A model generated the notes under the pieces. It searched no databases. It was not told the DNA's origin and saw only the letters and a list, made by a program, of their open reading frames with translations. From Thermoproteota archaeon (GTDB lineage Archaea; Thermoproteota; Nitrososphaeria_A; Caldarchaeales; Calditenuaceae): a stretch of DNA of 64,000 bases. The stretch spans positions 1,298 through 65,297 of the forward strand of contig JAUQPZ010000004.1 of assembly GCA_030550155.1 (NCBI GenBank). The letters are read 5' to 3'. Both the position numbers and the translations under genes were made by a program. How positions within the stretch are numbered: the stretch's first letter is position 1; each line of letters opens with the position of its first letter. This document shows, piece by piece, positions 1 through 64,000 of the stretch.

Positions 1-75
1 AAGGTTTATCACGCTGGTGGTCTTGCCGACGCCGCCCTTCTGGTTGGCTACAGATATCACCCACGTCACCCACAT
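1..75 (-). CDS. ParA/MinD/Soj-family P-loop ATPase, N-terminal fragment (continues beyond window start)
   Basis: Reverse-complement of 1..75 translates MWVTWVISVANQKGGVGKTTSVINL. This is the deviant Walker A KGGVGKTT of ParA/MinD. The ATG at 73..75 overlaps the TGA stop of the upstream RHH gene (TGATG coupling). Confidence 0.75.
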   Translation of the reverse strand, partial: MWVTWVISVANQKGGVGKTTSVINL

Positions 76-395
76 CACCCCTGTGCTCCACGGCCTACGC
101 GGGCGACAAGTTCCCTAATTCCTATCTTGACGGACATGCGTAGAACCTTCGAATAAAGCCCCTTGGAGTCGCCGATAGGCCCCTGCATCTCGGCCAGCCG
201 CGCGACAAGCCCCTCCAACAGCTCATAGTCCTCCCTATCCATGTAGAAATGAACCTTCCTACGCCTCTGACCCTCTAGGCGCCGAGCCCCCACACCAGCA
301 ACGGCCGGCTGCTCGACACCAAACAACTCCTCGAGGCTAGGAAGCACTTTATCGAGATAGTCCGAGGGAATTCTCCTCCCTTCCTGCTCAGGCAT
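75..395 (-). CDS. Ribbon-helix-helix (CopG/ParG-like) DNA-binding protein, 106 aa
   Basis: The central segment RRRKVHFYMDREDYELLEGLVARLAEMQ fits an RHH beta-strand plus two-helix pattern. It sits immediately upstream of ParA and is translationally coupled to it. Confidence 0.5.
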   Translation of the reverse strand: MPEQEGRRIPSDYLDKVLPSLEELFGVEQPAVAGVGARRLEGQRRRKVHFYMDREDYELLEGLVARLAEMQGPIGDSKGLYSKVLRMSVKIGIRELVARVGRGAQG

Positions 396-419
396 CAGTC
401 GTCGCCCACGGCACCCATG

Positions 420-426
420 TTTTATA
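420..426 (-). promoter_or_regulatory. Candidate TATA box (TATAAAA on minus strand) ~25 nt upstream of the RHH gene start
   Basis: Plus-strand ttttata at 420..426. The spacing implies a near-leaderless transcript. Confidence 0.35.
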
Positions 427-563
427 GGTTACCCACGTCGCACATGGGCGACGTGCCTCGGTAATACCCTGTCCGGCAGCTGATCTTGGGGTTGAATAAC
501 CTATCGCTGAGTTTTGAAGTAGTTCAGCCTGAGTTGCCGCGGAGCCGACTACTGGTTTTGCCT

Positions 564-575
564 GCTTTTTTAAGC
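564..575. promoter_or_regulatory. Perfect 12-bp palindrome GCTTTTTTAAGC (copy 1) in the divergent intergenic region
   Basis: Read directly from the sequence. An identical copy lies 48 bp away. The site sits between the RHH-ParA module and the archaellum operon. It is a candidate operator or partition site. Confidence 0.45.
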
Positions 576-611
576 AGCTAGACAGTTGGTCTTTTTCTCC
601 GCGATTTTTCG

Positions 612-623
612 GCTTTTTTAAGC
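612..623. promoter_or_regulatory. Perfect 12-bp palindrome GCTTTTTTAAGC (copy 2)
   Basis: Identical to copy 1, read directly from the sequence. Confidence 0.45.
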
Positions 624-628
624 AAATA

Positions 629-636
629 TTTAAATA
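629..636 (+). promoter_or_regulatory. Candidate TATA box TTTAAATA for the archaellum operon
   Basis: Matches the archaeal TTTAWATA consensus. It lies 78 nt upstream of the ATG at 714. Confidence 0.35.
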
Positions 637-713
637 CAACTTACTATCTATATTTCATATGAAAATCATGATAATCTATACTTACAGGCCCCGCATATGG
701 CGGGTGGTGATTC

Positions 714-1385
714 ATGGCTGGGACAGGTCTTAGCGTCAAGGCGTCGGAGAAGAAGAAAAGCTCGCCCGAGGACCTGCTCAGGCAGATCGAGGGGCTTCGG
801 GAGCCGATAGAGAAGACTCTGATGGATATCCGCGAAATGATCAGCGCCCTTGACAACCCCTTGATCGGCGTTATGGATGAGCCGGGGCCTCCGCCTTCCA
901 GGGGCTCTGTCTCTGGTGGTGGCCAGGGGTTGAATGGGGTTGGCGCCGGTGGGAGAGAGGGGGGAGGGCTGGCCCCTAGCAGAGCTGGCGGCGTTACGGA
1001 GGGCGGCGTGCAACCTCCTTCTGTCCCTCAGATCACTCTTTCACGCAGCTCCGATGTTTCGCGGTTTAACGCCACGGCCCTCGCGTCACTAGCCGTCTGG
1101 CTTCTGGGGAGGGCGACCTTTGAGAGGCTTGTGAACTCTCTCGCCCTACACTCTCCCGAGAACATCTATTTCACGTCGCTTCTCAGGGAGGCGGCGGACT
1201 TCGTCTCTGCGACTCTCAGGGAGGAGCATGCGCACGCCACGCGGCTGGCCGCCAGCCACGAGTCATATCTTCTCTGCGTAATGCTCCTTGAGCTCTACAT
1301 CTCGAATCCCTCTCAGCCCTCGATAGGCATGGTCGCCTCCTTGATTCAGAGGCTCATCTCGGGGAACGGGGTGAGGGGGGTATGA
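714..1385 (+). CDS. Hypothetical protein, first gene of the archaellum operon (possible archaellum accessory protein)
   Basis: 223-aa ORF with N-terminal helical segment, a Gly-rich linker and a C-terminal ~110-aa domain. No N-terminal TM. Its stop overlaps the next gene (ATGA). Confidence 0.35.
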   Translation: MAGTGLSVKASEKKKSSPEDLLRQIEGLREPIEKTLMDIREMISALDNPLIGVMDEPGPPPSRGSVSGGGQGLNGVGAGGREGGGLAPSRAGGVTEGGVQPPSVPQITLSRSSDVSRFNATALASLAVWLLGRATFERLVNSLALHSPENIYFTSLLREAADFVSATLREEHAHATRLAASHESYLLCVMLLELYISNPSQPSIGMVASLIQRLISGNGVRGV

Positions 1386-1891
1386 ACCCCGCAGGGATCG
1401 TGGGCGAGGCCTACCTGCTGATCATCTCGATGCTGGTGCTCGCGGGGTTCTCCACTCTCTATCACAGCAGCTACTCCGCGATCGGTGAGGCTGTGAGGCT
1501 CGAGGCCGCGGAGCTTAAGGAGAGGATTGAGAAGAGGCTCATCATAGCCGCGGTCTACTACGATGCGGGGCAGGGCCTGCTTGAGGTTTATGTGAAGAAT
1601 GTGGGGCGCGGCGCGGTAACCGCGGGCGAGCTCAAGGCCTCATCCTTCTACCTCATCTCACAAAGCTATTTCCAGCACTTCACCTACTCCGGCTCCGGCT
1701 CAGCGGAGACGTGGAGCTACGAGCTCGTGATGGACAGCCTAGGCGACGGCGTGATGGGTAGGGGCGACACCGTTAAGGCTGTTCTCAGACCTTCGGGCGG
1801 GTTGGCGTCCGGGACCTATCTCGTAAGGCTTGTGCTTCCTAATGGGCGGGTCTCGGAGGAGGTCTTCTCCGTCGGCGGGGTGAGGGGTTAG
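1382..1891 (+). CDS. Archaellum protein of the ArlF/ArlG (FlaF/FlaG) family
   Basis: N-terminal hydrophobic helix (AYLLIISMLVLAGFSTLY) followed by a ~140-aa beta-rich domain. Operon position lies between the accessory gene and arlH. Confidence 0.5.
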   Translation: MNPAGIVGEAYLLIISMLVLAGFSTLYHSSYSAIGEAVRLEAAELKERIEKRLIIAAVYYDAGQGLLEVYVKNVGRGAVTAGELKASSFYLISQSYFQHFTYSGSGSAETWSYELVMDSLGDGVMGRGDTVKAVLRPSGGLASGTYLVRLVLPNGRVSEEVFSVGGVRG

Positions 1892-1892
1892 G

Positions 1893-2408
1893 ATGGGTGT
1901 GAGCTCAACCATCACCACGTCCTTCGCCCTCATGCTCTTGATAGGCGTGATGGCCAACATCCTGACACTCTCCTCCGATGTCAGATACAGCATGGTGGAG
2001 CTGGCAGACTGGCTTAACGGCTACGGATGCCTCCGCCGCTCCGCATACCTCGTAATAACCTCTATAAACGGCTCAAGAGTCACCGCGAGCCTGCTAATTG
2101 ACGGAGATTGCGGCCTCACACTCCGCGACCTAGCCTCTTCCGAGATCTACGCTTATTACCGTCTGGTTCAGGGTGGCGGAGGGTTCAGCAGGCTGAGGCC
2201 GGGGCAGGAGTGGCGCGTCTCCGAGGTCAGGGGCCCTGCCGGTGTGGAGCTGCTCAACCCCTCCAGCCCAGCTCTCTGGGAGGGCGTTCTCGACCCGGGC
2301 GAGGAGGCGAGGATGGAGTTGAGCCTGCCCAGCGATTTTGACCCGAGCTACGGCGTGGTCCTGGTCCTGGTTACGCCTGGAGGCGACAGGGTGGTGGGCG
2401 CGGGTTGA
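1893..2408 (+). CDS. Archaellum protein of the ArlF/ArlG (FlaF/FlaG) family, second paralogue
   Basis: N-terminal TM (FALMLLIGVMANILTL) plus a flagellin-like domain. It overlaps arlH start/stop. Confidence 0.5.
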   Translation: MGVSSTITTSFALMLLIGVMANILTLSSDVRYSMVELADWLNGYGCLRRSAYLVITSINGSRVTASLLIDGDCGLTLRDLASSEIYAYYRLVQGGGGFSRLRPGQEWRVSEVRGPAGVELLNPSSPALWEGVLDPGEEARMELSLPSDFDPSYGVVLVLVTPGGDRVVGAG

Positions 2409-3124
2409 GCGCCGGGAGAGAGCAGGTTGTTCTGAAGCTCCAGAACGAGGAGCTGGACAGGAGGATAGGTGGCATATCCCTGCCCGCCCTGATAGTGATT
2501 GAGGGGCCTAACGACTCGGGGAAGAGCGTCCTCTCCTACCAGCTGATGCACGGAGCCCTCTCGCAGGGGCTCAGGGTCTGCCTGATATCCTCCGAGGGGG
2601 GCGGCAAGACCGTCATCAAGAACATGGAGAGCCTCAACTTCTCCGCGATCCAGCACTTCCTCACGGGCAGACTCCACGTGATCTCCTTCTACGTGAAGGA
2701 CGCCAAGTGGAGACCCGAGTATTCGCGCCTCATAATGGACAGGCTTCTCACCTACATCAACCTGAAGTCGAGCAAGTTTGACCTCTTCGTCATCGACTCT
2801 CTCACAGTCTTCGTGACGGGCGGCGACCAGGAGGACGTCCTCACATTCCTCTCGAGGCTCCGGATGATAAGCGAGAAGAGCGAGGTCAGCATGATCTTCA
2901 CAGTCCACCCCTACGCCCTCACTCAGGAGACGCTGGTCAGGATCAGGTCTCTGGCCGACGCCCACTTCCTCCTCTCAATCAAGGAGGTGGGTGACAAGAT
3001 ATTCAAGACGATGCAGGTGTTGAAGGTGCGCGGGGCCTCCAAGTCATCGAGCCAGACGATAAGCTTTGACGTCGACCCGGTCTTCGGCATCAAGATTCTG
3101 CCCTACACGCAGGTGAAGGTCTAA
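2405..3124 (+). CDS. arlH: Archaellum ATP-binding protein ArlH/FlaH (RecA/KaiC-like)
   Basis: Walker A IEGPNDSGKS in a ~240-aa RecA-fold protein. It lies immediately upstream of the ArlI ATPase. Confidence 0.75.
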   Translation: MSAGREQVVLKLQNEELDRRIGGISLPALIVIEGPNDSGKSVLSYQLMHGALSQGLRVCLISSEGGGKTVIKNMESLNFSAIQHFLTGRLHVISFYVKDAKWRPEYSRLIMDRLLTYINLKSSKFDLFVIDSLTVFVTGGDQEDVLTFLSRLRMISEKSEVSMIFTVHPYALTQETLVRIRSLADAHFLLSIKEVGDKIFKTMQVLKVRGASKSSSQTISFDVDPVFGIKILPYTQVKV

Positions 3125-3126
3125 AG

Positions 3127-5934
3127 ATGTCGGGCGGGCTCGGAGACTTCGGCTCTCTCGAGGAGGCGCTGAGCAGGAACCCCCACTTGGCCGAGTATCT
3201 CGACGCCCTGGAGGGAGAGCCTCCCATATACGCGGTTCAGCTCACGCGGGAGATGCGCTACATGTCGCCCGTCAACATACTCTACCCGATAGGCGACCCC
3301 TACTTCATCCACATCTACTCCGACCCCGCAGGGGTCTGGAACAACTACAGGGCCGTGATGCCCGAGGTCCCGCCAGGGGCTTGGAGCAGCCTCAAAGCGG
3401 TGGAGGAGGCCCTGGCTGTCCGGCTCGCCGAGGAGGAGCCGCCCGAAAACCCTGAGGAGAAGGCGGAGCTATTGTCTAGGCTACTGGAGGAGGTGATTGC
3501 TGAGGATTCCTCGCTGGGGCCCGCCGAGTTTAGGGAGATTAGGCGGCGGGGCGCGGTTGAGGGGATTATTGCGGGGCCGGGGCTGGCCAGGGCTATCCGC
3601 TACGCCCTGGTCTCGGAGAAGGTGGGGCTTGGCGTGCTTGAGCCGCTCATCAGGGACCCCTACATCGAGGACATCAGCTGCAACGGCGTCGGCGCGGTAT
3701 ATGTCGTCCACAAGGTCTTCGGCCCCTGCAGAACAAACATCGTCTTCGATGACGAGAAGAGCCTCGACCAGTTCGTCTACAGGCTCTCACTCAGGGCGGG
3801 CCGCCCCGTGAGCATCCGGAGCCCAATAACCGACGCCGTCCTCCCCGACGGCTCCAGAGTCAACATCGTCTATGGGAGAGACATCAGCAGAAGGGGCACC
3901 AACTTCACTATCAGGAAGTTCACGGAGAACCCCATCAGCATCACCCAGCTGATTAGGTGGAATATGGTGAGCGCGAAGTGCGCGGCCTATCTCTGGCTCC
4001 TCCTTGAGCACAACCTCAACGTCTGGTTCGTCGGCGAGACCGCCTCGGGGAAGACCACGCTGCTCAGAGCGGCCTCGGTGTTCATCGACCCCTCCGCCAA
4101 GATCATCTCCATCGAGGATGTCCCCGAGATCGTGGTTCCTCATGAGAACTGGGTCAGCGAGGTGACGCGGCAGGCTCAGGAGGCAGGCGAGGGTGTGGAG
4201 CTCTTTGACCTTCTGAGGGCCGCCCTGAGGCAGAGGCCCAACTACATTCTCGTCGGTGAGATAAGGGGTAAGGAGGCGGCGATAGCCTTCCAAGCGATGC
4301 AGTGCGTCGCCGAGGCTTATGTAGCCCATCCAGGCGGAGTGGTCAGCGCCTCCAGCCTCTACAGCTCTGCCGCAGCCTCGGCTACGCCGTCCAGCGACGG
4401 GCTAGTCCATCTCAGCACTCCACTCCAGGTCTACGCAACCGCCCCAGGAGAGGGTGTGAGGCTGGCCAGGTGCATCGGCGTCACGAAGAAGTGGGCCTAC
4501 TCCACGGTCAGGGTCGAGACGGGGGACGGGCTCTCGCTGGTCGTCACCCCCAACCACAGGTTCATAACGCTGGTCGGCGACTCGGAGGCGGAGCTCTCGG
4601 CCGCGGAGCTTCTCGAGCTCTGGCGGATGGGGAAGAGGTCGATCACGCTGGCTAGGAGGCCTCCGCCGACGGGCTGCTCCTCCCTAAACATCTACTCGGA
4701 GACCATGACCTTCACACTTGGAGGCGACGCGTGGTGGGCCCTGGGGAGGCTGGCGGGCGGAGACTTCGTCGCTTCCTCGCCGAGGGGGTATGAGTGGGTG
4801 ACCTGGAGCAGGGGCGCGGGGCTGGAGAAGCTGAGGGGCGCGCTCAGGTGCCTCGGCTGGAAGGGCGACGAGAGGCGCGAGAGAGTGATGGGCAACGCCG
4901 TCACAGTCCTCGAGGGCGTCGACCCGCGGCTTATACACTGGGCCCTGACGCAGGGCCACCTTTACACCCGCGGACAGGCACTCACAGGGACAGACAGGGC
5001 TGTCAACCCAATCTACAGGCCACACTTCATCAGCGGAGCCGTCGCGGCGATGAGGGACGCTCAGCGAGTCCTAGGCGAAGACTCGGCTCAGGCCAACGGA
5101 GTTGTCGCGCGCGCCGGCAGAAGGCTGAGGCCTCCTGAGGAGCTGGACCCCGAGCTTGAGTGGGAGCCGCCGCCCCTCAGAGTCACGCTAAACTATGCGA
5201 AGACCGACGTCTGGTCAGCATCCAGGGCTGGCTGCCTCCTCTGGGTCCAAGGCTGCAGCGCCGCAGTCCACAAGGCTCTGGGCTCAGCCTACATATACCA
5301 CTATCCCTCGGCGGGCGCCTGGGTAACCAACGTTGAGCCGGCGGGAGGCTCAGAGGTCTACGATCTAGTCCTCGAGGGCGGAGGCTACTATGTCGGTGGC
5401 CTCGGGCCTGCACACCCCATAATGGATACTGGACACGGCGTCATCTCGACTTTCCACGCGGGGAGCGTCCAGAAGCTGGTCCAGAGGCTTACGGGCGACC
5501 CCATCAGCATCCCCCGCACATTCGTCGACAACCTCAACTGCATCGTAATCCTCAGCGCCGTAAGGCACCCTGTCACAGGCAAGCTCGAGAGGAGGGTTCT
5601 CAGCGTCAACGAGCTCCTCGGCCTCGACCCCGAGACCAGCGGCGTCAACTACGTCGAAGTCTTCGCCTGGAACCCTGTAGACGACACCTTCGAATTCCGC
5701 GGCGAGGGGACAAGCTATCTGCTCGAGGAGAAGATCGCGAAGATGAGGGGGATTCCGAGGAACAGGCTGAGGGAGGTTTACGCGGAGCTCAACAGGCGGG
5801 CGATGTTTCTCCAGCGGCTCGCCGACGCAGGGGTCCTGGACTACTCGCAGATCTACAGGGCTGTGGCGGCTGCCTATAACCTCGGCCTCGAGGAGGCTGA
5901 GAAGGTTGCTATCGAGGGTGCTCAGGAGGAGTAG
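3127..5934 (+). CDS. arlI: Archaellum motor ATPase ArlI/FlaI (secretion-ATPase superfamily) interrupted by an intein
   Basis: Walker A VGETASGKTT, and the conserved GEIRGKEAAIAFQAMQ...TGHGVISTFHAGS is split by ~375 extra residues. Total length is 935 aa, against ~540 aa for typical FlaI. Confidence 0.85.
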   Translation: MSGGLGDFGSLEEALSRNPHLAEYLDALEGEPPIYAVQLTREMRYMSPVNILYPIGDPYFIHIYSDPAGVWNNYRAVMPEVPPGAWSSLKAVEEALAVRLAEEEPPENPEEKAELLSRLLEEVIAEDSSLGPAEFREIRRRGAVEGIIAGPGLARAIRYALVSEKVGLGVLEPLIRDPYIEDISCNGVGAVYVVHKVFGPCRTNIVFDDEKSLDQFVYRLSLRAGRPVSIRSPITDAVLPDGSRVNIVYGRDISRRGTNFTIRKFTENPISITQLIRWNMVSAKCAAYLWLLLEHNLNVWFVGETASGKTTLLRAASVFIDPSAKIISIEDVPEIVVPHENWVSEVTRQAQEAGEGVELFDLLRAALRQRPNYILVGEIRGKEAAIAFQAMQCVAEAYVAHPGGVVSASSLYSSAAASATPSSDGLVHLSTPLQVYATAPGEGVRLARCIGVTKKWAYSTVRVETGDGLSLVVTPNHRFITLVGDSEAELSAAELLELWRMGKRSITLARRPPPTGCSSLNIYSETMTFTLGGDAWWALGRLAGGDFVASSPRGYEWVTWSRGAGLEKLRGALRCLGWKGDERRERVMGNAVTVLEGVDPRLIHWALTQGHLYTRGQALTGTDRAVNPIYRPHFISGAVAAMRDAQRVLGEDSAQANGVVARAGRRLRPPEELDPELEWEPPPLRVTLNYAKTDVWSASRAGCLLWVQGCSAAVHKALGSAYIYHYPSAGAWVTNVEPAGGSEVYDLVLEGGGYYVGGLGPAHPIMDTGHGVISTFHAGSVQKLVQRLTGDPISIPRTFVDNLNCIVILSAVRHPVTGKLERRVLSVNELLGLDPETSGVNYVEVFAWNPVDDTFEFRGEGTSYLLEEKIAKMRGIPRNRLREVYAELNRRAMFLQRLADAGVLDYSQIYRAVAAAYNLGLEEAEKVAIEGAQEE
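4303..5427 (+). mobile_element. Intein (Hint domain plus degenerate LAGLIDADG homing-endonuclease region) inside arlI, ~375 aa
   Basis: Begins with Cys right after AFQAMQ. Block B TPNHRF lies at intein residues 82-87, and block F/G-like VYDLVLEGGGYYVGG is near the C-terminus. A WALGRLAGGDF LAGLIDADG-like motif is present. It ends ...AHPIMD followed by extein +1 Thr (TGHG), an atypical C-terminal Asp. Confidence 0.75.
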
Positions 5935-7396
5935 GGGGCCGCGGGAGGAGGGGCTGGGGAGGGAGGCCGCGCTCCTATACCTCTCCGCCCTGGCCTCCAC
6001 GATCTCGGACGACAACACTTTCCTATCTGCCGTCGATGAGACTGAGGGCCCGCTCTCGGGCAGGCTCCTAGTCCTGAGGAAGGCTGTGAGGCTTGTCAGG
6101 GGTTGGGGCTACCCCGTCTCGTCTGCGCTCTCGGCCGCGGCCAAGACGGCTCCGCGCGGGGAGTTGAGGGAGCTGGCGGAGAAGATGTCTAAGGCGGTTA
6201 ACATCGGGATGAGAGTCCCCGGCCTCGTCTCGACCGAGTATGAGAAGATGCGGGAGCATAGCCAGATAAACTTTGAGAGGGCTATGGAGAGGGTGAAGAC
6301 GATGGGGGATGTCTTCTCCACAATCCTGAGCTCCAGCAGCTTCCTTCTCATCTCCTTCATGATTGCCTCGATAATCTTCAGCGGCATAGACCCTCAAACG
6401 ATCCTCGCCCTGGTGCTGGGAGGCGTGGCGGCGGGGCTCGGCGGAATAGTCTACTACATCTACAGGGTTAGCGGGGTCGGAGGCCTCCTCAACCCCTCAC
6501 CCTACAGGCCCCTCACGGTACACCTCGCCTCCAGGGCCGCGCCCATCAGCCTCCTCGCGACGCTCGCGGCTGTGCTGGTCTCCGCAGCCCTCCTACCCAT
6601 AGAGGCGGCCAGAGTCAGCCTCGCAGCCTTCTCAGCCGCGCTGCTGGGAGCCTACGCCCTACCAGCCATCCGGGTCCGGAAAGTGCCCTCCGTGGATGAG
6701 CAGCTCCCCTTCTTCATGAAGAGTATGGCGGAGACGCTTAGCTCTGTCCAGATACCTGAGAAGGTTGTGGAGATCTTGAAGCTCAATGACTATGGCGCCC
6801 TCAAGAGGCATCTTGACAGGCTCTATCTCCGCGTCAAGAGCGGGGTCGACTTTTACCTCTCCCTCAGAGTCGTGGCAGGCGAGACGTGTAGCAACCTCTT
6901 CTACGAGGCCGTGGAGGTCTTCGTTGAGGCTTTGAAGAGAGGAGTCCCGTCCGGGTCGATGGGTAAGAAGCTCTACGACTACTTGGCTGACAGGATAGCG
7001 ATGAGGAGGCGGAGGGCTCAGGTCTCCTCCTATCTGAGGGGTATTCTCTTCCCCACGGCCTGCGCGGTCTCGGCGATACTAGGCCTCATGGACTCGCTCT
7101 ACCTGCTGCTCTCGAGCTACAGCGCCCTCGCCTCCACAGTCCTCCCACTGGCACCCACCATTCCCCCTGAATATGTCTCAAGAGCCTCCATGGCCATGGT
7201 GATAATGCACTCCTTCGCGGGGAGCCTCGCCCTACACTTCGCTGAGAAGAGAAGCAGAATACATCTCTGCCTCACGTTCGGCCAGCTACTCCTCGCGTCC
7301 TCGCTGACGTATCTAGCCGTCAGCGCTGGAACCCACACGATACTCGACACCATGACGGGCTACGTCAGGAGCCTCAGGGAGGTGGTGCCGTCTTGA
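5906..7396 (+). CDS. arlJ: Archaellum membrane platform protein ArlJ/FlaJ (GspF/TadC-like)
   Basis: 496-aa polytopic membrane protein immediately after arlI, with a 29-nt overlap. It shows the duplicated cytoplasmic domain/TM organisation typical of FlaJ. Confidence 0.65.
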   Translation: MLSRVLRRSRGPREEGLGREAALLYLSALASTISDDNTFLSAVDETEGPLSGRLLVLRKAVRLVRGWGYPVSSALSAAAKTAPRGELRELAEKMSKAVNIGMRVPGLVSTEYEKMREHSQINFERAMERVKTMGDVFSTILSSSSFLLISFMIASIIFSGIDPQTILALVLGGVAAGLGGIVYYIYRVSGVGGLLNPSPYRPLTVHLASRAAPISLLATLAAVLVSAALLPIEAARVSLAAFSAALLGAYALPAIRVRKVPSVDEQLPFFMKSMAETLSSVQIPEKVVEILKLNDYGALKRHLDRLYLRVKSGVDFYLSLRVVAGETCSNLFYEAVEVFVEALKRGVPSGSMGKKLYDYLADRIAMRRRRAQVSSYLRGILFPTACAVSAILGLMDSLYLLLSSYSALASTVLPLAPTIPPEYVSRASMAMVIMHSFAGSLALHFAEKRSRIHLCLTFGQLLLASSLTYLAVSAGTHTILDTMTGYVRSLREVVPS

Positions 7397-7848
7397 CGCC
7401 TGAGGAGATCGCCTTCGCAGCCATCATGATTCTGACGGCCGTGGCGCTAGCAGGCCTCTGGCTCACGACTATGAGGAGCCAACAGGCACAGGAGACGCAG
7501 CCACCACAGGCCGCAGGCCCCCCAGCTCCTCCACAACCCCAAGCAGCGTTGCAGAAGAGGCTCCAGCAACAGCCGAGCCCTCCGAGGCAGGAGCAGAAAA
7601 CAGCCTCTCGGGCAGCCGCGGTGTCCAAGCCCAGCGGTGAGGCGGGCGGAGGAGGGGGTGGCGGAGCTGAGGCCGCTCGGGGTGGCGGGGACTCGGCCGA
7701 GCCTCCCCATGTGGTCTTGGATGCTGTAGAGGCGGGAGACACCAGCCTTGAGGCTCAGAGGATGCTGGAGGAGACCCTCAGCCTCTATGCCGACCTGCTC
7801 CAGGAGATGGAGAAGCTGAAGAAGAAGCTAGGTGAGAAGCTCTCTTAG
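7393..7848 (+). CDS. Small membrane-anchored coiled-coil protein (possible ArlX-like archaellum component)
   Basis: N-terminal TM (IAFAAIMILTAVALAGLWL), a Pro/Gln-rich spacer, a Gly run, and a C-terminal amphipathic helix (LQEMEKLKKKLGEKL). Its start overlaps the arlJ stop. Confidence 0.4.
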   Translation: MTPEEIAFAAIMILTAVALAGLWLTTMRSQQAQETQPPQAAGPPAPPQPQAALQKRLQQQPSPPRQEQKTASRAAAVSKPSGEAGGGGGGGAEAARGGGDSAEPPHVVLDAVEAGDTSLEAQRMLEETLSLYADLLQEMEKLKKKLGEKLS

Positions 7849-8338
7849 CCTCTCCGCCAGCCTCCAGACCTTGTCTCCCGGGTGGTGAATCGTCTCGGCG
7901 ACCTTGCCGCGGCCTCTGGGCGCCAGGGAGCCGCTGTCCACCAGCGCCCTGCAGATGGCCACAGCCCTCCCATGCCTCTCATCCCTCGCGACCACCAGCC
8001 CGCCGGCACTAAACTCTCCGCGCACACTCACCACGCCTGGCCCCATAACGTCGGCGCCATCCGCGATCCTAGCTACGGCGCCCATATCCACGACGAGGCT
8101 TGGCATAGCAGAGAGGAGCCTGGCGTTTGAGGCCTCGTCCAGCACCGGGAAGAGTAGGCCTCCCTGCTCCGCGACCGTCAGGCCGCCCACCCAGTAAAGC
8201 CTCACATCGCCTTCCTCAAGGACCGCGGCGCTCTCGGCGGCGCCGACTTCTCCGAGGGCAGCAAGCCTCTGGCTTAGACTCCTCGCATCCCTCTTGCTAA
8301 GCCTGTGAAACTTCAAGCCTCGGACTATCCCTCTCTTC
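7828..8338 (-). CDS. PUA-domain RNA-binding protein (~170 aa; GTG start inferred)
   Basis: The C-terminal VVDMGAVARIADGADVMGPGVVSVRGEFSAGGLVVARDERHGRAVAICRAL matches the PUA fold signature. The N-terminal KFHRLSKRDARSL resembles the pre-PUA region. The upstream part of the 261-aa ORF overlaps the PCD gene and was rejected. Confidence 0.55.
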
Positions 8339-8382
8339 ACTCTTTGTTGTTGATGGCTAAGTGATAAAAGTGGCGGCCCCTC

Positions 8383-8715
8383 ATGGAGGGGGCTTTGACG
8401 AGGCGTCTCAAGGTGGAGGAGGCTAAGAGGATGGTGGCTAGGATTAGGCCGTGGAGGCTTGCGGGCAGATACATCTACAGAAGCGTGAAGACGCGGGACT
8501 TCGCCGAGGCCCTGAAGCTGCTGAACAGGATTGCGAGGGTGGCTGAGGAGGCGAACCATCACCCGGACGTTGAGCTCGGATACGGATACCTGAGGCTGAG
8601 GCTCACGACGCATGACGCCGGCGGCCTCACGGTCCGCGACTTCAGCCTTGCGGAGAGAGTCGAGAGAGTGATCAGCCTCTGGAGCCGGGGCCTCCGCGGT
8701 CGGCGACGAGTCTGA
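8383..8715 (+). CDS. Pterin-4a-carbinolamine dehydratase (PCD/DCoH)
   Basis: ~110 aa with the EEANHHPD motif (E-x-x-H-H-P-D) characteristic of PCD. Confidence 0.7.
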   Translation: MEGALTRRLKVEEAKRMVARIRPWRLAGRYIYRSVKTRDFAEALKLLNRIARVAEEANHHPDVELGYGYLRLRLTTHDAGGLTVRDFSLAERVERVISLWSRGLRGRRRV

Positions 8716-9739
8716 GAGCCTCCACGACGAGCCTACAAGCCGCCTCCAAGTCCCTCAGATCTAGGACTAGGTGGGGTGAGTGGAGATACCTGCACGGAAC
8801 ACCCACAACGCCCGTAGCCACTCCGCGGCCGTGGAGATGTATTCTGCCGGCGTCCGTGGCGCTGCCCATAACTATCTGGGGCTGATAGCTTAGGCCGGCC
8901 CTCTCAGCGGCCTCGACCAGCAGCCTATACATGCCCCTATTAGTTATCATGGAGGAGTCGATGATCCTTATCGCGGGGCCGCGCCCCAGCCGCGTAATCC
9001 TGCCCTGCTCCGGGACCCCCGGAGTGTCTGCGGCGACTGTCCCCTCGAGAACTATGGCGTATTGAGGGTTGACGCTGTTAACCGCGGTGGCCGCTCCCCT
9101 CAACCCAACCTCTTCCTGAACCGTGAAGACCGTGTGGAGCTCTACGCCCAGCCCCTCCTCAGCCGCGGCCCTAGCGGCTAAGGCCTCGACTACGCAGCCC
9201 GCCCTATCATCAAACGCCTTGCCCACTACTCTCGAGCCGAGGAGCCTGGCGAAGTGGGCGGGGAAGGTTGCGAAGCAGCCGACCTTGACTCCGGCGGCCT
9301 CGGCCTCCTCCCTGCTCGAGGCGCCTATGTCTATGTAGAGCTCCCTCAGCTCGGGCACACGCTTCGCCTCCTCCTGCGTGGTGACGTGCGGTGGCTTGAC
9401 GCCTATACAGCCCTCCAAGAGCCCCTTCTCCGAGTGGACCACGACTCTCTGCCCCACGAGGACGCGGGGGTCAAGGCCGCCCAGCGGCACAAAGCTGAGA
9501 AACCCCTCCTCATCGACCCAGCTCACCATCATTGCCACCTCATCCATGTGGGCTGCGAGCATCACCCTCGGCCCGCCGCCTCCAACCCTCACCATCAGGT
9601 TCCCCATCACATCCCTCTCAAAAGAGTCCGCGGAGTCGTTCAAGAAAGCCACGACCTCTCTGGCGACCGATTCCTCCCCACCCGGCGGGGCATAGCACGT
9701 GCTCAGCCTCTCCAGCAGCTTTAGGGCACCATCAATCAC
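8672..9739 (-). CDS. M42-family aminopeptidase / FrvX (TET peptidase)
   Basis: The N-terminal LLERLSTCYAPPGGEESVAREVVAFL, then HMDEVAMMVSWVDEEGFLSFVPLGG, and the 355-aa length are typical of M42. Confidence 0.75.
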   Translation of the reverse strand: MIDGALKLLERLSTCYAPPGGEESVAREVVAFLNDSADSFERDVMGNLMVRVGGGGPRVMLAAHMDEVAMMVSWVDEEGFLSFVPLGGLDPRVLVGQRVVVHSEKGLLEGCIGVKPPHVTTQEEAKRVPELRELYIDIGASSREEAEAAGVKVGCFATFPAHFARLLGSRVVGKAFDDRAGCVVEALAARAAAEEGLGVELHTVFTVQEEVGLRGAATAVNSVNPQYAIVLEGTVAADTPGVPEQGRITRLGRGPAIRIIDSSMITNRGMYRLLVEAAERAGLSYQPQIVMGSATDAGRIHLHGRGVATGVVGVPCRYLHSPHLVLDLRDLEAACRLVVEALRLVADRGGPGSRG

Positions 9740-9814
9740 GGAGGCCAGAAAGTCTTCTTCACCTAAAAATCATTACAGTCCTACACCCCCCGCCTCGACG
9801 GATTTATCTTATCC

Positions 9815-10618
9815 ATGGATAGTCTCCAAAGCGGGTGGAGCCGCGGAGTGGGCGGGCTGCTGGTGCTTAAGCTTGGCGGGTCGCTGGTCACGGAGAAGAG
9901 GGGTGGAGGGGTTGTGAGGGAGGACGCTGTTAGGCGTATCGGCGCTGCGCTGGCGGGCGTTGAGGGCAGGCCGCTCATACTGGTCCACGGCGGGGGTGGC
10001 CGGGTCCACGAGGTCGCGGCTGAGTATCAGGTGGCTCTGGGCGCGGCCTCGCCGCGAGGCTTAGAGGGCTTCGTAAAAACATCCATCGAGACGAGGAGGC
10101 TGAACCTCCAAGTGACCCAGATACTCGCAGATGCGGGGCTTAGATGCGTGGGCCTCCCCTCAAACGCGATATTCCTGACGCGGAGGGGGAGAATAGTTTC
10201 AGCGGCCCTCGACCCAATACTGGCAGCCCTCGACCAAGGCTTCATACCAGTCCTCAACGGAGACGTCGTCTTCGACAGGGAGCTGGGATTCACCGTCCTC
10301 TCGGGAGACACGATAGCCGTGGACCTCTCCATCAGGCTTGACGCCGAGAGGCTTGTCTTCGCGGTGGATGTGGACGGCGTCTTTGATCAGTTGGGCGAGG
10401 GGGCGAGGCTGATACGCGAGCTTACCAGGAGGACCCTGGCCTCGATAAGGTTCGGCGACGTCGGAGACGTTACCGGCGGGATGGCCTCTAAGGTGGAGGA
10501 GGCTCTGAGGGCCGCGGAGGCCGGTGTCGAGGTAAGGGTTGTGAACGGGCTCTTCCCCTCAAGGGTTGTGGACGCGCTGCTGGGCAGGGAGACGATAGGG
10601 ACCAGGATTCTAGGCTAG
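9815..10618 (+). CDS. Isopentenyl phosphate kinase (amino-acid-kinase fold)
   Basis: LVLKLGGSLVTEK glycine-rich N-terminal motif and a ~260-aa AAK-fold protein, consistent with the archaeal mevalonate-pathway IPK. Confidence 0.65.
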   Translation: MDSLQSGWSRGVGGLLVLKLGGSLVTEKRGGGVVREDAVRRIGAALAGVEGRPLILVHGGGGRVHEVAAEYQVALGAASPRGLEGFVKTSIETRRLNLQVTQILADAGLRCVGLPSNAIFLTRRGRIVSAALDPILAALDQGFIPVLNGDVVFDRELGFTVLSGDTIAVDLSIRLDAERLVFAVDVDGVFDQLGEGARLIRELTRRTLASIRFGDVGDVTGGMASKVEEALRAAEAGVEVRVVNGLFPSRVVDALLGRETIGTRILG

Positions 10619-11626
10619 TTTTACCGGTGCGCCCTTCTCGGCAGACCTGTAGCACGCCTCCTTAAACATCGCAACCCTCAACCCATCAACGGGGCCTGCA
10701 GCGGGCTTCTCCTCCCCGACTATGGCGCGGACAAAATTCGCCAGAGGGCTCGAATGCTTCGGCAGCTCCTTCCAAGGAGCGCTGAGCCTCTTAGCCTCCC
10801 TGTCCATGACCCAGACACGCCTAGACCCTAACTCATCCAGATAGGAGACAAGCCCGCCCGGGCAGTATATTCTGAGCCTCTCAGACCATATCGGCGCATC
10901 GCCCATAAGAGAGACGCTCGCGACGCAGCCCCTGAACCTCGCGCTTATCGAGGCCATCAGCTCCGCACCCCAACCCTCCTTAGAGGAGAGAGTAGCGAAG
11001 ACCTCGAGTGGCAACCCACCCGCATACCAGAGCACCATATCCACGATATGGCTTCCAGAGTCCATTAGGAATCCGCCACCCGCGAGCCGAGGATCAGCCC
11101 TCCAAGTTCCCTTAGAGAGGCCTGCCCAGTCCTGTGAAAGCTGATGCTCGATATAGAGCGGCTCCCCCAAGCCGTCGCCGCTCACAAGCTGCTTAATGTG
11201 CGTGAAGTATCCGTCCGTCCTCCTCTGATATGCAAGAGCCACTACGAGGCCCGTAGACTCGGCTGCGCTCAGGATCTCGCGCGCCTCGTTGACGCCCGTG
11301 ACCATCGGCTTCTCAACCAGGACGTGGACTCCTCTCTTCAAGGCTTCGAGCACCTGCTCCTTGTGATATATGTGCGGCGTCAAGACCAGGACTCCGTCGA
11401 GCTGCTCTTTCTCGAACATCTCGACATAGTCGGAGTATTCTCTGGCGTCTCTGAGCTGCGGCGCGGCCCTCTTCAGGCTCGTTATCGATTCCTTCTTCAC
11501 GTCGCTGAGAGCCACGACCTCGGCGCCCAAGTCCTCTGTGAGTGCCCGCGCGTGGAACTGCGCTATCATTCCGCAGCCTATGAAGCCCAGCTTAACCCTG
11601 CCTGCCATCACACCCTTCCCTGACAC
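10610..11626 (-). CDS. Gfo/Idh/MocA-family NAD(P)-dependent oxidoreductase
   Basis: Rossmann motif LGFIGCGMIAQFHA at the N-terminus and EKPM motif (HVLVEKPM) in a 338-aa protein. Confidence 0.75.
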   Translation of the reverse strand: MSGKGVMAGRVKLGFIGCGMIAQFHARALTEDLGAEVVALSDVKKESITSLKRAAPQLRDAREYSDYVEMFEKEQLDGVLVLTPHIYHKEQVLEALKRGVHVLVEKPMVTGVNEAREILSAAESTGLVVALAYQRRTDGYFTHIKQLVSGDGLGEPLYIEHQLSQDWAGLSKGTWRADPRLAGGGFLMDSGSHIVDMVLWYAGGLPLEVFATLSSKEGWGAELMASISARFRGCVASVSLMGDAPIWSERLRIYCPGGLVSYLDELGSRRVWVMDREAKRLSAPWKELPKHSSPLANFVRAIVGEEKPAAGPVDGLRVAMFKEACYRSAEKGAPVKLA

Positions 11627-11745
11627 TTGTCACAAACTCTTCTACCCTTAACCATCACGAGCTTTTCAGTCTTCCGGCCGCAGACCTGACACCTAGGCAT
11701 ACCCCCAGCCACCCTCAGACATTAACTAAACACCAGCTCCCGCGC

Positions 11746-12594
11746 TTAACCTTTTTCTCCATCCCACCGCGCTGCTAGAGCGAGAGAGCGGACCTGGCCT
11801 GCGGAGGCCTCTGCAGGAAACCCGACGAGGAGCTGAACACCGCTGGAGCCCAGCCTCCTTATTCTCTCAGCCAGCTCCGGGACATCTCCCACAAGCGAGA
11901 CGCGAAGAGCGGATGTGAGGCCGATATGGCCGCCCTCAATCGCCATCAGCCGCCGCCTCCTCCGGGCATAGGATATCAAGACCCTCGAAGCCTCTTCCGG
12001 GACGCCGACGCCGATGTAGAAGGGCGCGTAGACGGCGACTCCTCCACCTGAGACGGAGGAGAATCCGCAGGCCTCGTCCTCAACCCCCACGTCTAGAAGC
12101 AGGAAGGGGGTGCACCCTACCTCGCGGCAAATCCTCCTAGAGACCGCCTCAACGTTCTCGGTGCCGAGGAGCAGAGGCCTGTCTCCAAGAACCCTCTTAG
12201 CCTCACGGCAGGCAAATCTGAGGAGGCTTCCAGGCCTCCTGGACGCCTCTTCGCTACTGAGGTAGGCTGGGTTCCCGGCCACCAAGCAGAGCCCCGCTGC
12301 CTCAAGCCCTTGCAGCTCCTCGAGATACTCTTGGAAGAGATTCTCAAAGTCGTTTCTCCTCACCGGGACAGTTGGGACAACAAGCGGGCCGCCGATGCTC
12401 TCAGAGCGCCTCACAGCCTCAGCGACGTCTGAAGGCCTCAGATCGTCCAAGCTCCTCTCAGAGTCCACAACCAAGCAGTCGACGCCCACACCATAAGCTA
12501 GGTCGATGAACCTTAACAGAGACTCTCTCTTCTCGTCGATGCTAGAGCCAAGTCTGCTGGGCTTCAGAGCTATGCCCAGCTGGAACTCGACCAC
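11746..12594 (-). CDS. TIM-barrel protein, possibly luciferase-like/F420-dependent oxidoreductase family
   Basis: 282-aa protein whose N-terminus MVEFQLGIALKP resembles LLM-family starts (MKFGI.LP). No decisive motif was seen. Confidence 0.3.
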   Translation of the reverse strand: MVEFQLGIALKPSRLGSSIDEKRESLLRFIDLAYGVGVDCLVVDSERSLDDLRPSDVAEAVRRSESIGGPLVVPTVPVRRNDFENLFQEYLEELQGLEAAGLCLVAGNPAYLSSEEASRRPGSLLRFACREAKRVLGDRPLLLGTENVEAVSRRICREVGCTPFLLLDVGVEDEACGFSSVSGGGVAVYAPFYIGVGVPEEASRVLISYARRRRRLMAIEGGHIGLTSALRVSLVGDVPELAERIRRLGSSGVQLLVGFPAEASAGQVRSLALAARWDGEKG

Positions 12595-12644
12595 CCATGG
12601 CTCGTAGAAAACAACCCACTCTAGGCTTTAAGGATTTACGATCC

Positions 12645-13028
12645 TCAGCCCCTGTAAGCTACGGCGTCTATCTCGATTAGAAACGCCTCGTTCACCATCT
12701 TGGCGGCTATCGTCGTCCTGGCGGGCGGCTCTTCGGGGAAAAACTCCCTGTAGACCTCGTTCATGGCCGCGAAGTCCTCGACCCTCGCAAGGTAGACGTT
12801 AACCTTGACGACGTCCTTGAGGCTGGCGCCCGCTGCGGAGAGAATCGCTCTCAGGTTCTCCAGAACAACCCTAGTCTGAGCTTTAATGTCGCCTCCCACC
12901 ACCTTCCCCGTCGCCGGGTCTATGGACACCTGGCCTGAGACAAACACCCAGCCACCCGCCTTCACGGCCTGCGAGTATGGAAATGCGGGCTTAGGAGCCT
13001 TCTCCGTAAAGACTACCTCGCGCACCAT
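12645..13028 (-). CDS. ridA: RidA/YjgF-family reactive-intermediate deaminase
   Basis: 127 aa, with PKPAFPYSQAVKAGGWVFVSGQ and a C-terminal AAKMVNEAFLIEIDAVA typical of YjgF/RidA. Confidence 0.8.
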   Translation of the reverse strand: MVREVVFTEKAPKPAFPYSQAVKAGGWVFVSGQVSIDPATGKVVGGDIKAQTRVVLENLRAILSAAGASLKDVVKVNVYLARVEDFAAMNEVYREFFPEEPPARTTIAAKMVNEAFLIEIDAVAYRG

Positions 13029-13084
13029 CTCTCCTCGACAGCCCTCCCTAGACCTCCGCGGATAATAAATCTGCCGCCACCTGC

Positions 13085-14440
13085 TCAGCTCTTGACCAGC
13101 CTGCTAACCAGCTCCGCAACCAAGGGGGCTAGGCCCAGATACTTCTCGGCGGCCTCAGGAATAATCTCGGAGGCGCTGAGCCCCCGCCCCTCCAGCAGAC
13201 GCCTAAGCCTCTCAAGATAGCTGGTGTCCCCCGTGCCCAGAGCCCTGATCTCTTCCAGAAGATCCACGCCCCTCAACCTAGCCCTTATCTGGACTGCCTC
13301 TGAGAGGGCCTCTGGGTGCCGCTCTAGGTCCCTTCTAACCTCCTCCCTATCAATCTCCATGCGTCTAAGAAATGCTCTGAGGTTTCTCACACCTATCAGG
13401 AGATGGGCGAGCGCTACTCCGTAGTTTCTCCTTATCGTGGAGTCGGACAGGTCCCTCTGTAGTCTTGAGAGGAGTAGCCGCGAGGCGAGGAAGGAGAGCA
13501 TATTCGAGGCGACCTCTAGGTTGCCCTCAGCGTTCTCGAGCTCGACTGGGTTGCTCTTCTGGGGCATGGTAGATGAGCCTACTCCGTGTGGGCGCGGATA
13601 GATTAGGCCGAGCATGGAGAGGAGCCAGAGGTCTCTGCAGAGGTCTACGAGGATGTTCGAGGATAGGGCAAGCTCGTAAAGGAGGCGGGAGACGTCGTCG
13701 TGCGGGACAGTCTGCTTGGTCGCGAGCCAGTGCACTAATCCCAGAGACTTGACAAACCTCTCCGAGACCTCGAGGGCCTCTTCCCCGAAAACCTCAACCA
13801 GCCCAGCATAGGTCCCGACTGCGCCCGAGACCTTGCCCGGAAGACGCGCCTCGCCGACTCTCCTCAAACTGTTCAGGAGCCTGTATGCGTGGACCGCTAG
13901 CTCCTTCCCAAGCGTGGTGGGCACGGCGGGCCGGCCGTGAGTCCTCGCAAGCATCGCAGTCCACCTCTCCCTGTAGGCGTGGGCGGCCAGCTCCTTGAGG
14001 AGCAACTCCATCTCGGGGGCTATGACCTGTGTGATGGAGTCTCTGAGGGCTAGGGAGTGGGCTAGGTTGTTTACGTCCTCCGAGGTGAGGCCTATGTGGA
14101 CTAGGCGGGCGGCCTCGGCGAAGCCTCTCTCCTCAAGCCTCTTCTTCAGAAACCTGACCACGGCCTCGACGTCGTGCCTCGTCTCCGCCTCGATTTTCTT
14201 CACCTCCTCAACCACCGAGGAGCTGGCCTCCGAGACAGCCTCGTCAAGCACAGCTGAGGCCTTTTCGACGAGTTGCGGCGCAACCCTACCTAGGACAAGC
14301 CTAAGATACTCTGCCTCAACCCTTAGACGATACCTTATCAGGGCGTCCTCGGAGAAGTAGAGTGAGAGCTCGCGTGTCATCTCTCTGTATCGGCAATCAA
14401 TAGGCGAGACCGCGCCTCCAGCCGACGACCATTCACTCAC
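13085..14440 (-). CDS. purB: Adenylosuccinate lyase
   Basis: Fumarate-lyase signature region GSSTMPQKSNP. N-terminal SPIDCRYRE matches PurB starts. The ORF-track start at 14545 adds a non-homologous extension that contains a C12 homopolymer, so a GTG start near 14440 is inferred. Confidence 0.75.
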   Translation of the reverse strand: MSEWSSAGGAVSPIDCRYREMTRELSLYFSEDALIRYRLRVEAEYLRLVLGRVAPQLVEKASAVLDEAVSEASSSVVEEVKKIEAETRHDVEAVVRFLKKRLEERGFAEAARLVHIGLTSEDVNNLAHSLALRDSITQVIAPEMELLLKELAAHAYRERWTAMLARTHGRPAVPTTLGKELAVHAYRLLNSLRRVGEARLPGKVSGAVGTYAGLVEVFGEEALEVSERFVKSLGLVHWLATKQTVPHDDVSRLLYELALSSNILVDLCRDLWLLSMLGLIYPRPHGVGSSTMPQKSNPVELENAEGNLEVASNMLSFLASRLLLSRLQRDLSDSTIRRNYGVALAHLLIGVRNLRAFLRRMEIDREEVRRDLERHPEALSEAVQIRARLRGVDLLEEIRALGTGDTSYLERLRRLLEGRGLSASEIIPEAAEKYLGLAPLVAELVSRLVKS

Positions 14441-14550
14441 CGAGACCTTGACCCTTCGCGAAGACTTAACCTCTTCCCCCCCCCCCCGCCTCGTGAAAAC
14501 GACCCATAGCGCGGAGTAGAGTAGATTAGAGAGGCAGAACAGCATGATTT

Positions 14551-15120
14551 GTGCTAACCCCGCTCGAGAGGGGCCTTCTCGCCGGAGAGCTGGGAGGCCA
14601 GAGCAGGTGGAGGGATAGCGTCCTCCTCGTCGAGGACTGGGCGAAGGGCTTTTTCAGGCTCGTCCTGCTTGAGGGGCTGGAGGACGGCGCGCCCAATCAC
14701 TCACTCGTCTGCTATCAGGGCAGGTTCCCGGTGAGAGCAGGCGCCTTGGGCGGGGCAATAGTTAGAGGCGGACCCGACCCCCGTGCCCTGAGCCAGCTGT
14801 TGTTCGAGGTAAATAGGGCGCTAGCAGACAACGGCGCGCTAGTGCTCTCCACCCCGCTGGAGAATGTGGGCAACATCCTCGTCAAGCATGGCTTCGCCAT
14901 AGTCTCAGAGCACCGGTCGCCGAGGGACGACGAGCCCTCTGTAACACTCTCGAGAAAGGCTTGGAGAAAATATCTGAGCGAGTCCTGCCCCCGATGCGGC
15001 AGCACACTCATACTCCCCTTGATCCCGCCCGACGCAAATGTCAGGAAGATCTGGACCGTCTACTGCTCCTCATGCTCCTATAACTGGAGTGTCGAGGAGC
15101 CGATAACCGAGTGGATTTAG
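14551..15120 (+). CDS. Hypothetical protein with C-terminal zinc ribbon
   Basis: CPRCGSTLILPLIPPDANVRKIWTVYCSSCSY is a four-Cys ribbon. The 3' end overlaps the convergent DUF429 gene by ~80 nt. Confidence 0.35.
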   Translation: MLTPLERGLLAGELGGQSRWRDSVLLVEDWAKGFFRLVLLEGLEDGAPNHSLVCYQGRFPVRAGALGGAIVRGGPDPRALSQLLFEVNRALADNGALVLSTPLENVGNILVKHGFAIVSEHRSPRDDEPSVTLSRKAWRKYLSESCPRCGSTLILPLIPPDANVRKIWTVYCSSCSYNWSVEEPITEWI

Positions 15121-15691
15121 CTGGGAGGTAGAGGAGGCCCTCCGAGCGGTCTCCAAGCACAACGCACATTCCCCTCACATATAGAAGCGCAACGTACGCG
15201 CAGGTCGCTGCGTCAACCATGTCTAGCGTGGGCTTCTCAGGCAGTCTCAGACCCAGCCTCTTTCTCAACCGCTCCGCAAGCGAGGCCGCGCTCCTCCGCC
15301 CCCCACGCCAAACCCCCAGCATCCTCTGAGCGCCGCTCGGAAAAGTCTCAATAACCTCGAAGCCAAGGGCCCTAAGCCGCGAAGCAATACCCATACCTCT
15401 CTCGGTCAAAAGCCTCATCGCTCCGAAAGAGACGGGAAAGAGTCTGATACCCATTCCTCTAGCCTCTCTCTCACAGAGCCTGACCCCAGGGCCGGCGACT
15501 CCTGACGGATACGATAGGGGTGCGTCGACCGCCACGCAGGCCGGTGAATACTTGACTGCCAGCTCCACCACCTCATCGTCGAGTCTGGCTTCATGGAATG
15601 TTAGGCGGAAGCCCTTTGTGAGCAGGCATACCGAGGAGGGCCGCTGGGAGGAGGCTGTCAGGTCTATGCCCATGAATCTCTCGCCGGACAC
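15041..15691 (-). CDS. DUF429-family protein (predicted RNase H-like fold)
   Basis: N-terminal GIDL (FMGIDLTASS) and VAVDAPLSYP motifs are typical of DUF429. Confidence 0.55.
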   Translation of the reverse strand: MSGERFMGIDLTASSQRPSSVCLLTKGFRLTFHEARLDDEVVELAVKYSPACVAVDAPLSYPSGVAGPGVRLCEREARGMGIRLFPVSFGAMRLLTERGMGIASRLRALGFEVIETFPSGAQRMLGVWRGGRRSAASLAERLRKRLGLRLPEKPTLDMVDAATCAYVALLYVRGMCVVLGDRSEGLLYLPAKSTRLSAPRHSSYRSMRSSRRSRSS

Positions 15692-15767
15692 GCCTACAAA
15701 TATGCAGGGTTAATGGAGGTTGTTAAGGGTCTATGCAGAAGGGCTGGACGGCCTCCCCGGGCACGGG

Positions 15768-16568
15768 CTATATCCGCTTCAGGGTTCTCTCAAGCCAGTC
15801 GGCGGTGGAGGTTATCGCCTTCCACTCCGTATCCAGGCCTGTAAAAGTGTGGTCCCCGCCCTCTATCACCACTCTCTCCCGGGGCTCTCCTGCGGATTTG
15901 TATATGGCCTCCGAATGCGTCAAGGGGACAATGTCGTCTTTGGCTCCGTGCACCACTAGAAGCGGCCTCGGAGAAATCTTAGAGACGCACTCCACGATAT
16001 TGTATGACAAGACATCCTGTATGAATCGGCTCGTTACCCTGTATCCTGACGGGAGATCGACGTATTCTCCGGACACTAAGGCCTCCCTGTATAGTGTCTT
16101 CACATGCTCCGCCAGCATCAGAAAGTCTGCGGGTGCGCTCCATGTGCAGACGAACCTTATCCTGGGATCGCGCGAGGCCCTAATCAGAGAGACAGCACCA
16201 CCCATGCTGAGGCCTAAGACGCCAATCTTACCTCCATCAACTTCAGGCCTACCAGAGACATAGTCCAGCACGCTGCCAAGGTCCTCAACCTCGCTAGTCA
16301 GAGTCATCTCGTGGAACTCGCCCTCGCTCTCACCCGACCCCCAAAAGTCGAAGCGCACAACCAAGAGACCTCTCCTACAAAACTCCCTCGCAGCCCTGAC
16401 GAAGAGGCGGTGAGCCTCCACCCTATTCCCGGTAAACCCGTGACACATTATGAGGGCGGGCGCGGGGGTTTTTTGAGGGATGTGAACCATGCTGGCAAGC
16501 TTTCCACGCGGCCCTCTAACCCAGACAAATTCCTCGTTCACAGGCCTGAGCAGCGCTCCTTGATACAA
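15768..16568 (-). CDS. Alpha/beta-hydrolase fold protein
   Basis: CHGFTGN oxyanion region, nucleophile elbow GLSMGG and a C-terminal His (GGDHTF) in a 266-aa protein. Confidence 0.7.
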   Translation of the reverse strand: MYQGALLRPVNEEFVWVRGPRGKLASMVHIPQKTPAPALIMCHGFTGNRVEAHRLFVRAAREFCRRGLLVVRFDFWGSGESEGEFHEMTLTSEVEDLGSVLDYVSGRPEVDGGKIGVLGLSMGGAVSLIRASRDPRIRFVCTWSAPADFLMLAEHVKTLYREALVSGEYVDLPSGYRVTSRFIQDVLSYNIVECVSKISPRPLLVVHGAKDDIVPLTHSEAIYKSAGEPRERVVIEGGDHTFTGLDTEWKAITSTADWLERTLKRI

Positions 16569-16607
16569 AAAGTTTACACCCTATGGCTCGGTTAATGCGA
16601 GACGGTG

Positions 16608-16683
16608 TGGGGCCGGTGGGATTTGAACCCACGACCTCCTGGGCCCAAGCCAGGCATCTTGGACCATGCTCGACCACGGCCCC
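16608..16683 (-). tRNA. tRNA-Pro (anticodon TGG)
   Basis: Manual cloverleaf. Acceptor GGGGCCG/CGGCCCC, anticodon stem CCTGG/CCAGG with loop CTTGGGC, T-arm GTGGG-TTCAAAT-CCCAC, discriminator A. 76 nt. Confidence 0.85.
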
Positions 16684-16738
16684 TAAAGCCGCTACAGATG
16701 TTGCAAAAAATAAATCTAGCCATCTGGGTGGAGTCTCC

Positions 16739-16966
16739 TTAAACCACTATCGCGGTCTCGGTGCTCTCAACTCCCTCTATGGTGTGTATCTTGGACAGGA
16801 TGGTCTCGGCCAGGCTCTTCAGGTCAGCCGCCTCGATAAGAACGATCACATCGTACCTACCAGTCACCATGCACGCCATTTTGCAGCCGGCTAGCTTGCC
16901 GACACCCTCAGCCACACTCGAGGCCTTCCCAGCCCTCGCCCGAATCAAGACAAACGCCTGAACCAC
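16739..16966 (-). CDS. Stand-alone Lrp/AsnC C-terminal (RAM) domain protein, 75 aa
   Basis: VTGRYDVIVLIEAADLKSL fits the RAM-domain beta-alpha-beta-beta-alpha-beta pattern. It is a paralogue of the 22270..22548 protein. Confidence 0.55.
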   Translation of the reverse strand: MVQAFVLIRARAGKASSVAEGVGKLAGCKMACMVTGRYDVIVLIEAADLKSLAETILSKIHTIEGVESTETAIVV

Positions 16967-17592
16967 GGGATATCAAGCACAACCAGCCGATATAACGTTT
17001 TTCTTAACTTCACAGGGAGCCCCAACCGATGTGAAGAGTGGAGGCGAGTCGGGTGAAGCTGTGAAGAGTGAAATAATACCCTGAACATGCCTGGGCACCT
17101 CCCCTCAATACGCCAAGTATGAGCCATACATGTGGAGAAACAATACTCTGACGTTTTCTCGGTATTGCTGGTTGTTGCAGAAAAAGAATAGATTCCCAGG
17201 GATTTTCCCCTGACCCCGGCCCCGCTGCCCAAACCCCCCATACATAGGTGAAGGCTGTGGTGAAAGGTGGCTTCACGGTTTCCACAGGCTCCACTGGAAG
17301 CTAAGGGGTTCAATGAAGAATAGGGTGGCTTCACAGTGAAAAGGGTGGATAACGGGTTTCTAGGACTCTGAAGACGTTTAAGAGTCTTCAGGCCAACGAA
17401 TGAACATGGATTCTTGACGAGGACTGTATAGGGAATTCGTAAATTCCTCCCCCACCCCAGCTTTTCGGATGGAAATTAACTAAAATCAACACAAACGGAG
17501 GCTGAAAATAAATAATAAAATAAATAGTTGATAATAAGGTATGATCTTTTCTACAAGCCATCGTTAATTCCTCTCTAAGGGCTACAGTTATT
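16967..17592. other. Probable origin of replication (oriC) upstream of orc1/cdc6
   Basis: 626-bp non-coding region adjacent to Orc1/Cdc6. It holds an ORB-like inverted pair GGTTTCCACAGG/CTCCACTGGAAG at 17277..17300 and related GGTGGCTTCAC repeats at 17267 and 17324. Direct repeats GTGAAGAGTG lie at 17031 and 17061. An 8-bp hairpin CTGAAGAC...GTCTTCAG spans 17368..17391. An AT-rich stretch at 17455..17560 is a candidate unwinding element. Confidence 0.6.
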
Positions 17593-18864
17593 GTGGCTGA
17601 CTTTCAATTGAAACTAGGGGGTGATCCTCTTGGCGACCTGCTCTCCAAGATCTCGGCTGCTTCACGCATTTTTAAGGACCGAGAGGTGTTGAGGGCTGAC
17701 TATATTCCGGGGAACCTGCCGCATAGGTGGGAGCACATTAAGAGGCTGGGAGAGATAGTCTCGACCGGCCTATCCTTGCACAGGCCCAGCAACGTCTTCA
17801 TCTACGGGAAAACAGGGACAGGTAAGACCGCCGTCGTCAAGCACGTCTTTAAAAGATTCGGCGAGGAGGCCGCGAGACTCGGAATCCCCCTCCGCTTCGT
17901 ATACATTAACTGCAGAATCGCCGGCACAGAGTATAGAGTGTTGACCGAGCTCTGCGACTCTGTCGGAGTCAAGGTCCCGTTTACGGGGTTGTCGAAGGGT
18001 GAGGTCTTCAACAGGTTTCGAAGAGGCCTAGCCTCCTCTTCCGCCCTCCTTATGGTTTGCTTGGACGAGATCGATGTCTTGGTCAAGGGCTTCGGGGACG
18101 CTTTGCTATACGAGCTCACAAGGATTAACGAGGGCCTCGAGAGCAGCGGCCTCTCCCTCATAGGCGTCTCAAACGACCTCATGTTTAAGGAGATGCTTGA
18201 CCCCAGGGTCCTGAGCAGCCTCAGCGAGGAGGAGATCGTCTTTCACCCGTACACCGCCATCGAGCTCGTCGATATTCTGAGTGAGAGGGCTAGGCTGGCC
18301 TTCCACGGGGGAGTAGTCCCCGACTCAACCATTAACCTATGCGCAGCCTTGGCAGCGGCTGAGCATGGAGACGCTAGACGGGCCCTCGATCTTCTGAGGG
18401 TTGCAGCTGAGATCGCGGAAAGGAATATGGCTGAGAGGGTTGAGGAGCAGCATGTAAGGATGGCTATGGGCGTGATTGAGCAGGGCCGCGTCTACGAGGC
18501 GCTGACCACGCTACCACTGCATGGCAGGATGGTTCTACTCGCGGTCTACCACGCCTACACAAAGTCCAGCAGCAAGATAACATCGGGGATGATCTATCAG
18601 ATATATAGGGAGCTATGTAGTCACCTCGGCCTCGAACCCCTCACAGATAGACGGGTTAGCACACTTATCTCGGAGCTAGACATGTTGGGCGTCCTCTCGA
18701 GCAACGTCGTGAGCTACGGCCGCTACGGAAGGACAAGGCGTATCTCGCTGAAGATCGCTGCGGACGAAGTTAGGCAGGCCTTGGAGCGTGATGAGCTCCT
18801 CTCACATCTCTTGGACCAGAACATAGCGATGATGGGTAGCGATGGGAGTGAGCGAGGCCGCTAA
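17593..18864 (+). CDS. cdc6: Orc1/Cdc6 replication initiator (AAA+ plus winged helix)
   Basis: Walker A YGKTGTGKTAV, Walker B LMVCLDEIDVL, and a C-terminal winged-helix region. GTG start. Confidence 0.9.
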   Translation: MADFQLKLGGDPLGDLLSKISAASRIFKDREVLRADYIPGNLPHRWEHIKRLGEIVSTGLSLHRPSNVFIYGKTGTGKTAVVKHVFKRFGEEAARLGIPLRFVYINCRIAGTEYRVLTELCDSVGVKVPFTGLSKGEVFNRFRRGLASSSALLMVCLDEIDVLVKGFGDALLYELTRINEGLESSGLSLIGVSNDLMFKEMLDPRVLSSLSEEEIVFHPYTAIELVDILSERARLAFHGGVVPDSTINLCAALAAAEHGDARRALDLLRVAAEIAERNMAERVEEQHVRMAMGVIEQGRVYEALTTLPLHGRMVLLAVYHAYTKSSSKITSGMIYQIYRELCSHLGLEPLTDRRVSTLISELDMLGVLSSNVVSYGRYGRTRRISLKIAADEVRQALERDELLSHLLDQNIAMMGSDGSERGR

Positions 18865-20284
18865 GAGGCTTGCCTCTAGAGCCATCGAGCGTGGCTACCA
18901 GCTAACAGCAGAGACCCTAAACAGGCTAATTAAGGTCGAGAACCCTCAGACACTTCTGGACGAGTTCCTGGCTTGGCTCGACGAGAAGAGGATTAACCAG
19001 GTTATTATCGACGAGTCCCTCCTCGGCCTCTTCCTCAGCAGCAGGGTGAAGGAAGCCGAGAAAAGTGTTGGGGAGTCTATCCCCGAGGTTGTCGTGGAGT
19101 CTCCGACCTACGAGGACTTGATGATAGAGGGCGTGGCGGAGGAGCAGAGGCTCTACCTGCTATCAAGGTTCCAGTCAATTAGAAGAGTGTTTGAGGGACG
19201 GGGCCTCAGCTTCAGGCCGGTCAGGGAGCTGATGAAGGAGGGTGGCGAGGGGTACGTTGTGGGCATGGTCCTGAGCATCAGGAGGCGGGACACGCATTTT
19301 CTCATAGAGATGGAGGACCCCGTCGATGTCTGGAACATATTCGTACCTACACGCGATAGAGCGTTAGCCGAGAAGACGGAGTACCTCCTCCAAGACATGG
19401 TCGTCGTCTTCCGTGCGAGGGCGCGGAAGGGGCTGCTCATAGCCAGTGACGTCTATCTGCCCGACATCCCCAGCAGGAGGCAGACATGGAGAGGCCCCGA
19501 CGTAAACGTCTGCATAATCTCTGACATACATGTCGGTAGCAGGAGACATGCGGCGGAAAAGTTCAGAGAGCTCATAGACTGGTTGCGCGGCTCCGAGAAC
19601 GAGGCGGAGAAGACGGTCCTCATGATAATCAATGGGGACCTCGTCGACGGAGTCTACGTCTACCCGGGGCAGGAATCTGAACTGAGCCTAATGTCCTATG
19701 CCGACCAGTTCGCTGAGGCCGCGAAGCTGATTTCAGGAATCCCTGAGCGCCTTAAGGTAATCTATGTCCCCGGAAACCATGAGCCCTGTAGGAGGGCGCT
19801 CCCCCAGCCACCCATACAGGCAAGGTATAGGCAGATACTCAGCCAAGGCAGAGAGCTGGTTTACGCGGGGAACCCTGCCTGGATTAGAGTCGGCGGCATC
19901 AGGATACTAGCATTCCACGGCCAGACGCTGGACGACATCATACAGGCCGGCACGAGGTTCAGCTACTCGACCCTGCGCGAGAGGTCTGGAGAGATGATGG
20001 AGCTGCTGCTCAAGTCCAGGCATCTGGCGCCTGCGATGGGCGTGGTCACCCCGCTACTACCTACGCGGACCGACTACCTGTCGATACCTGAGCCTCCTGA
20101 CCTACTCTGTCTCGGTCATACGCACGTCGCGGCCTTTACAACGTATAAGGGCGTGCAGCTGGTCAACAGCGGCTCTTGGCAGAGGCAGACCAGGATTCAG
20201 GAAAGCATCGGCCTTGAGCCCAGCGTGGGGACGGCGGCCCTATTTAACTTGAACGCGATGTCGATTCGCTTTCTCTCTTTTTAG
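18842..20284 (+). CDS. polB: DNA polymerase II (PolD) small subunit DP1
   Basis: Calcineurin-like phosphoesterase motifs in DP1 order: ISDIHVGS, INGDLVDG, PGNHE, AFHGQ, LGHTH. An N-terminal OB-like region is present. The gene overlaps the cdc6 3' end. Confidence 0.8.
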   Translation: MGVSEAAKRLASRAIERGYQLTAETLNRLIKVENPQTLLDEFLAWLDEKRINQVIIDESLLGLFLSSRVKEAEKSVGESIPEVVVESPTYEDLMIEGVAEEQRLYLLSRFQSIRRVFEGRGLSFRPVRELMKEGGEGYVVGMVLSIRRRDTHFLIEMEDPVDVWNIFVPTRDRALAEKTEYLLQDMVVVFRARARKGLLIASDVYLPDIPSRRQTWRGPDVNVCIISDIHVGSRRHAAEKFRELIDWLRGSENEAEKTVLMIINGDLVDGVYVYPGQESELSLMSYADQFAEAAKLISGIPERLKVIYVPGNHEPCRRALPQPPIQARYRQILSQGRELVYAGNPAWIRVGGIRILAFHGQTLDDIIQAGTRFSYSTLRERSGEMMELLLKSRHLAPAMGVVTPLLPTRTDYLSIPEPPDLLCLGHTHVAAFTTYKGVQLVNSGSWQRQTRIQESIGLEPSVGTAALFNLNAMSIRFLSF

Positions 20285-20366
20285 AGGGTTTATTTAAGTG
20301 CTTCAGCAGCTTAAAAGGCATAGATTATTATCATCAGAATATCGAGTATCGGCTTGATAGCCGGGT

Positions 20367-22253
20367 TTGGGGGCCTCCACCGAGACCAAGCTCAAGCGCG
20401 AGATAGGCTGGTTCAGCGCCTTCTCGATGGGGTTCGGCGACGTAGGGGCAGACGTATTTATAGGGCTGGGGGTTGTGATGCTCTACGCCGGCGGGGCCTC
20501 CTTTATAGCATTTGCTGTAACGGCTATAGCGTATGTGGCGATTAGCCTCGCGTATGCCGAGCTGGCGCCGGCCTACCCCTACGCGGGCGGAGTACAGGTC
20601 TATGCCCTGAGATCTTGGAACACCCTTACAAGTTTCATCGCTGGCTGGGCTATACTTCTCGACTACGTCCTCTGCTCCTCGCTTTTCGCGACGGCCGCTG
20701 CGGGCTACTTCAAATATCTGGTGAGGGGTGTCGAGGGAGTATCTCTGCAGCTGGGGTCCTTGACCCTTGGAAGTCTGGGCCTCATAGCCGCTGCGATAGT
20801 TCTGCTTCTGGTCGTGATAAACTATTTTGGGATAAAGTATTCCGCCGAGATGAACGCGGGGATAGTCGCCTTCGGGCTGGCGGTTGAGGCTATTATAGTG
20901 GTCGTCGGATTCCTGACAGTCTTCGACCCGGCCAGATTCTCCTCCCAGCTGCTCATCGTAGGCAACCCCGCGCCCCAGGAGGAGGTGGCGTACCTCCCGG
21001 GCCTCAGCATCGCTGAGAGCAACTTTCTATACGGCCTCACGATAGCTATGGCATCCTATATCGGCGTCGAGTCGATTGCCCAGGCTGCTGAGGAGACGCG
21101 GAGGCCTCATCGATGGATTCCGAGGGCGACGATACTCTGCGCTGTCATGGTCCCGCTCTTCGTCCTGCTGTTCAGCTCGATAGCTCTCGGCACAACGGAT
21201 TGGAGGGTCATTGCGGACGCTATCCAGAACCCCGTTGCCGCACTTGTCGCCCACTATCCCATCCTCGGCTCTGAACTCGCCATACTGGTCTCGCTGACTG
21301 CGATAATCCTCTGCATGGTCTCCTCCAACACGGGAATAATAGGCGTCTCGAGGCTGGCCTCCAGCATGGGGAAGCTCGGCCTCCTCCCTAGGTGGCTATA
21401 CGCCATCCACGCAAGATACGGGACTCCTACACGCGCGATAATCTTCTTCGGCGTCATAGGGATACTCCTCGCCCTTCCGGGAGATATACCGCTGCTGGCG
21501 AGCCTTTACAACTTCGGCGCCTCGCTGAGCTACATCATGCTCCTCCTCTCGCTCATTATCCTGAGGAACAAGGAGCCAATGGTCTATCGGCCTTGGAAGC
21601 TGAGACCAACTATGCATCTGGCAATAAGGGGCAGGGACTACGAAATACCCCTCATAGGACTCATAGGCCTATTGATAGTTTCCGCAATATTCATCCTCTT
21701 CATGCTGCTACACCCCGTCGGGAGGGTTCTGGGAATAGCCTGGATGGGCGTAGGCGTTGTAGCCTTCTACGTTTACAGACGGGCTGTGCTGAAGAGGCCT
21801 CTGAGAAGCGTTGAGGAATATGCCCTCGCAGTTCCGGCCGGCTATAGAATGCGCCTCACAGTCCTAGTAAGGCCTCGCGAAGATCCCGAGACCGTGAGAG
21901 AGATCCTCAGACACTCGCTCGACAATCGATTCTCGATAAAGCTGCTCTCCATAGTTGACCCTGAGCTCGAGGAAGATGTTGAAGAAGCCTTCAGGGAGGC
22001 ACAGGAAAACATGGAGCAGATTCGTAGGAAGGTGAGCTCCGACGGCTTCGAGGCAAGCGCGGAAGTGAAAATAGGCCACTATGATGTCCTAATTGGGCAC
22101 GAGGCCGAGAGCGGGGACTCGGACTTCATAGTTCTGCTGGTTAGGAGGTTTGAGAAGGTAGTCTTGGAGAAGGAGTCTTTGTTTGAGTCTAAGATGCATT
22201 CTGTGCTCTTGAAGTATCCCGCGAAGATTATGCTCCTGCGCAAGCCCAGCTAA
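20367..22253 (+). CDS. APC-superfamily amino-acid permease fused to a C-terminal universal-stress-protein (Usp) domain
   Basis: ~12 predicted TM helices, then a ~150-aa C-terminal domain with Usp-like features (LTVLVRP...FIVLLV...KIMLLRKPS). The start codon is uncertain (TTG at 20367, or a downstream ATG). Confidence 0.65.
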   Translation: MGASTETKLKREIGWFSAFSMGFGDVGADVFIGLGVVMLYAGGASFIAFAVTAIAYVAISLAYAELAPAYPYAGGVQVYALRSWNTLTSFIAGWAILLDYVLCSSLFATAAAGYFKYLVRGVEGVSLQLGSLTLGSLGLIAAAIVLLLVVINYFGIKYSAEMNAGIVAFGLAVEAIIVVVGFLTVFDPARFSSQLLIVGNPAPQEEVAYLPGLSIAESNFLYGLTIAMASYIGVESIAQAAEETRRPHRWIPRATILCAVMVPLFVLLFSSIALGTTDWRVIADAIQNPVAALVAHYPILGSELAILVSLTAIILCMVSSNTGIIGVSRLASSMGKLGLLPRWLYAIHARYGTPTRAIIFFGVIGILLALPGDIPLLASLYNFGASLSYIMLLLSLIILRNKEPMVYRPWKLRPTMHLAIRGRDYEIPLIGLIGLLIVSAIFILFMLLHPVGRVLGIAWMGVGVVAFYVYRRAVLKRPLRSVEEYALAVPAGYRMRLTVLVRPREDPETVREILRHSLDNRFSIKLLSIVDPELEEDVEEAFREAQENMEQIRRKVSSDGFEASAEVKIGHYDVLIGHEAESGDSDFIVLLVRRFEKVVLEKESLFESKMHSVLLKYPAKIMLLRKPS

Positions 22254-22269
22254 GACTACTGAGCGTTAT

Positions 22270-22548
22270 TTACTCCCAAGTGGCTACGCCGTTCCTCTTA
22301 TGGGTGTGGAGTATCACGGACGTAACAGAACTCTTAATCCCGTCCACCTGTGAGAGAATCTTAGAGATAAAGCTCCTCAACTCCTCTACATTCGAGACGG
22401 CGACAACCACTATAACGTCATACTCGCCAGTCACTTCGTAAACGTCAACAGTCTGAGGAAGCCTCGCTAACTGCTCACAAACATCCTCGAGCTTCCCCGA
22501 CTCGGTAAATATGTGAAGCACAGCCTTTACAGGTGTCTGCGCGACCAC
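22270..22548 (-). CDS. Stand-alone Lrp/AsnC RAM-domain protein, 92 aa
   Basis: VTGEYDVIVVVAVSNVEEL is a RAM-domain pattern, paralogous to 16739..16966. Confidence 0.55.
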   Translation of the reverse strand: MVAQTPVKAVLHIFTESGKLEDVCEQLARLPQTVDVYEVTGEYDVIVVVAVSNVEELRSFISKILSQVDGIKSSVTSVILHTHKRNGVATWE

Positions 22549-22591
22549 GTCAAACCGCGCTTAAAGGCTTCTAATTAATTTGATATCGGGC

Positions 22592-22695
22592 TGGGGCCGG
22601 CCGGATTTGAACCGGCGACCTCCGGGTTTCTTCTGTGCCAGCGCTTCTGAACCAGATCTGGAGCCCGGCGCCCTACCTTGCTAGGCTACGGCCCC
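22592..22695 (-). tRNA. tRNA-Trp (anticodon CCA) with a ~30-nt intron in the anticodon loop
   Basis: Acceptor GGGGCCG/CGGCCCC, T-arm GCCGG-TTCAAAT-CCGGC. Anticodon stem CCGGG ... CCCGG is interrupted after CTCCAG by atctggttcagaagcgctggcacagaagaa. 104 nt total. Confidence 0.7.
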
Positions 22696-22769
22696 CCTCA
22701 CTGTCTCGAGGTAGAGAGGCTCCATTTAATTGTTTTCTAACTCTGGGTTGAGGCGGCAAACGTTAAAGC

Positions 22770-23693
22770 ATGGCTTTAAGGGGCTATTGCTGTCTGGTGT
22801 GGTGCTACATGAGGTTGGCTCGTCTTAGGGTGGGGGAGCTGACGACTTATGGCTTCGTTGAGGGCGAATATATCCTGACGAGAGAGGAGATCGAGGAGGC
22901 CGCGGGATTTGCGCTTCCTCCCTACTTCTCCGACTTTATCGAGAGGCTGGTCGGTGAGAAGGATTTTCGGGAACTGATTCTCGAGGCGTCTAAGAGGGTT
23001 CCGCGGGCGCTGCATCTCAGCCAAGTCGGGTTGCTTGCCCCGACGGATAATAAGCCGAAGGTATTGTGTATTGGGCTGAACTATAGGGACCACGCCGAGG
23101 AGTCGAAGGCGGAGGTGCCCGACGAGCCCATAATATTCATGAAGCCTCACACGGCGCTTACCGGCCCTTACGACCCGGTGGAATATCCCTCCATAGTTAC
23201 GCAGCTCGACTACGAGGCGGAGCTAGCAGTAGTCATCGGGAGGAGGTGCAGGGGCGTGAAGCCTGAGGAGGCCCAAGAATATATCTGCGGATACGCGGCC
23301 TTCAACGATATCTCTGCCAGAAACCTCCAGTTCAAGGATAAACAGTGGACCCGGGGCAAGTCCTTCGACACATTCGCCCCGATGGGGCCTTGGATAGTCA
23401 CGCGCGACGAGATCAGAGACCCGCAAAACCTTAGAATAGCCTCTAGGGTAAACGGCGAGACAAGACAGGACTCGAACACGAAAAACATGATCTTCGGCGT
23501 CAACCGTCTCGTCTCATTCATCAGCATGGTTATGACGCTTGAGCCCGGCGACGTTATAGCTACTGGAACGCCCGCGGGTGTCGGAATCTTCGCCAAACCT
23601 GAACCGAGGCTCCTGAAGGTCAACGACGTAGTGGAGGTGGAGGTGGAGGGCGTGGGCACGATCAGGAACACCGTGGTAAAAGGCCGCGTGTGA
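22770..23693 (+). CDS. Fumarylacetoacetate-hydrolase (FAH) family protein (2-keto-4-pentenoate hydratase/HpcE-like)
   Basis: The FAH-fold signature block is GLNYRDHAEE ... YEAELAVVIG ... GTPAGVG in a 307-aa protein. Confidence 0.75.
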   Translation: MALRGYCCLVWCYMRLARLRVGELTTYGFVEGEYILTREEIEEAAGFALPPYFSDFIERLVGEKDFRELILEASKRVPRALHLSQVGLLAPTDNKPKVLCIGLNYRDHAEESKAEVPDEPIIFMKPHTALTGPYDPVEYPSIVTQLDYEAELAVVIGRRCRGVKPEEAQEYICGYAAFNDISARNLQFKDKQWTRGKSFDTFAPMGPWIVTRDEIRDPQNLRIASRVNGETRQDSNTKNMIFGVNRLVSFISMVMTLEPGDVIATGTPAGVGIFAKPEPRLLKVNDVVEVEVEGVGTIRNTVVKGRV

Positions 23694-23880
23694 GGCTGGG
23701 ACACGAGCATATAGTCGGAGCCACACCCGCTCGCATGAAACACCGTATCGGCTGTTACAGGGTATCATGACTACGCAACATGGAGCTCAAAGACACACAT
23801 TTTAAAGCATAGATGTAGAAATATCGAAAAACTTTGAGAGAAAGACATTATTACTTGCAGCGCATACTCTTATCGGTGAT

Positions 23881-25203
23881 GTGTTTTTGGACCTTGGCGA
23901 GCTCGCCGTAAAATATTCAAGACTCTATGGCGGAAAAGTTGAGGTCCATCCCAAGGTGCCCATAAAGGGGCTTCAAGACTTCGCGATCTGGTATACCCCG
24001 GGGGTGGCTGAGGTCTGTAGGGAGATTGTGAAGGACAGAGACGAGGCCTTCAGCCTCACGAACAGGTGGAACACAATTGCCGTGATAACTAATGGGACAC
24101 GGGTACTGGGCCTCGGAAACATAGGCCCCGAGGCCGCTCTCCCCGTCATGGAGGGCAAGGCGCTCATCTTCAAGTATCTGGGCGGTGTTGACGCGATACC
24201 TATAACGGTGAAGGCTGATACACCGGAACACTTCATACAGGTCGCTAAGGCGCTGGAACCCACGTTTGGAGGCCTCAACCTAGAGGATATCCAATCGCCT
24301 GATTGCTTCTACATACTTGAGAGGCTAATGGCGGACCTAGAGATCCCCGTCTGGCATGACGACCAGTTAGGGACAGCGGCCTCCACCCTAGCCGCCCTCA
24401 TCAACGCCTTGAAACTCACTGGCCGCTCAACCCGCGACACGAGAATCGTGCTCCTCGGAGCCGGAGCAGCAAACATAGCCACAAGCATACTACTGGAAAA
24501 GTACGGCCTCGACCCTGGAAAGATGATTCTAGTTGACAGGGGTGGTATCCTCCACTCTGAGAGGGAGGACATGGACACGATGATGATCAAGAACCGCTGG
24601 AAATATGAGATAGCCATCAAGACCAACAGGGAAAAGGTGAAGGGCGGCCTCAAAGAGGCCCTCGCGGGCGCCGACGTCTTAATCGCGGCCTCAACCCCTG
24701 GTCCCGGCGTAGTTAAGCCTGAAGATATCGAGCTAATGGAGAAGGACCCCATAGTCTTCGCGCTCGCAAACCCTGTGCCGGAGATCTGGCCTTGGGAGGC
24801 GAAGAGGGCCGGCGCCGCAATAGTAGCTACCGGTAGAAGCGACTTTCCAAACCAGGTGAATAATAGTCTAATCTTCCCTTCAGTCTTCCGCGGAGCCCTC
24901 GACTGCCACGCCCGCCGAATATCCTACGAGGCCATGATTGCCGCCTCCGTGGAGCTTGCAAGGTTTGCAGAGGAGAAAGGGCTCACAGCCAACTATATCA
25001 TACCCACGATGGAGGAGTGGTCTGTTTATCCGCTGGTCGCGGCGGCCGTGGCCGACACGCTCTCGCGGCAGGGCGTGGCCCGGCGTAAGACGAGTTATCG
25101 CGAGGAGCTCGAGAGGGCTGGCGAGATAATATCTAGGTCCAGAAAGATTCTGAGCACACTCATAGACTCGAGGATAGTTGAGCCCCCAGCATCAGAGGTC
25201 TAG
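23881..25203 (+). CDS. NAD(P)-dependent malic enzyme (malate dehydrogenase, oxaloacetate-decarboxylating)
   Basis: Malic-enzyme motifs DFAIWYTPGVAEVC, then VITNGTRVLGLGNIGP, then VLLGAGAANIA Rossmann. Small 440-aa form. Confidence 0.8.
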   Translation: MFLDLGELAVKYSRLYGGKVEVHPKVPIKGLQDFAIWYTPGVAEVCREIVKDRDEAFSLTNRWNTIAVITNGTRVLGLGNIGPEAALPVMEGKALIFKYLGGVDAIPITVKADTPEHFIQVAKALEPTFGGLNLEDIQSPDCFYILERLMADLEIPVWHDDQLGTAASTLAALINALKLTGRSTRDTRIVLLGAGAANIATSILLEKYGLDPGKMILVDRGGILHSEREDMDTMMIKNRWKYEIAIKTNREKVKGGLKEALAGADVLIAASTPGPGVVKPEDIELMEKDPIVFALANPVPEIWPWEAKRAGAAIVATGRSDFPNQVNNSLIFPSVFRGALDCHARRISYEAMIAASVELARFAEEKGLTANYIIPTMEEWSVYPLVAAAVADTLSRQGVARRKTSYREELERAGEIISRSRKILSTLIDSRIVEPPASEV

Positions 25204-25240
25204 TAATTATAGAGGAGATATCTCCTAACTTTGGAACGGA

Positions 25241-25681
25241 ATGGTCAAGCACAGGAATACTCTGAGCCAGCACGAGGCTACCTACCTGATTACCCTGTTG
25301 AAGATGAGAGGGTTAAGGAGAACAGGGACTAGCGCCTTGGCAGCTAAGTTTGGCGTCAAGGAGTCGAGTGTAGTGGATGTGATTAAGAGGCTTGAGGAGA
25401 AGGGGCTTCTAGTCCGCGACCCTTGGCGCTCGATAATCCTAACTAGGCGGGGAGAAATGCTGGCTGAGCAGCTCATACATAATCACAGGGTAATCGAGAC
25501 CTATCTGCACAGAGTTCTCAAAATCTCGGCAGCCCTCGCATGCAACGAGGCCCAGAAGCTCGACAACCTTCTCGACAGGAGGACGATAACGTCGATGTGC
25601 CACGCTCTAAACTATCCCGACACCTGCATTCACGGAGAAGAAATAAAGCACTACAAGTGGTGCAGGAGCCCAATCATTTAA
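25241..25681 (+). CDS. DtxR/MntR-family metal-dependent transcriptional regulator
   Basis: N-terminal wHTH, then the metal-site helix HNHRVIETYLHRVL typical of DtxR/MntR. 146 aa. Confidence 0.6.
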   Translation: MVKHRNTLSQHEATYLITLLKMRGLRRTGTSALAAKFGVKESSVVDVIKRLEEKGLLVRDPWRSIILTRRGEMLAEQLIHNHRVIETYLHRVLKISAALACNEAQKLDNLLDRRTITSMCHALNYPDTCIHGEEIKHYKWCRSPII

Positions 25682-26739
25682 GGCTGTCTCACTATTTTAG
25701 AGAGAAGTGGAGGGCTATCAGGGTCAAGCGACTTCTCGAGTGCGGTATAATAGGCGAGTAGCTGGAATAATACAACCTCCACCGCCGACGCGAAAACGTG
25801 CTTGGTCATAGGCAGCAGGATGTCGGAGGCAAGCCCAGCCCATTCAAGGTGGGAGAGAATTATCGTGAGAGCACCTGCAGACCTCGCAGTCGAGGCGACC
25901 TTATCGAAGATCTCGAGCGTGTCTCCAGGTTCTGGGGGGATAATGAGCACGCATGCCGCATGGCTGCTTAAGAGCGAGATGGGGCCATGCCTAAACTCGC
26001 GGACGGAGTAGGCCTCTGCGTGTAATCTGCATGTCTCTTTGAGCTTGAGGGCGGCCTCGAGGGCAGCGATGTATGAGGGGCCGTAGCCGAGGACGAAAAC
26101 ATGCTCTTTGCCTGAGAGCTCCTTGGAGAGCCTTTCCGCAAAAGGCTCCAAAAGCTCAATAGCCTGTTGGAGGACCTGAGGCTGCCGGCTCAGCTCTTTG
26201 CGCGCCTCCTCAAGCTCCCCCCCAATACCCCGAGCAGTGGCCAGGCCAAGCGCCAGAGAATAAGCGGCCGCCAGCTGAGCCATAAAACTCTTAGTGGCAG
26301 GAACGGCCCTCTCAACACCACTACGAGCCTCAACAAAATATCTTGCAAGAGACCCCAACGAGCTTCCGCGGCTCCCACTTATCGCTAAGACATCAACCCC
26401 CTTCTCCGAAGCAAGCCTCGCAGCCCTCAAAGTGTCAACCGACTCGCCTGACTGCGAGATAGCTATCATTAGATGGTCTCTGCGGAGGAAGTTGTGGACG
26501 TGCTCGGAGTATTCGCTGGAGAGCGTGGAGAATGACTCGACCTCTGCGAGCCTGGAGGCGGCGTAGCTGAGGGAGAGGCCTGCGTGGTGTGAGGTGCCGC
26601 TACTACATGTTACTATGCGTCTATACCTCGAGACTATCTCGCCGGATAGAGAGTCGATGTCGCCCAGAGCCCCGAGTGTCTCTCGAAAAGCAGCAGGCCC
26701 TTCGCGAATCTCCCTGATCATGTAGCTTCCAGAGGCCAT
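25678..26739 (-). CDS. Double-SIS-domain sugar-phosphate isomerase (GlmS isomerase-domain-like; possible glucosamine-6-phosphate deaminase)
   Basis: Two SIS modules (VTCSSGTSHHAG...; MIAISQSGESVDTL; second module VLGYGPSYIAA). No glutaminase domain is present. Confidence 0.55.
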   Translation of the reverse strand: MASGSYMIREIREGPAAFRETLGALGDIDSLSGEIVSRYRRIVTCSSGTSHHAGLSLSYAASRLAEVESFSTLSSEYSEHVHNFLRRDHLMIAISQSGESVDTLRAARLASEKGVDVLAISGSRGSSLGSLARYFVEARSGVERAVPATKSFMAQLAAAYSLALGLATARGIGGELEEARKELSRQPQVLQQAIELLEPFAERLSKELSGKEHVFVLGYGPSYIAALEAALKLKETCRLHAEAYSVREFRHGPISLLSSHAACVLIIPPEPGDTLEIFDKVASTARSAGALTIILSHLEWAGLASDILLPMTKHVFASAVEVVLFQLLAYYTALEKSLDPDSPPLLSKIVRQP

Positions 26740-26772
26740 ACATCACCCAATCCGTCGCTCTGGCTCTTAAGG

Positions 26773-27897
26773 TCAGCGCCTACTCCTCTTGAACTTTTCT
26801 ATCTCCTCTTCCCGGATCGCCACTCCTAGGCCCGGTTTGAGTGGCGGCTCGAAATATCCTTCGGAATGTTTGATGGCCTCTCCAGCTAAAGCCTCTCTGA
26901 GGGGGTTGGGCCTGAGGTGGTACTCGATGAGGGGTGAGTCGATTGTGAGGGCTGCGTGAAGGCTTGCGACAAACCCTATACCGCCTGCAGAGTAGTGTGG
27001 GATGAGTGGCAAACCGTAAGACCTTGCGAGCACTCCGATCCTGACCATCTCGGTTATCCCTCCATTCCAAGCGGCGTCGGCCTGAACAATATCCACTGCA
27101 TACCTCGAGATGAGCTCCCGGAACTCGTGTATCGTGAAGGCAGTCTCGTAGCCCGCAATCGGAACGTCAAGCTGCGCCGCGAGCCTGGCACTCAGCTCAG
27201 GGTAATCGGTTGACAGGGGCTCCTCGAAGAAAATTATTCCCAGCCTTTCGAGTCCCCTGCCAATTTTGAGGGCCTGGTTGAAGTCGTAGACGTTGTTGGC
27301 GTCTACAGCTATCTCAAGCTTTTCGCCGAACCTCTCCCTGAGAGCTGAGAGGCGCTTGAGGTCCTCCTCTATGCTCAGGCCTCCAACCTTGATCTTGACA
27401 GTCTTGAAGCCGCTTCTGACATATCCCTCAACCTCCTCAATCAGCCTCGGAATGTCCTTGTCCGGCCTGTAGTATCCGCCAGTTATGTAGCCCCTCATCC
27501 GCCTCCGGTTTCCGCCAAGCAGCCTGTAGATCGGCGCACCCAGCTCCTTACCTGCCAGGTCCCAGAGGGCGATGTCGACCCCGCTCATCGCGGAGACCAC
27601 TATCCCCCTCCTCCCAAGCCTGAACGTGGCCCTGTACATCTTGTCCCAGAGATACCAGATGTTTGAGGAGTCCTCGCCCCGAACTATACGGCTCAAGACG
27701 CTGTTGACGGTAACCATGACGCTCTCAGGAGAACCGTAGCCTATCGCCTCGCCAAACCCAACCATGCCGTCAGCGGTCTCGGCACGGACTAGGCAGACCT
27801 CCATGGGGTGCTCGGCACCACCAACAACCGCCAAGGCATCTCTCTCATAAAACTCGGTAAACTCTAAAACCTCGCAACCCACACCGGTGATCCTCAA
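26773..27897 (-). CDS. Enolase-superfamily enzyme, mandelate racemase/muconate-lactonizing (MR/MLE) family
   Basis: KIKVG general-base region and metal ligands in the VDANNVYDF ... FFEEPL context. 374 aa. Confidence 0.7.
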   Translation of the reverse strand: MRITGVGCEVLEFTEFYERDALAVVGGAEHPMEVCLVRAETADGMVGFGEAIGYGSPESVMVTVNSVLSRIVRGEDSSNIWYLWDKMYRATFRLGRRGIVVSAMSGVDIALWDLAGKELGAPIYRLLGGNRRRMRGYITGGYYRPDKDIPRLIEEVEGYVRSGFKTVKIKVGGLSIEEDLKRLSALRERFGEKLEIAVDANNVYDFNQALKIGRGLERLGIIFFEEPLSTDYPELSARLAAQLDVPIAGYETAFTIHEFRELISRYAVDIVQADAAWNGGITEMVRIGVLARSYGLPLIPHYSAGGIGFVASLHAALTIDSPLIEYHLRPNPLREALAGEAIKHSEGYFEPPLKPGLGVAIREEEIEKFKRSRR

Positions 27898-28011
27898 GTC
27901 CTAGAAGGGGGGCGTCGCTGCGGAAATAAAACCTTTCCACACATAAGCGGTAATCCGGAACCGGTGTGCGGGTAGGCTAGATTAAATCCGGGGCCCAGCC
28001 AACTCTAGGCC

Positions 28012-28482
28012 GTGAATTTAAGAGTTGTAGGATATGTGAGTGTGGATGCAGACGACGAATACGTGAAGGCGAACGCGGGAGCTGTTGCGGGGCGCATAGA
28101 GATCCTCTCAGAGTATGTGGAGGCCTTGGACGGCCTCCAAAACTACTCGCACATATTCATAATATCCATACTGCATAAAATCTCCCAGGATAGCAGGGGT
28201 CTCCTGAAGGTGAAGCCTAGGAGGCTCCTCAGGCTGGGGCTAAGAGAAGAGGAGGTTCCTACACTCGGCGTCTTCGCTACAGACTCACCGGCCAGGCCGA
28301 ACCCGATAGGCCTCACACTCGTAAAGCTGGTAAAGATACAGGGCAACATACTATACGTAGAAGGCCTAGACCTCTACAACGAAACACCAGTCATCGACAT
28401 AAAACCATACAGGCCAGAATACCGGGCGGAAGAATACACCTATCCCGACTGGGTCAAACACGACAAACCAGCAACACTATAG
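28012..28482 (+). CDS. TsaA/YaeB (TrmO-like) tRNA methyltransferase family protein
   Basis: TsaA-like beta-barrel motifs with a C-terminal VIDIKPY signature. 156 aa. Confidence 0.65.
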   Translation: MNLRVVGYVSVDADDEYVKANAGAVAGRIEILSEYVEALDGLQNYSHIFIISILHKISQDSRGLLKVKPRRLLRLGLREEEVPTLGVFATDSPARPNPIGLTLVKLVKIQGNILYVEGLDLYNETPVIDIKPYRPEYRAEEYTYPDWVKHDKPATL

Positions 28483-28549
28483 CCTCCGTAAAGAGCAGAC
28501 TCAATTTAAAATATCTCCACACCCATCATCTCTACGCGACCAGCTGGGA

Positions 28550-28624
28550 GCTCCGGTAGTATAGTCCGGTCAAGTATGCGGGCCTCTCGAGCCCGAGACC
28601 CGGGTTCAAATCCCGGCCGGAGCA
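28550..28624 (+). tRNA. tRNA-Glu (anticodon CTC)
   Basis: Acceptor GCTCCGG/CCGGAGC, anticodon stem CGGGC/GCCCG with loop CTCTCGA, T-arm CCGGG-TTCAAAT-CCCGG, discriminator A. 75 nt. Confidence 0.85.
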
Positions 28625-28778
28625 CACGCATTTTTCACAAAGCCTTGACAGGGCTTACCTGATACAATATGTTTGAAGAGCCTCACTCGATATATGGTCT
28701 ATGCAAGTAAATAGCTATTTATGCCTTTTTCAATTATATTTTATTAAGTTTTTTATACAGCAATGATGATTTCCTCTA

Positions 28779-30224
28779 TTGAAGGTTCTCATGGAGAAGA
28801 CTTTGCGTCTTGGCCTAAATTTGCCGATGTTTGTTGCGGCGACAATCGCTATTGCGACGGGGACTCTGGTCGGGATGCTGGGGATATGGACAGCCGCGGC
28901 ATGGGGGCGGCCAGTGCCTGAGTGGGAGAAGGTCGGCCACGCCCACACCTCATGGTGGTCAGTCCTCATACTGATAGCCGCGATGGTGCTGCCCAGCCTA
29001 CAGCTAAAATCGTGGGCCAAGAAGCTGATAATTGCCGGCACCTTTATAGGCCCAACGGTCTGGATAGGTGTTCTGGCGACGTACTATGAGATAGGCGGAC
29101 CCGCTATCTGGAGGTTAGAATATCCCGCACTTCCAGGAACATATTATGAACTTCCACTGATTGGCGTCATTGCCGCGGTGCTTGAGCTGTTAGGGTTTGT
29201 GGCTTTAGGGATCGTCGGCCTCTCGGCTTCGGGAATAAACCTTCCAGTAATATCCGCGAAGGAGCCATCGAAGTCCAAGTATGACTTCCTCTCAGACATC
29301 GAGGTTCCTCGGAGGATATTCCTGATTCCAACTCTTGTAATAGCCTTCTCCGTCATAGTTGGAATAGCGATAAACGCTGTATTCAAGGTGTTCCATCAAC
29401 CCATATCACCCGCGGCCCTTGTTCAGCTACACGACCACACGGCTCTCTTAGCCTCGAGCAGCATGTTAATTCTCATCATGATGAGTGCTCTACGTGTGAG
29501 AGCCAGCATACAGAACCTTGGATACAGGTTGATGCAAATAGCTCTACCACTAACGGTTGTCGGCTTACTGGCCTTTAATCTGGCTGGGCTGCCGAGCATA
29601 GTTTGGGTTATTCCAGCTGGCATCTATTACCTCTTAATCCTTCTAGCAATTCCCGCGGCGATGGGTATCTACTCGCAGAGCGGGGTAGAAAGTCAAGCTA
29701 ATGAAGGAAAACCCTCCACAGCGTTTAGGATAGCCTTAACCGTCTGCTTCGCCGGTCTGGCCATTCTGATCGGCGTCGGGGCCTTCATCGCGTTGACGTG
29801 GAATACTTCTCCAGACGTCACCGTGACTTACAAGCAGCCTGAAGGTGCTCCGTATCCGGGGCCCTATCCAGAAGTATACTTAGGCACGGCGCCGGTGAAA
29901 GGGACACCGCGGGGGCTTGAAAATGCGCATCTAAGCCCGGGTAGCTGGTATCACGTCGGGATATCTTGGCTTCTCATATTATCCGTCTTCGGCGCCTCGA
30001 TTTATGGAACTAAGAGGATCGGGTTACTCTACCTCTACGCTGTGACGATACCTTTGGCTCCGACCTTCAACATGTTGGGGAGATTCCTCGCATGGCTCGG
30101 CATCCCCAATGGTATAGGGGCCTTATGGTTCGCGGGCCACCCGCTCAAGGGGTTCAACCTGATAAGCCTCTTCATCGCGGCTTTAATTGTCACATACTTG
30201 ATCTCGAGGAGAAAAACAACATAA
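28779..30224 (+). CDS. Polytopic integral membrane protein, unknown function
   Basis: 481 aa with more than 10 hydrophobic helices. No recognisable catalytic motif. The start may be the ATG at 28791. Confidence 0.5.
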   Translation: MKVLMEKTLRLGLNLPMFVAATIAIATGTLVGMLGIWTAAAWGRPVPEWEKVGHAHTSWWSVLILIAAMVLPSLQLKSWAKKLIIAGTFIGPTVWIGVLATYYEIGGPAIWRLEYPALPGTYYELPLIGVIAAVLELLGFVALGIVGLSASGINLPVISAKEPSKSKYDFLSDIEVPRRIFLIPTLVIAFSVIVGIAINAVFKVFHQPISPAALVQLHDHTALLASSSMLILIMMSALRVRASIQNLGYRLMQIALPLTVVGLLAFNLAGLPSIVWVIPAGIYYLLILLAIPAAMGIYSQSGVESQANEGKPSTAFRIALTVCFAGLAILIGVGAFIALTWNTSPDVTVTYKQPEGAPYPGPYPEVYLGTAPVKGTPRGLENAHLSPGSWYHVGISWLLILSVFGASIYGTKRIGLLYLYAVTIPLAPTFNMLGRFLAWLGIPNGIGALWFAGHPLKGFNLISLFIAALIVTYLISRRKTT

Positions 30225-30349
30225 CGATTAATCCAAAAAAGGGGACTTATTTCGGACACGTTCGGGTGGTTAAAGGGTGGTTTATGAGCAGGCTTCAAGA
30301 CGGTCCCCCTGAATGTTAAGTACTCCCAGATTCATTAGACCCGAGAGGG

Positions 30350-30670
30350 TTGCCCTTCACAGCCAGAAGGCTGAGACCCATGACAAATACTGGAACGCAG
30401 CTCAGAGGGAGCCCTTATTATATGAGAATGTATTGGTGCAAGAGGTTAATAGAGTGGACCGAACATCCCAGCACCGCCTTTGAATACGCCTGCTACCTGA
30501 ACGATAAATATGCTCTCGACGGCGTGGGCTGGTGCTTCGGTGCCTTCGACCACCCATTTTTCGGGACGAAAATCTACGGCAAGGTCAAGAAGATGACCGA
30601 GCAAAGCCTGAAGAGGAAGCCCGGCATAGAGAGCTATCTCCGCCGGTTCTCTCGAGAAGAGTCGGCGTGA
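30350..30670 (+). CDS. Hypothetical protein, 106 aa
   Basis: ORF with plausible codon usage. No recognisable family. Confidence 0.3.
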   Translation: MPFTARRLRPMTNTGTQLRGSPYYMRMYWCKRLIEWTEHPSTAFEYACYLNDKYALDGVGWCFGAFDHPFFGTKIYGKVKKMTEQSLKRKPGIESYLRRFSREESA

Positions 30671-30690
30671 CTCTAGGCTTCGATGTCCTT

Positions 30691-31986
30691 TCAGGACTTA
30701 AACCCTATGAAGAGCACGTCGCTGTTGAACCCCGGCATCTCCAGCACGGTGCAGTCCCCCTCGAGCCTCGCCGCAGGTTTAAAGACTCTCCTCGACTCCA
30801 GCTCAACCCCCTCCCATCTACACGACACCCCATCCATCCTCAGCCTAACATCACAGCCGAACGGCACGTACACGACAATCTTATCCCTCCCCTCGGAGAC
30901 CCTTATCTCTGGCGTCTGGTTCAGAAGCTTCTCATTCGCCGGCTCTATATCGAACAGGTCGTATCTCTCGAAGACCCACTTGGCGAAGGATGCATCGAAG
31001 GCGCCGGGGAACCTCAACGCGGCGCGCCAGTCATACGGCGTCCCGGAGAATCTCTCACCCCAGAAAACCCTCCCCCTCTCATGCCAAGACCATACACCGT
31101 GAGCGCCGTACGCTGTGCCGGCCTTGGCCCCTGAAAGCAGGCTCTGCCATATCGCCTTCCTAACATCGAACCTTCCAAACCTGCCATATCTTCCACCATG
31201 CGAGTGCCCCTCGTAGCAGGGCTCGCCGTTCACTATCGGCCTCTTGACGGGCATCTTGTAGAACTTCTCCGCGAGCTCGTAGGATAGACTCTGATGCTCC
31301 CCAGCATGTCCCGACTGATACATGTAGAAGTCGAGGTTGGGCGATTTCACGAATACATCGGGAACCTCCCATAACCCACCCATAAGGTGCATGGTTGTCA
31401 GAGAGCTCGGGCACATCCTCTTGATGATGTCCAGCGCGGTTTTGTAGTATGTTATCGAGCTCTCCTCCTCGAAGTTCGTGTCTCCGCTCACTATGAATAT
31501 CGGCTCATATTTCCCGAATCTCTCGGCGACATAGGATACATACTCCTCGAGATACTCCAGCGGAATTATCCGCTTCGGGCTTATCTTTGAGCCCCACGTG
31601 CCCTTAACGTAGTTGCACCACAAAACCACAAGGGCCGGCGTGAAGCCTCTCTCCACCATCATCTCCACGATCCTCTCCGCTCTGTCGAAATACTCCTCGT
31701 TTCTTCTGTGGAAGTTCCATCCGCCGTCCGGGGAGGCCTCAAATGGCTCGACATAATTTGCCGACTCACTTCTATCATGCTGAGGAAAGATGTTTATCTG
31801 AAGAGCATTGAAGCCCTGCATCCTCCTGTAATCAAGGTAATACCTACACTCGCTGAGGGTTGGGTTGGTAAAGCCGCTCCACCATGTATCCGCGAGGTAG
31901 AAGAATCTCTCACCATCCATCAGAAAATAATCCCGCGTATCAGAGACTGAAATCCTACCCATCTCCCCCGTCCCCCCTCGCCGCAT
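30691..31986 (-). CDS. DUF4038/GH140-like glycoside-hydrolase-family protein
   Basis: N-terminal FLMDGERFFYLADTWWSGF matches the DUF4038 signature (F.DGKPFFWLGDTAW). The (beta/alpha)8-like GH clan-A layout follows. 431 aa. Confidence 0.5.
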   Translation of the reverse strand: MRRGGTGEMGRISVSDTRDYFLMDGERFFYLADTWWSGFTNPTLSECRYYLDYRRMQGFNALQINIFPQHDRSESANYVEPFEASPDGGWNFHRRNEEYFDRAERIVEMMVERGFTPALVVLWCNYVKGTWGSKISPKRIIPLEYLEEYVSYVAERFGKYEPIFIVSGDTNFEEESSITYYKTALDIIKRMCPSSLTTMHLMGGLWEVPDVFVKSPNLDFYMYQSGHAGEHQSLSYELAEKFYKMPVKRPIVNGEPCYEGHSHGGRYGRFGRFDVRKAIWQSLLSGAKAGTAYGAHGVWSWHERGRVFWGERFSGTPYDWRAALRFPGAFDASFAKWVFERYDLFDIEPANEKLLNQTPEIRVSEGRDKIVVYVPFGCDVRLRMDGVSCRWEGVELESRRVFKPAARLEGDCTVLEMPGFNSDVLFIGFKS

Positions 31987-32179
31987 CGAGTCGTGAGACG
32001 GGTTATTAGTTTTCCAAGAGGCTTGTGTGGAGCTCCGATAGGCGTCAAGTACGGGTTCTCGCGTCCTTAATCGTCGGGAGGCCAGTTTTTATGCCTTGGC
32101 GCCATTTGCTTGACGGAAATGGGCGCTCACCGTGGTCTATTGGGAAATATTTAATTAGCGGTGTCTCGCGGTCGGGGGT

Positions 32180-33064
32180 ATGTGTAGGATGGTTTCGTTG
32201 AGCTTTCGCGGCGAGGCTTCAGAACAGGCCAGGGAGGTTCTCTGGCTTCTAGCTGAGGCCTCCAGGGATGACCCATACCTTCGGGAGATTGCAGGTGATG
32301 GGAGGCATTGCCATGGATATGGCTATGTAGCGGCTCTAAGGAGAGGCGGTCTTTGGAGGGTTATCTATGAGAGGTTTGACGCCGAGCCATTCCTGAGTGG
32401 TGAAGAGGCCTGTGAGGCTAACCTCGAGGCCCTGGGCGACTCGGTTGAGCGGCTCACAAGAGTTATTGAGGCCGGAGTTGAGGAGGCGGCCATCATACTA
32501 CACGCTAGGAGGACGCGGGGGGAGCCTAGGGGAGGGGTTGCAGCCCACCCCTTCAGAGAGGAGCTCTTAATAACTACGGATAGCGGCCCCGAACTGGCCG
32601 AGCTCTACCTCTCACACAACGGCGGGGTCCTGAAGGAACGGCTGGCGGCGGAGCTGGGTCTCAGCGACTACAAGCTCTACACAGACTCGCACATATACTT
32701 GAAATATCTGGTGAGGCGTCTCGAGGGAGTTGGATATGAAGAGGCGCCGAGGGCCATGGCCCGAGTCTTCTCAGAGTCCAAGCCCTTCGTCAAATCCGCT
32801 CTAGACCTCTGCATACTTCTAAACTCTCCTACTAGAGGACCTACGCTGGCCGCCGCGTCATATGTGGCTGAGAAGAAGGATATGGTGCGTTGGCGATACT
32901 ATGAACCCGTACTCATAGAGTCGAGAGGCATCACTGGATATGTTTCGAGCACCATAAGAGACTTGATGAAGAGTCGACGCTCCGAGATGAGGTTCATCGA
33001 TGGTAGAGACGGCTTCGTCGCCGTCCTGAACCCCCACATGTTGCAGATAATAGACCTGCAGTAG
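32180..33064 (+). CDS. Class-II (Ntn-type) glutamine-amidotransferase-like protein (YafJ/EgtC-like)
   Basis: The protein starts MC (Cys2 nucleophile after Met removal). 294 aa. Gln-amidotransferase-II-like beta-sandwich signature. Confidence 0.45.
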   Translation: MCRMVSLSFRGEASEQAREVLWLLAEASRDDPYLREIAGDGRHCHGYGYVAALRRGGLWRVIYERFDAEPFLSGEEACEANLEALGDSVERLTRVIEAGVEEAAIILHARRTRGEPRGGVAAHPFREELLITTDSGPELAELYLSHNGGVLKERLAAELGLSDYKLYTDSHIYLKYLVRRLEGVGYEEAPRAMARVFSESKPFVKSALDLCILLNSPTRGPTLAAASYVAEKKDMVRWRYYEPVLIESRGITGYVSSTIRDLMKSRRSEMRFIDGRDGFVAVLNPHMLQIIDLQ

Positions 33065-33132
33065 GCATCTTAGGGCTTTGTGAGGAATCCTTAGGTAGGG
33101 CCATTATGTTGGCTTAGTAAAGGAGGGTAGCG

Positions 33133-34260
33133 TTGTCGAGTGGTCTTCGCGTGGTCTTAGTTTTGGGGATTGTAAGCCTTTTCGGGGATTTTGTCTACGA
33201 GGGTGGGAGGTCGGTTCTACCTGATTATATGCGGCAGCTGGGGATGAGCGCCCTCTTGGTTGGGAGTGTTTTGGGTTTCGCGGAGCTAGCGGGCTGGCTG
33301 GCGAGACCGCTGGGCGGGCTGATGGCAGATAAGACGGGGAGGTTCAGCGCTATAATCAGGGCGGGGTATGCGGGGCTGGTCGTTGTGCCTTTGATGGCCT
33401 TCGCTCGTGACTGGCTTGTACTCGCGCTCCTAGTCTTGGCTGAGCGCGTGCTTCGAGGGTTGAGGGCGCCTGCGAGGGATGCGATGCTGGCTAGAATGAG
33501 AGGGAGTGTGGGTCTTGGAACGGCCTTCGGGCTCCACGAGTTCCTCGACCAGTTTGGCGCCACTGCGGGGCCCCTGCTCGCAGCAGTAGTCCTGGCCCTC
33601 TATCGGAATACGGGGCTCGCCCTCCTATCCCTTCTAATCCCTTATCTCCTCTTGCTGATCGTCCTCCTAAGGGTCCCAGAATATTCTGAGCCACCCGCGA
33701 GGCTGTCCCACGCTAGGCCGACCAGACAAGTATACCTCTTCTCACTCGTCGTGGGGCTTAACGCCGCAGGCCTCCTCCCCCTGCCAATAATCCTATACTT
33801 GGTCTCGCAGGCCGCTGGGGCCGGGTCTTGGCTTGTCCCAGCCGCATACACCGTGGCGATGATAGTGGACGCCGCCGTTGCCCCAGCCCTGGGAAGGGCC
33901 TTCGACAGACTTGGGCCGATCGTCCTGGCATTTTCAATCGCCCTGTCGGCTGTTCCCTGCCTCCTCGTAGGTGAGAATGTGAGTCTCCTGATGATTTCCG
34001 CGGGGGTCCTCGGAGTCGTGATAAGCTCGCAGGAATCGATCTACAGGGCGATGGTGGCTCACCTAGCGAAGAGCAGCGGCTTAGGCAGTTCATACGCACT
34101 CTACGGCCTCTCATTGGGTGGAGGGGGCGCGGCCGCCGGCTTGGTATTCGGGTTTATGGTGGACCTCGGCCTAGGAATCCCACTCCTCCTCTCATACTCG
34201 GCGGCGGCACAGGCCCTAGCACTCGCGATCTTCTTCAAGGCGATAAGAAAGAGCGGTTAA
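33133..34260 (+). CDS. Major-facilitator-superfamily (MFS) transporter
   Basis: 12-TM topology with the MFS loop 2-3 motif GGLMADKTGR. 375 aa. Confidence 0.7.
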   Translation: MSSGLRVVLVLGIVSLFGDFVYEGGRSVLPDYMRQLGMSALLVGSVLGFAELAGWLARPLGGLMADKTGRFSAIIRAGYAGLVVVPLMAFARDWLVLALLVLAERVLRGLRAPARDAMLARMRGSVGLGTAFGLHEFLDQFGATAGPLLAAVVLALYRNTGLALLSLLIPYLLLLIVLLRVPEYSEPPARLSHARPTRQVYLFSLVVGLNAAGLLPLPIILYLVSQAAGAGSWLVPAAYTVAMIVDAAVAPALGRAFDRLGPIVLAFSIALSAVPCLLVGENVSLLMISAGVLGVVISSQESIYRAMVAHLAKSSGLGSSYALYGLSLGGGGAAAGLVFGFMVDLGLGIPLLLSYSAAAQALALAIFFKAIRKSG

Positions 34261-34320
34261 AGCTGAAACCAGCGATCTCCGCTCAAGATTTATTGGCTAC
34301 TCCGCGGAGTGGTTTAAGGA

Positions 34321-34866
34321 GTGCAGGTCTTCCGCCCATACGTGGACTGGGCCAAGTCAGCGGCGGTCCTCGACAATAGGAGGCTTGGAAAGCAGAGGGT
34401 GGAATGTAAGCAAGTTTTGAACACGATACTCCGAAAACTGGGGTTGATTAGCGACGGGCGCAGGGGCTGGCTCAACCACCCCGTCGTTCTAATGTATTAC
34501 AACGGTGGGAAACCCTATATTAGAGACTTGGTCGGCTTCTTCAACGCATGCGTGGAGGAGTGGGTAGGGAGGGGGTTCAAAAGCTCAATCAGCCTCACCG
34601 ACATCGAGCACCACCTCTCGCCCCTCAACTCCGCAGAGGGCACACCAATCAGGCGGCTCCATGAGATAGAATACCGTAGAATACTATTAGTCAAGGACCC
34701 AGCACACTATGTCAAAGCGTTTACACCGGAGGAGATAATCGAGGTTCTGGAGACGGAGCCGACACCTATAAACGGTATCAACTCTTGGATTTGGAAGAAC
34801 ATGAAGAATTACAGGAGGCTCGTCAGGCGCGTTAAGCTATTCCTGAAGAGAGAGGGCCTATATTAG
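34321..34866 (+). CDS. Hypothetical protein, possibly Pyr_excise (T4 endonuclease V-like pyrimidine-dimer glycosylase) family
   Basis: N-terminal LDNRRLGKQRVECKQVL resembles LADQHL.AE.REL. HPVVLMYYNGGKPYI resembles GHV.FFYDKG.YL. EEWVGRGFK resembles ELLRRGY. This similarity is from memory only. Confidence 0.3.
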   Translation: MQVFRPYVDWAKSAAVLDNRRLGKQRVECKQVLNTILRKLGLISDGRRGWLNHPVVLMYYNGGKPYIRDLVGFFNACVEEWVGRGFKSSISLTDIEHHLSPLNSAEGTPIRRLHEIEYRRILLVKDPAHYVKAFTPEEIIEVLETEPTPINGINSWIWKNMKNYRRLVRRVKLFLKREGLY

Positions 34867-35366
34867 AGTAGGCTGACCAAAAAGGCCACCACTACGCCGT
34901 AAACTATGTGGAGTATAATGCTCAAGGCTACGGGCCTCCACCCCAAAGGATGTCTCGTCAGCGAGATGCCTGTTATCGGCTTATGTATCGGCGCGAGTGT
35001 CAGAGCCCAGAGTATTAGACCGAACGCAGTCCCGAGTGTTAAGGGGTCGAGCAGATATAGCTGTGGTAGCATAGTTACTATCAGGGCGTAAGCCGCGGCA
35101 GCCACTCCTCCGTTAGCGAAGTGGAGAACAAAACTCAAGGCCAAGACATCCTCAGGGCTGCGCCCCGTCGCTCTGGACATAATCATCTGATTCTCATGCC
35201 ACTCAAGGATCCCTATAGTCGACCACCGCCTCCAGAAGAAGAGCTGAGGGAGACTCATTACCGCCGTCGCGACGACCCCCGTCAACAATCCATAAACCAA
35301 GACCTCGAGCACTTCAAAGAATATCCGCAGATAAGAGCACGAATTAAGCCTAACCTCAGCTCCCAT
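34863..35366 (-). CDS. Small integral membrane protein (4-5 TM)
   Basis: 167 aa, hydrophobic throughout. Confidence 0.4.
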   Translation of the reverse strand: MGAEVRLNSCSYLRIFFEVLEVLVYGLLTGVVATAVMSLPQLFFWRRWSTIGILEWHENQMIMSRATGRSPEDVLALSFVLHFANGGVAAAAYALIVTMLPQLYLLDPLTLGTAFGLILWALTLAPIHKPITGISLTRHPLGWRPVALSIILHIVYGVVVAFLVSLL

Positions 35367-35402
35367 ACTCAGTGAAAACTTTCACCAACCCCATAAATGG
35401 CC

Positions 35403-35475
35403 TGGGGCCGGCCGGATTCGAACCGGCGGCCTCCGCCGTGTAAGGGCGGCGTCATGGCCGCTAGACCACGGCCCC
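35403..35475 (-). tRNA. tRNA-Val (anticodon TAC)
   Basis: Acceptor GGGGCCG/CGGCCCC, anticodon stem CCGCC/GGCGG with loop CTTACAC, T-arm GCCGG-TTCGAAT-CCGGC, discriminator A. 73 nt. Confidence 0.85.
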
Positions 35476-35502
35476 TGCCCATGCCATTGCTCTCTTAGCG
35501 AT

Positions 35503-36069
35503 TTAATTAATCTCTTCTCGCGGGCTTTCCTTTTTTCTCAGCTTTCCGAGCCTGCTTGGCTTTATTGTGATCTTTGCGTCTGGGTAGTTTATGTTTAGTT
35601 CCTTCCCTTGGTGTATTCGGTCTAGGGCTATTGCGAGTGCGGCTATCTCACTGTGCGGCTGGTGGGTGACTGCGACATTTATGTCTGCCTCCTCGTAAAC
35701 CTCAATGGGCACCTTGCTGGAGCCTACTATCAATACGAGCCCCCTCTCCTCGTGGGCCCTTCTAAGCTCCTCCTCCACCTCCTGGATGCCGATGCCGTAC
35801 ATTGTGAGGTGGACTATGTATTCGCCTCTCGTTTTTCTCTCGGCTATGAAGGTTCTCCAGCTCGGCGTATAGCTAACCTTGAAGTTGCCGCCCCACCTCT
35901 CGACCACCTTCGAGACGCTTTCTAAGAGGCCCGGGTCATACTCGCCTGAGAAGACAACCTCGTCGGCTCCTAATGCTCTTGCTGTGAGGGCGACGTGGCT
36001 TGATACTCTCTGGTCTCTCTTGACTCTATGTCCCAGCCTTAGGACAGCTATCTTACCCAACCCTGTCAC
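35503..36069 (-). CDS. trm56: tRNA (cytidine56-2'-O)-methyltransferase aTrm56 (SPOUT)
   Basis: IAVLRLGHRVKRDQRVSSHVALTARALGADEVV matches the aTrm56 N-terminal motif. The start is trimmed to the GTG at 36069, which overlaps the TFE TGA stop (GTGA). The longer ORF (to 36165) adds an Arg/Lys-rich artefact that overlaps TFE. Confidence 0.7.
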   Translation of the reverse strand: MTGLGKIAVLRLGHRVKRDQRVSSHVALTARALGADEVVFSGEYDPGLLESVSKVVERWGGNFKVSYTPSWRTFIAERKTRGEYIVHLTMYGIGIQEVEEELRRAHEERGLVLIVGSSKVPIEVYEEADINVAVTHQPHSEIAALAIALDRIHQGKELNINYPDAKITIKPSRLGKLRKKESPREEIN

Positions 36070-36572
36070 TCTAGCAGCTTGTTTATATCGGCGAGTTTTT
36101 CGTCGACGACGCTGATGAGCTCGGAGGCGTCGTATACCATGAGTTTTCCTCCGCAGCTTGGACATTTAAAGAACTTGTCCAGGGCCTCGTCGAAGGTGTA
36201 TTTTCTGCATCCTTGCTGTCCACACCAGTAGAGCTGGTTTGCCTCATAGTGCTTTTTCAGCATCTGGAGCCGCTCAGCTATTCTCTTAAGCTGCGTCTTG
36301 ACAACCCCCTGCACCTGCTCCGGCTGGAGTCTCCAGCGGAAAACCCTCTTGTTCAACTCCTTGTCTATAACTATATCGTAGGCGACCAGTGAGAACTCGC
36401 TGAGCTGGTGAAGCAGCTTCCTAACCCTCTTCACATCCATCTGGAGCTCCGACGCTATCTCGTCCTCCCTCATCCCGGGCCTTGCTAGGAGGAGCCTAGC
36501 CAGCCCCTCAGCCTCTTCTCCCCCCACGAGCCTGAAGACGGATATCAGGCCCTCCTCGTCGACATAAAACAT
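36066..36572 (-). CDS. tfe: Transcription factor E alpha subunit (TFE/TFIIE-alpha homologue)
   Basis: N-terminal winged helix and a C-terminal zinc ribbon (CGQQGC...CPSCGGK). 168 aa. Confidence 0.75.
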   Translation of the reverse strand: MFYVDEEGLISVFRLVGGEEAEGLARLLLARPGMREDEIASELQMDVKRVRKLLHQLSEFSLVAYDIVIDKELNKRVFRWRLQPEQVQGVVKTQLKRIAERLQMLKKHYEANQLYWCGQQGCRKYTFDEALDKFFKCPSCGGKLMVYDASELISVVDEKLADINKLLE

Positions 36573-36655
36573 GAGACACCACTATGCTAGTATTAGGCCT
36601 CGGCCTCAATTATATCTATCTCCATGTAATCGTTTAGGGAGGTGTTCTGAGGAGA

Positions 36656-37597
36656 TTGGCCGGTATAGTTGCGGCGGAGGTTAGCGGCGTAGATTATGCA
36701 GAGGATGGGGTGCAGGTGCTTAGCGGCGTAAGCCTCATGGTCTTCAAGGGAGAGATTATGGCGCTCCTGGGGTATCCGGAGGGAAATGCGCTACTGGGCC
36801 TGTTGGCTGGGGTGTGTGGGCCTTCAGGCGGCGCTGTGAGGGTTTTCGGCCTCGACCCTTACGCGGAGAAAAGCGGGGTTCTCGGAAGAATCGGCTATCT
36901 ACCGTCCGACGCTAGGCTCCCTCCAGATGCGAGCCCCAAGACTCTTGCTCAAGTAGTAGGGTCCATCCACGGTATTGGCCAGAAGGAGGCCGTAGAGCGG
37001 ATGAGAAATATTTTGAGGCGTCTCGATAAGTCGGACATCCTGGAGAGGAGGATTGGAAGCCTCCCGGCCGAGGACAGGCATTTGGTTGCTGTAGCTCTGG
37101 TCATGATTCGTGACGCGGAGTTGCTGCTCCTCGCTAATCCGCTTAGGATTCTAGGCCCCTTAGCCCGTCTGGGTCTCTCCACGCTCCTACGGGAATACGC
37201 CTCTAAAGAGCGCGCCGTCGCGCTCACCGTTGACTCTGTGGAGGAGGCTGAGTTTACGGATAGGTTGATTATCTTGAAGGATGGCAGGATAGCTGCTGCG
37301 GGGCCGATTGAGGAGCTTTCAAGGACTATAGGTGCGGAGAACTACCTGGTGTTACGGGCGATGAACACGCGGTTGGCCTTGGATTATCTGGGTAAGATTT
37401 CGCAGGTTAAGAAATTCTCGGTCTCTCGCGACGGCTCGATAAAGGTCTGGCTGAGAGACTTTGAGTCCGACCTACCTGTCGTCCTAGATCTCCTATTATC
37501 GCTCGGCCTGGGGGTCAAGTTGCTGGATGTGAGAAGAGTTGAGACTCATGTGGCGCTCCTGAACTATCTTAAGGGTAAACGCGTCTCTAGGAGGTGA
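36656..37597 (+). CDS. ABC-ATPase-fold protein with degenerate catalytic motifs
   Basis: The Walker A position reads LLGYPEGNALLGLL and has no Lys. The signature position reads IGSLPAEDRH instead of LSGGQ. The Walker B position reads ELLLLANP. The overall order and C-terminal domain resemble ABC-2-type ATPases. Confidence 0.5.
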   Translation: MAGIVAAEVSGVDYAEDGVQVLSGVSLMVFKGEIMALLGYPEGNALLGLLAGVCGPSGGAVRVFGLDPYAEKSGVLGRIGYLPSDARLPPDASPKTLAQVVGSIHGIGQKEAVERMRNILRRLDKSDILERRIGSLPAEDRHLVAVALVMIRDAELLLLANPLRILGPLARLGLSTLLREYASKERAVALTVDSVEEAEFTDRLIILKDGRIAAAGPIEELSRTIGAENYLVLRAMNTRLALDYLGKISQVKKFSVSRDGSIKVWLRDFESDLPVVLDLLLSLGLGVKLLDVRRVETHVALLNYLKGKRVSRR

Positions 37598-37648
37598 GCC
37601 GGCCTGATAGGGCTGGAGCTAAGAGTATTCTTCAGCTCGTTTTACAGG

Positions 37649-38287
37649 GTGGCGGCCTTGGTTGCCGCTCCAGTGGTTCCTCTCCTCCTGCATCTTGGTG
37701 GAATGGTTGGAAGGGATGCGGTTGAGCCCCTATTCATACTGGTCTATCAGTTCCTAGCCATGACGCTTTACCCATGGTCTACCGCGGCTCTGACCGGCGG
37801 CTGGAAACTGTTCTGGCTTATTCGTCCGGCAGACTCTGCAGACTACATATCCATCAACTATGCGGCCTTCTTCGCCGCCACCGCCTCTCTCCCACTCATG
37901 GTCTTCCACGCATTGCTCTACCTGACTATGCCTAGCTATCTGGGGCCTCAAACACCCCTGATCATGCTTTTCAGCTTGACCATAGGCATGCTCCACCAGT
38001 CGCTGGCGCTGCTGCTATTGTCCTCGCTCCCCAGCACTGGGTATGGGTGGGCCTTCACGCTTCTTTACCAGGCGCTTCTCCACCCACTAGCTTTCTCGCT
38101 TCTCACGCATGGCTGGTCCCAGCCCTACACCTTCTTGGCCATCTTCTTTCCAGCACTCGTCGCAGTCATGCCTCCCCCGGCGCTAGAATGGCTCTACCTA
38201 GCCATAGCCCTCTGCCTCGCCGCCTCCCTCCTCTTCACGTATCTGTTCGCGGATAGGATGGTTAGACCTCAAGCCCTGTTAAGATAG
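37649..38287 (+). CDS. Integral membrane protein (putative permease partner of the degenerate ABC-like protein)
   Basis: 212 aa, ~6 TM helices. Co-directional, 50 nt downstream. Confidence 0.45.
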   Translation: MAALVAAPVVPLLLHLGGMVGRDAVEPLFILVYQFLAMTLYPWSTAALTGGWKLFWLIRPADSADYISINYAAFFAATASLPLMVFHALLYLTMPSYLGPQTPLIMLFSLTIGMLHQSLALLLLSSLPSTGYGWAFTLLYQALLHPLAFSLLTHGWSQPYTFLAIFFPALVAVMPPPALEWLYLAIALCLAASLLFTYLFADRMVRPQALLR

Positions 38288-38329
38288 GCCGTAACTTAAT
38301 AAATGGTCTGTCTGTGAGTCTCTAATGGA

Positions 38330-39211
38330 TTGGCGATACTGGTAGACCGCAACACGCGGGTCTTGGTTCAGGGAATAACGGGGAGGCAGGGCAGCTTCCA
38401 CTCAGAGGCCATGCTGCGATATGGGACTAAGATCGTGGCGGGCGTCACGCCTGGAAAAGGTGGAACTACGGTTCACGGCGTTGCTGTTTATGACACCGTG
38501 GCGGAGGCAGTCGCTGAGCACCCGGAGATAAATACGTCTATCGTCTTTGTCCCTGCGGCGCAGTCGGTAGACGCCTGCTACGAGGCCATCGACGCCGGGA
38601 TTAAGCTCATAGTCGTCATAACTGATGGAATCCCGACTCACTGGACGATGCAGTTGGTAAGATATGCCTCGCTGAGGGGTGTTAGGATCATCGGGCCGAA
38701 CACGCCGGGCATCATAACTCCGGGTGAGTGCAAGGTAGGTATAATGCCTGGCGCGGTCTTTAGCCCCGGCCCCGTTGGTGTTGTCTCTAGGAGCGGCACG
38801 CTGACATATGAGATTGCGCAGGCCCTCACGGAGAGGGGCATAGGTCAGAGCACGTGTCTCGGTATTGGAGGGGATGCTGTGGTGGGAACAAGCTTCATCC
38901 AGGTATTTGAGATGATGAGGCGTGACCCTATGACTCGGTGTGTGGTCTTGATCGGCGAGATTGGCGGAGACGCGGAGGAGAGAGTTGCGGAATACATTGT
39001 GAGGGAGAAGTTTGAGAAGCCCGTCGTCGCCTATATCGCGGGCCGGACAGCGCCGCCGGGTAAGAGAATGGGCCACGCAGGGGCAATCATCTCGCTTGGC
39101 GTGGGTGATGCTTTAACGAAGATGGCGAGGCTGAGGGAGGCCGGAGTAAGGGTCGCGGAAACGCCTGGTGATGTTGCGAAGCGGGTGGAGGAAGTCCTGA
39201 GAACGAGTTAG
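38330..39211 (+). CDS. sucD: Succinyl-CoA synthetase (ADP-forming) alpha subunit
   Basis: AILVDRNTRVLVQGITGRQGSFH...GTKIVAGVTPGKGG and the phosphohistidine loop region. 293 aa. Confidence 0.8.
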   Translation: MAILVDRNTRVLVQGITGRQGSFHSEAMLRYGTKIVAGVTPGKGGTTVHGVAVYDTVAEAVAEHPEINTSIVFVPAAQSVDACYEAIDAGIKLIVVITDGIPTHWTMQLVRYASLRGVRIIGPNTPGIITPGECKVGIMPGAVFSPGPVGVVSRSGTLTYEIAQALTERGIGQSTCLGIGGDAVVGTSFIQVFEMMRRDPMTRCVVLIGEIGGDAEERVAEYIVREKFEKPVVAYIAGRTAPPGKRMGHAGAIISLGVGDALTKMARLREAGVRVAETPGDVAKRVEEVLRTS

Positions 39212-39214
39212 AGC

Positions 39215-40372
39215 TTATCTGGAGAAGCTCTCATCAATTATGCCGTCAACGGCCTCGTAGTCCAGCTTCATTCCATACTCGCTGAGCACGTTGCAGAGCG
39301 CCTTCATTGTGGTCTTCGTCCTCTCCGCGGTCACCTGCCCCATGCTCCCTATGCGAATAATCCTACCCTTCAGCTTAGAAACACCAACACCCACGTGGAC
39401 ACCATGCTTCTCCGCCATCTTTTTCGCTACATCGGCATCGCGGATATGGTCTGGAAGCTGTACAGCTATCAGTGTTGGAGACCTGTAGGGGGGTAGCGGG
39501 TAAATCTCGAGTTCCAGCTCGCTTAAGGACTTGTAGAAGGCCTGGGCGCCCCTTCTGTGCCTGTCAATCCAATTCTCAACGCCTATCTCGAGCAGCTTGT
39601 CGAGAGAGGAGTTAAGGCCATAAAAGAGGCTTATCGCTGGAGTGAAAGGCGTCTCACCCCGCGACATAAACTCCCTATGAGCGACCAAGTCGAAGTAAGC
39701 AGGCCTCTTCTTTAGGGACTCAATCTTCTCCCAAGCCCTCTCTGAAACGGCGACGAGCGACAGCCCCGGAGGCCCGGCGAGACACTTCTGAGTGCCAGCC
39801 AACAACAAGTCTATTCCCGCGTCGTCAAATTTCAGGGGCACACCACCCAGCGACGTCACCGCGTCCAAGACCAGCAGGGCGTCTGCCCGCCTACACTCGC
39901 GCGCGATCTCCTCTACGTTTGGGGCCAGTCCTCCGGTAGAGGTCTCGTTATGAACCAGCAACACGACATCCACGTCACCGTTTTCTTGGATGCCTCTTCT
40001 CACATCCTCGACTGTTGGCGCTCTTCTCCATGGAACCTCCGCGACGACGACGTTATCGGAATAGTATCGCGCGGCCTCGGCCATTCTTTCGCCGAACTGG
40101 CCTCCGACGAGCGCCAAGACCTTGTCTCCGCTTCTTATCGTGTTTGAGAGAGCGGCCTCTACACCCCCGGTTCCCGAGCAGGTCAGTAGAAAGACATCTT
40201 GCTTCGTGCCTATGACCTTCTTGAGCTTCTCTATGAGGGCTACGTGGAATTCGCGGAACCTCTGCCCCCTGTGGTTTATAAGCGGCTGGGACATGGCCTC
40301 GTAAGCCTCTAAGGGAATATCGGTTGGGCCTGGAAGCATCAATATATCCCGTCTTTTCTCGGCCTGCGTCAC
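39215..40372 (-). CDS. Class-V PLP-dependent aminotransferase (serine-pyruvate/alanine-glyoxylate or phosphoserine aminotransferase type)
   Basis: N-terminal LMLPGPTDIP (class-V PGP motif) and the fold layout typical of AGXT/SerC-like enzymes. 385 aa. Confidence 0.75.
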   Translation of the reverse strand: MTQAEKRRDILMLPGPTDIPLEAYEAMSQPLINHRGQRFREFHVALIEKLKKVIGTKQDVFLLTCSGTGGVEAALSNTIRSGDKVLALVGGQFGERMAEAARYYSDNVVVAEVPWRRAPTVEDVRRGIQENGDVDVVLLVHNETSTGGLAPNVEEIARECRRADALLVLDAVTSLGGVPLKFDDAGIDLLLAGTQKCLAGPPGLSLVAVSERAWEKIESLKKRPAYFDLVAHREFMSRGETPFTPAISLFYGLNSSLDKLLEIGVENWIDRHRRGAQAFYKSLSELELEIYPLPPYRSPTLIAVQLPDHIRDADVAKKMAEKHGVHVGVGVSKLKGRIIRIGSMGQVTAERTKTTMKALCNVLSEYGMKLDYEAVDGIIDESFSR

Positions 40373-40466
40373 TGCTTCGGCGTCGATAGCTATAAACCAA
40401 ATAATAAACCGTTATTTCGCAAAACTAATGATACGATAAAATTGAGGCTCACATAGTTTAGACGTA

Positions 40467-41393
40467 TTGGACGGGGGGTTGGCGAGGGTCCTCGTAGCAT
40501 GCCCTTTCAACGACGCGGCCCTGAAAACTCTCCTAAGGGGGGACATAAACGTGGACTATAGGCCTACGATGTCTCAGCAGGAGCTAGACCAAGTCTATAC
40601 CGACTATGACGCCTTAGTAGTTAGGGGTAATCTGCGGGTCAGGCCTCTCAAGGGTAAAGGTAGTCTCAAAGTCATAGTTAGGGCTGGGGCGGGCTTGGAT
40701 AACATCGCTGTCGAAGAGTTCGAGAAGCTCGGGGTTAAAGTCTTCAACACTCCTGACGCGGTTGCCGAGTCCGTGGGTGAGCTGGTCATAGGCCTCATGA
40801 TCAGCCTCTCGCGAGGTGTTTTCAAGGCCGCCTCCGCGCTATGCCGTGGCGAGTGGCTGAAGCACGGCCTCATGGGTCAGGAGCTCTCTGGCAAGACGCT
40901 TGGGATCATAGGTTTCGGCAGAATCGGGCATGTGGTCGCGAAGATAGCTCACGCGATAGGGATGAGAATCCTAGTTTACGACATAGTCAAGTTCCCGGAG
41001 GAGGAGCTGAGGCTCTACGGGGCTGAGCAGGTCAGCCTCGAAAAACTACTTTCGGAGTCTGATTATGTCTCGGTGCATACCCCCCTGACAGGTGAGACGA
41101 GAAACATGCTGGGCGAGCGGGAGCTGAGAGCCATGAAGAGGACCGCCTACCTAATCAACACGGCGAGGGGCCACATAGTAGACCAGGAGGCGCTTAAGAA
41201 CGCCTTGAAGGAGGGATGGATAGCAGGGGCAGCACTTGACGTCTTCAGCGAGGAGCCACCGAAAGACTTGGAGCTACTCAGCATCCCCAACCTCATACCC
41301 ACACCACATATTGGTGCGCAGACCAGGGAGGCTCAGGAGCGGGCCTCCTTCGAGGCTGCAGGGATTCTGGTGAGGGAGCTGAAGGGAAGTTGA
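40467..41393 (+). CDS. D-isomer-specific 2-hydroxyacid dehydrogenase (SerA-like; hydroxypyruvate/glyoxylate reductase or 3-PG dehydrogenase, no ACT domain)
   Basis: NAD Rossmann GIIGFGRIGHVVA, catalytic Arg/Glu/His region (NTARG ... TPHIGA). 308 aa. Confidence 0.75.
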   Translation: MDGGLARVLVACPFNDAALKTLLRGDINVDYRPTMSQQELDQVYTDYDALVVRGNLRVRPLKGKGSLKVIVRAGAGLDNIAVEEFEKLGVKVFNTPDAVAESVGELVIGLMISLSRGVFKAASALCRGEWLKHGLMGQELSGKTLGIIGFGRIGHVVAKIAHAIGMRILVYDIVKFPEEELRLYGAEQVSLEKLLSESDYVSVHTPLTGETRNMLGERELRAMKRTAYLINTARGHIVDQEALKNALKEGWIAGAALDVFSEEPPKDLELLSIPNLIPTPHIGAQTREAQERASFEAAGILVRELKGS

Positions 41394-41455
41394 GCGGCCT
41401 CCACGGCCCCTTTACGGTGCTGCAGGGAGGTTTAGTGTAGCGGCTCCGCGGGCAT

Positions 41456-42997
41456 TTGCTTAAATATTCTACGCGCTCCAGTAAAAATGTGCCTAGTTCG
41501 GCTGGAACCCGTCTTCAGATACTCCTAACAACGCTCCTCATAGCAGTCTCGCTGTCGCTCCCCAACGCATATGCCACAGCCTACAACATCGGCGTGGAGG
41601 ATGCGAGGATTAAGGTTAGACTCACATATCCGCCTGAAGTCGAGATAGGCTCCTGCTTCAACCTCCAGATAGAAGTCACGGCGCTCTCAGCTCTCGACGA
41701 CCTTTACCTCCACCTCAAGATAACATACTTCTATGACTCAGCCAGTCAGACGCTCTTCAACAGCGTGCTGATAAACACGGTCGACGTGGCGTCCCCAGGT
41801 GTTGTCCTATTCAGAAACATAGGCCTCTGCATCCCCTCACCCACCGCAGTCGATCCCTGGCTCGAGGCCAGGCTGACGCTCAAATACCTCATAGACACCA
41901 CCCCGGTCGAGTTCACCAACACGTTCTATTTAAGCACGGTGAGGCGAACCTCCTATGAGAGACTTTCAAGCATGCTCGCCGACGCCAACAGAGAGTTGTC
42001 GCGGCTCAGGTCCGAGGTTGAGAAGCTGAGGTCCGAGGTCGTGTCTCTCAAGACAAGGCTTGACGAGGCTGCATCCAGAGAGGACGCCTTGAAGGCTAAG
42101 ATAGAGGAGCTGACGCGGATAAGAGAGGAACTGGAGAAAAAGGTGAGCGAGCTCCAAGCCATCAAGTCTGACCTAGAGGCGCGGCTCGCCGACCTATCGA
42201 GAAAATACGACAAGTTGCTCACAGAGGACGCGGCCCTCCAAGAGAGACATAAAAGCCTCATGGACAGCTACGCCCTCCTGCAGAAGAGCTACGAGGAGCT
42301 CAGAAGAGACTACGACGCAGTCTCAAGAGACTTGGCATCGACCACAAGCCTCTACAACGACTTAGCGTCCAGACATGAATCGCTGAGGGCGTCCTACGAG
42401 AGCTCGGTCAAGACCGTGGGCCAGCTGCAGGGCTCCCTCTCCGAGCTCGAGAGGCAGAGAGATGTTTTAGAGGCCATGCTCGCCCAAGTCACGGGTGAGA
42501 GCGGATTCTTCAGGAGCGTGGCAGTCGGGCAGGGAGTGGGGTTGGTCGCCTTGGGTGGAGGGGTTGCTGCGTGGATACTGCTTAGAAGGAGGGGGAGGCA
42601 GAGCCCAGCCCAGCAGCCGGTAGCAGCGCCGCCGCCTCCTCCTCCCGCACAGCCAGCCAGCACAGCGCTCAGCAACCCGCCGCCAGCCCAAACAGCTACC
42701 GCGCCTCCAGCCCACCAGCAGCAGCCTGAGGCTCAACCAGAGCAGGACAGCGAGGTCGTTCAGAAGGTCATCTCGGGCAGACGCGTCACAATCCCATCGC
42801 GCCTAGCTGACAGGCTCGGAATCGGGATAGGAGATCACGTAAAGATTGGCCTGCTCGGCGACAAGATAGTTCTGATGCCGATTAGGGCTAACGGAGCATC
42901 TTCTCAGCAGTCTCCTGAGCCTGCCTCACGGTCTCCACACTCTTCAAGAACTCGCGGCGCTCAGACTCATCAAGATCAAGAACAATTATCCCTCTGA
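41456..42997 (+). CDS. Membrane-anchored coiled-coil protein with C-terminal AbrB/MazE/SpoVT-type swapped-hairpin domain
   Basis: Predicted signal peptide (ILLTTLLIAVSLSLPNAYA), then a ~130-aa beta domain. A ~200-aa heptad coiled coil follows (RLRSEVEKLRSEV...). One TM helix (VGLVALGGGVAAWILL) comes next. A Pro/Gln/Ala-rich linker then leads to RRVTIPSRLADRLGIGIGDHVKIGLLGDKIVLMP. Confidence 0.55.
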   Translation: MLKYSTRSSKNVPSSAGTRLQILLTTLLIAVSLSLPNAYATAYNIGVEDARIKVRLTYPPEVEIGSCFNLQIEVTALSALDDLYLHLKITYFYDSASQTLFNSVLINTVDVASPGVVLFRNIGLCIPSPTAVDPWLEARLTLKYLIDTTPVEFTNTFYLSTVRRTSYERLSSMLADANRELSRLRSEVEKLRSEVVSLKTRLDEAASREDALKAKIEELTRIREELEKKVSELQAIKSDLEARLADLSRKYDKLLTEDAALQERHKSLMDSYALLQKSYEELRRDYDAVSRDLASTTSLYNDLASRHESLRASYESSVKTVGQLQGSLSELERQRDVLEAMLAQVTGESGFFRSVAVGQGVGLVALGGGVAAWILLRRRGRQSPAQQPVAAPPPPPPAQPASTALSNPPPAQTATAPPAHQQQPEAQPEQDSEVVQKVISGRRVTIPSRLADRLGIGIGDHVKIGLLGDKIVLMPIRANGASSQQSPEPASRSPHSSRTRGAQTHQDQEQLSL

Positions 42998-43817
42998 CCC
43001 CGCTCGAGCCGAGAACAACAGGGACCACTACGCAGACGCCATCCACACCATACTCCCCCCTCAGATAGACGGACGAGGGAATCACAGCGTTAGTGTCCTT
43101 TATTATGGCCTCAGCCATCAAAGCTACCCCCGCTCCCGGCGCGTGGCTCGCCGACCATCCCTTGAGAGAGATAACTTCGGCTCCAGCCCTCCTCGTTTTT
43201 TCGACCAGCTCCGACGTCTTCTCAGCTGTGAGTAGCGAGGTTAGTGGCTTTCCCAGCACGTGAGTCAGGCGGGGTAGAAGGACCATGCTGTCCCCGTGCT
43301 CGCCGATTATTGGGCCGATGACTGAGCTCCGTGAGACCCCTAGCTCCCTGGCGACAAGGTATCTGAACCTCCCGAAGTCTAGCAGGCCGCTGAACCCTAC
43401 CACTCTCTCCCTCTCAAACCCCGTCTTTCTTAGAGCCACATAGGTCATGGCGTCGAGGGGGTTGGTGACTACTATAACGTTGGAGCTAGGTGCGTGCTCC
43501 CTGATCTTCTCCGCAACATCCGAGACTATGGATGTGTTTTTCTGGAGCAGGTCGAGTCTCGTCATATCAGCCCGCCTAACAATCCCCGCAGTTATTACGG
43601 CCAAATCAGCCCCCGCCATATCTCTGTAGTCGTTCGAGCCCGTAACCTCGACGTCTATCCCGAGTATCGAAGCCATGTGCGAGAGGTCGAGCGCCTCACC
43701 CTGCGGCAGCCCCTGAATGATGTCTATCAAGACGATATCTCCCAGCTCCTTCAAAAGCACGTGTAGCGCTGCTGAAACACCGACTCTGCCACAACCCACA
43801 ACTCCTATCAGAGGCAC
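42888..43817 (-). CDS. mdh: Malate/L-lactate dehydrogenase (LDH-like MDH family)
   Basis: Rossmann GVVGCGRVGVSAA at the N-terminus and the LDH/MDH catalytic loop region. 309 aa. Confidence 0.8.
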   Translation of the reverse strand: MPLIGVVGCGRVGVSAALHVLLKELGDIVLIDIIQGLPQGEALDLSHMASILGIDVEVTGSNDYRDMAGADLAVITAGIVRRADMTRLDLLQKNTSIVSDVAEKIREHAPSSNVIVVTNPLDAMTYVALRKTGFERERVVGFSGLLDFGRFRYLVARELGVSRSSVIGPIIGEHGDSMVLLPRLTHVLGKPLTSLLTAEKTSELVEKTRRAGAEVISLKGWSASHAPGAGVALMAEAIIKDTNAVIPSSVYLRGEYGVDGVCVVVPVVLGSSGVRGIIVLDLDESERREFLKSVETVRQAQETAEKMLR

Positions 43818-43871
43818 GCCTCCTATATGATGAACAATTAAATTAAGGTATTCTACAAGGATCTACAATCT

Positions 43872-44780
43872 ATGTCATGGATGCTCGTGGCGGCTCTCTC
43901 AAGGGGTGTCTATATAGTTGAGACTGGCGGCCTCGGATATCCGAATACTGTCGCGGCCTACATAGTGGCAGGAGAGAAGTACTCAGCCATAATAGATACC
44001 GGATACGCATCGTCGGCCAGACGCGTAGCGTCAGCAATCGTCGAGTCAGGAGTCGCGAGCAACCTCCGCTACATAATACCCACGCACGCCCATCTAGACC
44101 ACTGCGGCGCAACGAGCGAGTTAGCCTCCATCTTCAAGGGCTCAAGAGTCTATGCCCACGAGCGGGCCCTACCCCATCTAATCAACCCCTCGAGACTGCT
44201 AGAGAGCGTGAAGTCAATCTACGAAGAGCACATATTAGCGGCTATGGGCGGCATGAAGCCTCTCGACGAGTCACTCTCCCAAGTCATGGAGGACGGTGAG
44301 GAGATAGACCTGGGCGGCGTGACAATCCGCTCAATATACACCCATGGACATGCGCCACATCACCTCTCAATCCAAATAGTGGAGAAAGGATACATAGCGA
44401 CGGGCGACGCGGTCCCATCTAGATACCCGTTCACCGGATACTTCATCCCCAACACCGTCCCCCCGAAATACGACCTAGACCAAGCCCTGAGGAGCATCGG
44501 GAAGATCTTTGAGCTGGAGCCAAGGCTCCTGCTAACTCCGCACTACGGCCCGATCTTCCCCTCACCCGAGCTCCAAGGGAAATACGAAGAGGTGATAGTT
44601 GGGTCCGTCGAGCTTGCGAGGAGGTTGATAAATGGGGGCGGAGGCGTTGAGGAGATAAGGTCGAGCCTCGTGACCTACCTGACAGGCCAGCGGGTCTTCT
44701 CCATGCTCCACCCATATATCCAGTCAGCCATCAAGCTCTCAGCCTTAGCACTCTACCAAACCTACAAGTCATCCACGTAG
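43872..44780 (+). CDS. Metallo-beta-lactamase-fold hydrolase
   Basis: HxHxDH motif THAHLDHCG. 302 aa. Confidence 0.75.
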   Translation: MSWMLVAALSRGVYIVETGGLGYPNTVAAYIVAGEKYSAIIDTGYASSARRVASAIVESGVASNLRYIIPTHAHLDHCGATSELASIFKGSRVYAHERALPHLINPSRLLESVKSIYEEHILAAMGGMKPLDESLSQVMEDGEEIDLGGVTIRSIYTHGHAPHHLSIQIVEKGYIATGDAVPSRYPFTGYFIPNTVPPKYDLDQALRSIGKIFELEPRLLLTPHYGPIFPSPELQGKYEEVIVGSVELARRLINGGGGVEEIRSSLVTYLTGQRVFSMLHPYIQSAIKLSALALYQTYKSST

Positions 44781-45658
44781 CTGAAACTAACCCCGCCCGC
44801 CCCTATCTCGACGACAGCCGGCCTAATACCGTAAAATCTGCACGAGAAAACCGTGTAGAGCCTTCCCCTGAAAAGCGCCTCAACACCATTCTCCACAGGT
44901 TCATGAGCTCTAACAAGCCTCTCACACCCACTAGCCTCCAAGAACCTCTCAAGAGCCCTTCTGCCGAAGACTCTCGCAAACCCTCCCCGCGGGCTCGGCC
45001 CGAACTCCTCAACCCACTCCCGAGGGTCGTTCCAGAGCGCCTGAAAGACCACGGGGTCCTCGACGTCCTCCCCCTGCTTCCCCCGAGAAGCCACCTCGCC
45101 TATGGAGGAGGCTCCCTCAGGGACTCCGCCGTGAAGGAGGATTGTGGAGCGGCTGAACACCGCGCCTATGGGGAGTGTAGAGTAGAGCCTGCCGAATAGC
45201 CCGTAGAAGCCTGAGCCTAGTCTGCGCGAAACCACGTCATAGAAGCCGTAATACATGTTCATCTCCCTCGACTCGTGGTTCCCCCTGACGAGGAAAACCC
45301 TCCCCGGCTCCCCTGCCTTGGCCTCCAAAAGCCTCACGATGTTCTCCAGCTGATAGGGGCCTCTATCCACAAAGTCACCTAGAAACACTATGACGCCGCG
45401 GGAAATCCTGTCCAATACCCGCTCAGTGGTCTCCAGGTCTCCGTGAGTATCGCCAACAATTACCGCGCCGCGTGCATCAATCTCCAAGATAGAGCTCTCC
45501 GCGGAGAGGACTGGGGCTGCGTCCTCAAGAGCCCTCTTTACACGGGACAGACTTAGAGACAAGACACCACAAGAAACATGATCCCCCGATATTTCTGGAT
45601 AACCTGACTCGCCACAGCCGTAAAGAAGAGCGTAAGAGGTCTCTAGATCTCCAACCAC
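44762..45658 (-). CDS. PPP-family serine/threonine protein phosphatase (calcineurin-like metallophosphoesterase)
   Basis: GDTHGD, GDFVDRG and GNHE motifs in canonical order. 298 aa. Confidence 0.75.
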   Translation of the reverse strand: MVGDLETSYALLYGCGESGYPEISGDHVSCGVLSLSLSRVKRALEDAAPVLSAESSILEIDARGAVIVGDTHGDLETTERVLDRISRGVIVFLGDFVDRGPYQLENIVRLLEAKAGEPGRVFLVRGNHESREMNMYYGFYDVVSRRLGSGFYGLFGRLYSTLPIGAVFSRSTILLHGGVPEGASSIGEVASRGKQGEDVEDPVVFQALWNDPREWVEEFGPSPRGGFARVFGRRALERFLEASGCERLVRAHEPVENGVEALFRGRLYTVFSCRFYGIRPAVVEIGAGGVSFSYVDDL

Positions 45659-45716
45659 CTAGGCCAAACCCCGAAAAAAAGCAAGCCAAATATTCGACAA
45701 CCTACACTCAAAAAGC

Positions 45717-46145
45717 ATGAGGCCGAGAAGACTAAAGCTGGAAGAACTTCTGAAAATCCTGGTCGAGGAGCATGAGGTGGTCAGGGGACGCCTCACCAGG
45801 CTCCACACACTCCTCGAGCGAGACAAGCACGCCGAGGCGGCGGAGGAGCTCAAGGGATTCAAGCCATACCTCGACCAGCATATAATCGACGAAGAAGCAA
45901 CAGTTTTGAAACTCCTCATCGATTCCTTGGGAAGAGAGGGAGCGACTCGAGCTATACAGGTCTTCCAAGAGCACAGAGAGATACATCAGCTAATATCTGA
46001 GATGCAGGCCATAGCCGAGACGGCCCCCGAGAGGCTTGCCGAGATGAAGAGCAGGCTGGCAGAAATCCTCGAGAGACACTTTAGGGCCGAGGAGACCGAG
46101 GTCTTTCCATGGGCTCTAAAACTCTACAAGGATAAAGGAGGCTAG
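45717..46145 (+). CDS. Hemerythrin-like (HHE cation-binding) domain protein
   Basis: Repeated H/E spacing (HEVV..., HIIDEE, HREIH, HFRAEE) in a 4-helix-bundle-sized 142-aa protein. Confidence 0.55.
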   Translation: MRPRRLKLEELLKILVEEHEVVRGRLTRLHTLLERDKHAEAAEELKGFKPYLDQHIIDEEATVLKLLIDSLGREGATRAIQVFQEHREIHQLISEMQAIAETAPERLAEMKSRLAEILERHFRAEETEVFPWALKLYKDKGG

Positions 46146-46189
46146 ATGAGGTAAACCCGTCGGCCCCCCACCTCACACACTAGGCGGAC

Positions 46190-47038
46190 TCAGACCCAGG
46201 CCGCGAACTCGCAAGAATTAGTGGAGTTGCCGGCGCAGAGCGTCTCTATGCACGAGACATCCTGAGAGCCGTAGGCCTCCCCCAGCAAGCCAGAGACCAC
46301 GCCTCTGAAAAAGTGGCTATTATTACTTCCGCTCCTCCGCTTAGCGCATTCAAAGAGGTCCTTAACAATGATCCTCCAGAACCTCTTCACCGGGTCGCCC
46401 GAGTACCCCTCAACAACACACCAACCAGCTGCCTGCAGCTCGGCCAACGAAATCTGCGCAAGCTCATCAAACGTCAGGCCCGTTTCTTCCCTAACCTGCC
46501 TCGTAAACAGAACACCATATTGCCTACCCAGATCATAGAGGAGAGTGTTTGCAGCCTCCCCCAGCCTCTCCCTCAAATGGTCAATCATGCCGCCCAGAAC
46601 CTCGACCGAGAAAGCCACCGCCCTATTACCGCCCAACAATAATGGGAAGAGATGTTTATTGATGGTTACGCCTCCGGTGAGATACCCATTCACCGATAAG
46701 CCCTCAACGACCCCTATCCCACCCAAACTATTCGCCAGGCCCTCCGCGCTCAGGCCAGAGTCCGTGTAGTCGACGAACAGAGAGACCACGACTTTGCCAT
46801 CCGGAGCCCTTGCAATAGAGCCGTTCACGAACTCGATCGAGCCCCTCGAAGCAATCGACGAGAGCAGCACAATTAGTCCAGCTAAGTCCGATGAAACAGA
46901 CGTCACCTCAGCAATGCTCCTACCGCGCCTAACACAGAGAGAAGGCAGGTAAACAGGTATGCGGAACGAAGACTTCACATTTTTTAACCAGTAGTGCTCG
47001 CCTGGGTCGGATGTCCATGTAGCCGTGGATGTGACCAC
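46190..47038 (-). CDS. V4R (4-vinyl-reductase) domain-containing protein
   Basis: The C-terminal region has the V4R-like pattern (YDLGRQYGVLF ... GWCVVEGYSGD ... CAGNSTNSCEF). 282 aa. Confidence 0.45.
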   Translation of the reverse strand: MVTSTATWTSDPGEHYWLKNVKSSFRIPVYLPSLCVRRGRSIAEVTSVSSDLAGLIVLLSSIASRGSIEFVNGSIARAPDGKVVVSLFVDYTDSGLSAEGLANSLGGIGVVEGLSVNGYLTGGVTINKHLFPLLLGGNRAVAFSVEVLGGMIDHLRERLGEAANTLLYDLGRQYGVLFTRQVREETGLTFDELAQISLAELQAAGWCVVEGYSGDPVKRFWRIIVKDLFECAKRRSGSNNSHFFRGVVSGLLGEAYGSQDVSCIETLCAGNSTNSCEFAAWV

Positions 47039-47109
47039 GGGAATACTACCGCGCGCGTATTTATAAATTTTGTTGATCAGTTAATCTATATTTTTAACGT
47101 GATACCTGT

Positions 47110-48291
47110 TTGTATCTTAAAAGTTTATATAGTGGGCATGCGAACGATATAGCCAGACAAACTTTGACTAACAAGAACCAAGATTTGGCCAAAAATAAGA
47201 AACGCGTAAATCACAACGGAGAGTTCATAAAACTTTTAGACGCCCTAAAGGCCTATGGGCCGCGAAACCTCTCACTCATCTCCATTCTCACCGGAATACC
47301 GCGCGAAACCGTAAGATACAAGGTGAAGAAGCAGCTCAGAGACTTCGGATTCACAGTCCAAATGATGCCCAATTTCTACAAGTTAGGATTAACAAGACTT
47401 TACGCGAAAATTTCATTCACTAGGCATGGAATGAAGATAGCGCAAAAACTATTACACGAACTGGGGATAGGCTCGTATCTATCATACTATTGCAAAGTCG
47501 CCTTCAAAAACGACTATATCGCCATAATAAACCCGCCATCGAAATGGGCGAACAAGTTTAGTGAATTCTTCGAGAGACTGGCGAGCGAAGGAATAGCCAA
47601 GGATTACGAGGTCCAAGAGATTAAAGAAGTAGGATACCCGCACGTGTCTTATCGCCTCTTCAACTTCGAGAAAGGAACATGGAGCCTCAATGAAGAGGAG
47701 TCGCGCACTAGCGAGGGTGTAGTCCTGCAGAGGGCCTCGAGGGATGAAGCAACCAACTATCTGATGGATTCTTCGGACCTCGCGATAATTACTGAATTAC
47801 AGGCGGATGCCTTTAAACCGCTAACAAAAATCTCAGAGATTGTCAATCGGGACCCGAGGCTCCTAAGATATCACTTCCAAGAGCACGTAGTCCGGAAAGG
47901 ACTAATTGCGGGGTATGTGTTAAGCTGGTTCCCAAGGGGCGTTGACGCCCCTCATCTCTCGCGTATCTGGCTCAAGACAGACCCACTCACCACCCAAAAA
48001 GCCATCGAATTCTCTAGGATCACTTCCACGTCACCATTCTGTAAATTCTATCAAATACTAGAAGACGGCACAGGCATGGTCTATATGCTAATTGACAGAC
48101 AATTCACATCTGCTGTCAGACACCTTTCCAAACTATTGATGGAGCATGATATAGGCTGTGAATCCATGATTGTGGACGACGCGACTGCGTTCTCATTGAC
48201 GATGGAGATGTATAAAGAAGGATATGGATGGCTAAAACCAAAACTAGACGACACAATAACAATGACACTACACGAAATGGCCCGTCAATAA
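47110..48291 (+). CDS. Hypothetical tandem-HTH (Lrp/AsnC-like, duplicated) regulator encoded in a low-GC island
   Basis: Two Lrp-like HTH segments (LISILTGIPRETVRYKVKKQL and AIITELQADAFKPLTKISEIVNRDPRLLRYHF), each followed by a ~100-aa domain. Gene GC is visibly lower than its surroundings. Confidence 0.45.
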   Translation: MYLKSLYSGHANDIARQTLTNKNQDLAKNKKRVNHNGEFIKLLDALKAYGPRNLSLISILTGIPRETVRYKVKKQLRDFGFTVQMMPNFYKLGLTRLYAKISFTRHGMKIAQKLLHELGIGSYLSYYCKVAFKNDYIAIINPPSKWANKFSEFFERLASEGIAKDYEVQEIKEVGYPHVSYRLFNFEKGTWSLNEEESRTSEGVVLQRASRDEATNYLMDSSDLAIITELQADAFKPLTKISEIVNRDPRLLRYHFQEHVVRKGLIAGYVLSWFPRGVDAPHLSRIWLKTDPLTTQKAIEFSRITSTSPFCKFYQILEDGTGMVYMLIDRQFTSAVRHLSKLLMEHDIGCESMIVDDATAFSLTMEMYKEGYGWLKPKLDDTITMTLHEMARQ

Positions 48292-48745
48292 ATTCCAACT
48301 TAGAACGGGTCCTTCCCGATTGGCGGTCCCTGGCACTCCATTCTGACCATCACCGCTCTTAGCAGCATTGCTACTGGTTATAAGTCTTTTCCTTAAAAGC
48401 AAATTTTCCGTAAATTATTTGTGAATTAGGAAAAATAGGAGGCGGACTATTTTTGCTTTCTAATGTTTAGAAAAGCGTTTTTCAGTATTATTTAAACTTT
48501 CGCTCACAGTGGGGTTTTCAAGTTTTATTGGCATTGGCCATAGAACTGTCAATTAGCGGAGAATGTTCGTCGGATTAACTTCAAGTCCGACACATATCAC
48601 GTTGTACTCAGTATCCAATTTACGGATTTTTGTTTTGGGAAACCAATATTTGTGCGAAGAACGTATGTTTTAGAGACTATAAGGCTCGATTACGTCTGTT
48701 AGTAAAAGTTTTTTAAAGTGTCCCGCTCATCAGCCTTAGAAAACT

Positions 48746-49945
48746 GTGGATATGGTGTTAATCAGGTTTAACTTCGGTCTCACTCGCGACTTCTGGATTC
48801 TAATGCTCTCCCTCTTGCTGATTAATATGTTCGGGCTGGGTTTCAGCCCGTTTCTGCCTTACTTTCTTCGCGAGATAGGTGCCAGCATCTCAGAGGTTGC
48901 GTTTGTCTTAGCTTTCTCAAGGATAGCTTATACCTTGTTGCTTAGTGTGGGTGGCTTAGCAGGCGACCTGGTTGGTAGGAAGGCGCCGATGATTCTGGGC
49001 CCGGTTATAGTGGGCGCGTCGTATATTGTTCTCGCGGGAGCTAGGTCTTGGAGCGACGCAATCTTGCCGCTCACCTTTTCCTTACTGCCCGGCGCATTTA
49101 TCGCCCCTGCAGTCTTCGCATACATTGGTGACGTTGTCGAGCCGCTTAAATACGGTAGAGCATTTGGCATCTACTATTCGATCATGAATATCAGCGCTAT
49201 TCTCGGCTATCTGATAGTTGGCTCCTTGGTGGATAGATTTGGCTACAGTTTTAGCATATTAGCTGTCGGTGTCGTAGCGATACTTGGCGCTTTCACCAGA
49301 GTCTGGCTTCGAGAGACTAGAAGGGCCGTGAAAGAAATAGCGGTCCTGGTATACCTAAGGGAGGCCTACGGATATCTGAGACAGAGGGTCGTGCTCTTAC
49401 TGGTTATCTTACTAAGCCTCTACATGGGGTTGGCTAGTGTTTTGGACTCTGTTATCTTTCCGCTCTGGGCTAGAGAGATAGTCTCGCTGAAAGAGGTTGA
49501 CTTCTCCATCATTCTCTCTTTAGAGGCGGCTATCTACTCGATGCTGTCTCCGATAGGCGGCCGCCTAGCCGAGTCAAGGACTCTTTGGATCTATCTCTCA
49601 GCCCTCGAGCTCCTAATCAAGATACCGGCTCTGCTACTTCTCTCACATGCGACGAGCTTCTTACAGCTGCTCGCAGTCCTATTACTTAATTCTGGATTAG
49701 CGATATTTGTCATTCCAGGTCTCAATTCGCGGCTTTCAGCAGCGCTTAGCAGCGCGCATAGGGGAGCCATCTGGGGGATGCAGCAGTCCTTTATCTCGGC
49801 TGCAACCATCTGCTTCACATTGATTGGGGGCTATGCCTGGGAGTCTCTGGGAAATGTAATCACGGTCCATATCTTTCTTTTCTACCCTGTCGTGATGGTT
49901 TTGCTTCTTGTTGTTTTGGCCGGTCTAGAGCGGCGAGGAGCCTAA
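48746..49945 (+). CDS. Major-facilitator-superfamily transporter
   Basis: 12 TM, MFS motif GDLVGRK after TM2. 399 aa. Confidence 0.7.
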   Translation: MDMVLIRFNFGLTRDFWILMLSLLLINMFGLGFSPFLPYFLREIGASISEVAFVLAFSRIAYTLLLSVGGLAGDLVGRKAPMILGPVIVGASYIVLAGARSWSDAILPLTFSLLPGAFIAPAVFAYIGDVVEPLKYGRAFGIYYSIMNISAILGYLIVGSLVDRFGYSFSILAVGVVAILGAFTRVWLRETRRAVKEIAVLVYLREAYGYLRQRVVLLLVILLSLYMGLASVLDSVIFPLWAREIVSLKEVDFSIILSLEAAIYSMLSPIGGRLAESRTLWIYLSALELLIKIPALLLLSHATSFLQLLAVLLLNSGLAIFVIPGLNSRLSAALSSAHRGAIWGMQQSFISAATICFTLIGGYAWESLGNVITVHIFLFYPVVMVLLLVVLAGLERRGA

Positions 49946-50058
49946 ATTTTCCGGGTGAGTGAGGAATCAACATATTGTTTGTGAAAAGGGCAACAGCTAA
50001 TCAGCAAGACAAATATTCAGAGGATTCTTGGACTGGGTGGTGATTAACAGATAAAAGG

Positions 50059-50955
50059 GTGAGCGTGATGAGTCTTAACTCAAAGAGGCAAGCCGCCCCG
50101 CTTCTCTCTGAGATAGACATTAGCACCCTCGCAGACTTCATAAAGAGGATGTTAAACTCTCTCGGAATCACAGCCTTCAGGCCGAGCATAGAGAATAGGG
50201 GCGGCAGTGGCAAGATATCTTATCCGGAGGCGGACGCGATTCTCAAGACGAGGGGCGAGGAGACGATCAGGATCTTGGACACCCTCACGTCTATGGGAGT
50301 TTTCAAGCGGGTGCTCCTAGAGGTGATTAAGGTCTGCCCAAACTGTGGCTCACCATCAATAGAGCTGAGGGGGAAGTGCCCGTCATGCGGCGCCGAAACC
50401 TTAGTCCAGTATTTTGGAGTTGATGGGTCGGCATGCCCGTCCTGTGGTGCAAGGTTTGAGAGCGCGCAAATTCTTTTAACCTGTAAAAGCTGTAAGTCTA
50501 GCTTCACTCCTCCGAGCAGCAGAGACGTCCCGCTCTACATGTATGTCTTGATACCGCCTGAAGGGTCCGCTAGGCCTGTTTTGGAGGAGCGGGTCGGGAT
50601 GGCGAAGGCCACTGATAGTCTGTCTCTGGACGCCGTCAGGATCATAGATGCTTTTGTTGAAAAACTGGACAAGGTACTTGAAGAATACTTCAAGGCAAAG
50701 CCGCTGTATCAGATCTCTCAGTCAACCTCTGTCCAGAGGCAAGGAGATGTCACGCAGGTCCAGCTAGCGCCGCACCTCGCCAAGACCTACCAAGTGGTGA
50801 GGAACAGGGGCCGTGTTACAGCTCTGGATGTCTCGATCGAGACTGGGCGTTCGAGGCCGCTTGAGAGTGTCTACTTAAACCAGCTCGTGGCTCTTGGACT
50901 GGTGTCGAAGGTGAGAGTAGGCAGGAAACTTTACTTCACTTTAAAGAGCCAGTAG
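50059..50955 (+). CDS. Zinc-ribbon plus winged-helix (TrmB-like) putative transcriptional regulator
   Basis: N-terminal wHTH-like region, two C-x2-C pairs (CPNCG...CPSCG; CPSCG...CKSCK), and a C-terminal wHTH (RVTALDVSIETGRSRPLESVYLNQLVALGLVSK). Confidence 0.4.
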   Translation: MSVMSLNSKRQAAPLLSEIDISTLADFIKRMLNSLGITAFRPSIENRGGSGKISYPEADAILKTRGEETIRILDTLTSMGVFKRVLLEVIKVCPNCGSPSIELRGKCPSCGAETLVQYFGVDGSACPSCGARFESAQILLTCKSCKSSFTPPSSRDVPLYMYVLIPPEGSARPVLEERVGMAKATDSLSLDAVRIIDAFVEKLDKVLEEYFKAKPLYQISQSTSVQRQGDVTQVQLAPHLAKTYQVVRNRGRVTALDVSIETGRSRPLESVYLNQLVALGLVSKVRVGRKLYFTLKSQ

Positions 50956-50996
50956 ACGTCAAAATTAAAGCGTGGAGACTATCGACTCTTTTTAGC

Positions 50997-51647
50997 ATGC
51001 CTTGGCTTGGAGTCATATTCGACCTCGACGGAACCCTGATAAGATTTCCTGAGCCTTGGATAAGCGAGGCTAGGAAAGAGTTTCTCAAGTGGCTTCTGGA
51101 GACCACATCAGTTAACCCGGAGTCTATAAGCGAGCTATCTATCCCCCAGATAATTGAGCTTGTAGCTAATGGTGACCGCGAGAGGTATAGGCAGCTTAAG
51201 GAGGCCGCGAACTCCATCTATATTAGAAGGGAGCTGGAGGCCGCTGAAAACGCCCATCCGAGAGAGGGGGTCGTTGACCTCTTGGAGGAGCTTAAGCGTA
51301 GACGCGTGGTTATGGCTGTAGCCACTAACAACTCCAGGGAGGCCGCGATATTGTCGCTTAAGACCGCAGGTATCGCGGAGTATTTCGGCTGCGTGGTCAG
51401 CAGAAATGATGTGGAGGAGATGAAGCCGAGCCCCGAGATGCTTGTCAAGGCCGCGTATGCGGCGAATATCCCGCTGAGCATGGGGATACATGTGGGTGAC
51501 TCTGTAGTTGATGTTCTCGCGGCGCGTTCGATAGGGATGATGGCTGTCTCCGTTATGGGTGGTGTGAGCAGCCTTGAGAAGATATTGTCGAGCAGGCCCC
51601 ACATGATAATTAGGCAACCCATACATCTGCTCAAGATACTGACATAG
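50997..51647 (+). CDS. HAD-superfamily hydrolase (phosphoglycolate-phosphatase-like subfamily IA)
   Basis: Motif I VIFDLDGTL, motif II VATNNS, motif III/IV K...GDSVVD. 216 aa. Confidence 0.75.
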   Translation: MPWLGVIFDLDGTLIRFPEPWISEARKEFLKWLLETTSVNPESISELSIPQIIELVANGDRERYRQLKEAANSIYIRRELEAAENAHPREGVVDLLEELKRRRVVMAVATNNSREAAILSLKTAGIAEYFGCVVSRNDVEEMKPSPEMLVKAAYAANIPLSMGIHVGDSVVDVLAARSIGMMAVSVMGGVSSLEKILSSRPHMIIRQPIHLLKILT

Positions 51648-51708
51648 ACGAGACAGCTCTTCTAGATTGTCTTTATAATCCATCTGAAAACCTAAACTAG
51701 TAAGAGGC

Positions 51709-53088
51709 TTGGCGGCTTTGGAAGGGCTCGTAAAAAACTCTGCAGAGTTAATGAGACTCTTCAGGGAGCGGGAGCAAGTAGCCGTTGACCTGCTAAGGCT
51801 TGTAGAGGCCGGCTTGGCCGCCGTCGAGCCTAGAAGCCTGACTCGGCGCAAAGTGGTCTTGAAGAATAATCTCTTGGCTGTAGACGGCTTTAGTCTGGAC
51901 TTAGGCGGGTTTAGGAGCGTGTGGGTTATCGCCGTAGGTAAGGCCGCTCCGGGGATGGCTCGGGGGTTGATGGACGTTCTGGGAGGAAGGGTGGACAAGT
52001 GTGTAGTGGTGGCGCCTCGGGGCTCCGACCTCTCAATGATTGGCGGGTCATTACATGTTTATCTGTCGTCCCACCCCATACCTGATGAGTCTGGGCTCAG
52101 AGCATCTGAGGCTCTGCTTGAGATGCTGAAAGACGTTTCAAAGGACACCCTGATTATCTTTCTGGTCTCAGGGGGCGCGTCGTCTCTTCTTCCAGCCCCC
52201 GCCGAGGGAGTGTCTCTAAGTGACAAGGCTGAGGCCACGAGACTTCTACTCTCGTCAGGCGCAACGATCGAGGAGCTGAACATCGTCAGGAAACATCTCT
52301 CCTCGGTTAAGGGCGGCCAGCTAGCAAGGGCCATGTCTCCTGCAAGGGTGCTAAGCCTCATACTCTCCGACGTGCCAGGAGACAAGCTTGAGGTCATTGG
52401 CTCGGGGCCGACCCTGCCAGACCCCTCCACTTTCCGCGACGCCTACGAGGTCCTAGTCCGTAGAAACGTGTGGACAGATCTTCCGAGGGCCGTGAGGGAG
52501 AGGATAGAGGCGGGGGTTGCTGGGCGGTTGGAAGAGACACCCAAGCCAGGAGACCCGTTGTTTGAGAGGGTTACAAACGTCTTGATAGGCTCTGTGGGCG
52601 ACGCGCTGGAGGCCGTTGTTGAGGCGGGCTCTCGGCTGGGATACAGGGGACTGATTCTGTCGAGGTGCTTCGAGGGTGAGGCGTCTTCTCTGGGCCTGCT
52701 GTTTGGCACGATGGCGCTTGAGCTTGAGAGGCGGCCGGGAGAGTTGTTTGCTCTCGGAGGCGAGTCGACGGTCAACGTGAGGGGAAGGGGGAGAGGTGGT
52801 AGGAATCAGGAGCTGGCTCTGGCGGCCCTAACGAGGCTGAAGGAGGGTTGCAGGAACATCGTGGCCTCTTTTGGAACCGACGGTGTGGACGGGCCCACAG
52901 ACGCCGCAGGAGGTGTCGCCTGCTCTGAACAGTTAGCCATAATCCGGAGCCTCGGCCTAAACCCGCGAGACTACCTAGAGACAAACGACTCCTACACATT
53001 CTTCAAAAAGGTCGGCGGACACATAGTCACAGGACCCACGGGGACAAACGTTGGAGATGTTGTGCTGATCCTCTCTCCAAAAAACTAA
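51709..53088 (+). CDS. Glycerate 2-kinase (MOFRL family; DUF4147 N-terminal plus MOFRL C-terminal)
   Basis: GKAAPGMARG and SGGASSLL motifs with a C-terminal FGTDGVDGPTD region typical of MOFRL glycerate kinases. 459 aa. Confidence 0.7.
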   Translation: MAALEGLVKNSAELMRLFREREQVAVDLLRLVEAGLAAVEPRSLTRRKVVLKNNLLAVDGFSLDLGGFRSVWVIAVGKAAPGMARGLMDVLGGRVDKCVVVAPRGSDLSMIGGSLHVYLSSHPIPDESGLRASEALLEMLKDVSKDTLIIFLVSGGASSLLPAPAEGVSLSDKAEATRLLLSSGATIEELNIVRKHLSSVKGGQLARAMSPARVLSLILSDVPGDKLEVIGSGPTLPDPSTFRDAYEVLVRRNVWTDLPRAVRERIEAGVAGRLEETPKPGDPLFERVTNVLIGSVGDALEAVVEAGSRLGYRGLILSRCFEGEASSLGLLFGTMALELERRPGELFALGGESTVNVRGRGRGGRNQELALAALTRLKEGCRNIVASFGTDGVDGPTDAAGGVACSEQLAIIRSLGLNPRDYLETNDSYTFFKKVGGHIVTGPTGTNVGDVVLILSPKN

Positions 53089-53312
53089 AAGGAGTGAAAC
53101 ACAGTTCCCCCATCATGGGAAGGAGGAGGGGTGTCTTTTCCCATGCTTGGAGAGGCTGCATGAGGGGCTCTGAGCCATGACCTATGCTTGGGGATTATGT
53201 TGTAGAAGTCCTTAAGAATCGGTGTGTAAGACGTTAAAAGGAGCTCTACGACCAACCTAATCAAATTTATTTATCGATGCTAGATGGATTTGAGGAGCGC
53301 TGGTAGGCCTTC

Positions 53313-53942
53313 ATGGTGGCACCTACACGTGTAGCCTTGTCCATTATCGTGTCGTTTGGCGGGGCCCTTCTGGCCCCCCTCCTACAGTATATAGGCTTGA
53401 GCCTCGCCTTTCCGCCCACCGTTATAGGGTTGATACTGCTGGGCCTCGTTCCAGGGGTCCTCTGCAGAGCTTTCTCACCTGCCTCGATATCGTCTATAGC
53501 CGGAGCACTCGCCGGAGTTATCGTCTGGCTCATGGTAATATTTCAGCCGGTCGGGGACGGGCTGGTCAGATTCGTCTCAGCCAACCTTCAGGTGGACCCA
53601 GTTCTAACATATATTTTGCTGCTGGTTGTGATGGCGCCTGTCGCCGGCTTAGTCGGGCTGGCCGCCTCTCCGCCGACTGAGGAGGGGGTTATAAAGGCTG
53701 CTCTTGAGCAAGGGGAAGTAGCGGAGGCCGAGGCTCCTAAGGAGGGTGCAGGAGCCGTTGCCGGTGTGGAGGCGGCTGAGGAGAGGGTTGAGGAGGCCGA
53801 GGCTGCCGAGACCGTAAGAGCAGAGGCAGAGGAGGCCGTGGCTGTCGAGGAGGTCGTATATGTTAAATGTGGTTTCTGCGGAGAGCCTGTGCCTGAGGAG
53901 GCTGTTTTCTGCCCGAACTGTGGAAGACGCGTCAGGCCCTAG
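53313..53942 (+). CDS. Membrane protein with acidic Ala/Glu-rich linker and C-terminal zinc ribbon
   Basis: ~4 TM helices, an EAEAA-repeat linker, then CGFCGEPVPEEAVFCPNCG. Confidence 0.4.
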   Translation: MVAPTRVALSIIVSFGGALLAPLLQYIGLSLAFPPTVIGLILLGLVPGVLCRAFSPASISSIAGALAGVIVWLMVIFQPVGDGLVRFVSANLQVDPVLTYILLLVVMAPVAGLVGLAASPPTEEGVIKAALEQGEVAEAEAPKEGAGAVAGVEAAEERVEEAEAAETVRAEAEEAVAVEEVVYVKCGFCGEPVPEEAVFCPNCGRRVRP

Positions 53943-54184
53943 CCCCGGCGGGGTCGGCGCGGGAACAGGTTGGCTCCAAGCCAAGCTATGAGGATAGCCA
54001 TTCCCGTGACAGAGGCGAGGATGAGTAGTCTCGTCTGGAGAGGCCGCCAAACCTCGCTGGGCGGCTCGAATACCATGGAAAGATACACCACCACCAGCGC
54101 TAATGCGGCGGCGATCAGCGAGTAGCCGATGAATCTCAGAACCCACTCCTCAGAGGCCAAGGCCCCCCGAATTACTCTCAGCAC
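53939..54184 (-). CDS. Small membrane protein (2 TM), 81 aa
   Basis: Hydrophobic ORF that is convergent on, and abuts, the previous gene. Confidence 0.3.
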   Translation of the reverse strand: MLRVIRGALASEEWVLRFIGYSLIAAALALVVVYLSMVFEPPSEVWRPLQTRLLILASVTGMAILIAWLGANLFPRRPRRG

Positions 54185-54225
54185 AGTATTACGAATAGGT
54201 TATGAGCTCGGTCAAAGACTAGTTT

Positions 54226-57051
54226 GTGGCGGGTTTGTCTGAGGGCGAGGAGCTTCTCTGCCGGCCGGTTCTCGAGGCGGTGAGGGAGAGGTTCGGCGGC
54301 CTTGCGGAGACTCAGAGAAGCGCGCTCCCTCACATTATTAGCGGCGAGAATGTTCTCATAGTCTCGCCTACGGGTACGGGTAAGACTGAGGCCGCGCTCC
54401 TCCCCATATTCAGCATGGTTCTCACAAACCCCGAGGTGCGGCCAGTCTCAGCCCTCTATATCACGCCCCTGCGAGCCCTCAACAGAGACCTGCTAGACAG
54501 ACTTGAATGGTGGTCCCGCCGCCTCGACATCTCAATCTCCGTCAGACACGGCGACACGTCTCAGCGCGAGAGGAGGATGCAGGCACTAAGCCCCCCACAT
54601 ATACTGATAGCTACTCCCGAGGCCCTCCAATCACTACTCATAGGCCGCGTCGTAAGGAGAAGCCTCTCCAATGTCAGGTGGGTTGTCGTTGACGAGGTTC
54701 ACGAGCTGGCCACGGATAAGAGAGGCGCCCAACTTGCCGTCGCTCTTCAGAGGCTCAGACGGATAACGGGGAGGCAGTTCCAGCTGGTGGGGCTCTCAGC
54801 CACCGTGGGCGAGCCCGAGGAGGTTGCCAGGTTCCTTGTGGGGCCGGCTGGAAGATTTGTGGTTGTGGAGACCAAGATGCCGCGGGCGCTAGAGGTTGAT
54901 GTAGTCTTCCCCGAGCCGGAGCGAGCTGATTTCGAGATGGGCGAGTCGATAGGCGTCGCCCCAGACGTTGCGGCTAGAATGAGGACAATACTGGAGCTGG
55001 TCTCGAGGCACTCCTCCACACTGATATTCACCAATACGCGGCCACTGGCTGAGGCTCTCGCGAACAGGTTCAAGGCATGGGACGAGGCGCTCCCAGTCTC
55101 GATTCACCACGGCTCCCTCTCGAGGGACCACAGGGTTAGGGCTGAGAGAGAGCTGAAGTATGGCGAGGTGCAGGGATTGATTTGCACGTCGAGTCTCGAG
55201 ATGGGTATTGATGTGGGGCGAGTAGACCTCTGCATACAGTATAACTCGCCTAGGGAGGTGACGAGGCTGATTCAAAGGGTTGGGAGGAGCGGGCACAGGA
55301 TAGGCGGGGTTGCTCGCGGAGTGGTCCTCGTGATGGACTCGGATGACGCTCTGGAGGCTATTGTAATCTCGCGGCGTGCAAGGTCCGGCGAGCTTGAGCC
55401 GGTAAGGGTGGTGAAGAACAGCCTGGACGTCGCGATGCACCAAGTGGCAGGTCTCCTCCTCGAATACGGCAGAATCATGCGGGACGAGGTTACAGCCCTG
55501 CTCAGAAACACCTACAACTTTGCAACACTCGAGGAAAGCGACCTCGACTCACTTCTAAGATACATGGAAACGCTAGGCATTGCGAGGGTGCTGGATGGAG
55601 TAGTCGCGAAGCCAATAAGGGCGAGGAGACTGATAGAATATTATTTCGACAACCTCTCCATGATCCCTGAGGAGAAGCAGTATCTCGTGGTTGAGGAAGC
55701 GACCGGCGAGCCCGTCGGCATACTGGACGAGGCTTTCGTCGCTGAGTATGGCGAGGTGGGAACGCGGTTTATTCTAGGTGGTAGGGCGTGGCTGATACTG
55801 AACCTCTCGGGGACAAGAATCTATGTTGCTAGGCTGAAGGAGGGTGAGGGAGCTGTGCCATCATGGGTTGGCGACGAGATTCCAGTACCTCTCGAGGTGG
55901 CCATGGAGGTTGGCGCCATTAGGAGAAGGTTCGTCGAGTTGAGGGCCAGCGGCGTGGGCGCTGAGGAGGCGTCCATGGTCTTGGCGGCTGAGTATGGCGT
56001 GTCATCAGCCTTCATGAGGCGCTCTCTCAGAGAGGTTGAGAAGCACATGGCCACGAGCATCCCGGTCCCCACCGATAGGCAGATAGTCGTTGAAGAAGCA
56101 GGTGAATACGTTGTCCTCCATGTGACAGGCGGACTCAGAATCAACAGAACACTCGCACGCCTACTCACGGTCCACCTCGCCGAGAGGATTGGTGCGCCTG
56201 TCTCAGCGCAGTCAGACCCCTACAGGGTGGTCCTGAAGTCTAGGAATCTTAACGCAGTCGATGTAGTTAAGGCCCTTCCGGAGCTAAGAGATGAGGAGCT
56301 GCTGAGGAGGGCTGTCGAGTCTTCAGGAGTTTTCAGGAGAAGGCTGGTCCACGTTGCCAGGAAGATGGGTGTCGTGGGTAAGGATGTGAGTCTCCTAGAC
56401 GTTAGCGCTCAGATGCTTGTCGAGTCTCTAAGAGGTACACCCGCCTATCTCGAGGCCCTAAGATTCACCATCTTCACAGACTACGACTGGGACGGGGCCA
56501 AGACTCTCCTTGAGAAAATACTTGGTGGCGAGATTAGGGCGGAGACGTGCAGCCTTGAAAGGCCAAGCCCCCTGGCCTACCTCACAATCAACAGGTACCA
56601 GTACGAGTATGAGACATACACGCCTGAGAGGATGCACAGGCTCTTGGTAAATGCTGTCAGGGCTAGGATAAACAGTGAGCTGGTGGTGCTTGCATGTCTA
56701 GACTGCCGTAAATATCTCGAGACGGTTGAGGTGGGCGAGATCGATAGTAAGCCTGTCTGCCCGACCTGCTCCTCCCAACGCATAGGAATAGTCGCGACCG
56801 CCGGACGCGAGGAGGTTGAGCGCGTTATGCGTGGAAAGACAGCCGAGTCTAGAAGATACTGGAGGGAGGTTGAGAAAACCGCCCCCTTGGTCGAGAGGTA
56901 TGGAAAGACTGCGGCCTTCCTTCTCTCAGCCCGCGGAGTCAGCGTCAAGGAGGCTGAGCAGCTTTTGAGCGAAGAGCCTCGAATCTCACCCAAGCTGATA
57001 GAGAGGATTATAGAGCTCGAGAAGAAGGCCCTTCTAAAAGAGTTCAGCTAG
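54226..57051 (+). CDS. lhr: Lhr-type large superfamily-2 helicase (Lhr-core with C-terminal zinc-finger domain)
   Basis: Walker A SPTGTGKTEAA, DEVH box (VVVDEVHEL), and SAT, QxxGRxGR (LIQRVGRSGH) motifs. A C-terminal CxxC...CPTC ribbon is present. 941 aa. Confidence 0.8.
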   Translation: MAGLSEGEELLCRPVLEAVRERFGGLAETQRSALPHIISGENVLIVSPTGTGKTEAALLPIFSMVLTNPEVRPVSALYITPLRALNRDLLDRLEWWSRRLDISISVRHGDTSQRERRMQALSPPHILIATPEALQSLLIGRVVRRSLSNVRWVVVDEVHELATDKRGAQLAVALQRLRRITGRQFQLVGLSATVGEPEEVARFLVGPAGRFVVVETKMPRALEVDVVFPEPERADFEMGESIGVAPDVAARMRTILELVSRHSSTLIFTNTRPLAEALANRFKAWDEALPVSIHHGSLSRDHRVRAERELKYGEVQGLICTSSLEMGIDVGRVDLCIQYNSPREVTRLIQRVGRSGHRIGGVARGVVLVMDSDDALEAIVISRRARSGELEPVRVVKNSLDVAMHQVAGLLLEYGRIMRDEVTALLRNTYNFATLEESDLDSLLRYMETLGIARVLDGVVAKPIRARRLIEYYFDNLSMIPEEKQYLVVEEATGEPVGILDEAFVAEYGEVGTRFILGGRAWLILNLSGTRIYVARLKEGEGAVPSWVGDEIPVPLEVAMEVGAIRRRFVELRASGVGAEEASMVLAAEYGVSSAFMRRSLREVEKHMATSIPVPTDRQIVVEEAGEYVVLHVTGGLRINRTLARLLTVHLAERIGAPVSAQSDPYRVVLKSRNLNAVDVVKALPELRDEELLRRAVESSGVFRRRLVHVARKMGVVGKDVSLLDVSAQMLVESLRGTPAYLEALRFTIFTDYDWDGAKTLLEKILGGEIRAETCSLERPSPLAYLTINRYQYEYETYTPERMHRLLVNAVRARINSELVVLACLDCRKYLETVEVGEIDSKPVCPTCSSQRIGIVATAGREEVERVMRGKTAESRRYWREVEKTAPLVERYGKTAAFLLSARGVSVKEAEQLLSEEPRISPKLIERIIELEKKALLKEFS

Positions 57052-57664
57052 CTTGCTCACCGCCCTCTTCTGGCCCGGTCTTCTCCTGAGCCTGCCTTAA
57101 CTCTCCGTTACTGCTAAGTGAAGCAAAAGCTTTGAGGAGCTCCTGTCTATCAACCTCCACAAGCGTCCTCCACCCAACCGAGACCACCCCCTCCTCGGTC
57201 CTAGCCAAGTAGCCCCTCCTTGCGAGCCTCTCCAAGGCAGCCTCAACCCTCCACCTGGGATACTTAGTTTCAAGCATCTCGACGACCTCTTTCTCGGAGG
57301 CGCTCCCATTCTTCGCGAGCAGATATGCCAAGGTCGCAGAGAGTATTGCGAGCTCGTCGAGGCTGTAGCCTAGCGTCTGGATGTCTGAGAGCGTGAGCGG
57401 GTCTGAGAGGACTATGTAGAACCTGGCCCTGTCTAGGTCGTCTGGCCCCGCGTCCGGGTCGGGGACGAGCTTGACCCTCAGCCCGATCTGCTTGAGCCTA
57501 GAGTCGAGGGAGTTGATTATCTTCGGGAAGTTTTTCCCGAGCCTCCTCCTAAGCTCCCAACCCCTAACACCTGGAAGCCTATGCCCCGAGGCGAGGATCA
57601 ATGCTACGGCCTGGGCCATCTTCTTCTCCAGCTTACTCAGCTCCTCAGCGCCCACACTCTTCAC
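57044..57664 (-). CDS. scpB: ScpB-like protein (tandem winged-helix; kleisin-interacting subunit)
   Basis: 206 aa with two wHTH modules. The N-terminal AQAVALILASGHRL resembles the ScpB EALLF.SGEPL motif. Its start overlaps the scpA stop. Confidence 0.55.
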   Translation of the reverse strand: MKSVGAEELSKLEKKMAQAVALILASGHRLPGVRGWELRRRLGKNFPKIINSLDSRLKQIGLRVKLVPDPDAGPDDLDRARFYIVLSDPLTLSDIQTLGYSLDELAILSATLAYLLAKNGSASEKEVVEMLETKYPRWRVEAALERLARRGYLARTEEGVVSVGWRTLVEVDRQELLKAFASLSSNGELRQAQEKTGPEEGGEQAS

Positions 57665-58392
57665 CTGCCTACAGTTATGGCTAGAGAGGTGGTCCTCGGC
57701 TCTTCAGACGGAGCCTTGGCCGCCCTTATCTTGATCTCTCTGCTTAACGTGTTTATTCTCACCTCAACCTCACCCCTCGATATGAGGTAGCTCAGCAGAT
57801 AGGCTCGGGCAGCCTTCTCCCCCTCACCCCTACTCCTCACAAAATCCCAATAATCAATCCAGCCGTCGATCGACGCGAGCTCCGCGAGCAGCCCCCTAAG
57901 CTCCTCACTTATCTGGCTCTCAATAGCCGTGTAGACCCCCGGCCTCTCCACGGCGAGTTTAAGTTCTTCGGCCATAGCTACTCCCCGGGTGGGCCTTGAG
58001 AGGAAGTGCTGATAACCCCTCAACAACAGGTCCATAGAGATTTGCTCAAGCCTAATTATCGGTCTCCAAGCCTGGAGAAGAGCCGCCACTAGCATCCTCG
58101 CATCCGACCCCAGTATCTTGGAATAGATCATGCCGGCATCTATGAAGAGGGAGGAGGCTCTCTCCCTGATCCATCTTTGCTGGAGGCCTAGCACGATGGA
58201 GACCCTGTATAGTGTCTCGGCGTCAAGCGTGATGGTCTCGACGTCCCTCTCCCTCTCGATAATCTCTCGCAGCCGCGCCAGAAGTGAGGAGACGTCAACG
58301 CTGAATGGGTCAAGCCTTCTTGACTCTATCTCTCCAAGTATGGATATCATTCTTAGAAGCTCTTCCCTCGGAATTTTAATGCTCTTGCTCAC
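57661..58392 (-). CDS. scpA: ScpA-like kleisin
   Basis: N-terminal LDPFSVDVSSLLARLREII matches the ScpA FDGPLDLL...I.I motif. There is a C-terminal winged-helix-like region. 243 aa. Its start overlaps the SMC-like gene stop. Confidence 0.6.
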   Translation of the reverse strand: MSKSIKIPREELLRMISILGEIESRRLDPFSVDVSSLLARLREIIERERDVETITLDAETLYRVSIVLGLQQRWIRERASSLFIDAGMIYSKILGSDARMLVAALLQAWRPIIRLEQISMDLLLRGYQHFLSRPTRGVAMAEELKLAVERPGVYTAIESQISEELRGLLAELASIDGWIDYWDFVRSRGEGEKAARAYLLSYLISRGEVEVRINTLSREIKIRAAKAPSEEPRTTSLAITVGR

Positions 58393-60127
58393 TCTTCTCC
58401 ACCGATGTGGTAACGAAGGAGGACCCGGCCACGTTCTGGACTATGATGAGGTTGAAGCCGTCGGTGATGGGGAGCCTACCCGGGGTGATGAAGAGGAACT
58501 GCGTCGAGGGATAGGATCTGGCTATCTCAACAAGTATCTGGGTAACCATCTCCCTGTTCAGGGGGTCTAGGTGGACGTCGAACTCGTCCACAGCTCTTAT
58601 GGGTGAGCGGACGTAGCTCTGGAGTGCAAGTAGAAAGGCAATCGTCGCGACAACCCTCTCACCGCCGCTGTGCGTATGGGCGTCAACCATCATGGGCTCC
58701 ATGCCCCTGAACCCTGCCAACAGCTCGAGGCTTGCGCTCGCAGGGTCCTCGATTCCTCTGATCCTGATGACTCCTCTTCCACCTACAGAGCTGAGAAGCC
58801 TCTGATACACCGGATTAATATCGTCTATAATCTCCTTGAGCTTGTCCCTCCATATCTGCCTCCTCTTCTCGACCTCCTCCATCGCCTTCTTTACATTCTC
58901 CTCAACCTGTCTAGCCCTTAGCTCCACTTCCCTGAATCTCGAGTCAGCTAGGAAATACATGGTCTCGGCGTCGGGGATAACCTTTCCAAGCGAGGCAATC
59001 TCCAGCATAGTCAGCCTCAAATCCTCGAGCACGGTGGACGGCTCCCTCTCAGTCTCCACTTCAGCGCCCTTCTCAGAGGCCGCGGCCCTCCGCTCCTCCA
59101 ACTCCTTAAGAAGGCCGTCAATCTCGGACCGAGCCGCCGCCACCTCCCTCTCAAGGCTCGACACCCTAAATCTCCTGACACCCTCCTCCACAGCCACCTT
59201 CACGAGACGTTCTATCAGCTCCAATATCTCGCCCGGCTGAGCGGCCTCGTAGAGCCTCTGCCGAATCCTATCCCTGAAAGCGCCGGCCTCAGCCCCATAG
59301 GCGGCTGCCTCCTCCTCAAGCCGCGCCTTCTCCACCAGCATCCTCTCAAGGGCAAGCCTCCTCCTCTCAAGGCTCTTCCGAACCTGGTGGACGAGGCTCC
59401 ACGCGTATTCAACCTCCAGCAACCCCTTCCTCTCCTCAAGCTCCCTAAGCTGCTGAAGCTTCTGAAGCTCCCTCCTCCAATACTCAACCGCCTCGCCGGC
59501 CTCGGAGAGCAGACGCTTCACGGAAGCTTCCTCAGACCTCAGGTTGTTCAGCCTACTCTCAGCCTCGAGAAGCCTCTCCCTGAGGTGTGAGAGGCCTACG
59601 GCATCCTCCATCGCCTTCAGCTTCTCCATGTTGTCGCGGGCCGCGAAGCTCTCAATCATGTTTTGATGCATAATTACTAGGGCGTTGTTAGGGTTTATTC
59701 CCAGCCTCCTCAGAAGCTCCTCGAGCTCAGCCTTCGGAGTGAACCTGTTATTGACGTAGTGCCAGTATTCTCCGCTCTTCTTTATGTATCGCGTAATAGT
59801 TATCTCCTCAGACTTGACCGATGAGAGGGGCCTCTCACCATCAATCGGGGAGTTATCCAGGACCACGGTCAGCCTGGCCGCATCCCTACCTCTCCTAATG
59901 AGGTCGCTCAGCCTCTGACCCCTCTCGGTATAAGTCTGGCCCAGCGCAACCGCCAAGCCTAGAAGAATGGATGACTTGCCCGCGCCGTTGGGCCCGGTTA
60001 TCACGTTGAGCCCCGGCTCGAGCTTAATCCTCGAATACTCGTGAGACATGAAGTTCTCGAGGATTACCTCGCGTATATGCGTGGGCCTAGCCTCGGCGCC
60101 TATCTGTCCAACCCTAGTCCTCGCCAA
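58376..60127 (-). CDS. Short SMC/Rad50-like ABC-ATPase (583 aa; no hinge or zinc hook recognised)
   Basis: N-terminal head FMSHEYSRIKLEPGLNVITGPNGAGKSSIL, a central ~300-aa heptad-rich region, then the C-terminal signature HSGGERVVATIAFLLAL and Walker B AVDEFDVHLD. It is the first gene of an operon with scpA and scpB. Confidence 0.65.
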   Translation of the reverse strand: MARTRVGQIGAEARPTHIREVILENFMSHEYSRIKLEPGLNVITGPNGAGKSSILLGLAVALGQTYTERGQRLSDLIRRGRDAARLTVVLDNSPIDGERPLSSVKSEEITITRYIKKSGEYWHYVNNRFTPKAELEELLRRLGINPNNALVIMHQNMIESFAARDNMEKLKAMEDAVGLSHLRERLLEAESRLNNLRSEEASVKRLLSEAGEAVEYWRRELQKLQQLRELEERKGLLEVEYAWSLVHQVRKSLERRRLALERMLVEKARLEEEAAAYGAEAGAFRDRIRQRLYEAAQPGEILELIERLVKVAVEEGVRRFRVSSLEREVAAARSEIDGLLKELEERRAAASEKGAEVETEREPSTVLEDLRLTMLEIASLGKVIPDAETMYFLADSRFREVELRARQVEENVKKAMEEVEKRRQIWRDKLKEIIDDINPVYQRLLSSVGGRGVIRIRGIEDPASASLELLAGFRGMEPMMVDAHTHSGGERVVATIAFLLALQSYVRSPIRAVDEFDVHLDPLNREMVTQILVEIARSYPSTQFLFITPGRLPITDGFNLIIVQNVAGSSFVTTSVEKSEQEH

Positions 60128-60316
60128 CCTCTCCGATTAATCAGAAAAGACCAGCCACAATAAAGAGTATCCCCAGAGGCTTGAAAGTGTAATACGCAAC
60201 GTCCCCAAAAAGAGGGGGTATTGGCTCCTTTTCCTCTAAAACTCCTCGGAGAATAAAGGAGGAAACCGAATGTTTATGGGCTGCATCTTCCACTTATATA
60301 ACTCGGAGGAGGACAG

Positions 60317-60754
60317 ATGGAGGTCGACGTCAAGACCGCAATAGAGCGCTTCAGAATGTTCATCATCTACAACACCTGTCTCAGCCTGATTCCGAAGGGG
60401 TATCTGAAGGATACGACTGTTTTCCCGGAGAGGGACCCGGACAAGGGCGAGATCTACGTTGAGGCCGCCAGCAAGATAGAGCTGGCCAAGATCAGGGATA
60501 TCAAGTTCGTCAAGGTTGCAGATGTCCTGGGCGTGATTTACAGGTCTAAAACGGGGAACACGAGCCTCAAATGGAGACAGATAAAAGGAAACATCGGGAG
60601 GCTGACGGGCGTGGCCTCCCCAAACTCCATAGTCAACCTACTCGAGGCAAAGGTCCTGACCAGAGAATACCTAGAAGAGTATCTGAAGCAGAGAGCCGAG
60701 GCTCCGAGGACAGAGAATCAGGAGACGCAGGGAACAACCACAGCATCACAGTAA
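60317..60754 (+). CDS. Hypothetical protein, 145 aa
   Basis: ORF divergent from the SMC-like gene. No recognisable motif. Confidence 0.3.
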   Translation: MEVDVKTAIERFRMFIIYNTCLSLIPKGYLKDTTVFPERDPDKGEIYVEAASKIELAKIRDIKFVKVADVLGVIYRSKTGNTSLKWRQIKGNIGRLTGVASPNSIVNLLEAKVLTREYLEEYLKQRAEAPRTENQETQGTTTASQ

Positions 60755-60793
60755 CGGGCCACCCCCTAGAATAGGCCTGCCCACCTTGAATCG

Positions 60794-61306
60794 TTACCGC
60801 TCCCCTGATCTAGCCAGTTGGAGACGGCATTTGGGGCAGGGTTCCTCTCCCTTAAAATCCGTGTCGAGGATACTGTTGCTGAAGAACATAACGCATCGGG
60901 GGTTGGTGCAGTGTTTGAGTCCGAGGAGGTGTCCTATCTCGTGCCCTACCTCCTTCCTGAGCCTGGAAAGGAATTTTCCGAGCTGGGAGTCTCTCAGCCT
61001 GAATATTGAGACGACCGCGGCGTTCTTGAATGCGAGGCCGAAGCAGAAGTAATAGTCGTTGAAGTATATGTCGAGGCCCGTGACGTGCAGTCGGAGGACA
61101 TGGGGCTCCGTGTCTTTTGAAAGGGTCTCGACCAGTCTAAGCGCCTCTACCTGGCCCCGCAGAGTATTGATGTAGGACTTGGCGGGGTCCTCCTCAAGCT
61201 CCAGCTCCACAGAGCTAAGACCATACAGACGTAAAGCGGTCTCGGCAGCCACCCGCCTCTCCGACCCCAGATTCTTAGGAGAGGAGACGACCAGCCTTCC
61301 AGACAA
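60794..61306 (-). CDS. amzA: Archaemetzincin (M54 zinc metallopeptidase)
   Basis: HEIGHLLGLKHC then CVM...CPKC fits the archaemetzincin HExxHxxGx3Cx4CxMx17CxxC signature. 170 aa. Confidence 0.8.
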   Translation of the reverse strand: MSGRLVVSSPKNLGSERRVAAETALRLYGLSSVELELEEDPAKSYINTLRGQVEALRLVETLSKDTEPHVLRLHVTGLDIYFNDYYFCFGLAFKNAAVVSIFRLRDSQLGKFLSRLRKEVGHEIGHLLGLKHCTNPRCVMFFSNSILDTDFKGEEPCPKCRLQLARSGER

Positions 61307-61330
61307 GCCAGATTAAATCTTAGGCGCCCC

Positions 61331-61906
61331 ATGATAAGTTTGATGCCCCGAGCCTATCTTGTCGCCGGCACACCAGGCGTCGGAAAGTCCACAGTGGCTC
61401 CGGCTCTAGCGTCTAGGCTGGGCGCTGCGGTTCTTGAGGTGAGAGAGCTGGCTGACCCAGGGGAGTTCGAGGTCCAGGCCTCGAAGCTCTCGGCCAGGGC
61501 CGGCTCCTGGATTAGGAGGAAGGGCCAAGACGCGGTCATAGCCACCCACATAGTCTTCAAGCCTCGCGGCGTCTCTCTGCTAGGCGCCGTGGTTTTAAGG
61601 AGAAATCCTGTGAGGCTTATTGTTGAGCTGGAGGAGAGGGGCTATCGGCTGGAGAAGGTGCTTGAGAATGTTGAGGCCGAGCTCCTCGGAGTTGTGTATC
61701 TGGAGGCGTTGAGGAAGCTTGGCAGAGGCAAGGTCTTCCAGTTTGACACGACTGATAGGAGTGTTGACGAGGTCGTTGAGCTCACGTATAAGGCCCTTCG
61801 CGGAGGATTGGCTGGAGAGGAGATAGACTGGGTGTCGAGGCTGGAGAGGGAGGGTGGGCTGGCTGAGCTCTTATCGCGGCTCTCAGCCAGAGGCATGCAA
61901 GGTTAA
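61331..61906 (+). CDS. Adenylate kinase isoenzyme-6/Fap7-like P-loop NTPase
   Basis: P-loop AGTPGVGKSTV at the N-terminus of a ~190-aa protein, the archaeal Fap7/AK6 size and layout. Confidence 0.6.
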   Translation: MISLMPRAYLVAGTPGVGKSTVAPALASRLGAAVLEVRELADPGEFEVQASKLSARAGSWIRRKGQDAVIATHIVFKPRGVSLLGAVVLRRNPVRLIVELEERGYRLEKVLENVEAELLGVVYLEALRKLGRGKVFQFDTTDRSVDEVVELTYKALRGGLAGEEIDWVSRLEREGGLAELLSRLSARGMQG

Positions 61907-61908
61907 GC

Positions 61909-62955
61909 CTAGAGTGTGTCGTATATCTTCACAGCCTCACGCGCTATCGCGTCAGCCATCTCAAGTGTGCTCGCGCTGCCGTCAAGATCGTATGTCACAG
62001 TCCTCCCCTCCTCTATCACCTTCTCAGCAGCGCTGAATATGCTCTTCGCGTGCCGGTGGAAGCCCAAATAGTCCAGCATCCAGGCGGCTGAAAGTATCGT
62101 GGCCGTCGGATTCACTTTATAGAGACCCTTATACTTCGGCGCGCTGCCATGAGCGGGCTCGAACATTGCGTATCTGTCGCCTACGTTGGCTGAGTATACT
62201 AGGCCTATGTTGCCTATGAGGGAGGAGCAGAGCTCCGAGATGACGTCCATGAAAAGGTTGGTGCTGAGGAGAGCTGTCTGGTTGAATCGCTGAGGATTCT
62301 TCACCAGCTGCTGAGCCATGTTATCGATGTAGTATTCCTCCAGCTCTATTCCAGGAAACTCCTTCGCGACGCTCTCTACGCTGTTGTAGAAGACCGAGTC
62401 GGTCAGCCTCAGGATGTTTCGCTTAGTTATGGCTATGACTCTGCGGTAGCCGCGATTGACCGCTTCTCTGAAAGCGACTCGCGCAATCCTCTCAGAGCCC
62501 CTACGCGTTATCTTCCGGATAGCTATCGCCGTCTCCTGGTCCAGCGCGATCTCTGCACCTATGTATAGGCCCTCCGTCGCCTCTCTCACGCACAGGAAGT
62601 CCACCTCGCCCAGCGGCCCTACTCTACCTTTGAAGGTCTTGATCGGCCTCAGATTAGCGTAAAGATCCATTCTTCTTCGGATATTCACAGCGACGCTACC
62701 GGGTGCTGTCGGGTCGGGTGGAGTTGTGGTAGGTGCTTTGAGGCATGCGTCGCTGTTCATTATCTCTTCCCAAGTCTGTGGCGGGATTAGGTTGGGCAGG
62801 TTTGGTTTCCCCGCTGATAGCCACCACTCGTATCCGGCGTCGCATCGGACGACCTCTATGTCTGGCTTCAGAGCGTCTATGACTCTTAGCGCGGCCTCAG
62901 CGAGCTCCGGCCCAGTTCCATCACCATTAATCACTACTACACGCTTCCTAGCCAT
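61909..62955 (-). CDS. Isocitrate/3-isopropylmalate dehydrogenase family protein (LeuB/homoisocitrate dehydrogenase-like)
   Basis: N-terminal VVVINGDGTGPEL nucleotide-binding loop, and decarboxylating-dehydrogenase motifs further on (NLFGDI-like region NLFMDVISE). 348 aa. Confidence 0.65.
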   Translation of the reverse strand: MARKRVVVINGDGTGPELAEAALRVIDALKPDIEVVRCDAGYEWWLSAGKPNLPNLIPPQTWEEIMNSDACLKAPTTTPPDPTAPGSVAVNIRRRMDLYANLRPIKTFKGRVGPLGEVDFLCVREATEGLYIGAEIALDQETAIAIRKITRRGSERIARVAFREAVNRGYRRVIAITKRNILRLTDSVFYNSVESVAKEFPGIELEEYYIDNMAQQLVKNPQRFNQTALLSTNLFMDVISELCSSLIGNIGLVYSANVGDRYAMFEPAHGSAPKYKGLYKVNPTATILSAAWMLDYLGFHRHAKSIFSAAEKVIEEGRTVTYDLDGSASTLEMADAIAREAVKIYDTL

Positions 62956-62978
62956 TCAGCTTCAGTATTGAGCTCCTC

Positions 62979-64000
62979 TTAACAAATTTTTCCCGCTCTG
63001 GGCTTAATCACTGTTAAGCCCCTCATGTAGGGCTGGAGGACCTCAGGTATCTCGACGCAGCCATCCCTCCTCTGATAGTTCTCTAGGATAGCCACGATGG
63101 TCCTCTCGGTAGCTATCGCCGTGCTGTTTAGCGTATGGACGTATTTTGTCTCTTCTACGTGGGGTGCCTCCCTGTATCTGACCCCGAGCCTCCTGGCTTG
63201 GTAGTCGGTGCAGTGGCTGCAGGAGACGACCTCGCGGTATCTCTGCTGGGCGGGCATCCAGACCTCTAGGTCATACTTCTTCACGGCGACAGGGCCTAGC
63301 TCGCCAACACACGTATTTACAACTCGATAGGGCAGCCCGAGGGACCTGTAGATCTCCTCAGCGTTTCTGATGAGGAATTCGTGCTCGTCCCATGACTGGT
63401 CCTCCCTGCAGAAGCTGAACTGCTCCACCTTCTCGAACTGGTGGACCCTAAATATCCCCTTAGTGTCCTTGCCGTGGGCTCCCGCCTCCTTCCTGAAGCA
63501 TGGGCTCACACCAGCGTATCTAAGGGGGAGTATTCTTCCGTCAAGTATCTCGTCTGCATGGAGGCCAGCTATCGCGTGCTCCGCTGTTCCGATCAGGTAG
63601 AGGTCCTCGCCCTCAACCTTGTAAATCATGTCTTCGAAGTCTTTTAGGGAGAGCGCGCCCGCGAGTATCTCTCTTCTAATCATGTAGGGTGGCTGTATGA
63701 TTCTGAACCCTTTTGAGGAGAGGAAGTCGAGGGCATAGTTCATGAGGGCTATGTTGAGGAGGACCAGCTCGTCGAAGAGGTAGTAGAATCTTGCGCCAGC
63801 CACCTTTGCAGCCCTGTCCAAGTCAACCATAGATAGGGTGGCGAGCATGTCCACATGGTCCTTAACGCCTTCAGGCGTCTTCGCGTCTCCCCAGCTCCTG
63901 ACAACCACATTGTCCTCCTCAGATTCGCCGTCGGGGACGGACTCGTGCGGGATGTTGGGCAAGTTGAAGAGTGTCTCGTTCACGAAGCGCTCTGCGGCCT
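62979..64000 (-). CDS. serS: Seryl-tRNA synthetase, C-terminal catalytic core (N-terminus beyond the window end)
   Basis: Class-II aaRS motifs, with the SerRS-specific NIPHESVP ... RSWG region. The ORF is open to the window end. Confidence 0.8.
   Translation of the reverse strand, partial: AAERFVNETLFNLPNIPHESVPDGESEEDNVVVRSWGDAKTPEGVKDHVDMLATLSMVDLDRAAKVAGARFYYLFDELVLLNIALMNYALDFLSSKGFRIIQPPYMIRREILAGALSLKDFEDMIYKVEGEDLYLIGTAEHAIAGLHADEILDGRILPLRYAGVSPCFRKEAGAHGKDTKGIFRVHQFEKVEQFSFCREDQSWDEHEFLIRNAEEIYRSLGLPYRVVNTCVGELGPVAVKKYDLEVWMPAQQRYREVVSCSHCTDYQARRLGVRYREAPHVEETKYVHTLNSTAIATERTIVAILENYQRRDGCVEIPEVLQPYMRGLTVIKPRAGKIC

Follow-up and report, generated by a model that had tools for sequence, protein, structure and literature searches.

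The window analysed in this work, i.e., the whole 64,000-nucleotide stretch of Calditenuaceae DNA, contains an archaellum ATPase gene whose coding sequence is longer than expected of its family by several hundred codons, all of them placed in the middle of a catalytic motif. The question raised by this locus is whether the extra sequence is an intein and, if so, how it could be excised when it ends in Asp and not, as inteins usually do, in Asn. We consider it very probable that it is a class-1, Asp-ended intein of ArlI belonging to an allelic family, that it would be spliced via cyclisation of its terminal Asp and that half of its endonuclease has been lost, with splicing and the chemistry of step 3 being predicted from sequence comparisons. 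The features discussed below are collected in Table 1.

Table 1. Location of the arlI gene, its intein and the neighbouring genes in the window.
Feature	Position	Strand	Remarks
Two small genes, products hydrophobic at the N-terminus	1382..2408	+	possibly ArlG/ArlF-like
arlH (KaiC-like)	2405..3124	+	directly upstream of arlI; NCBIfam FlaH PRK06067, E=3.6e-72
arlI (flaI) precursor gene	3127..5934	+	935 aa, 102.4 kDa; basis: ORF list, Pfam T2SSE, FlaI match
N-extein, residues 1-392	3127..4302	+	FlaI chain 6-350; ends in Walker B ...LVGEIRGKEAAIAFQAMQ
Intein, Cys1 ... Asp375	4303..5427	+	375 aa, 40.1 kDa
Cys1 (TGC), block A nucleophile	4303..4305	+	Cys conserved in 37 of 38 distinct inteins of the family
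Ser/Ala-rich segment, intein residues 15-34 (SASSLYSSAAASATPSSDGL)	4345..4404	+	65% S+A
Block B T-P-N-H (Thr82 = B:7, His85 = B:10)	4546..4557	+	read from DNA
First LAGLIDADG motif, LGRLAGGDF	4741..4767	+	Asp154 kept
Second LAGLIDADG motif, degenerate, FISGAVAAMRD	5026..5058	+	catalytic position without acidic residue
Low-confidence linker, intein residues 260-285	5080..5157	+	pLDDT 37-54; gap columns in alignments A2/A3
Block F, VYDLVLEGGGYYVGG	5356..5400	+	Asp354 = F:4; block F His absent
Block G, LGPAHPIMD	5401..5427	+	penultimate Met374, terminal Asp375 (GAT 5425-5427)
C-extein, residues 768-935, with stop codon	5428..5934	+	FlaI residues 351-508
Thr+1 (Thr768, ACT 5428-5430), then Gly-His	5428..5436	+	start of ATPase His box; C-extein nucleophile
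arlJ	5906..7396	+	overlaps arlI end; NCBIfam ArlJ/FlaJ, E=2e-51

The 935-aa precursor was matched by Pfam T2SSE (E=1.9e-28) and, in a phmmer search of PDB, by FlaI of S. acidocaldarius (4ii7/4ihq, E=2.3e-131), which was aligned in two pieces. This match, together with the flanking arlH and arlJ genes, identifies the host protein as the archaellum motor ATPase ArlI/FlaI. Upstream of arlH, one of the two small genes (1382..1891) showed only a weak match to ArlG/ArlF (E=4e-4), and Pfam returned no match for either of them. A search of the whole window for the class-III signal peptide pattern revealed no archaellin gene adjoining the operon. In a DPANN relative (L017), the arlI-type gene is placed after FlaC/D/E and ArlH. 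It should be added that in NCBI annotations these genes are labelled "ATPase, T2SS/T4P/T4SS family" or split into partial proteins.

According to the sequence-only reading, the FQAM/TGH box of ArlI is split by an insert at 4303..5427 (residues 393-767). The alignment with FlaI proposed there as a check of the extein junctions was performed, and it placed them exactly as claimed. The first piece (query 23-392) corresponds to chain residues 6-350 and stops at ...AFQAMQ350, and the second one (query 766-926, chain 349-508) reads M-Q-TGHS.... After removal of residues 393-767 the host sequence becomes contiguous, with the exact flanks ...AFQAMQ350 / T351GH... of 4ii7, and the predicted spliced ArlI has 560 aa and a computed mass of 62.2 kDa. 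The insertion point lies between Gln392 and Thr768, immediately before the TGH His box and with the Walker B glutamate 14 residues upstream; the T, G and H that follow it, aligned to T351-G-H of FlaI, are invariant in alignment A3. Alternative junctions were ruled out, since no other placement of Cys, Ser or Thr restores AFQAMQTGH and the +1 residue cannot be Asp. A sequencing or assembly error was rejected as well, because the identical 935-aa protein recurs in independent assemblies of JGI, NCBI and ENA (19 contigs in all), and the contigs show 0-3 DNA differences, all of them synonymous.

The insert has the Hint fold. The Cys start, TPNH in block B, VYDL in block F and the terminal Asp before Thr+1 were all read in the DNA as previously described, and the proposal that the insert is an intein was strengthened by profile searches. 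While the single insert sequence matched the TvoVMA intein (4o1s) with E=1e-4, the family profile matched it with E=4e-13, the Pho and Tli VMA inteins with E=1e-8, and also the RadA, PolII and CDC21 inteins. Within block B, P83, N84, H85 and F87 are invariant (alignment A2) and [TS]PNH[KR]F is present in 37 of the 38 distinct inteins of the family described below; in block F, where Y353, D354, L357, G359, Y362 and Y363 are invariant, the sequence matches VYDL...FIGG of the TvoVMA intein. Standard domain models gave weaker signals: the relatives approached Pfam Intein_splicing (PF14890; E=3.6e-8, 33.8 bits, GA 35.8), no Pfam domain was found in the window insert, and its match to NCBIfam intein_Nterm (TIGR01445; E=0.022, 15.7 bits) was below the cut-off of 24.5.

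As for the class, the insert combines Cys1, T-x-x-H of block B, Asp at F:4 and Thr+1, i.e., class 1 features, with Met374-Asp375 instead of the C-terminal His-Asn pair (G:6, G:7), and the usual helpers of step 3 (Asn G:7, His G:6 and the block F His) are all absent. Inteins with Asp, Gln or Glu endings are exceptions that are still counted as following the class-1 pathway (PMC4031507). Class 2 (Ala1, KlbA-type) and class 3 (WCT) were rejected, as Cys1 is there and F:4 is Asp. The data support the assignment of the 375-aa insert as a class-1 intein in ArlI, and its splicing is predicted.

An exhaustive HMMER search combined with pattern scans of genomes and metagenomes recovered a family of inteins at the identical ArlI site, drawn from 12 species genomes, 15 metagenome loci and further proteins found in homology searches. 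A word-index homology search, queried with either the bare insert or one of two alignments, retrieved almost nothing beyond the query, and no relatives were found on viral contigs. The family comprises 38 distinct inteins of 158-622 aa from Calditenuaceae (Caldarchaeales) and DPANN archaea, and mini-inteins (158-162 aa, as in L016 and P0011), mid-size and endonuclease-bearing forms exist in it side by side. YD[LI] is common to all 38. The terminal Asp, earlier pointed out for the window copy, is likewise found in 38/38, with Asn, Gln and Glu in none of them, and the position before it is taken by M, E, Q or Y, but in no case by His. As it is invariant among these relatives, the terminal Asp appears to be a fixed property of the family, neither a one-off mutation nor an error. 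An internal control is provided by the ArlI of one relative (L016), in which a second intein, located at Walker-A, has the canonical ending ...VHN/T. Cys1, TPNH, Asp F:4, the terminal Asp and Thr+1 are maintained down to 21-25% identity. On this comparative evidence, the element is a member of an old allelic family that shares a single insertion site in the ArlI of Caldarchaeales and DPANN archaea.

Two further claims concerned the body of the intein. The first ~55 residues were said to form a low-complexity stretch unusual for a Hint domain, which turned out not to be the case: the enrichment covers about 20 residues (15-34), the region around it has 55 aa in the window copy and 55-58 aa in relatives in a column-by-column alignment, and the segment was modelled by AlphaFold as strand-helix with pLDDT of 86-95. 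Judging from the alignment and the model, the Ser/Ala enrichment is a clade-specific compositional drift and not an insertion into Hint. It should be stressed that the model used came from a run with a 10-row MSA, as the single-sequence run (pLDDT 34.7) was uninformative; the last beta-strand of this model spans residues 371-374.

The second claim, a degenerate LAGLIDADG segment, was correct for the motif and fell short of the full extent of the loss, as both the alignment gaps and the model indicate that the second half-domain is absent. FISGAVAAMRD, aligned with FLAGMFDSDG of the relative YN1, whose intein has 482 aa, forms a helix in the model, after which no half-domain follows, and the linker of residues 260-285 stands in the place of the second endonuclease half-domain of the relatives, with ~100 aa fewer than in YN1. 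Thus, the two acidic helices and two alpha-beta-beta-alpha-beta-beta-alpha half-domains that define a full LAGLIDADG enzyme are not found together in the window copy. Because this half-domain has been lost, the window intein is probably no longer mobile.

Asp-ended inteins are known, rare and held to use Asp cyclisation at step 3; more generally, those ending in Asp, Gln or Glu follow the same pathway, with step 3 carried out by cyclisation of that residue (PMC4031507). By analogy, translation of arlI would yield a 102-kDa precursor, in which Cys1, helped by Thr82 and His85 of block B and Asp354 of block F, would perform the N-S acyl shift. The hydroxyl of Thr+1 would then attack the thioester to give a branched ester, and Asp375 would cyclise onto its own carbonyl, which would release the 40-kDa intein with a succinic anhydride at its end, where other inteins commonly form a succinimide. 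With His lacking both at the penultimate position and in block F, this cyclisation would have to be assisted in another way or simply be driven by high growth temperature. A final O-N shift would produce the 560-aa ArlI with an intact AFQAMQ-TGH motif, for which the expected tryptic junction peptide is EAAIAFQAMQTGHGVISTFHAGSVQK. The window copy, probably immobile, would be kept through continued splicing.

The missing C-terminal His-Asn pair, the deleted endonuclease half and the lack of a Pfam match to the window copy might also be explained if the element were a splicing-dead relic, i.e., a Hint domain that is not excised, which would make arlI a functional pseudogene or leave ArlI with a permanent 40-kDa insertion. 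Decay does occur in the family, as exemplified by the relative P0003, with Tyr1 and TGAG where the others have Cys1 and TGHG. However, comparison of the window copy with L008-L010 (four intein-bearing species, dS 0.6-1.1) gave dN/dS of 0.08-0.09 for the N-extein and 0.07-0.10 for the C-extein, and therefore the function of ArlI is maintained in carriers of the intein. Hint-C (blocks F and G) is constrained like the exteins (0.04-0.11), while the values were 0.23-0.25 for the whole intein and ~0.3 for its middle domain. Such purifying selection on exteins and Hint-C argues for an element that is splicing-competent and not decaying. The retention of the splicing residues at low identity, the placement within the ATPase His box and the coexistence of size forms expected of a living intein family also speak against a relic, which we regard as highly improbable.

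Granted that the intein is spliced, Asp cyclisation would not be the sole chemistry available for step 3, since the Chy RIR1 intein with Ala substituted for Asp reportedly still underwent C-terminal cleavage (Amitai et al. are said to have proposed alternative models in 2004). The scissile bond of the branched intermediate might be hydrolysed or aminolysed directly, or the Asp carboxylate might act as a general base; the review of the field leaves room for other mechanisms (PMC4031507), and both His residues that help cyclisation are missing in the family. On the other hand, an Asp that is never exchanged for Asn, Gln or Glu points to a residue-specific chemical role. Cleavage of Asp-X bonds via an anhydride is, moreover, established peptide chemistry promoted by heat, and splicing that bypasses cyclisation is in our assessment possible, if unlikely. 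A different possibility is that an intein ending in Asp completes step 3 slowly and in a temperature- or pH-dependent manner, so that splicing would gate archaellum assembly after translation and the intein would be no neutral parasite. All identifiable hosts belong to thermophile lineages (hot-spring Calditenuaceae and Nanoarchaeota), inteins lacking the terminal Asn are often slow at step 3 (PMC4031507), the element has been retained despite its defunct endonuclease, and its middle domain is under some constraint. Nevertheless, the cost of imprecise deletion within a catalytic motif fully accounts for retention, and folding needs alone may explain the selection on the middle domain; a conditional intein is improbable. 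It seems similarly doubtful that the ArlI His-box inteins constitute a distinct mechanistic subgroup (obligatory Asp, no helper His, Thr+1), in which a heat- or pH-dependent aspartyl anhydride would gate maturation of the archaellum ATPase and motility.

Among known inteins, those of archaeal VMA (TvoVMA 4o1s; PhoVMA and TliVMA, 7qst, 7qsu, 7qss) have canonical endings and occupy a different insertion site in another host protein, the catalytic subunit of the A-ATPase. The Mja KlbA intein (2jmz/2jnq) resides in a VirB11/FlaI-type ATPase (COG0630), yet it belongs to class 2 (Ala1, terminal Asn, Cys+1). It was not matched by the ArlI family profile at E<0.1, and its flanks could not be aligned with AFQAMQ / TGH using a chimeric query, so it is probably located at another site than the ArlI intein. 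The Pol II (Pab, Mma) and CIV RNR inteins share a non-Asn terminal residue with the ArlI intein, but this is Gln and not Asp, and their hosts are different; the terminal Gln cyclises at step 3 and splicing is often slow (PMC4031507). A close counterpart by class and ending is the Chy RIR1 intein from the ribonucleotide reductase of Carboxydothermus hydrogenoformans, a class 1 element with a native C-terminal Asp from a thermophilic host, which was shown to splice (PMC4031507). It differs in its host protein and bacterial origin, and it is a single described case, whereas at the ArlI site the Asp is fixed. Asp-ended inteins and inteins of archaeal VirB11/FlaI-type ATPases were thus already known; what is new is the allelic same-site ArlI family with a fixed Asp.

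This natural family of 38 sequences, in which a rare ending is fixed across two archaeal lineages and a wide size range, is for these reasons a better system than the lone Chy RIR1 intein for studying step 3 without Asn and helper histidines, and its thermostable mini-inteins could serve protein engineering. ATPase active-site motifs are the usual location of inteins, and biologically the element is an ordinary intein of this kind. Given its insertion inside the His box and the strong purifying selection on the exteins, we infer that motility of the host would depend on intein splicing. Since the intein of the window copy is overlooked by standard Pfam and NCBIfam models as well as by gene labels, predictions of motility for Calditenuaceae and Nanoarchaeota MAGs silently assume an unrecognised splicing step.

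An archaellum operon is present on the + strand of the window (see the table below). In a PDB search, the product of its 935-aa ORF, named by NCBI only as "ATPase, T2SS/T4P/T4SS family [Nitrososphaerota archaeon]", matched Sulfolobus acidocaldarius FlaI (4ii7/4ihq, E=2e-131) in two blocks, i.e., residues 23-392 with FlaI 6-350, ending in AFQAMQ, and residues 766-926 with FlaI 349-508, reading MQ-TGHS. The AFQAMQ-TGH sequence is therefore unbroken once residues 393-767 (4303..5427) are taken out, and the limits of the insert proposed in the sequence-only reading are exact. An assembly artefact as the source of the insert was ruled out by the occurrence of the identical protein on 19 contigs from independent JGI, NCBI and ENA assemblies (0-3 synonymous substitutions in the arlI gene DNA).

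Features of the archaellum operon region in the window
Feature	Position	Strand	Match
223-aa ORF at the operon head	714..1385		no assigned family
Small gene 1, N-terminal hydrophobic segment	1382..1891	+	weak ArlG/ArlF match
Small gene 2, N-terminal hydrophobic segment	1893..2408	+	
arlH	2405..3124	+	FlaH family, E=3.6e-72
arlI precursor, 935-aa ORF	3127..5934	+	Pfam T2SSE
arlJ	5906..7396	+	E=2e-51
151-aa protein, adjoining the 3' end of arlJ	7393..7848	+	

The 151-aa protein, composed of an N-terminal transmembrane helix, a Pro/Ala/Gln/Gly-rich linker and a C-terminal coiled coil, had no match in a family search and could be an ArlX-like scaffold. No archaellin (ArlB) was found beside the operon in a class-III signal peptide pattern scan of window 1..64000; the filament gene may be located elsewhere in the genome or be too divergent for this pattern. 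In another population of the same species (GCA_038885695.1, JAVZZL010000022.1), arlJ is split into two gene calls (331 and 207 aa) and the register is lost from about window position 6901 onwards, which points to disruption by an insertion or indel.

The first residue of the insert is Cys (TGC 4303-4305); its C-terminal end reads GLGPAHPIMD (GAT 5425-5427), followed by Thr (ACT). Taken alone, the insert is hard to recognise as an intein: the Pfam scan gave no intein match, NCBIfam intein_Nterm scored under the cut-off (E=0.022), and a single-sequence search indicated the TvoVMA intein (4o1s) at E=1e-4. With a profile built from nine family members, solved inteins were the only matches (TvoVMA, E=4e-13; Pho/Tli VMA, about 1e-8; also Pho RadA, Pab/Pho PolII and CDC21), and in relatives Pfam Intein_splicing was found at E=3.6e-8. 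The AlphaFold model of the intein, based on a 10-row alignment, was confident (pLDDT 85.8, pTM 0.86), and the first 40 Foldseek hits with this model were all inteins (best E=7e-14). The class-1 catalytic positions, i.e., Cys1, block B T82-P-N-H85, block F Y353-D354 (F:4) and Thr+1, are present and conserved. The finding is real and its initial interpretation is supported: the insert, in a host class already known, is a class-1 intein whose Asp ending is rare yet documented. A stretch of 55 Ser/Ala-rich residues, previously regarded as an oddity, shrank to residues 15-34 (65% S+A), a segment equal in length to that of relatives, e.g., SELYQSLRKLGEEETSHG and KDLFEEYKNKYGVKIIDG, and confidently modelled as a short helix after the first beta-hairpin. 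Weaker enrichment is common to three congeneric species (L008-L010). The stretch is explained by compositional drift of a high-GC lineage and does not make the Hint fold anomalous.

Six relatives (about 40% identity) came from an exhaustive HMMER search against 1.84 billion representative proteins. Pattern scans identified family members in 12 species genomes and 15 metagenome loci, and every relative interrupts ArlI at this one FQAMQ|...|TGH site. The 55 members with both junctions comprise 38 distinct inteins of 158-622 aa. The terminal Asp, noticed initially in the window copy, is found in 38/38 of them and Cys at position 1 in 37/38. None has His at the penultimate position, which is occupied by Met (25), Glu (9), Gln (2) or Tyr (2); block F (EGGGYY) likewise lacks its typical His. 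Even the most divergent members (loci L031 and L033, 21-33% identity), ending with YVYD| and YTYD|, keep the Asp. In one protein from a Logan assembly (P0003, 767 aa), intein position 1 is Tyr in place of Cys, with FQTMQ for FQAMQ and TGAG for the TGHG His box, and the intein still ends with Asp; this could be an allele that has decayed and lost splicing, or the product of a low-quality assembly.

In the ArlI of a DPANN archaeon, a Woesearchaeota MAG (CAZNIQ010000021.1, L016:798-4313), as also in locus L030, two inteins are present: one of roughly 455 aa in the Walker A loop, with LAGLIDADG and a canonical His-Asn end (GETASGK|SVAGYEK...LIIVHN|TTTLNAL), and an Asp-ended 158-aa mini-intein at the His box. 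The former serves as an internal control: as it ends with His-Asn within the same protein, Asp is a trait of the His-box intein lineage and is not due to the host protein, Thr+1 or the organisms.

Archaeal inteins in VirB11/FlaI-type ATPases have been recorded previously (21 in COG0630; Novikova et al. 2016, PMC4760082). The ArlI His-box intein does not constitute a new element type. A studied example, KlbA, differs in being class 2, with Ala1, terminal Asn and Cys+1, and shows no detectable sequence relationship with this family. In our literature search, of incomplete coverage and with InBase outside it, we found no account of an intein inserted at the His box of ArlI, nor of an intein family whose terminal Asp is fixed. 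What is added to prior knowledge is the invariance of the Asp ending across a family spanning Caldarchaeales and DPANN.

Of the LAGLIDADG endonuclease, the window copy retains the first motif (LGRLAGGDF, 4741-4767) and one complete alpha-beta-beta-alpha-beta-beta-alpha half-domain. The second motif is degenerate (FISGAVAAMRD), and after it the model shows a low-confidence linker at the place of some 100 further residues in the 479-482-aa DPANN forms; the window copy is thus most likely no longer mobile, judging from these features. Such a state is what the homing cycle usually reaches late. The endonuclease is missing from the 238-aa members, and those of 158-162 aa are mini-inteins. In the copy of Nanoarchaeota archaeon YN1 the LAGLIDADG motifs look intact, LGRLLGDDS and LAGMFDSDG being canonical; the operon there (AP031373.1, 960..7272) has a euryarchaeal-type layout (FlaC/D/E, a 128-aa ORF, ArlH, ArlI with the 482-aa intein, then a Tyr/Trp-tRNA synthetase, not arlJ).

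Comparison of the window with L008-L010, which carry the same intein (64-69% intein identity, dS 0.6-1.1), gave dN/dS of 0.07-0.10 for the exteins, 0.04-0.11 for the C-terminal Hint part (blocks F and G), 0.14-0.31 for the N-terminal Hint part and 0.28-0.34 for the middle domain. The low extein values indicate that ArlI is strongly constrained in lineages all carrying the insertion within the His box, and the constraint on the splicing core equals that on the host. A dead relic is disfavoured by this constraint; the pattern is that expected for a splicing-competent, vertically inherited intein.

The best-supported route would be the class-1 pathway with Asp375 cyclisation in place of Asn cyclisation at step 3. 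According to the review by Mills, Johnson and Perler (PMC4031507), this is the pathway of inteins ending in Asp, Gln or Glu, other mechanisms being possible, and the Chy RIR1 intein is the experimental precedent for an Asp ending (Amitai et al. 2004, ref. 80 in PMC4031507). As all identifiable hosts belong to thermophile lineages (hot-spring Calditenuaceae and Nanoarchaeota), heat may help step 3 to proceed without His G:6 and the block F His.

ArlI inteins also show an annotation blind spot. In one NCBI MAG, the gene is broken at a contig end near the N-terminal intein junction and annotated as two partial proteins (MEM4591607.1 and MEM4591608.1), one labelled "hypothetical", which exemplifies how an intein confuses annotation. 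The Asp-ended family is a good natural system for step-3 chemistry. The insertion site, 14 residues past the Walker B Glu and directly before the TGH His box, together with the selection data, suggests that motility would depend on splicing.

Follow-up and report, generated by a model that had tools for sequence, protein, structure and literature searches.

A candidate oriC1-type replication origin upstream of orc1/cdc6 in an uncultured aigarchaeon

Is the 626-bp spacer that lies immediately 5′ of an orc1/cdc6 gene in an uncultured archaeon a chromosomal replication origin? We examined this question in the whole stretch of DNA that carries the spacer (64,000 nucleotides, hereafter the window). 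Our analysis supports the original prediction of a candidate oriC upstream of orc1/cdc6, on the evidence of an Orc1-1 neighbour, ORBs that are specific to this locus, the polarity of these ORBs around the DUE and conservation in 26 of 26 related loci. We predict, with a probability of roughly 0.8, that the locus is an Orc1-1-dependent chromosomal origin of the oriC1 type, belonging to an uncultured Aigarchaeota/Caldarchaeales archaeon.

A literature search returned no description of an origin for Aigarchaeota/Caldarchaeales, and the C. subterraneum paper only counts orc1/cdc6 genes (PMC3082918). The element is of an ordinary, known type and it is the lineage that is new for it; the coordinates given here describe a predicted origin element by element in a lineage that has no cultured model.

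The spacer, its neighbours and the initiator gene

From left to right, a tRNA-Pro gene and a RAM gene on the minus strand are followed by the 626-bp spacer, orc1/cdc6, the gene for the DNA polymerase D small subunit (DP1) and an amino-acid permease gene (Table 1). The description of positions 16967-17592 as gene-free is borne out, as the stretch runs between the RAM gene and orc1 and the open reading frames inside it have no Pfam match. The RAM gene keeps its position in L001-L003 and in six of the closest relatives (L004, L005, L007-L010). DP1 lies at most 3 kb from orc1 in 35 loci, DPANN among them, and in 33 of these it immediately follows orc1 with the same orientation; in the window, the gene that comes after dp1 is the amino-acid permease and not dp2.

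Relatives that share 59-87% identity with the Orc1 protein carry the labels Caldarchaeales, Calditenuaceae, Terraquivivens, Caldarchaeum or Aigarchaeota, from which we assign the host to an uncultured aigarchaeon (Aigarchaeota/Caldarchaeales MAG). An identical copy of the protein is found on MAG contigs such as GCA_038829665.1.

The gene adjoining the spacer encodes an Orc1-1 orthologue. The best matches of its product in the PDB are S. solfataricus Orc1-1 (2qby_A, E = 1.1e-111) and A. pernix ORC1 (2v1u_A, E = 3.5e-107), whereas the matches to paralogue structures are far weaker (E = 4.5e-49 for Orc1-3 and 5.5e-21 for Orc1-2). Furthermore, alignment with the solved structures shows that VPFTGLS, RRVS..I.ELDMLG and GRYG.T are retained, three motifs that we take, from the 2V1U and 2QBY papers, to be DNA-contacting.

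The GTG start codon at 17593 aligns with the ATG starts of other clades (for example MEKFQLKLRG and MEELQRKTGG), and in-frame stops are present just upstream in L007-L009; the gene-proximal ORB described below (ORB-C) therefore occupies orc1 codons 3-11. Upstream of the start codon, the TATA-like GTTAATT contains a TAA (17565-17567) that is invariant in an alignment of the window with six close relatives (alignment A1), which suggests a putative orc1 promoter giving rise to a leaderless mRNA. On the other side of the spacer, the TATA at 16991-16994 is also invariant in this alignment, and the ATATAA that contains it would, judged from position alone, be the putative promoter of a leaderless RAM-gene transcript. 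A scan for bacterial-type promoters and terminators, which is unsuited to archaea, found no matches.

Table 1. Coordinates of the features in and around the spacer, counted from the first nucleotide of the window.
Feature	Position	Strand	Basis or remark
tRNA-Pro	16607-16683	-	Rfam
RAM gene, 75-aa stand-alone AsnC/Lrp ligand-binding domain without HTH	16739-16966	-	Pfam AsnC_trans_reg, E = 3.1e-12
TATA-like ATATAA	16990-16995	-	24-29 nt upstream of the RAM gene start
GTGAA cluster 1	17008-17075		conserved blocks in alignment A1
Conserved block TTGTTGCAGAAAA in otherwise diverged spacer	17172-17184		alignment A1
GTGAA cluster 2	17248-17277		alignment A1; overlaps the first GGTGGCTTCAC copy (17266-17276)
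Extra ORB half-site TCCACAGG	17281-17288	+	directly 5′ of ORB-A; conserved in L004-L014
ORB-A, full-length AGGCTCCACTGGAAGCTAAGGGGTTC (dyad TCCACTGGA and G-string AGGGGT)	17286-17311	+	31.2 bits
Palindromic GTGAA-type site CTTCACAGTGAAAAG	17329-17343		alignment A1; overlaps the second GGTGGCTTCAC copy (17324-17334)
8-bp perfect hairpin, CTGAAGAC (17368-17375) and GTCTTCAG (17384-17391), 8-nt loop	17368-17391		sequence
ORB-B, inverted, degenerate; minus strand reads AATTTCCATCCGAAAAGCTGGGGTGG	17452-17477	-	17.8 bits
AT-rich interval between ORB-B and ORB-C, proposed DUE	17478-17598		121 nt, 31% GC
TATA-like GTTAATT	17563-17569	+	24-30 nt upstream of the orc1 start codon
orc1/cdc6, Orc1-1 clade, 423 aa	17593-18864	+	Pfam Cdc6_C, Cdc6_lid, AAA
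ORB-C, variant dyad, GACTTTCAATTGAAACTAGGGGGTGA	17599-17624	+	13.3 bits; orc1 codons 3-11, peptide DFQLKLGGD
DNA polymerase D small subunit (DP1)	18842-20284	+	Pfam DNA_pol_E_B and Metallophos; overlaps the orc1 stop codon

Three ORBs and an AT-rich interval

For the identification of ORBs, we derived a 26-nt log-odds matrix from 44 ORB instances upstream of orc1 in relatives, the window being excluded, and scanned both strands of the 64 kb (128 kb of strand) at a threshold of at least 8 bits. Exactly three matches were found, all within 340 bp and in the order +/-/+ (ORB-A, ORB-B and ORB-C). In 100 first-order Markov simulations of the window, the maximum score was 18.4 bits, with 0.17 matches of at least 13.3 bits and 0.01 matches of at least 17.8 bits per 64 kb, and the full 26-nt match of ORB-A is significant against these simulated windows. 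The matrix is not self-referential; applied to fragment P23 of S. islandicus oriC1, it gives 26.5 and 16.4 bits for the two footprinted ORBs. The 10-nt core TCCASWGGAA is not above chance in the window (one match for 0.63 expected, and at least one match in 49 of 100 shuffles) and therefore proves nothing by itself.

The original prediction had recognized an inverted pair, GGTTTCCACAGG (17277-17288) and CTCCACTGGAAG (17289-17300), and an ORB core on the opposite strand. Both are present at these positions, the reverse complement of 17290-17299 being TTCCAGTGGA, and the pair is better read as a half-site directly 5′ of a palindromic dyad. The G-string at 17304-17309 had been missed; with it, CTCCACTGGAAG is followed by CTAAGGGGT, which makes the element a complete ORB, with both dyad and G-string, of plus-strand polarity. 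One ORB out of three had been seen (ORB-A), but ORB-B and ORB-C had not, and the fragment suggested for EMSA (17260-17350) contains only the distal ORB-A. The half-site and the ORB-A dyad form a direct repeat of (C/T)TCCAC, 9 nt apart, and the half-site is kept as TCCAC(A/C)NG-CTCCA in L004-L014, with three copies in L008.

ORB-B on the minus strand and ORB-C on the plus strand flank the AT-rich interval with their dyads inward, their G-strings outward and their dyad centres 139 bp apart, so that the dyad of ORB-B is beside the AT-rich block and its G-string distal. ORB-A is oriented towards ORB-B, from a distance of 174 bp on its upstream side. The predicted AT-rich block is confirmed, with a GC content of 0.25-0.30 across 17460-17579 compared to 0.57 in the neighbourhood; the 60 nt of lowest GC (22%) are 17473-17532, and the plus strand is A-rich. 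The S. islandicus P23 fragment has its ORBs in the order (-)...(+) and reads G-string, dyad, 94 nt at 21% GC (the DUE), dyad, G-string; the polarity of ORB-B and ORB-C is identical to that of ORB3-DUE-ORB2 in this fragment. At S. islandicus oriC1, both of the DUE-flanking ORBs are individually needed for firing in vivo (PMC12141716). Judging from the Sulfolobus-like polarity, the functional core is most likely ORB-B / DUE / ORB-C, at 17452-17624. The region 16967-17592 accordingly stands as the origin locus proposed earlier, but with a core that passes 17592 into the first 11 codons of orc1.

All 26 loci tabulated from relatives, 24 of them from Caldarchaeales and 2 from Bathyarchaeia, show the three-ORB +/-/+ layout upstream of orc1, with ORB-B in the same position and orientation in every one. 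Three Calditenuis loci have a fourth ORB, and the matrix finds almost no further matches across related loci of 4.8-7.3 kb. In the closest relatives, ORB-A is located at about -310 from orc1, and ORB-C scores 15.6-19.1 bits in L004-L010 compared to 13.3 bits in the window. The mean identity of the spacer in alignment A1 is 70%, with indels, and since the remaining spacer has diverged, the ORBs, along with a few other blocks, are recognizable in it as phylogenetic footprints; conservation of the DUE block AACTAAAATCAACACAAAC is limited to the closest relatives. Collectively, these results establish which sequence elements are present, that they are unique in the window, how they are oriented and that they are conserved, as well as the clade of the initiator.

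Binding, MCM loading, melting and autoregulation can be carried over, by analogy, from work on Sulfolobus, Aeropyrum and Pyrococcus. Under this model, monomers of the adjacent Orc1-1 would bind the three ORBs, with the winged-helix domain on the dyad (TCCAnnGGAA or TTTCAnTTGAAA) and the initiator-specific motif of the AAA+ domain on the G-string (GGGGT), about 5 nt further 3′. ATP-bound Orc1 at ORB-B and ORB-C would recruit MCM hexamers to the DNA between them, and this interval would melt where MCM is recruited, with ORB-A and the (C/T)TGTGAA(G) repeats that flank it as accessory elements. Because ORB-C is at +7 to +32, just past the TATA-like element at -30 to -24, its occupancy should also repress orc1 transcription.

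Alternative readings of the locus

The same position of ORB-C, directly past the TATA-like element, is also what speaks for a different role, in which the ORBs are mainly an autoregulatory operator of orc1 (and perhaps of dp1), or belong to a dormant origin while replication normally starts elsewhere or by recombination. Origins of the oriC1 type are dormant or dispensable in some archaea (PMC12999951). Furthermore, several orc1 paralogues are present in Aigarchaeota, with three orc1/cdc6 genes in C. subterraneum (PMC3082918); other origins may therefore exist, and the present one is perhaps not the main one. The cumulative GC skew of the 64-kb window has a local minimum at about 17 kb that is not unique, a deeper one being located at about 47 kb, and skews in archaea generally have a low amplitude (PMC12999951). 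In favour of an origin, the genes on the two sides of the site are locally divergent, with 9 of 10 ORFs and the tRNA on the minus strand from 7.8 to 17 kb and 5 of 5 genes on the plus strand from 17.6 to 25.2 kb; the local skew switch follows this orientation and is therefore not independent evidence. We nevertheless consider an operator or a dormant origin unlikely: three ORBs over 340 bp would be superfluous for an operator, and so would a conserved 139-bp AT-rich interval, the polarity of the Sulfolobus core and spacings that are fixed by clade (ORB-B to ORB-C 138-139 bp in the clade of the window, 133-137 bp in L011-L014 and 181-184 bp in Terraquivivens). Origin function and autoregulation are, moreover, compatible.

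Rather less probable still is an origin in which unwinding and loading take place between ORB-A and ORB-B (17312-17451) and the AT-rich block is the orc1 promoter region only. ORB-A is by far the best ORB, the GC content of this interval (0.44) is below that of the genome (0.57), two AT-rich regions are present in the Pyrococcus oriC (PMC1904270), and the distance from ORB-A to ORB-B is also conserved (173-175 bp in the clade of the window and 183-188 bp in several other clades). However, the dyads of the Sulfolobus core face the DUE with G-strings outward, and ORB-A and ORB-B have the opposite polarity. The interval between ORB-B and ORB-C is AT-richer than that between ORB-A and ORB-B in 24 of 27 loci, and in the Calditenuis and L018 clades the latter shrinks to 75-84 bp while the former remains at 134-199 bp. 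These observations favour the core at ORB-B / DUE / ORB-C.

Finally, an ordinary divergent promoter spacer, possibly with a small gene or RNA, whose resemblance to ORBs is due to chance is effectively refuted by the ORB scan, the 26-locus conservation and the simulation null, for although the 10-nt core is expected at the frequency given above and the hairpin and some of the repeats are individually weak, a full ORB of 31.2 bits is beyond the reach of chance, the three ORB matches are clustered here with none elsewhere in the window, the elements are kept across clades whose spacers are otherwise unalignable, and the spacer has neither an Rfam match nor mechanical ORFs that are conserved or belong to a family.

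A hidden protein gene was considered in the form of minus-strand ORFs of 129, 94 and 57 aa and rejected, these ORFs having no Pfam match, being fragmented in L004 and showing no relation to the ORF of L009; relatives do not conserve the mechanical spacer ORFs. Rfam, both at the gathering threshold and at E <= 1, returned nothing but the neighbouring tRNA-Pro and no ncRNA in the spacer. A C/D-box reading made by eye (ATGAAGA ... CTGA) was dropped, as alignment A1 shows no conservation of these boxes. The 8-bp hairpin pointed out earlier does exist but is neither significant nor conserved. Its DNA fold has a z of -1.84, with 11 of 200 shuffles folding equally well; single-sequence DNA folds of the counterpart in relatives give z from -2.2 to +1.3 without a register in common, and for seven orthologous segments RNAalifold yields zero consensus pairs. 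With a marginal fold and no conserved counterpart, it was rejected as a functional element and is probably incidental.

A second repeat family and comparison with known origins

GTGAA/TTCAC pentamers are concentrated in 17001-17350, with 10 copies for a window mean of 0.62 per 350 nt and a maximum elsewhere of 4. Cluster 1 is composed of CTTCACAG (17008-17015, minus orientation), TGTGAAGAGTG (17030-17040), GGTGAAG (17052-17058), CTGTGAAGAGTG (17059-17070) and GTGAAAT (17068-17074), and cluster 2 of GGTGAAGG (17247-17254), GGTGAAAG (17259-17266) and CTTCACG (17271-17277). Two direct repeats, GTGAAGAGTG, had been described within the first cluster and are recovered as exact 11-mers, TGTGAAGAGTG, at 17030 and 17060. 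Both GGTGGCTTCAC repeats are likewise there, the second at 17324 as predicted; the first starts at 17266 and not 17267, the sole coordinate error. We found that GTGAAGAGTG and GGTGGCTTCAC belong to a second, lineage-specific family, (C/T)TGTGAA(G), and are not ORB parts.

CTGTGAA and TGTGAAG are the commonest shared 7-mers upstream of orc1, present in 23 of 24 loci with 53 copies for about 3 expected. Between -750 and -100, TGTGAA has 3-7 copies in every Caldarchaeales and Bathyarchaeia locus, for an expectation of 0.05-0.8 (Poisson P from 2e-2 down to 2e-11), and 0-1 copies in Nitrosopumilales and DPANN loci. The copies occur on the upstream side of ORB-A and in the interval from ORB-A to ORB-B, and hardly ever in the DUE; they are often tandem with a 7-8 nt spacing, or palindromic as in CTTCACAGTGAAAAG.

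Mini-ORBs, which form clusters in origins of the Pyrococcus and Methanothermobacter type, have been defined as 13-bp repeats with invariant TTCC and GAA core motifs (PMC1904270). The (C/T)TGTGAA(G) core has no TTCC and all copies score below 8 bits with the ORB matrix, which leaves two readings of the repeats, as very degenerate half-sites of ORBs or as sites that another factor would bind. Only the palindromic copy has the outer TTC...GAA in common with mini-ORBs. We tentatively suggest, as a possibility that we hold to be somewhat doubtful, that they are not degenerate ORBs but putative sites of a second origin factor and that, together with the translated ORB (DFQLKLGGD), they form a lineage-specific elaboration of oriC1. 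Such a factor might be an Orc1/Cdc6 paralogue or a sequence-specific nucleoid protein comparable to Sulfolobus UBP/ucm; Caldarchaeales and some Bathyarchaeia would have it, whereas Nitrosopumilales and DPANN would lack it. Some novelty attaches to the TGTGAA family and to the translated ORB, but to no other part of the locus, and the family is a testable lead to an accessory origin factor.

The closest counterpart in design is Sulfolobus (Saccharolobus) oriC1, which also has three ORBs upstream of and abutting a gene of the Orc1-1 clade, ORBs composed of a TCCAnnGGAA dyad followed about 5 nt on by GGGGT, and two inverted ORBs (dyads inward) around an AT-rich DUE with a third ORB further upstream. 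The differences are in the dyad-to-dyad distance (139 bp in the window compared to 106 bp in S. islandicus), in the PolD-encoding lineage of the host, with dp1 directly downstream, and in the (C/T)TGTGAA(G) repeats around ORB-A, as inspection by eye of the 181-bp S. islandicus fragment revealed no TGTGAA or TTCACA.

In gene order, the locus resembles that of Pyrococcus and the Thermococcales, in which the mapped oriC is immediately upstream of cdc6/orc1, followed by the PolD small subunit (PMC1904270). The order oriC-cdc6-dp1 is shared, with dp2 coming next in Pyrococcus only, and inverted full ORBs are accompanied in both by many short accessory repeats (PMC1904270). The Pyrococcus ORB is, however, longer than that of the window, about 11 nt separating its dyad and G-string, and the accessory repeats of Pyrococcus are genuine mini-ORBs that have TTCC...GAA as their core. 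Thermococcales also have a second ORB cluster inside dp1, whereas the dp1 of the window (18842-20284) has no matrix match of at least 8 bits.

In A. pernix, whose ORC1 is a close homologue of the initiator in the window and is the protein of the ORC1-ORB4 structure 2V1U, oriC1 (ORB1-4) has a 22-bp ORB with a CTCCACAGGAAA-type dyad and GGGGT, as in the window; unlike the window, it has two ORB pairs around the DUE.

Nitrosopumilus maritimus (Thaumarchaeota) is described in PMC4010727 as having a single origin, mapped by marker frequency, and it is of the same phylum-level lineage, Nitrososphaerota, as the host of the window. ORB-like boxes are present upstream of orc1 in a Nitrosopumilales locus (L030) as in the window, but as three tandem same-strand boxes with a GGTGT instead of a GGGGT tail, and without TGTGAA repeats.

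Taken together, the core design of Sulfolobus oriC1, in which a DUE is flanked on each side by a dyad and then a G-string and the whole abuts orc1-1, reaches as far as Bathyarchaeia and, within TACK, the Nitrososphaerota side, which supports an ancient origin of this design. The ORB matrix and the fixed spacings can be used to anchor MAG assemblies and to define the zero point when growth rates are estimated from coverage in hot-spring metagenomes.

Against the origin reading, ORB-B and ORB-C are degenerate, at 17.8 and 13.3 bits, and the conservation of ORB-C could in part be protein-coding constraint. An overlap of the gene-proximal ORB with the beginning of the orc1 reading frame may be common to Sulfolobus and the window; in S. 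islandicus, this ORB has an in-frame ATG and reads LQMKYWGR, compared to FQWKIWGA in Terraquivivens.

ORB-C overlap with orc1 and the Calditenuis variant

The origin recognition box ORB-C falls inside the reading frame of the initiator gene orc1, and we found that the peptide form of this overlap, (F/L)Q(L/W/R)K..G, is conserved across Caldarchaeales clades. A comparable arrangement may exist in S. islandicus, where the gene-proximal ORB (CTCCAAATGAAATACTGGGGTAGG) holds an ATG in the corresponding frame, read as LQMKYWGR. As a sequence likeness, this putative start-codon overlap hints that the ORB/orc1 arrangement may be ancient.

In the related Calditenuis loci (L015-L017), the three-ORB layout is varied: four strong ORBs are located upstream of orc1 in the order -/+/-/+. 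The interval between ORB-B and ORB-C spans 198-199 bp in these loci, longer than in the three-ORB layout, and is less AT-rich (46-49% GC).

Additional repeats and footprints upstream of orc1

We identified (C/T)TGTGAA(G) as a second conserved origin repeat, present in 3-7 copies per origin in Caldarchaeales and in two Bathyarchaeia loci (upstream of orc1 in loci L004-L029, L028 and L038, plus the window). In the Nitrosopumilales and DPANN loci compared, the repeat is missing from the region 5′ of orc1, where TGTGAA occurs 0-1 times.

At ORB-A, an extra (C/T)TCCAC half-site is spaced 9 nt upstream, and three (C/T)TCCAC copies are found at about -330 to -290 in the close relative L008. It could give the winged-helix domain a second place to dock. 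Among the further conserved footprints, AATTAACTAAAATCAACACAAAC is kept only in the closest relatives (L004-L010).

Coordinates of the features in the window
Feature	Position (strand)	Context
Extra (C/T)TCCAC half-site	17281-17299	5′ of ORB-A; TCCACAGG-C-TCCACTGG
(C/T)TGTGAA(G) copies	17008-17075, 17248-17277, 17329-17343	Upstream of orc1
Footprint TTGTTGCAGAAAA	17172-17184	Diverged left spacer
Footprint AATTAACTAAAATCAACACAAAC	17473-17497	ORB-B edge of the proposed unwinding element
ORB-C	17599-17624	orc1 codons 3-11; DFQLKLGGD
tRNA match	22592-22695 (-)	104 nt
Low-GC stretch	47000-49000	42-46% vs about 56% GC
DNA-repair-type gene cluster	54226-60127	

Observations elsewhere in the window

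The tRNA match was obtained with Rfam, with no ARAGORN call, and is probably an intron-containing archaeal tRNA. The low-GC stretch, which may be a foreign island, carries a 393-aa ORF whose only match is a weak one to an AsnC-type HTH, followed by an MFS transporter; the deepest cumulative GC-skew minimum of the window also falls within it. In the repair-type cluster, the plus strand encodes a 941-aa Lhr-like DEAD/DEAH helicase; a 583-aa SMC_N/Rad50-like ATPase is encoded on the minus strand, as are the two small ORFs that separate these genes.

Follow-up and report, generated by a model that had tools for sequence, protein, structure and literature searches.

SMC complexes are thought to require long arms and a hinge in order to entrap and extrude DNA. 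How SMC5/6 contributes to repair is also under debate: it may extrude loops or clamp DNA locally. The 64,000 nt stretch of archaeal DNA analysed here (the window) raises the question of what an SMC protein might do with neither a hinge nor long arms. On its minus strand, three overlapping reading frames encode proteins of 583, 243 and 206 aa (Table 1). A preliminary description of the locus gave these genes the same coordinates, strand and lengths that we find. It proposed that the products form either a minimal condensin or a Wadjet/MksBEF-like module, with partner subunits of the ScpA and ScpB type. Our analysis points elsewhere. The operon probably encodes an archaeal SMC5/6-related complex, naturally truncated, that consists of a single SMC ATPase, an Nse4-type kleisin and an Nse1/Nse3-type kite and works as an ATP-gated clamp.

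The locus and the ATPase head

From the kleisin start to the SMC stop the two frames share 17 nt (GTGAGCAAGAGCATTAA); the kite frame likewise begins within the last 4 nt of the kleisin gene (GTGA). The neighbouring Lhr gene lies on the opposite strand. As the preliminary description had it, the operon and the Lhr gene meet tail-to-tail; their 3′ ends share 8 nt. The surroundings form a conserved housekeeping context: genes for an isocitrate-dehydrogenase-like protein, seryl-tRNA synthetase, eIF2alpha and DNA ligase. A search of the 64 kb window for a full-length smc found no other SMC gene. There is not a single cysteine in the ATPase, the kleisin or the kite.

Table 1. Positions of the genes, motifs and modelled domains. 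Nucleotide positions are those of the window.
Feature	Residues	Nucleotides	Strand	Remarks
SMC5/6-related ATPase, short-arm, hinge-less		58376..60127	minus	583 aa, TTG start; Pfam SMC_N 6e-32
Walker A / P-loop GPNGAGKSS	45-53	59969..59995	minus	invariant in alignment A3
Q-loop MHQNMIE	153-159	59651..59671	minus	invariant in alignment A3
Antiparallel coiled-coil arm	180-446	58790..59590	minus	AlphaFold2; return helix with joint-like breaks (aa 354-362, 380-386)
Arm apex, 4-residue turn QPGE in place of hinge or zinc hook	294-297	59237..59248	minus	AlphaFold2
ABC signature HSGGER	486-491	58655..58672	minus	S487, G488, G489, E490 and R491 invariant (alignment A3)
Walker B / D-loop DEFDVHLD	514-521	58565..58588	minus	invariant in alignment A3
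FITPG, SMC5-type motif at the H-loop position	546-550	58478..58492	minus	aligned with Smc5
Nse4-like kleisin		57661..58392	minus	243 aa, GTG start
Kleisin C-terminal winged-helix domain	~153-224	57721..57936	minus	sole confidently modelled part, pLDDT 75-91
Nse1/Nse3 (MAGE)-like kite subunit		57044..57664	minus	206 aa, GTG start; NCBI call is 203 aa from the next GTG
Lhr-family helicase		54226..57051	plus	941 aa; Pfam DEAD, Helicase_C, WH_Lhr, DEAD_assoc

The ATPase has an ABC-type head that is split between the N and C termini. The Walker A, Q-loop, signature and Walker B motifs are all present, and the two halves fold together in an AlphaFold2 model. The FITPG sequence aligns to ‘QYFLITPKLL’ of yeast Smc5 and ‘QYFFITPKLL’ of human SMC5; long relatives of the protein have ITPG, ITPS or LTPQ at this position. 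In a sequence search of the PDB, the ATPase matched yeast Smc5 best (1.6e-41), followed by Smc6 (5.6e-27) and then archaeal and bacterial Smc heads (~1e-21). The order was the same when heads only were searched (Smc5 126 bits, Smc6 93 and canonical Smc 71). On this similarity ranking, the closest counterparts of the head appear to be eukaryotic Smc5 and Smc6, ahead of the canonical Smc of archaea and bacteria.

This ranking bears on the idea of a minimal condensin, in which a shortened Smc-ScpAB would replace the canonical chromosome-folding complex. The parts list, an SMC protein with a kleisin and a tandem winged-helix protein, fits that idea, and the best-scoring NCBIfam models for the ATPase are indeed SMC_prok models. 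However, SMC_prok_A reached 159 bits against an equivalog cut-off of 729 bits, and the head comparison favours Smc5 and Smc6. The identity of the partner subunits, considered below, also counts against it.

Absence of the distal arm and hinge

A canonical SMC arm is ~50 nm long, with ~300-350 residues per strand, and carries a central hinge dimerisation domain. The protein described here has the same split ABC head but neither the hinge nor the ~50 nm arm. In the AlphaFold2 model (pLDDT 85.5; 87-96 along the arm), an ascending helix (residues 180-293) is followed by a turn (294-297) and by return helices at 298-353, 363-379 and 387-446. The arm totals ~267 residues, close to the ~300 residues of coiled coil estimated in the preliminary description, and the 114 residues of the ascending strand correspond to ~17 nm. 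A Pfam search of the ATPase gave no SMC_hinge match, and the apex is modelled as a four-residue turn. CxxC was absent from all 51 short-form representatives. The earlier reading of the protein as an SMC-type ATPase lacking hinge and hook was correct.

Comparison with long relatives locates what is missing. Residues 27-246 of the ATPase align to residues 1-219 of these proteins and residues 285-580 to residues 722-1026. The long relatives have ~500 extra residues at the apex, comprising the distal arm and hinge, that the short form lacks. What remains is an intact, conserved head of the SMC5/6 type with its ‘neck’ (the head-proximal coiled coil) and a joint-like break; the distal arm, hinge and zinc hook are absent. 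The top Foldseek match of the model was 5xei, the ‘Smc head + coiled coil + joint’ of Pyrococcus yayanosii (1.6e-21). Both have a head and a neck, and in both the C-terminal helix is interrupted in a joint-like way. In 5xei a full-length Smc was truncated in the laboratory, whereas the short form is a natural, conserved gene product that has kept a kleisin and a kite.

The protein is half the canonical SMC length. The preliminary description allowed that it might be a fragment of a gene disrupted by a frameshift; an assembly error could likewise have left a remnant of a full-length smc. We retrieved the family from genomes with two peptide patterns, one being the Q-loop sequence MHQNMIE. An identical (100%) ATPase is encoded by a Nitrososphaerota MAG. 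Dozens of homologues, with identities down to 52%, are 574-590 aa long, which is far more agreement than chance would give. Of the 53 nearest clusters at 50% identity, 50 have lengths of 548-685 aa. Across 80 species-representative genomes the SMC gene is a single uninterrupted frame, the longest having at most 674 stop-free codons, and the SMC-kleisin-kite gene order is kept in 72 species. The short form is conserved in Caldarchaeales, Methanomethylicia and Bathyarchaeia. Because the lengths are conserved across independent assemblies and 80 genomes, a frameshift does not explain the short form. With both head halves present and folding together, the chance that the gene is a broken remnant is negligible.

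Relatives with the same head type differ at the arm tip. Bathyarchaeota proteins of 1028-1047 aa have a CxxC hook, and P0347 and P0372 have hinge-like domains. Pfam SMC_hinge detects no hinge in most long relatives, and their apex types were read from sequence (a CxxC in P0321 and P0324, a globular segment in P0347). Among the 51 short-form representatives, all length variation is an insertion after residue 297 (mean 51 residues). Conservation is also lowest at the apex, where mean column identity is ~0.26-0.29 compared with 0.7-0.8 in the head.

The same subunits could instead build a closed ring with translocase activity. The short arms would pair at their tips, in the manner of RecN or of a hook without zinc, and the resulting ~17 nm ring would entrap DNA and move along it in small steps. 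Given that relatives sharing the head type carry modules dedicated to dimerisation at their apex, pairing there may matter, and the arm is confidently modelled as a rigid coiled coil. The poor conservation of the apex, its standing as the sole site of length variation and its lack of a cysteine or globular element speak against the ring. We consider the closed ring unlikely and favour the clamp, although the arm tips might still dimerise, and a small ring would then be restored.

Other short-arm or hinge-less SMC-like ATPases are RecN, Rad50/ASRP (ClsN, Sph) and Lamassu LmuB. RecN, ASRP and LmuB are ~550-650 aa long and have a coiled coil without an SMC hinge. None of these families is known to act together with a kleisin and a kite. 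RecN, ASRP, Rad50 and arcadin-4 were each rejected as identities for the ATPase (NCBIfam 35 vs 408, 44 vs 300, 65 vs 700 and 30 vs 860 bits, respectively; no cysteine or zinc hook).

Partner subunits and published operons

Single-sequence searches were too weak to classify the kleisin and the kite, and family alignments were required. The 243 aa sequence itself had no direct Pfam match, and searches of PDB and NCBIfam with it gave nothing usable. At the family level, Pfam Nse4_C was matched by 17 of 34 members (best 1e-6), and none of the 34 matched Pfam ScpA at E<=0.1. The family profile placed yeast Nse4 first in the PDB (0.0098), with human EID3 also at the top. In the AlphaFold2 model (overall pLDDT 58) the N-terminal domain scored ~50. 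Foldseek searches with the C-terminal domain ranked the SMC head-bound Scc1-C, ScpA-C and Brn1-C first, with probabilities of 0.92-1.0 and weak E-values of ~0.07-0.13. On family-level similarity, we assign the protein as a predicted Nse4-type kleisin. [quoted passage not shown]

The third protein gave Pfam matches of its own to SMC_Nse1 (0.0013) and MAGE (0.0015), both under the gathering scores; PDB and NCBIfam searches with it likewise stayed below threshold. In its family, 20 of 36 members matched SMC_Nse1 and 19 of 36 matched MAGE; Pfam ScpB was matched by none of the 36 at E<=0.1. The top PDB match of the family profile was the MAGE/Nse3 chain 7dg2_C. Judged by these profiles, the protein belongs to the tandem winged-helix ‘kite’ superfamily. 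Here too the superfamily proposed earlier holds, and the ScpB label gives way to Nse1 and MAGE. The kite has no RING, because it has no cysteine.

An operon of this kind has been tabulated before. Van Hooff et al. (bioRxiv 10.1101/2024.01.07.573240) list the orthologous operon of a sister organism, Calditenuaceae archaeon HR02, as an example of an archaeal “SMC5/6-related” operon, in which BEHE01000017.1_4, _3 and _2 are the SMC5/6-related SMC, the Nse4-related kleisin and the Nse1,3-related kite. They put the HR02 ortholog of the ATPase in their SMC5,6-related clade. Locus L003 of our genome survey is on the same HR02 contig, and its SMC is 86% identical to the ATPase of the window. The operon described here matches the archaeal SMC5/6-related operons of Yoshinaga and Inagaki (2021, PMC8665677) and van Hooff et al. 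in its three gene families and in their order. It also shares their TACK range and, judging from HR02, co-existence with a condensin-like operon.

In HR02, that second set comprises a condensin-like SMC, a kleisin and an ScpB-like protein, encoded on BEHE01000012.1 (van Hooff et al., bioRxiv 10.1101/2024.01.07.573240). A sister genome with its own condensin-like operon, together with partners that are Nse4-like and Nse1/3-like instead of ScpA and ScpB, an Smc5/6-type head and a low SMC_prok_A score, largely refutes the minimal condensin. We regard it as highly improbable.

Both earlier studies (PMC8665677 and bioRxiv 10.1101/2024.01.07.573240) took a phylogenetic approach to the proteins, in which coiled-coil columns were dropped and protein length was restricted to 500-1500 aa. 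Their searchable text and supplements are silent on the absence of the hinge and most of the arm, on hook and hinge alternatives and on an Lhr neighbour. We found no description of a short or hinge-less archaeal SMC5/6-type protein in the literature searched, in which subscription journals are thinly covered. Hence the gene set is already catalogued, and its stripped-down, hinge-less architecture has apparently not been described previously.

Eukaryotic SMC5/6 and bacterial Wadjet restrict extrachromosomal DNA. The operon could, by analogy, be a Wadjet/MksBEF- or Lamassu-type defence module that restricts plasmids or viruses and whose nuclease was lost or never present. PADLOC matches of the ATPase to mad3 (5e-30) and LmuB (6e-22), and of Lhr to BrxHI (1e-104), are in line with this. 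However, these matches are generic to SMC_N and the Lhr fold, the kleisin and kite have no PADLOC match, and there was no JetA, JetB, JetD, LmuA or LmuC signal. No nuclease gene was found among the neighbours in the window or among the conserved neighbours. Unlike a mobile defence island, the locus has housekeeping synteny and occurs in many species of several archaeal classes. The Wadjet-like module of the preliminary description finds no footing in these results, and a defence role is very unlikely.

The Lhr neighbour and a proposed clamp

An Lhr homologue adjoins the operon in 49 of the 80 species and is convergent with it in 47 of these. In 31 of the 49, the 3′ ends overlap or are at most 60 nt apart. 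The adjacency extends to Methanomethylicia, where the SMC is only 40% identical, and is not seen in Wolframiiraptor/Geocrenenecus-type loci or in Bathyarchaeota short-form loci. Convergent genes are not co-transcribed. We consider the Lhr helicase a probable functional partner of the SMC complex; conservation of the convergent gene suggests joint action with the helicase in the processing of replication forks or DNA damage.

Among the closest known systems is the eukaryotic Smc5/6 core (Smc5-Smc6-Nse4-Nse1-Nse3), which has a similar head with the ITP motif, an Nse4-type kleisin and a MAGE/Nse1-type kite. Whereas the eukaryotic complex pairs Smc5 with Smc6 and Nse1 with Nse3, the archaeal operon encodes a single SMC and a single kite. 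It further differs in having no RING in the kite, no hinge and an arm of ~17 nm compared with ~50 nm. Neither Nse2, Nse5 nor Nse6 was seen in the operon. In the structure of yeast Smc5/6 bound to DNA, the engaged heads lie below the DNA and the necks at its sides, with Nse4 as scaffold and Nse3 on top (PMC9191643). All of these clamp parts are retained in the archaeal gene set.

Because the retained parts are exactly those that form the DNA clamp in the yeast structure, we propose a clamp mechanism. The ATPase would presumably be a homodimer, its subunits joined only by ATP-dependent head engagement and the kleisin. The kleisin would bridge the two, its N-terminal helices contacting one SMC at the neck and its C-terminal winged helix contacting the other at the cap. 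With a kite dimer on the middle of the kleisin, the likely stoichiometry would be 2:1:2. Such a complex would most likely clamp double-stranded DNA or DNA junctions in an ATP-gated manner, and would not be a long-armed loop extruder. It would probably act in DNA repair with Lhr, at replication forks or DNA damage, and, to judge from the HR02 table, beside a separate canonical Smc-ScpAB condensin encoded elsewhere.

A bolder proposal treats the arm tip as an exchangeable accessory in a single SMC5/6-type family, whose members have a hinge, a Rad50-like CxxC hook or no tip module at that site, and takes the hinge-less form to be a natural, self-sufficient, clamp-only machine. In this proposal the head, neck, Nse4-like kleisin and kite would not extrude loops; they would form an ATP-gated clamp on DNA or junctions, coupled to Lhr in fork repair. 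We offer this full combination tentatively, as possible though doubtful.

That the hinge-less form is conserved in several archaeal classes, with kleisin and kite kept, argues that the module of head, neck, kleisin and kite has a function of its own. Eukaryotic SMC5/6 interplays with fork-remodelling helicases. The conserved pairing with Lhr parallels this and ties an SMC5/6-type complex to a repair helicase in a concrete way that can be tested. The core is ~120 kDa per half-complex, a size that suits structural and single-molecule work, and is probably thermostable, since it comes from genomes related to hot-spring MAGs. If the clamp-only reading is true, the DNA clamp would be the ancestral functional core of SMC5/6, and the archaeal complex would be a small, thermostable model for it. 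The finding also refines the picture of how eukaryotic SMC5/6 arose from TACK and Asgard archaeal ancestors.

An uninterrupted short smc gene in a three-gene operon

The operon encodes an SMC-type ATPase, a kleisin and a kite protein. The three open reading frames are exactly those of the preliminary description, in length and in position. The SMC and kleisin genes overlap by 17 nt and the kleisin and kite genes by 4 nt. At its end, the kite gene overlaps the 3' end of the Lhr gene by 8 nt, so the overlapping, tail-to-tail layout was read correctly. The matches of the ATPase identify the window as archaeal: a Nitrososphaerota MAG encodes an ATPase 100% identical to that of the window, and among named organisms the closest relatives are Calditenuaceae/Caldarchaeales ('Aigarchaeota').

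Could the 583-aa protein be a fragment of a disrupted gene, as had been considered? Homologues from independent assemblies are 574-590 aa long, at identities from 89% down to 52%. We also searched 1.84 billion cluster representatives exhaustively; 50 of the 53 best clusters (E 1e-181 to 1e-88) contained proteins of 548-685 aa, and only three were long (1016-1047 aa). In 80 species-representative genomes, one reading frame covers the SMC gene, and its stop-free length never exceeds 674 codons. Judged by this conservation of length, the short smc gene is not broken.

Features of the window, in order of position
Feature	Coordinates	Strand	Remark
T2SSE-type ATPase (935 aa), then T2SSF-type membrane protein	3127-7396	+	
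tRNA	16608-16683	-	upstream of Orc1/Cdc6
14-nt direct repeat, two copies	17266 and 17324		upstream of Orc1/Cdc6
Orc1/Cdc6	17593-18864	+	
PolD small subunit	18842-20284	+	directly after Orc1/Cdc6
tRNA match, 104 nt	22592-22695	-	
513-aa protein	41456-42997	+	
Low-GC stretch	46000-50000		GC 0.46-0.50; background ~0.56
Lhr-family helicase gene	54226-57051	+	ORF
Kite, 206 aa	57044-57664	-	ORF
Kleisin, 243 aa	57661-58392	-	ORF
SMC-type ATPase, 583 aa	58376-60127	-	ORF
145-aa ORF	60317-60754	+	divergent from SMC gene
Archaemetzincin gene	60794-61306	-	upstream of operon

The divergent 145-aa ORF has no match in Pfam (default threshold), NCBIfam or PADLOC. At 33-34 of 80 related loci, both this ORF and the archaemetzincin gene are conserved on the upstream side of the operon. 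Elsewhere in the window, the repeat upstream of Orc1/Cdc6 reads GGTGGCTTCAC[G/A]GT and accompanies a local GC dip to 0.526. The interval 16600-20284 is possibly a replication origin, some 38 kb from the SMC operon. The second tRNA probably contains an intron, since the match covers 104 nt. The T2SSE-type ATPase is unusually long; it and its T2SSF-type neighbour probably form a pair for assembling an archaeal type IV pilus or archaellum-like structure. The only clear domain of the 513-aa protein is a C-terminal MazE/AbrB-like fold.

An SMC5/6-type head on a short arm

The ATPase carries the SMC-type motifs previously noted: Walker A (GPNGAGKSS), signature (HSGGER) and Walker B (DEFDVHLD), and also a Q-loop (MHQNMIE). 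It matches Pfam SMC_N (6e-32) and reaches the cut-off of no curated prokaryotic NCBIfam family. The scores were 159 bits for SMC_prok_A (cut-off 729), 65 for Rad50 (700), 44 for ASRP (300), 35 for RecN (408) and 30 for arcadin-4 (860). Among all solved structures, the top sequence matches were yeast Smc5 (1.6e-41), human SMC5 (1.8e-29) and yeast Smc6 (5.6e-27), with the Pyrococcus and Bacillus Smc heads ranking below them (~1e-21). Because coiled coil could inflate full-length scores, a second search used only the two halves of the head, and the ranking was unchanged: Smc5 (126 bits), Smc6 (93), canonical archaeal Smc (71), then SMC2 and SMC3. The ATPase also contains a 'QFLFITPG' motif; the aligned segments are 'QYFLITPK' in yeast Smc5 and 'QYFFITPK' in human SMC5.

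In the AlphaFold2 model of the ATPase (pLDDT 85.5), the N-terminal head lobe leads into a helix (residues 180-293), a 4-residue turn (QPGE, 294-297) and return helices (298-353, 363-379 and 387-446) that run to the C-terminal lobe. The predicted arm measures ~114 residues or ~17 nm; it is interrupted in a joint-like manner and bears no domain at its apex. Thus, the earlier observation of no recognisable hinge agrees with the model. A CxxC hook, likewise reported absent, is impossible in these proteins because the ATPase, kleisin and kite all lack cysteine. The best structural match to the model is an engineered Pyrococcus fragment ('Smc head + coiled coil + joint'), and Smc5/6 head regions rank next.

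Residues 27-246 and 285-580 of the ATPase align with residues 1-219 and 722-1026 of long relatives; the distal arm and apex of the long forms, ~500 residues, are therefore missing from the short protein. The nearest long relatives, from Bathyarchaeota (1028-1047 aa; homologous proteins P0321 and P0324), have a central 'KPQI[KR]CDKCGS' with a Rad50-like CxxC. Another member, of 982 aa and more distant, is globular and hinge-like in its middle, and an 835-aa member matches Pfam SMC_hinge; homologues P0347 and P0372 are the long relatives with these two tips on the SMC5/6-type head. Plain turn, CxxC and hinge-like apices are all seen among these relatives, so three kinds of arm tip occur within one head family. 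The combination of a CxxC zinc-hook motif, an SMC5/6-type head and partners of the kleisin and kite types may be undescribed.

The main rival to a complex closed only at its heads and kleisin is that the arm tips might pair, restoring a small ring; the variability of the apex speaks against it. Among 51 short representatives, it is the least conserved region, none has a CxxC, and all length differences are apex insertions after residue 297 (mean 51 residues).

Partners, distribution and the Lhr neighbour

The 243-aa protein has no Pfam, NCBIfam or PDB match with its own sequence. Its family comprises 50 homologues from Caldarchaeales and Bathyarchaeota; of 34 aligned members, 17 match Pfam Nse4_C (best 1e-6), and at E<=0.1 ScpA has no match among them. 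The PDB matches of the family profile are headed by yeast Nse4 (0.0098) and human EID3, and ScpA C-terminal domains come lower, after a few weak unrelated matches. The AlphaFold2 model has a poor N-terminus, as expected for a kleisin modelled without its SMC partner, but its C-terminal winged helix is modelled with confidence (pLDDT 75-91); the closest folds to that domain are the SMC-head-bound Scc1-C, ScpA-C and Brn1-C. For the 206-aa protein, the matches to SMC_Nse1 and MAGE are weak; of 36 kite-family members, 20 match SMC_Nse1, 19 match MAGE and none matches ScpB. The best solved match of the kite profile is a MAGE/Nse3 chain (7dg2_C), and NCBI names some members 'MAGE domain-containing protein'. 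These family-level Pfam and PDB profile matches place the partners in the Nse4 and Nse1/Nse3 branches of the kleisin and kite superfamilies. The preliminary description, which had called them ScpA- and ScpB-like, was correct on superfamily and wrong on branch, so its interpretation is partly supported. Accordingly, a minimal condensin was rejected: the partners are of Nse4 and Nse1/3 type and the head is nearer Smc5/Smc6.

A search of GTDB species genomes found 164 relatives, and we surveyed the loci of the best 80. These are from Caldarchaeales (Calditenuaceae, Caldarchaeum, Terraquivivens, Wolframiiraptor, Geocrenenecus and others), Methanomethylicia (including two complete Methanosuratincola genomes), 'Thermoprotei' MAGs and one Hadarchaeales MAG. 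Bathyarchaeota have a 647-aa form with the same partners. The order SMC-kleisin-kite is kept at 72 loci. At three of the remaining eight the contig ends; the other five are without a detectable kite or without both partners. A short SMC is present with no kite detected in the sequenced flanks at L012, L014 and L017 (Calditenuaceae/Caldarchaeales), and with neither partner detected there at L079 and L080 ('Thermoprotei'). Lineage-specific losses or strongly diverged partners are possible at these five loci.

An Lhr homologue adjoins the operon at 49 of the 80 loci and is convergent at 47 of those; the 3' ends overlap or lie <=60 nt apart at 31. The pairing is kept in Methanosuratincola and one 'Thermoprotei' MAG, where SMC identity is only 40-45% and no other neighbour from the window is conserved. 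No Lhr adjoins the operon in Wolframiiraptor/Geocrenenecus-type or Bathyarchaeota loci. The surroundings are housekeeping genes, not a defence island, and PADLOC found no Wadjet or Lamassu partner signal. Hence, a Wadjet/MksBEF-like module, the other earlier proposal, was also rejected.

Relation to catalogued complexes and a proposed clamp

'SMC5/6-related' archaeal SMCs were defined by Yoshinaga & Inagaki, who found 80 homologues, 66 of them from TACK archaea (PMC8665677). Since that 2021 study admitted lengths of 500-1500 aa and left out coiled-coil columns, short forms would have escaped notice. Van Hooff et al. described two complete operons in many TACK and Asgard archaea: one condensin-like, with a ScpB-like kite, and one SMC5/6-related, with a Nse4-related kleisin and Nse1/3-like kite (bioRxiv 10.1101/2024.01.07.573240). 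For the sister organism Calditenuaceae archaeon HR02, their example table gives BEHE01000017.1_4/_3/_2 as the SMC5/6-related set and BEHE01000012.1_19/_18/_17 as the condensin-like set. Survey locus L003 is on the same contig as the former, and its SMC is 86% identical to that of the window. On this sequence identity, the window's genes are orthologous to the published example, and the complex belongs to a recently catalogued kind. The preliminary description had asked for a search for a second, full-length smc; HR02 has one, in a separate operon, and no second SMC was found within the window.

Neither arm length nor hinge loss is mentioned in the main text or searchable supplements of either paper. 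The short-armed build without a hinge, the apex that is interchangeable within the family and the conserved association with Lhr are apparently undescribed, and merit a specialist's attention.

The features in hand are an intact, conserved ATPase head, a short arm of neck and joint that bears no domain at its apex, a kleisin whose winged helix is of the cap-binding type, an Nse1/3-type kite and a conserved Lhr neighbour. We infer an ATPase homodimer that would be held only by ATP-driven head engagement and a neck-to-cap kleisin bridge, on which a kite dimer would be placed. By analogy, head, neck, kleisin and kite would correspond to parts of the yeast Smc5/6 DNA clamp. Having neither hinge nor long arms, the complex is unlikely to extrude large loops. 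We propose an ATP-gated clamp that would close on duplex or branched DNA and cooperate with Lhr in processing forks or damage. Such a clamp would operate beside canonical condensin, which folds the chromosome.
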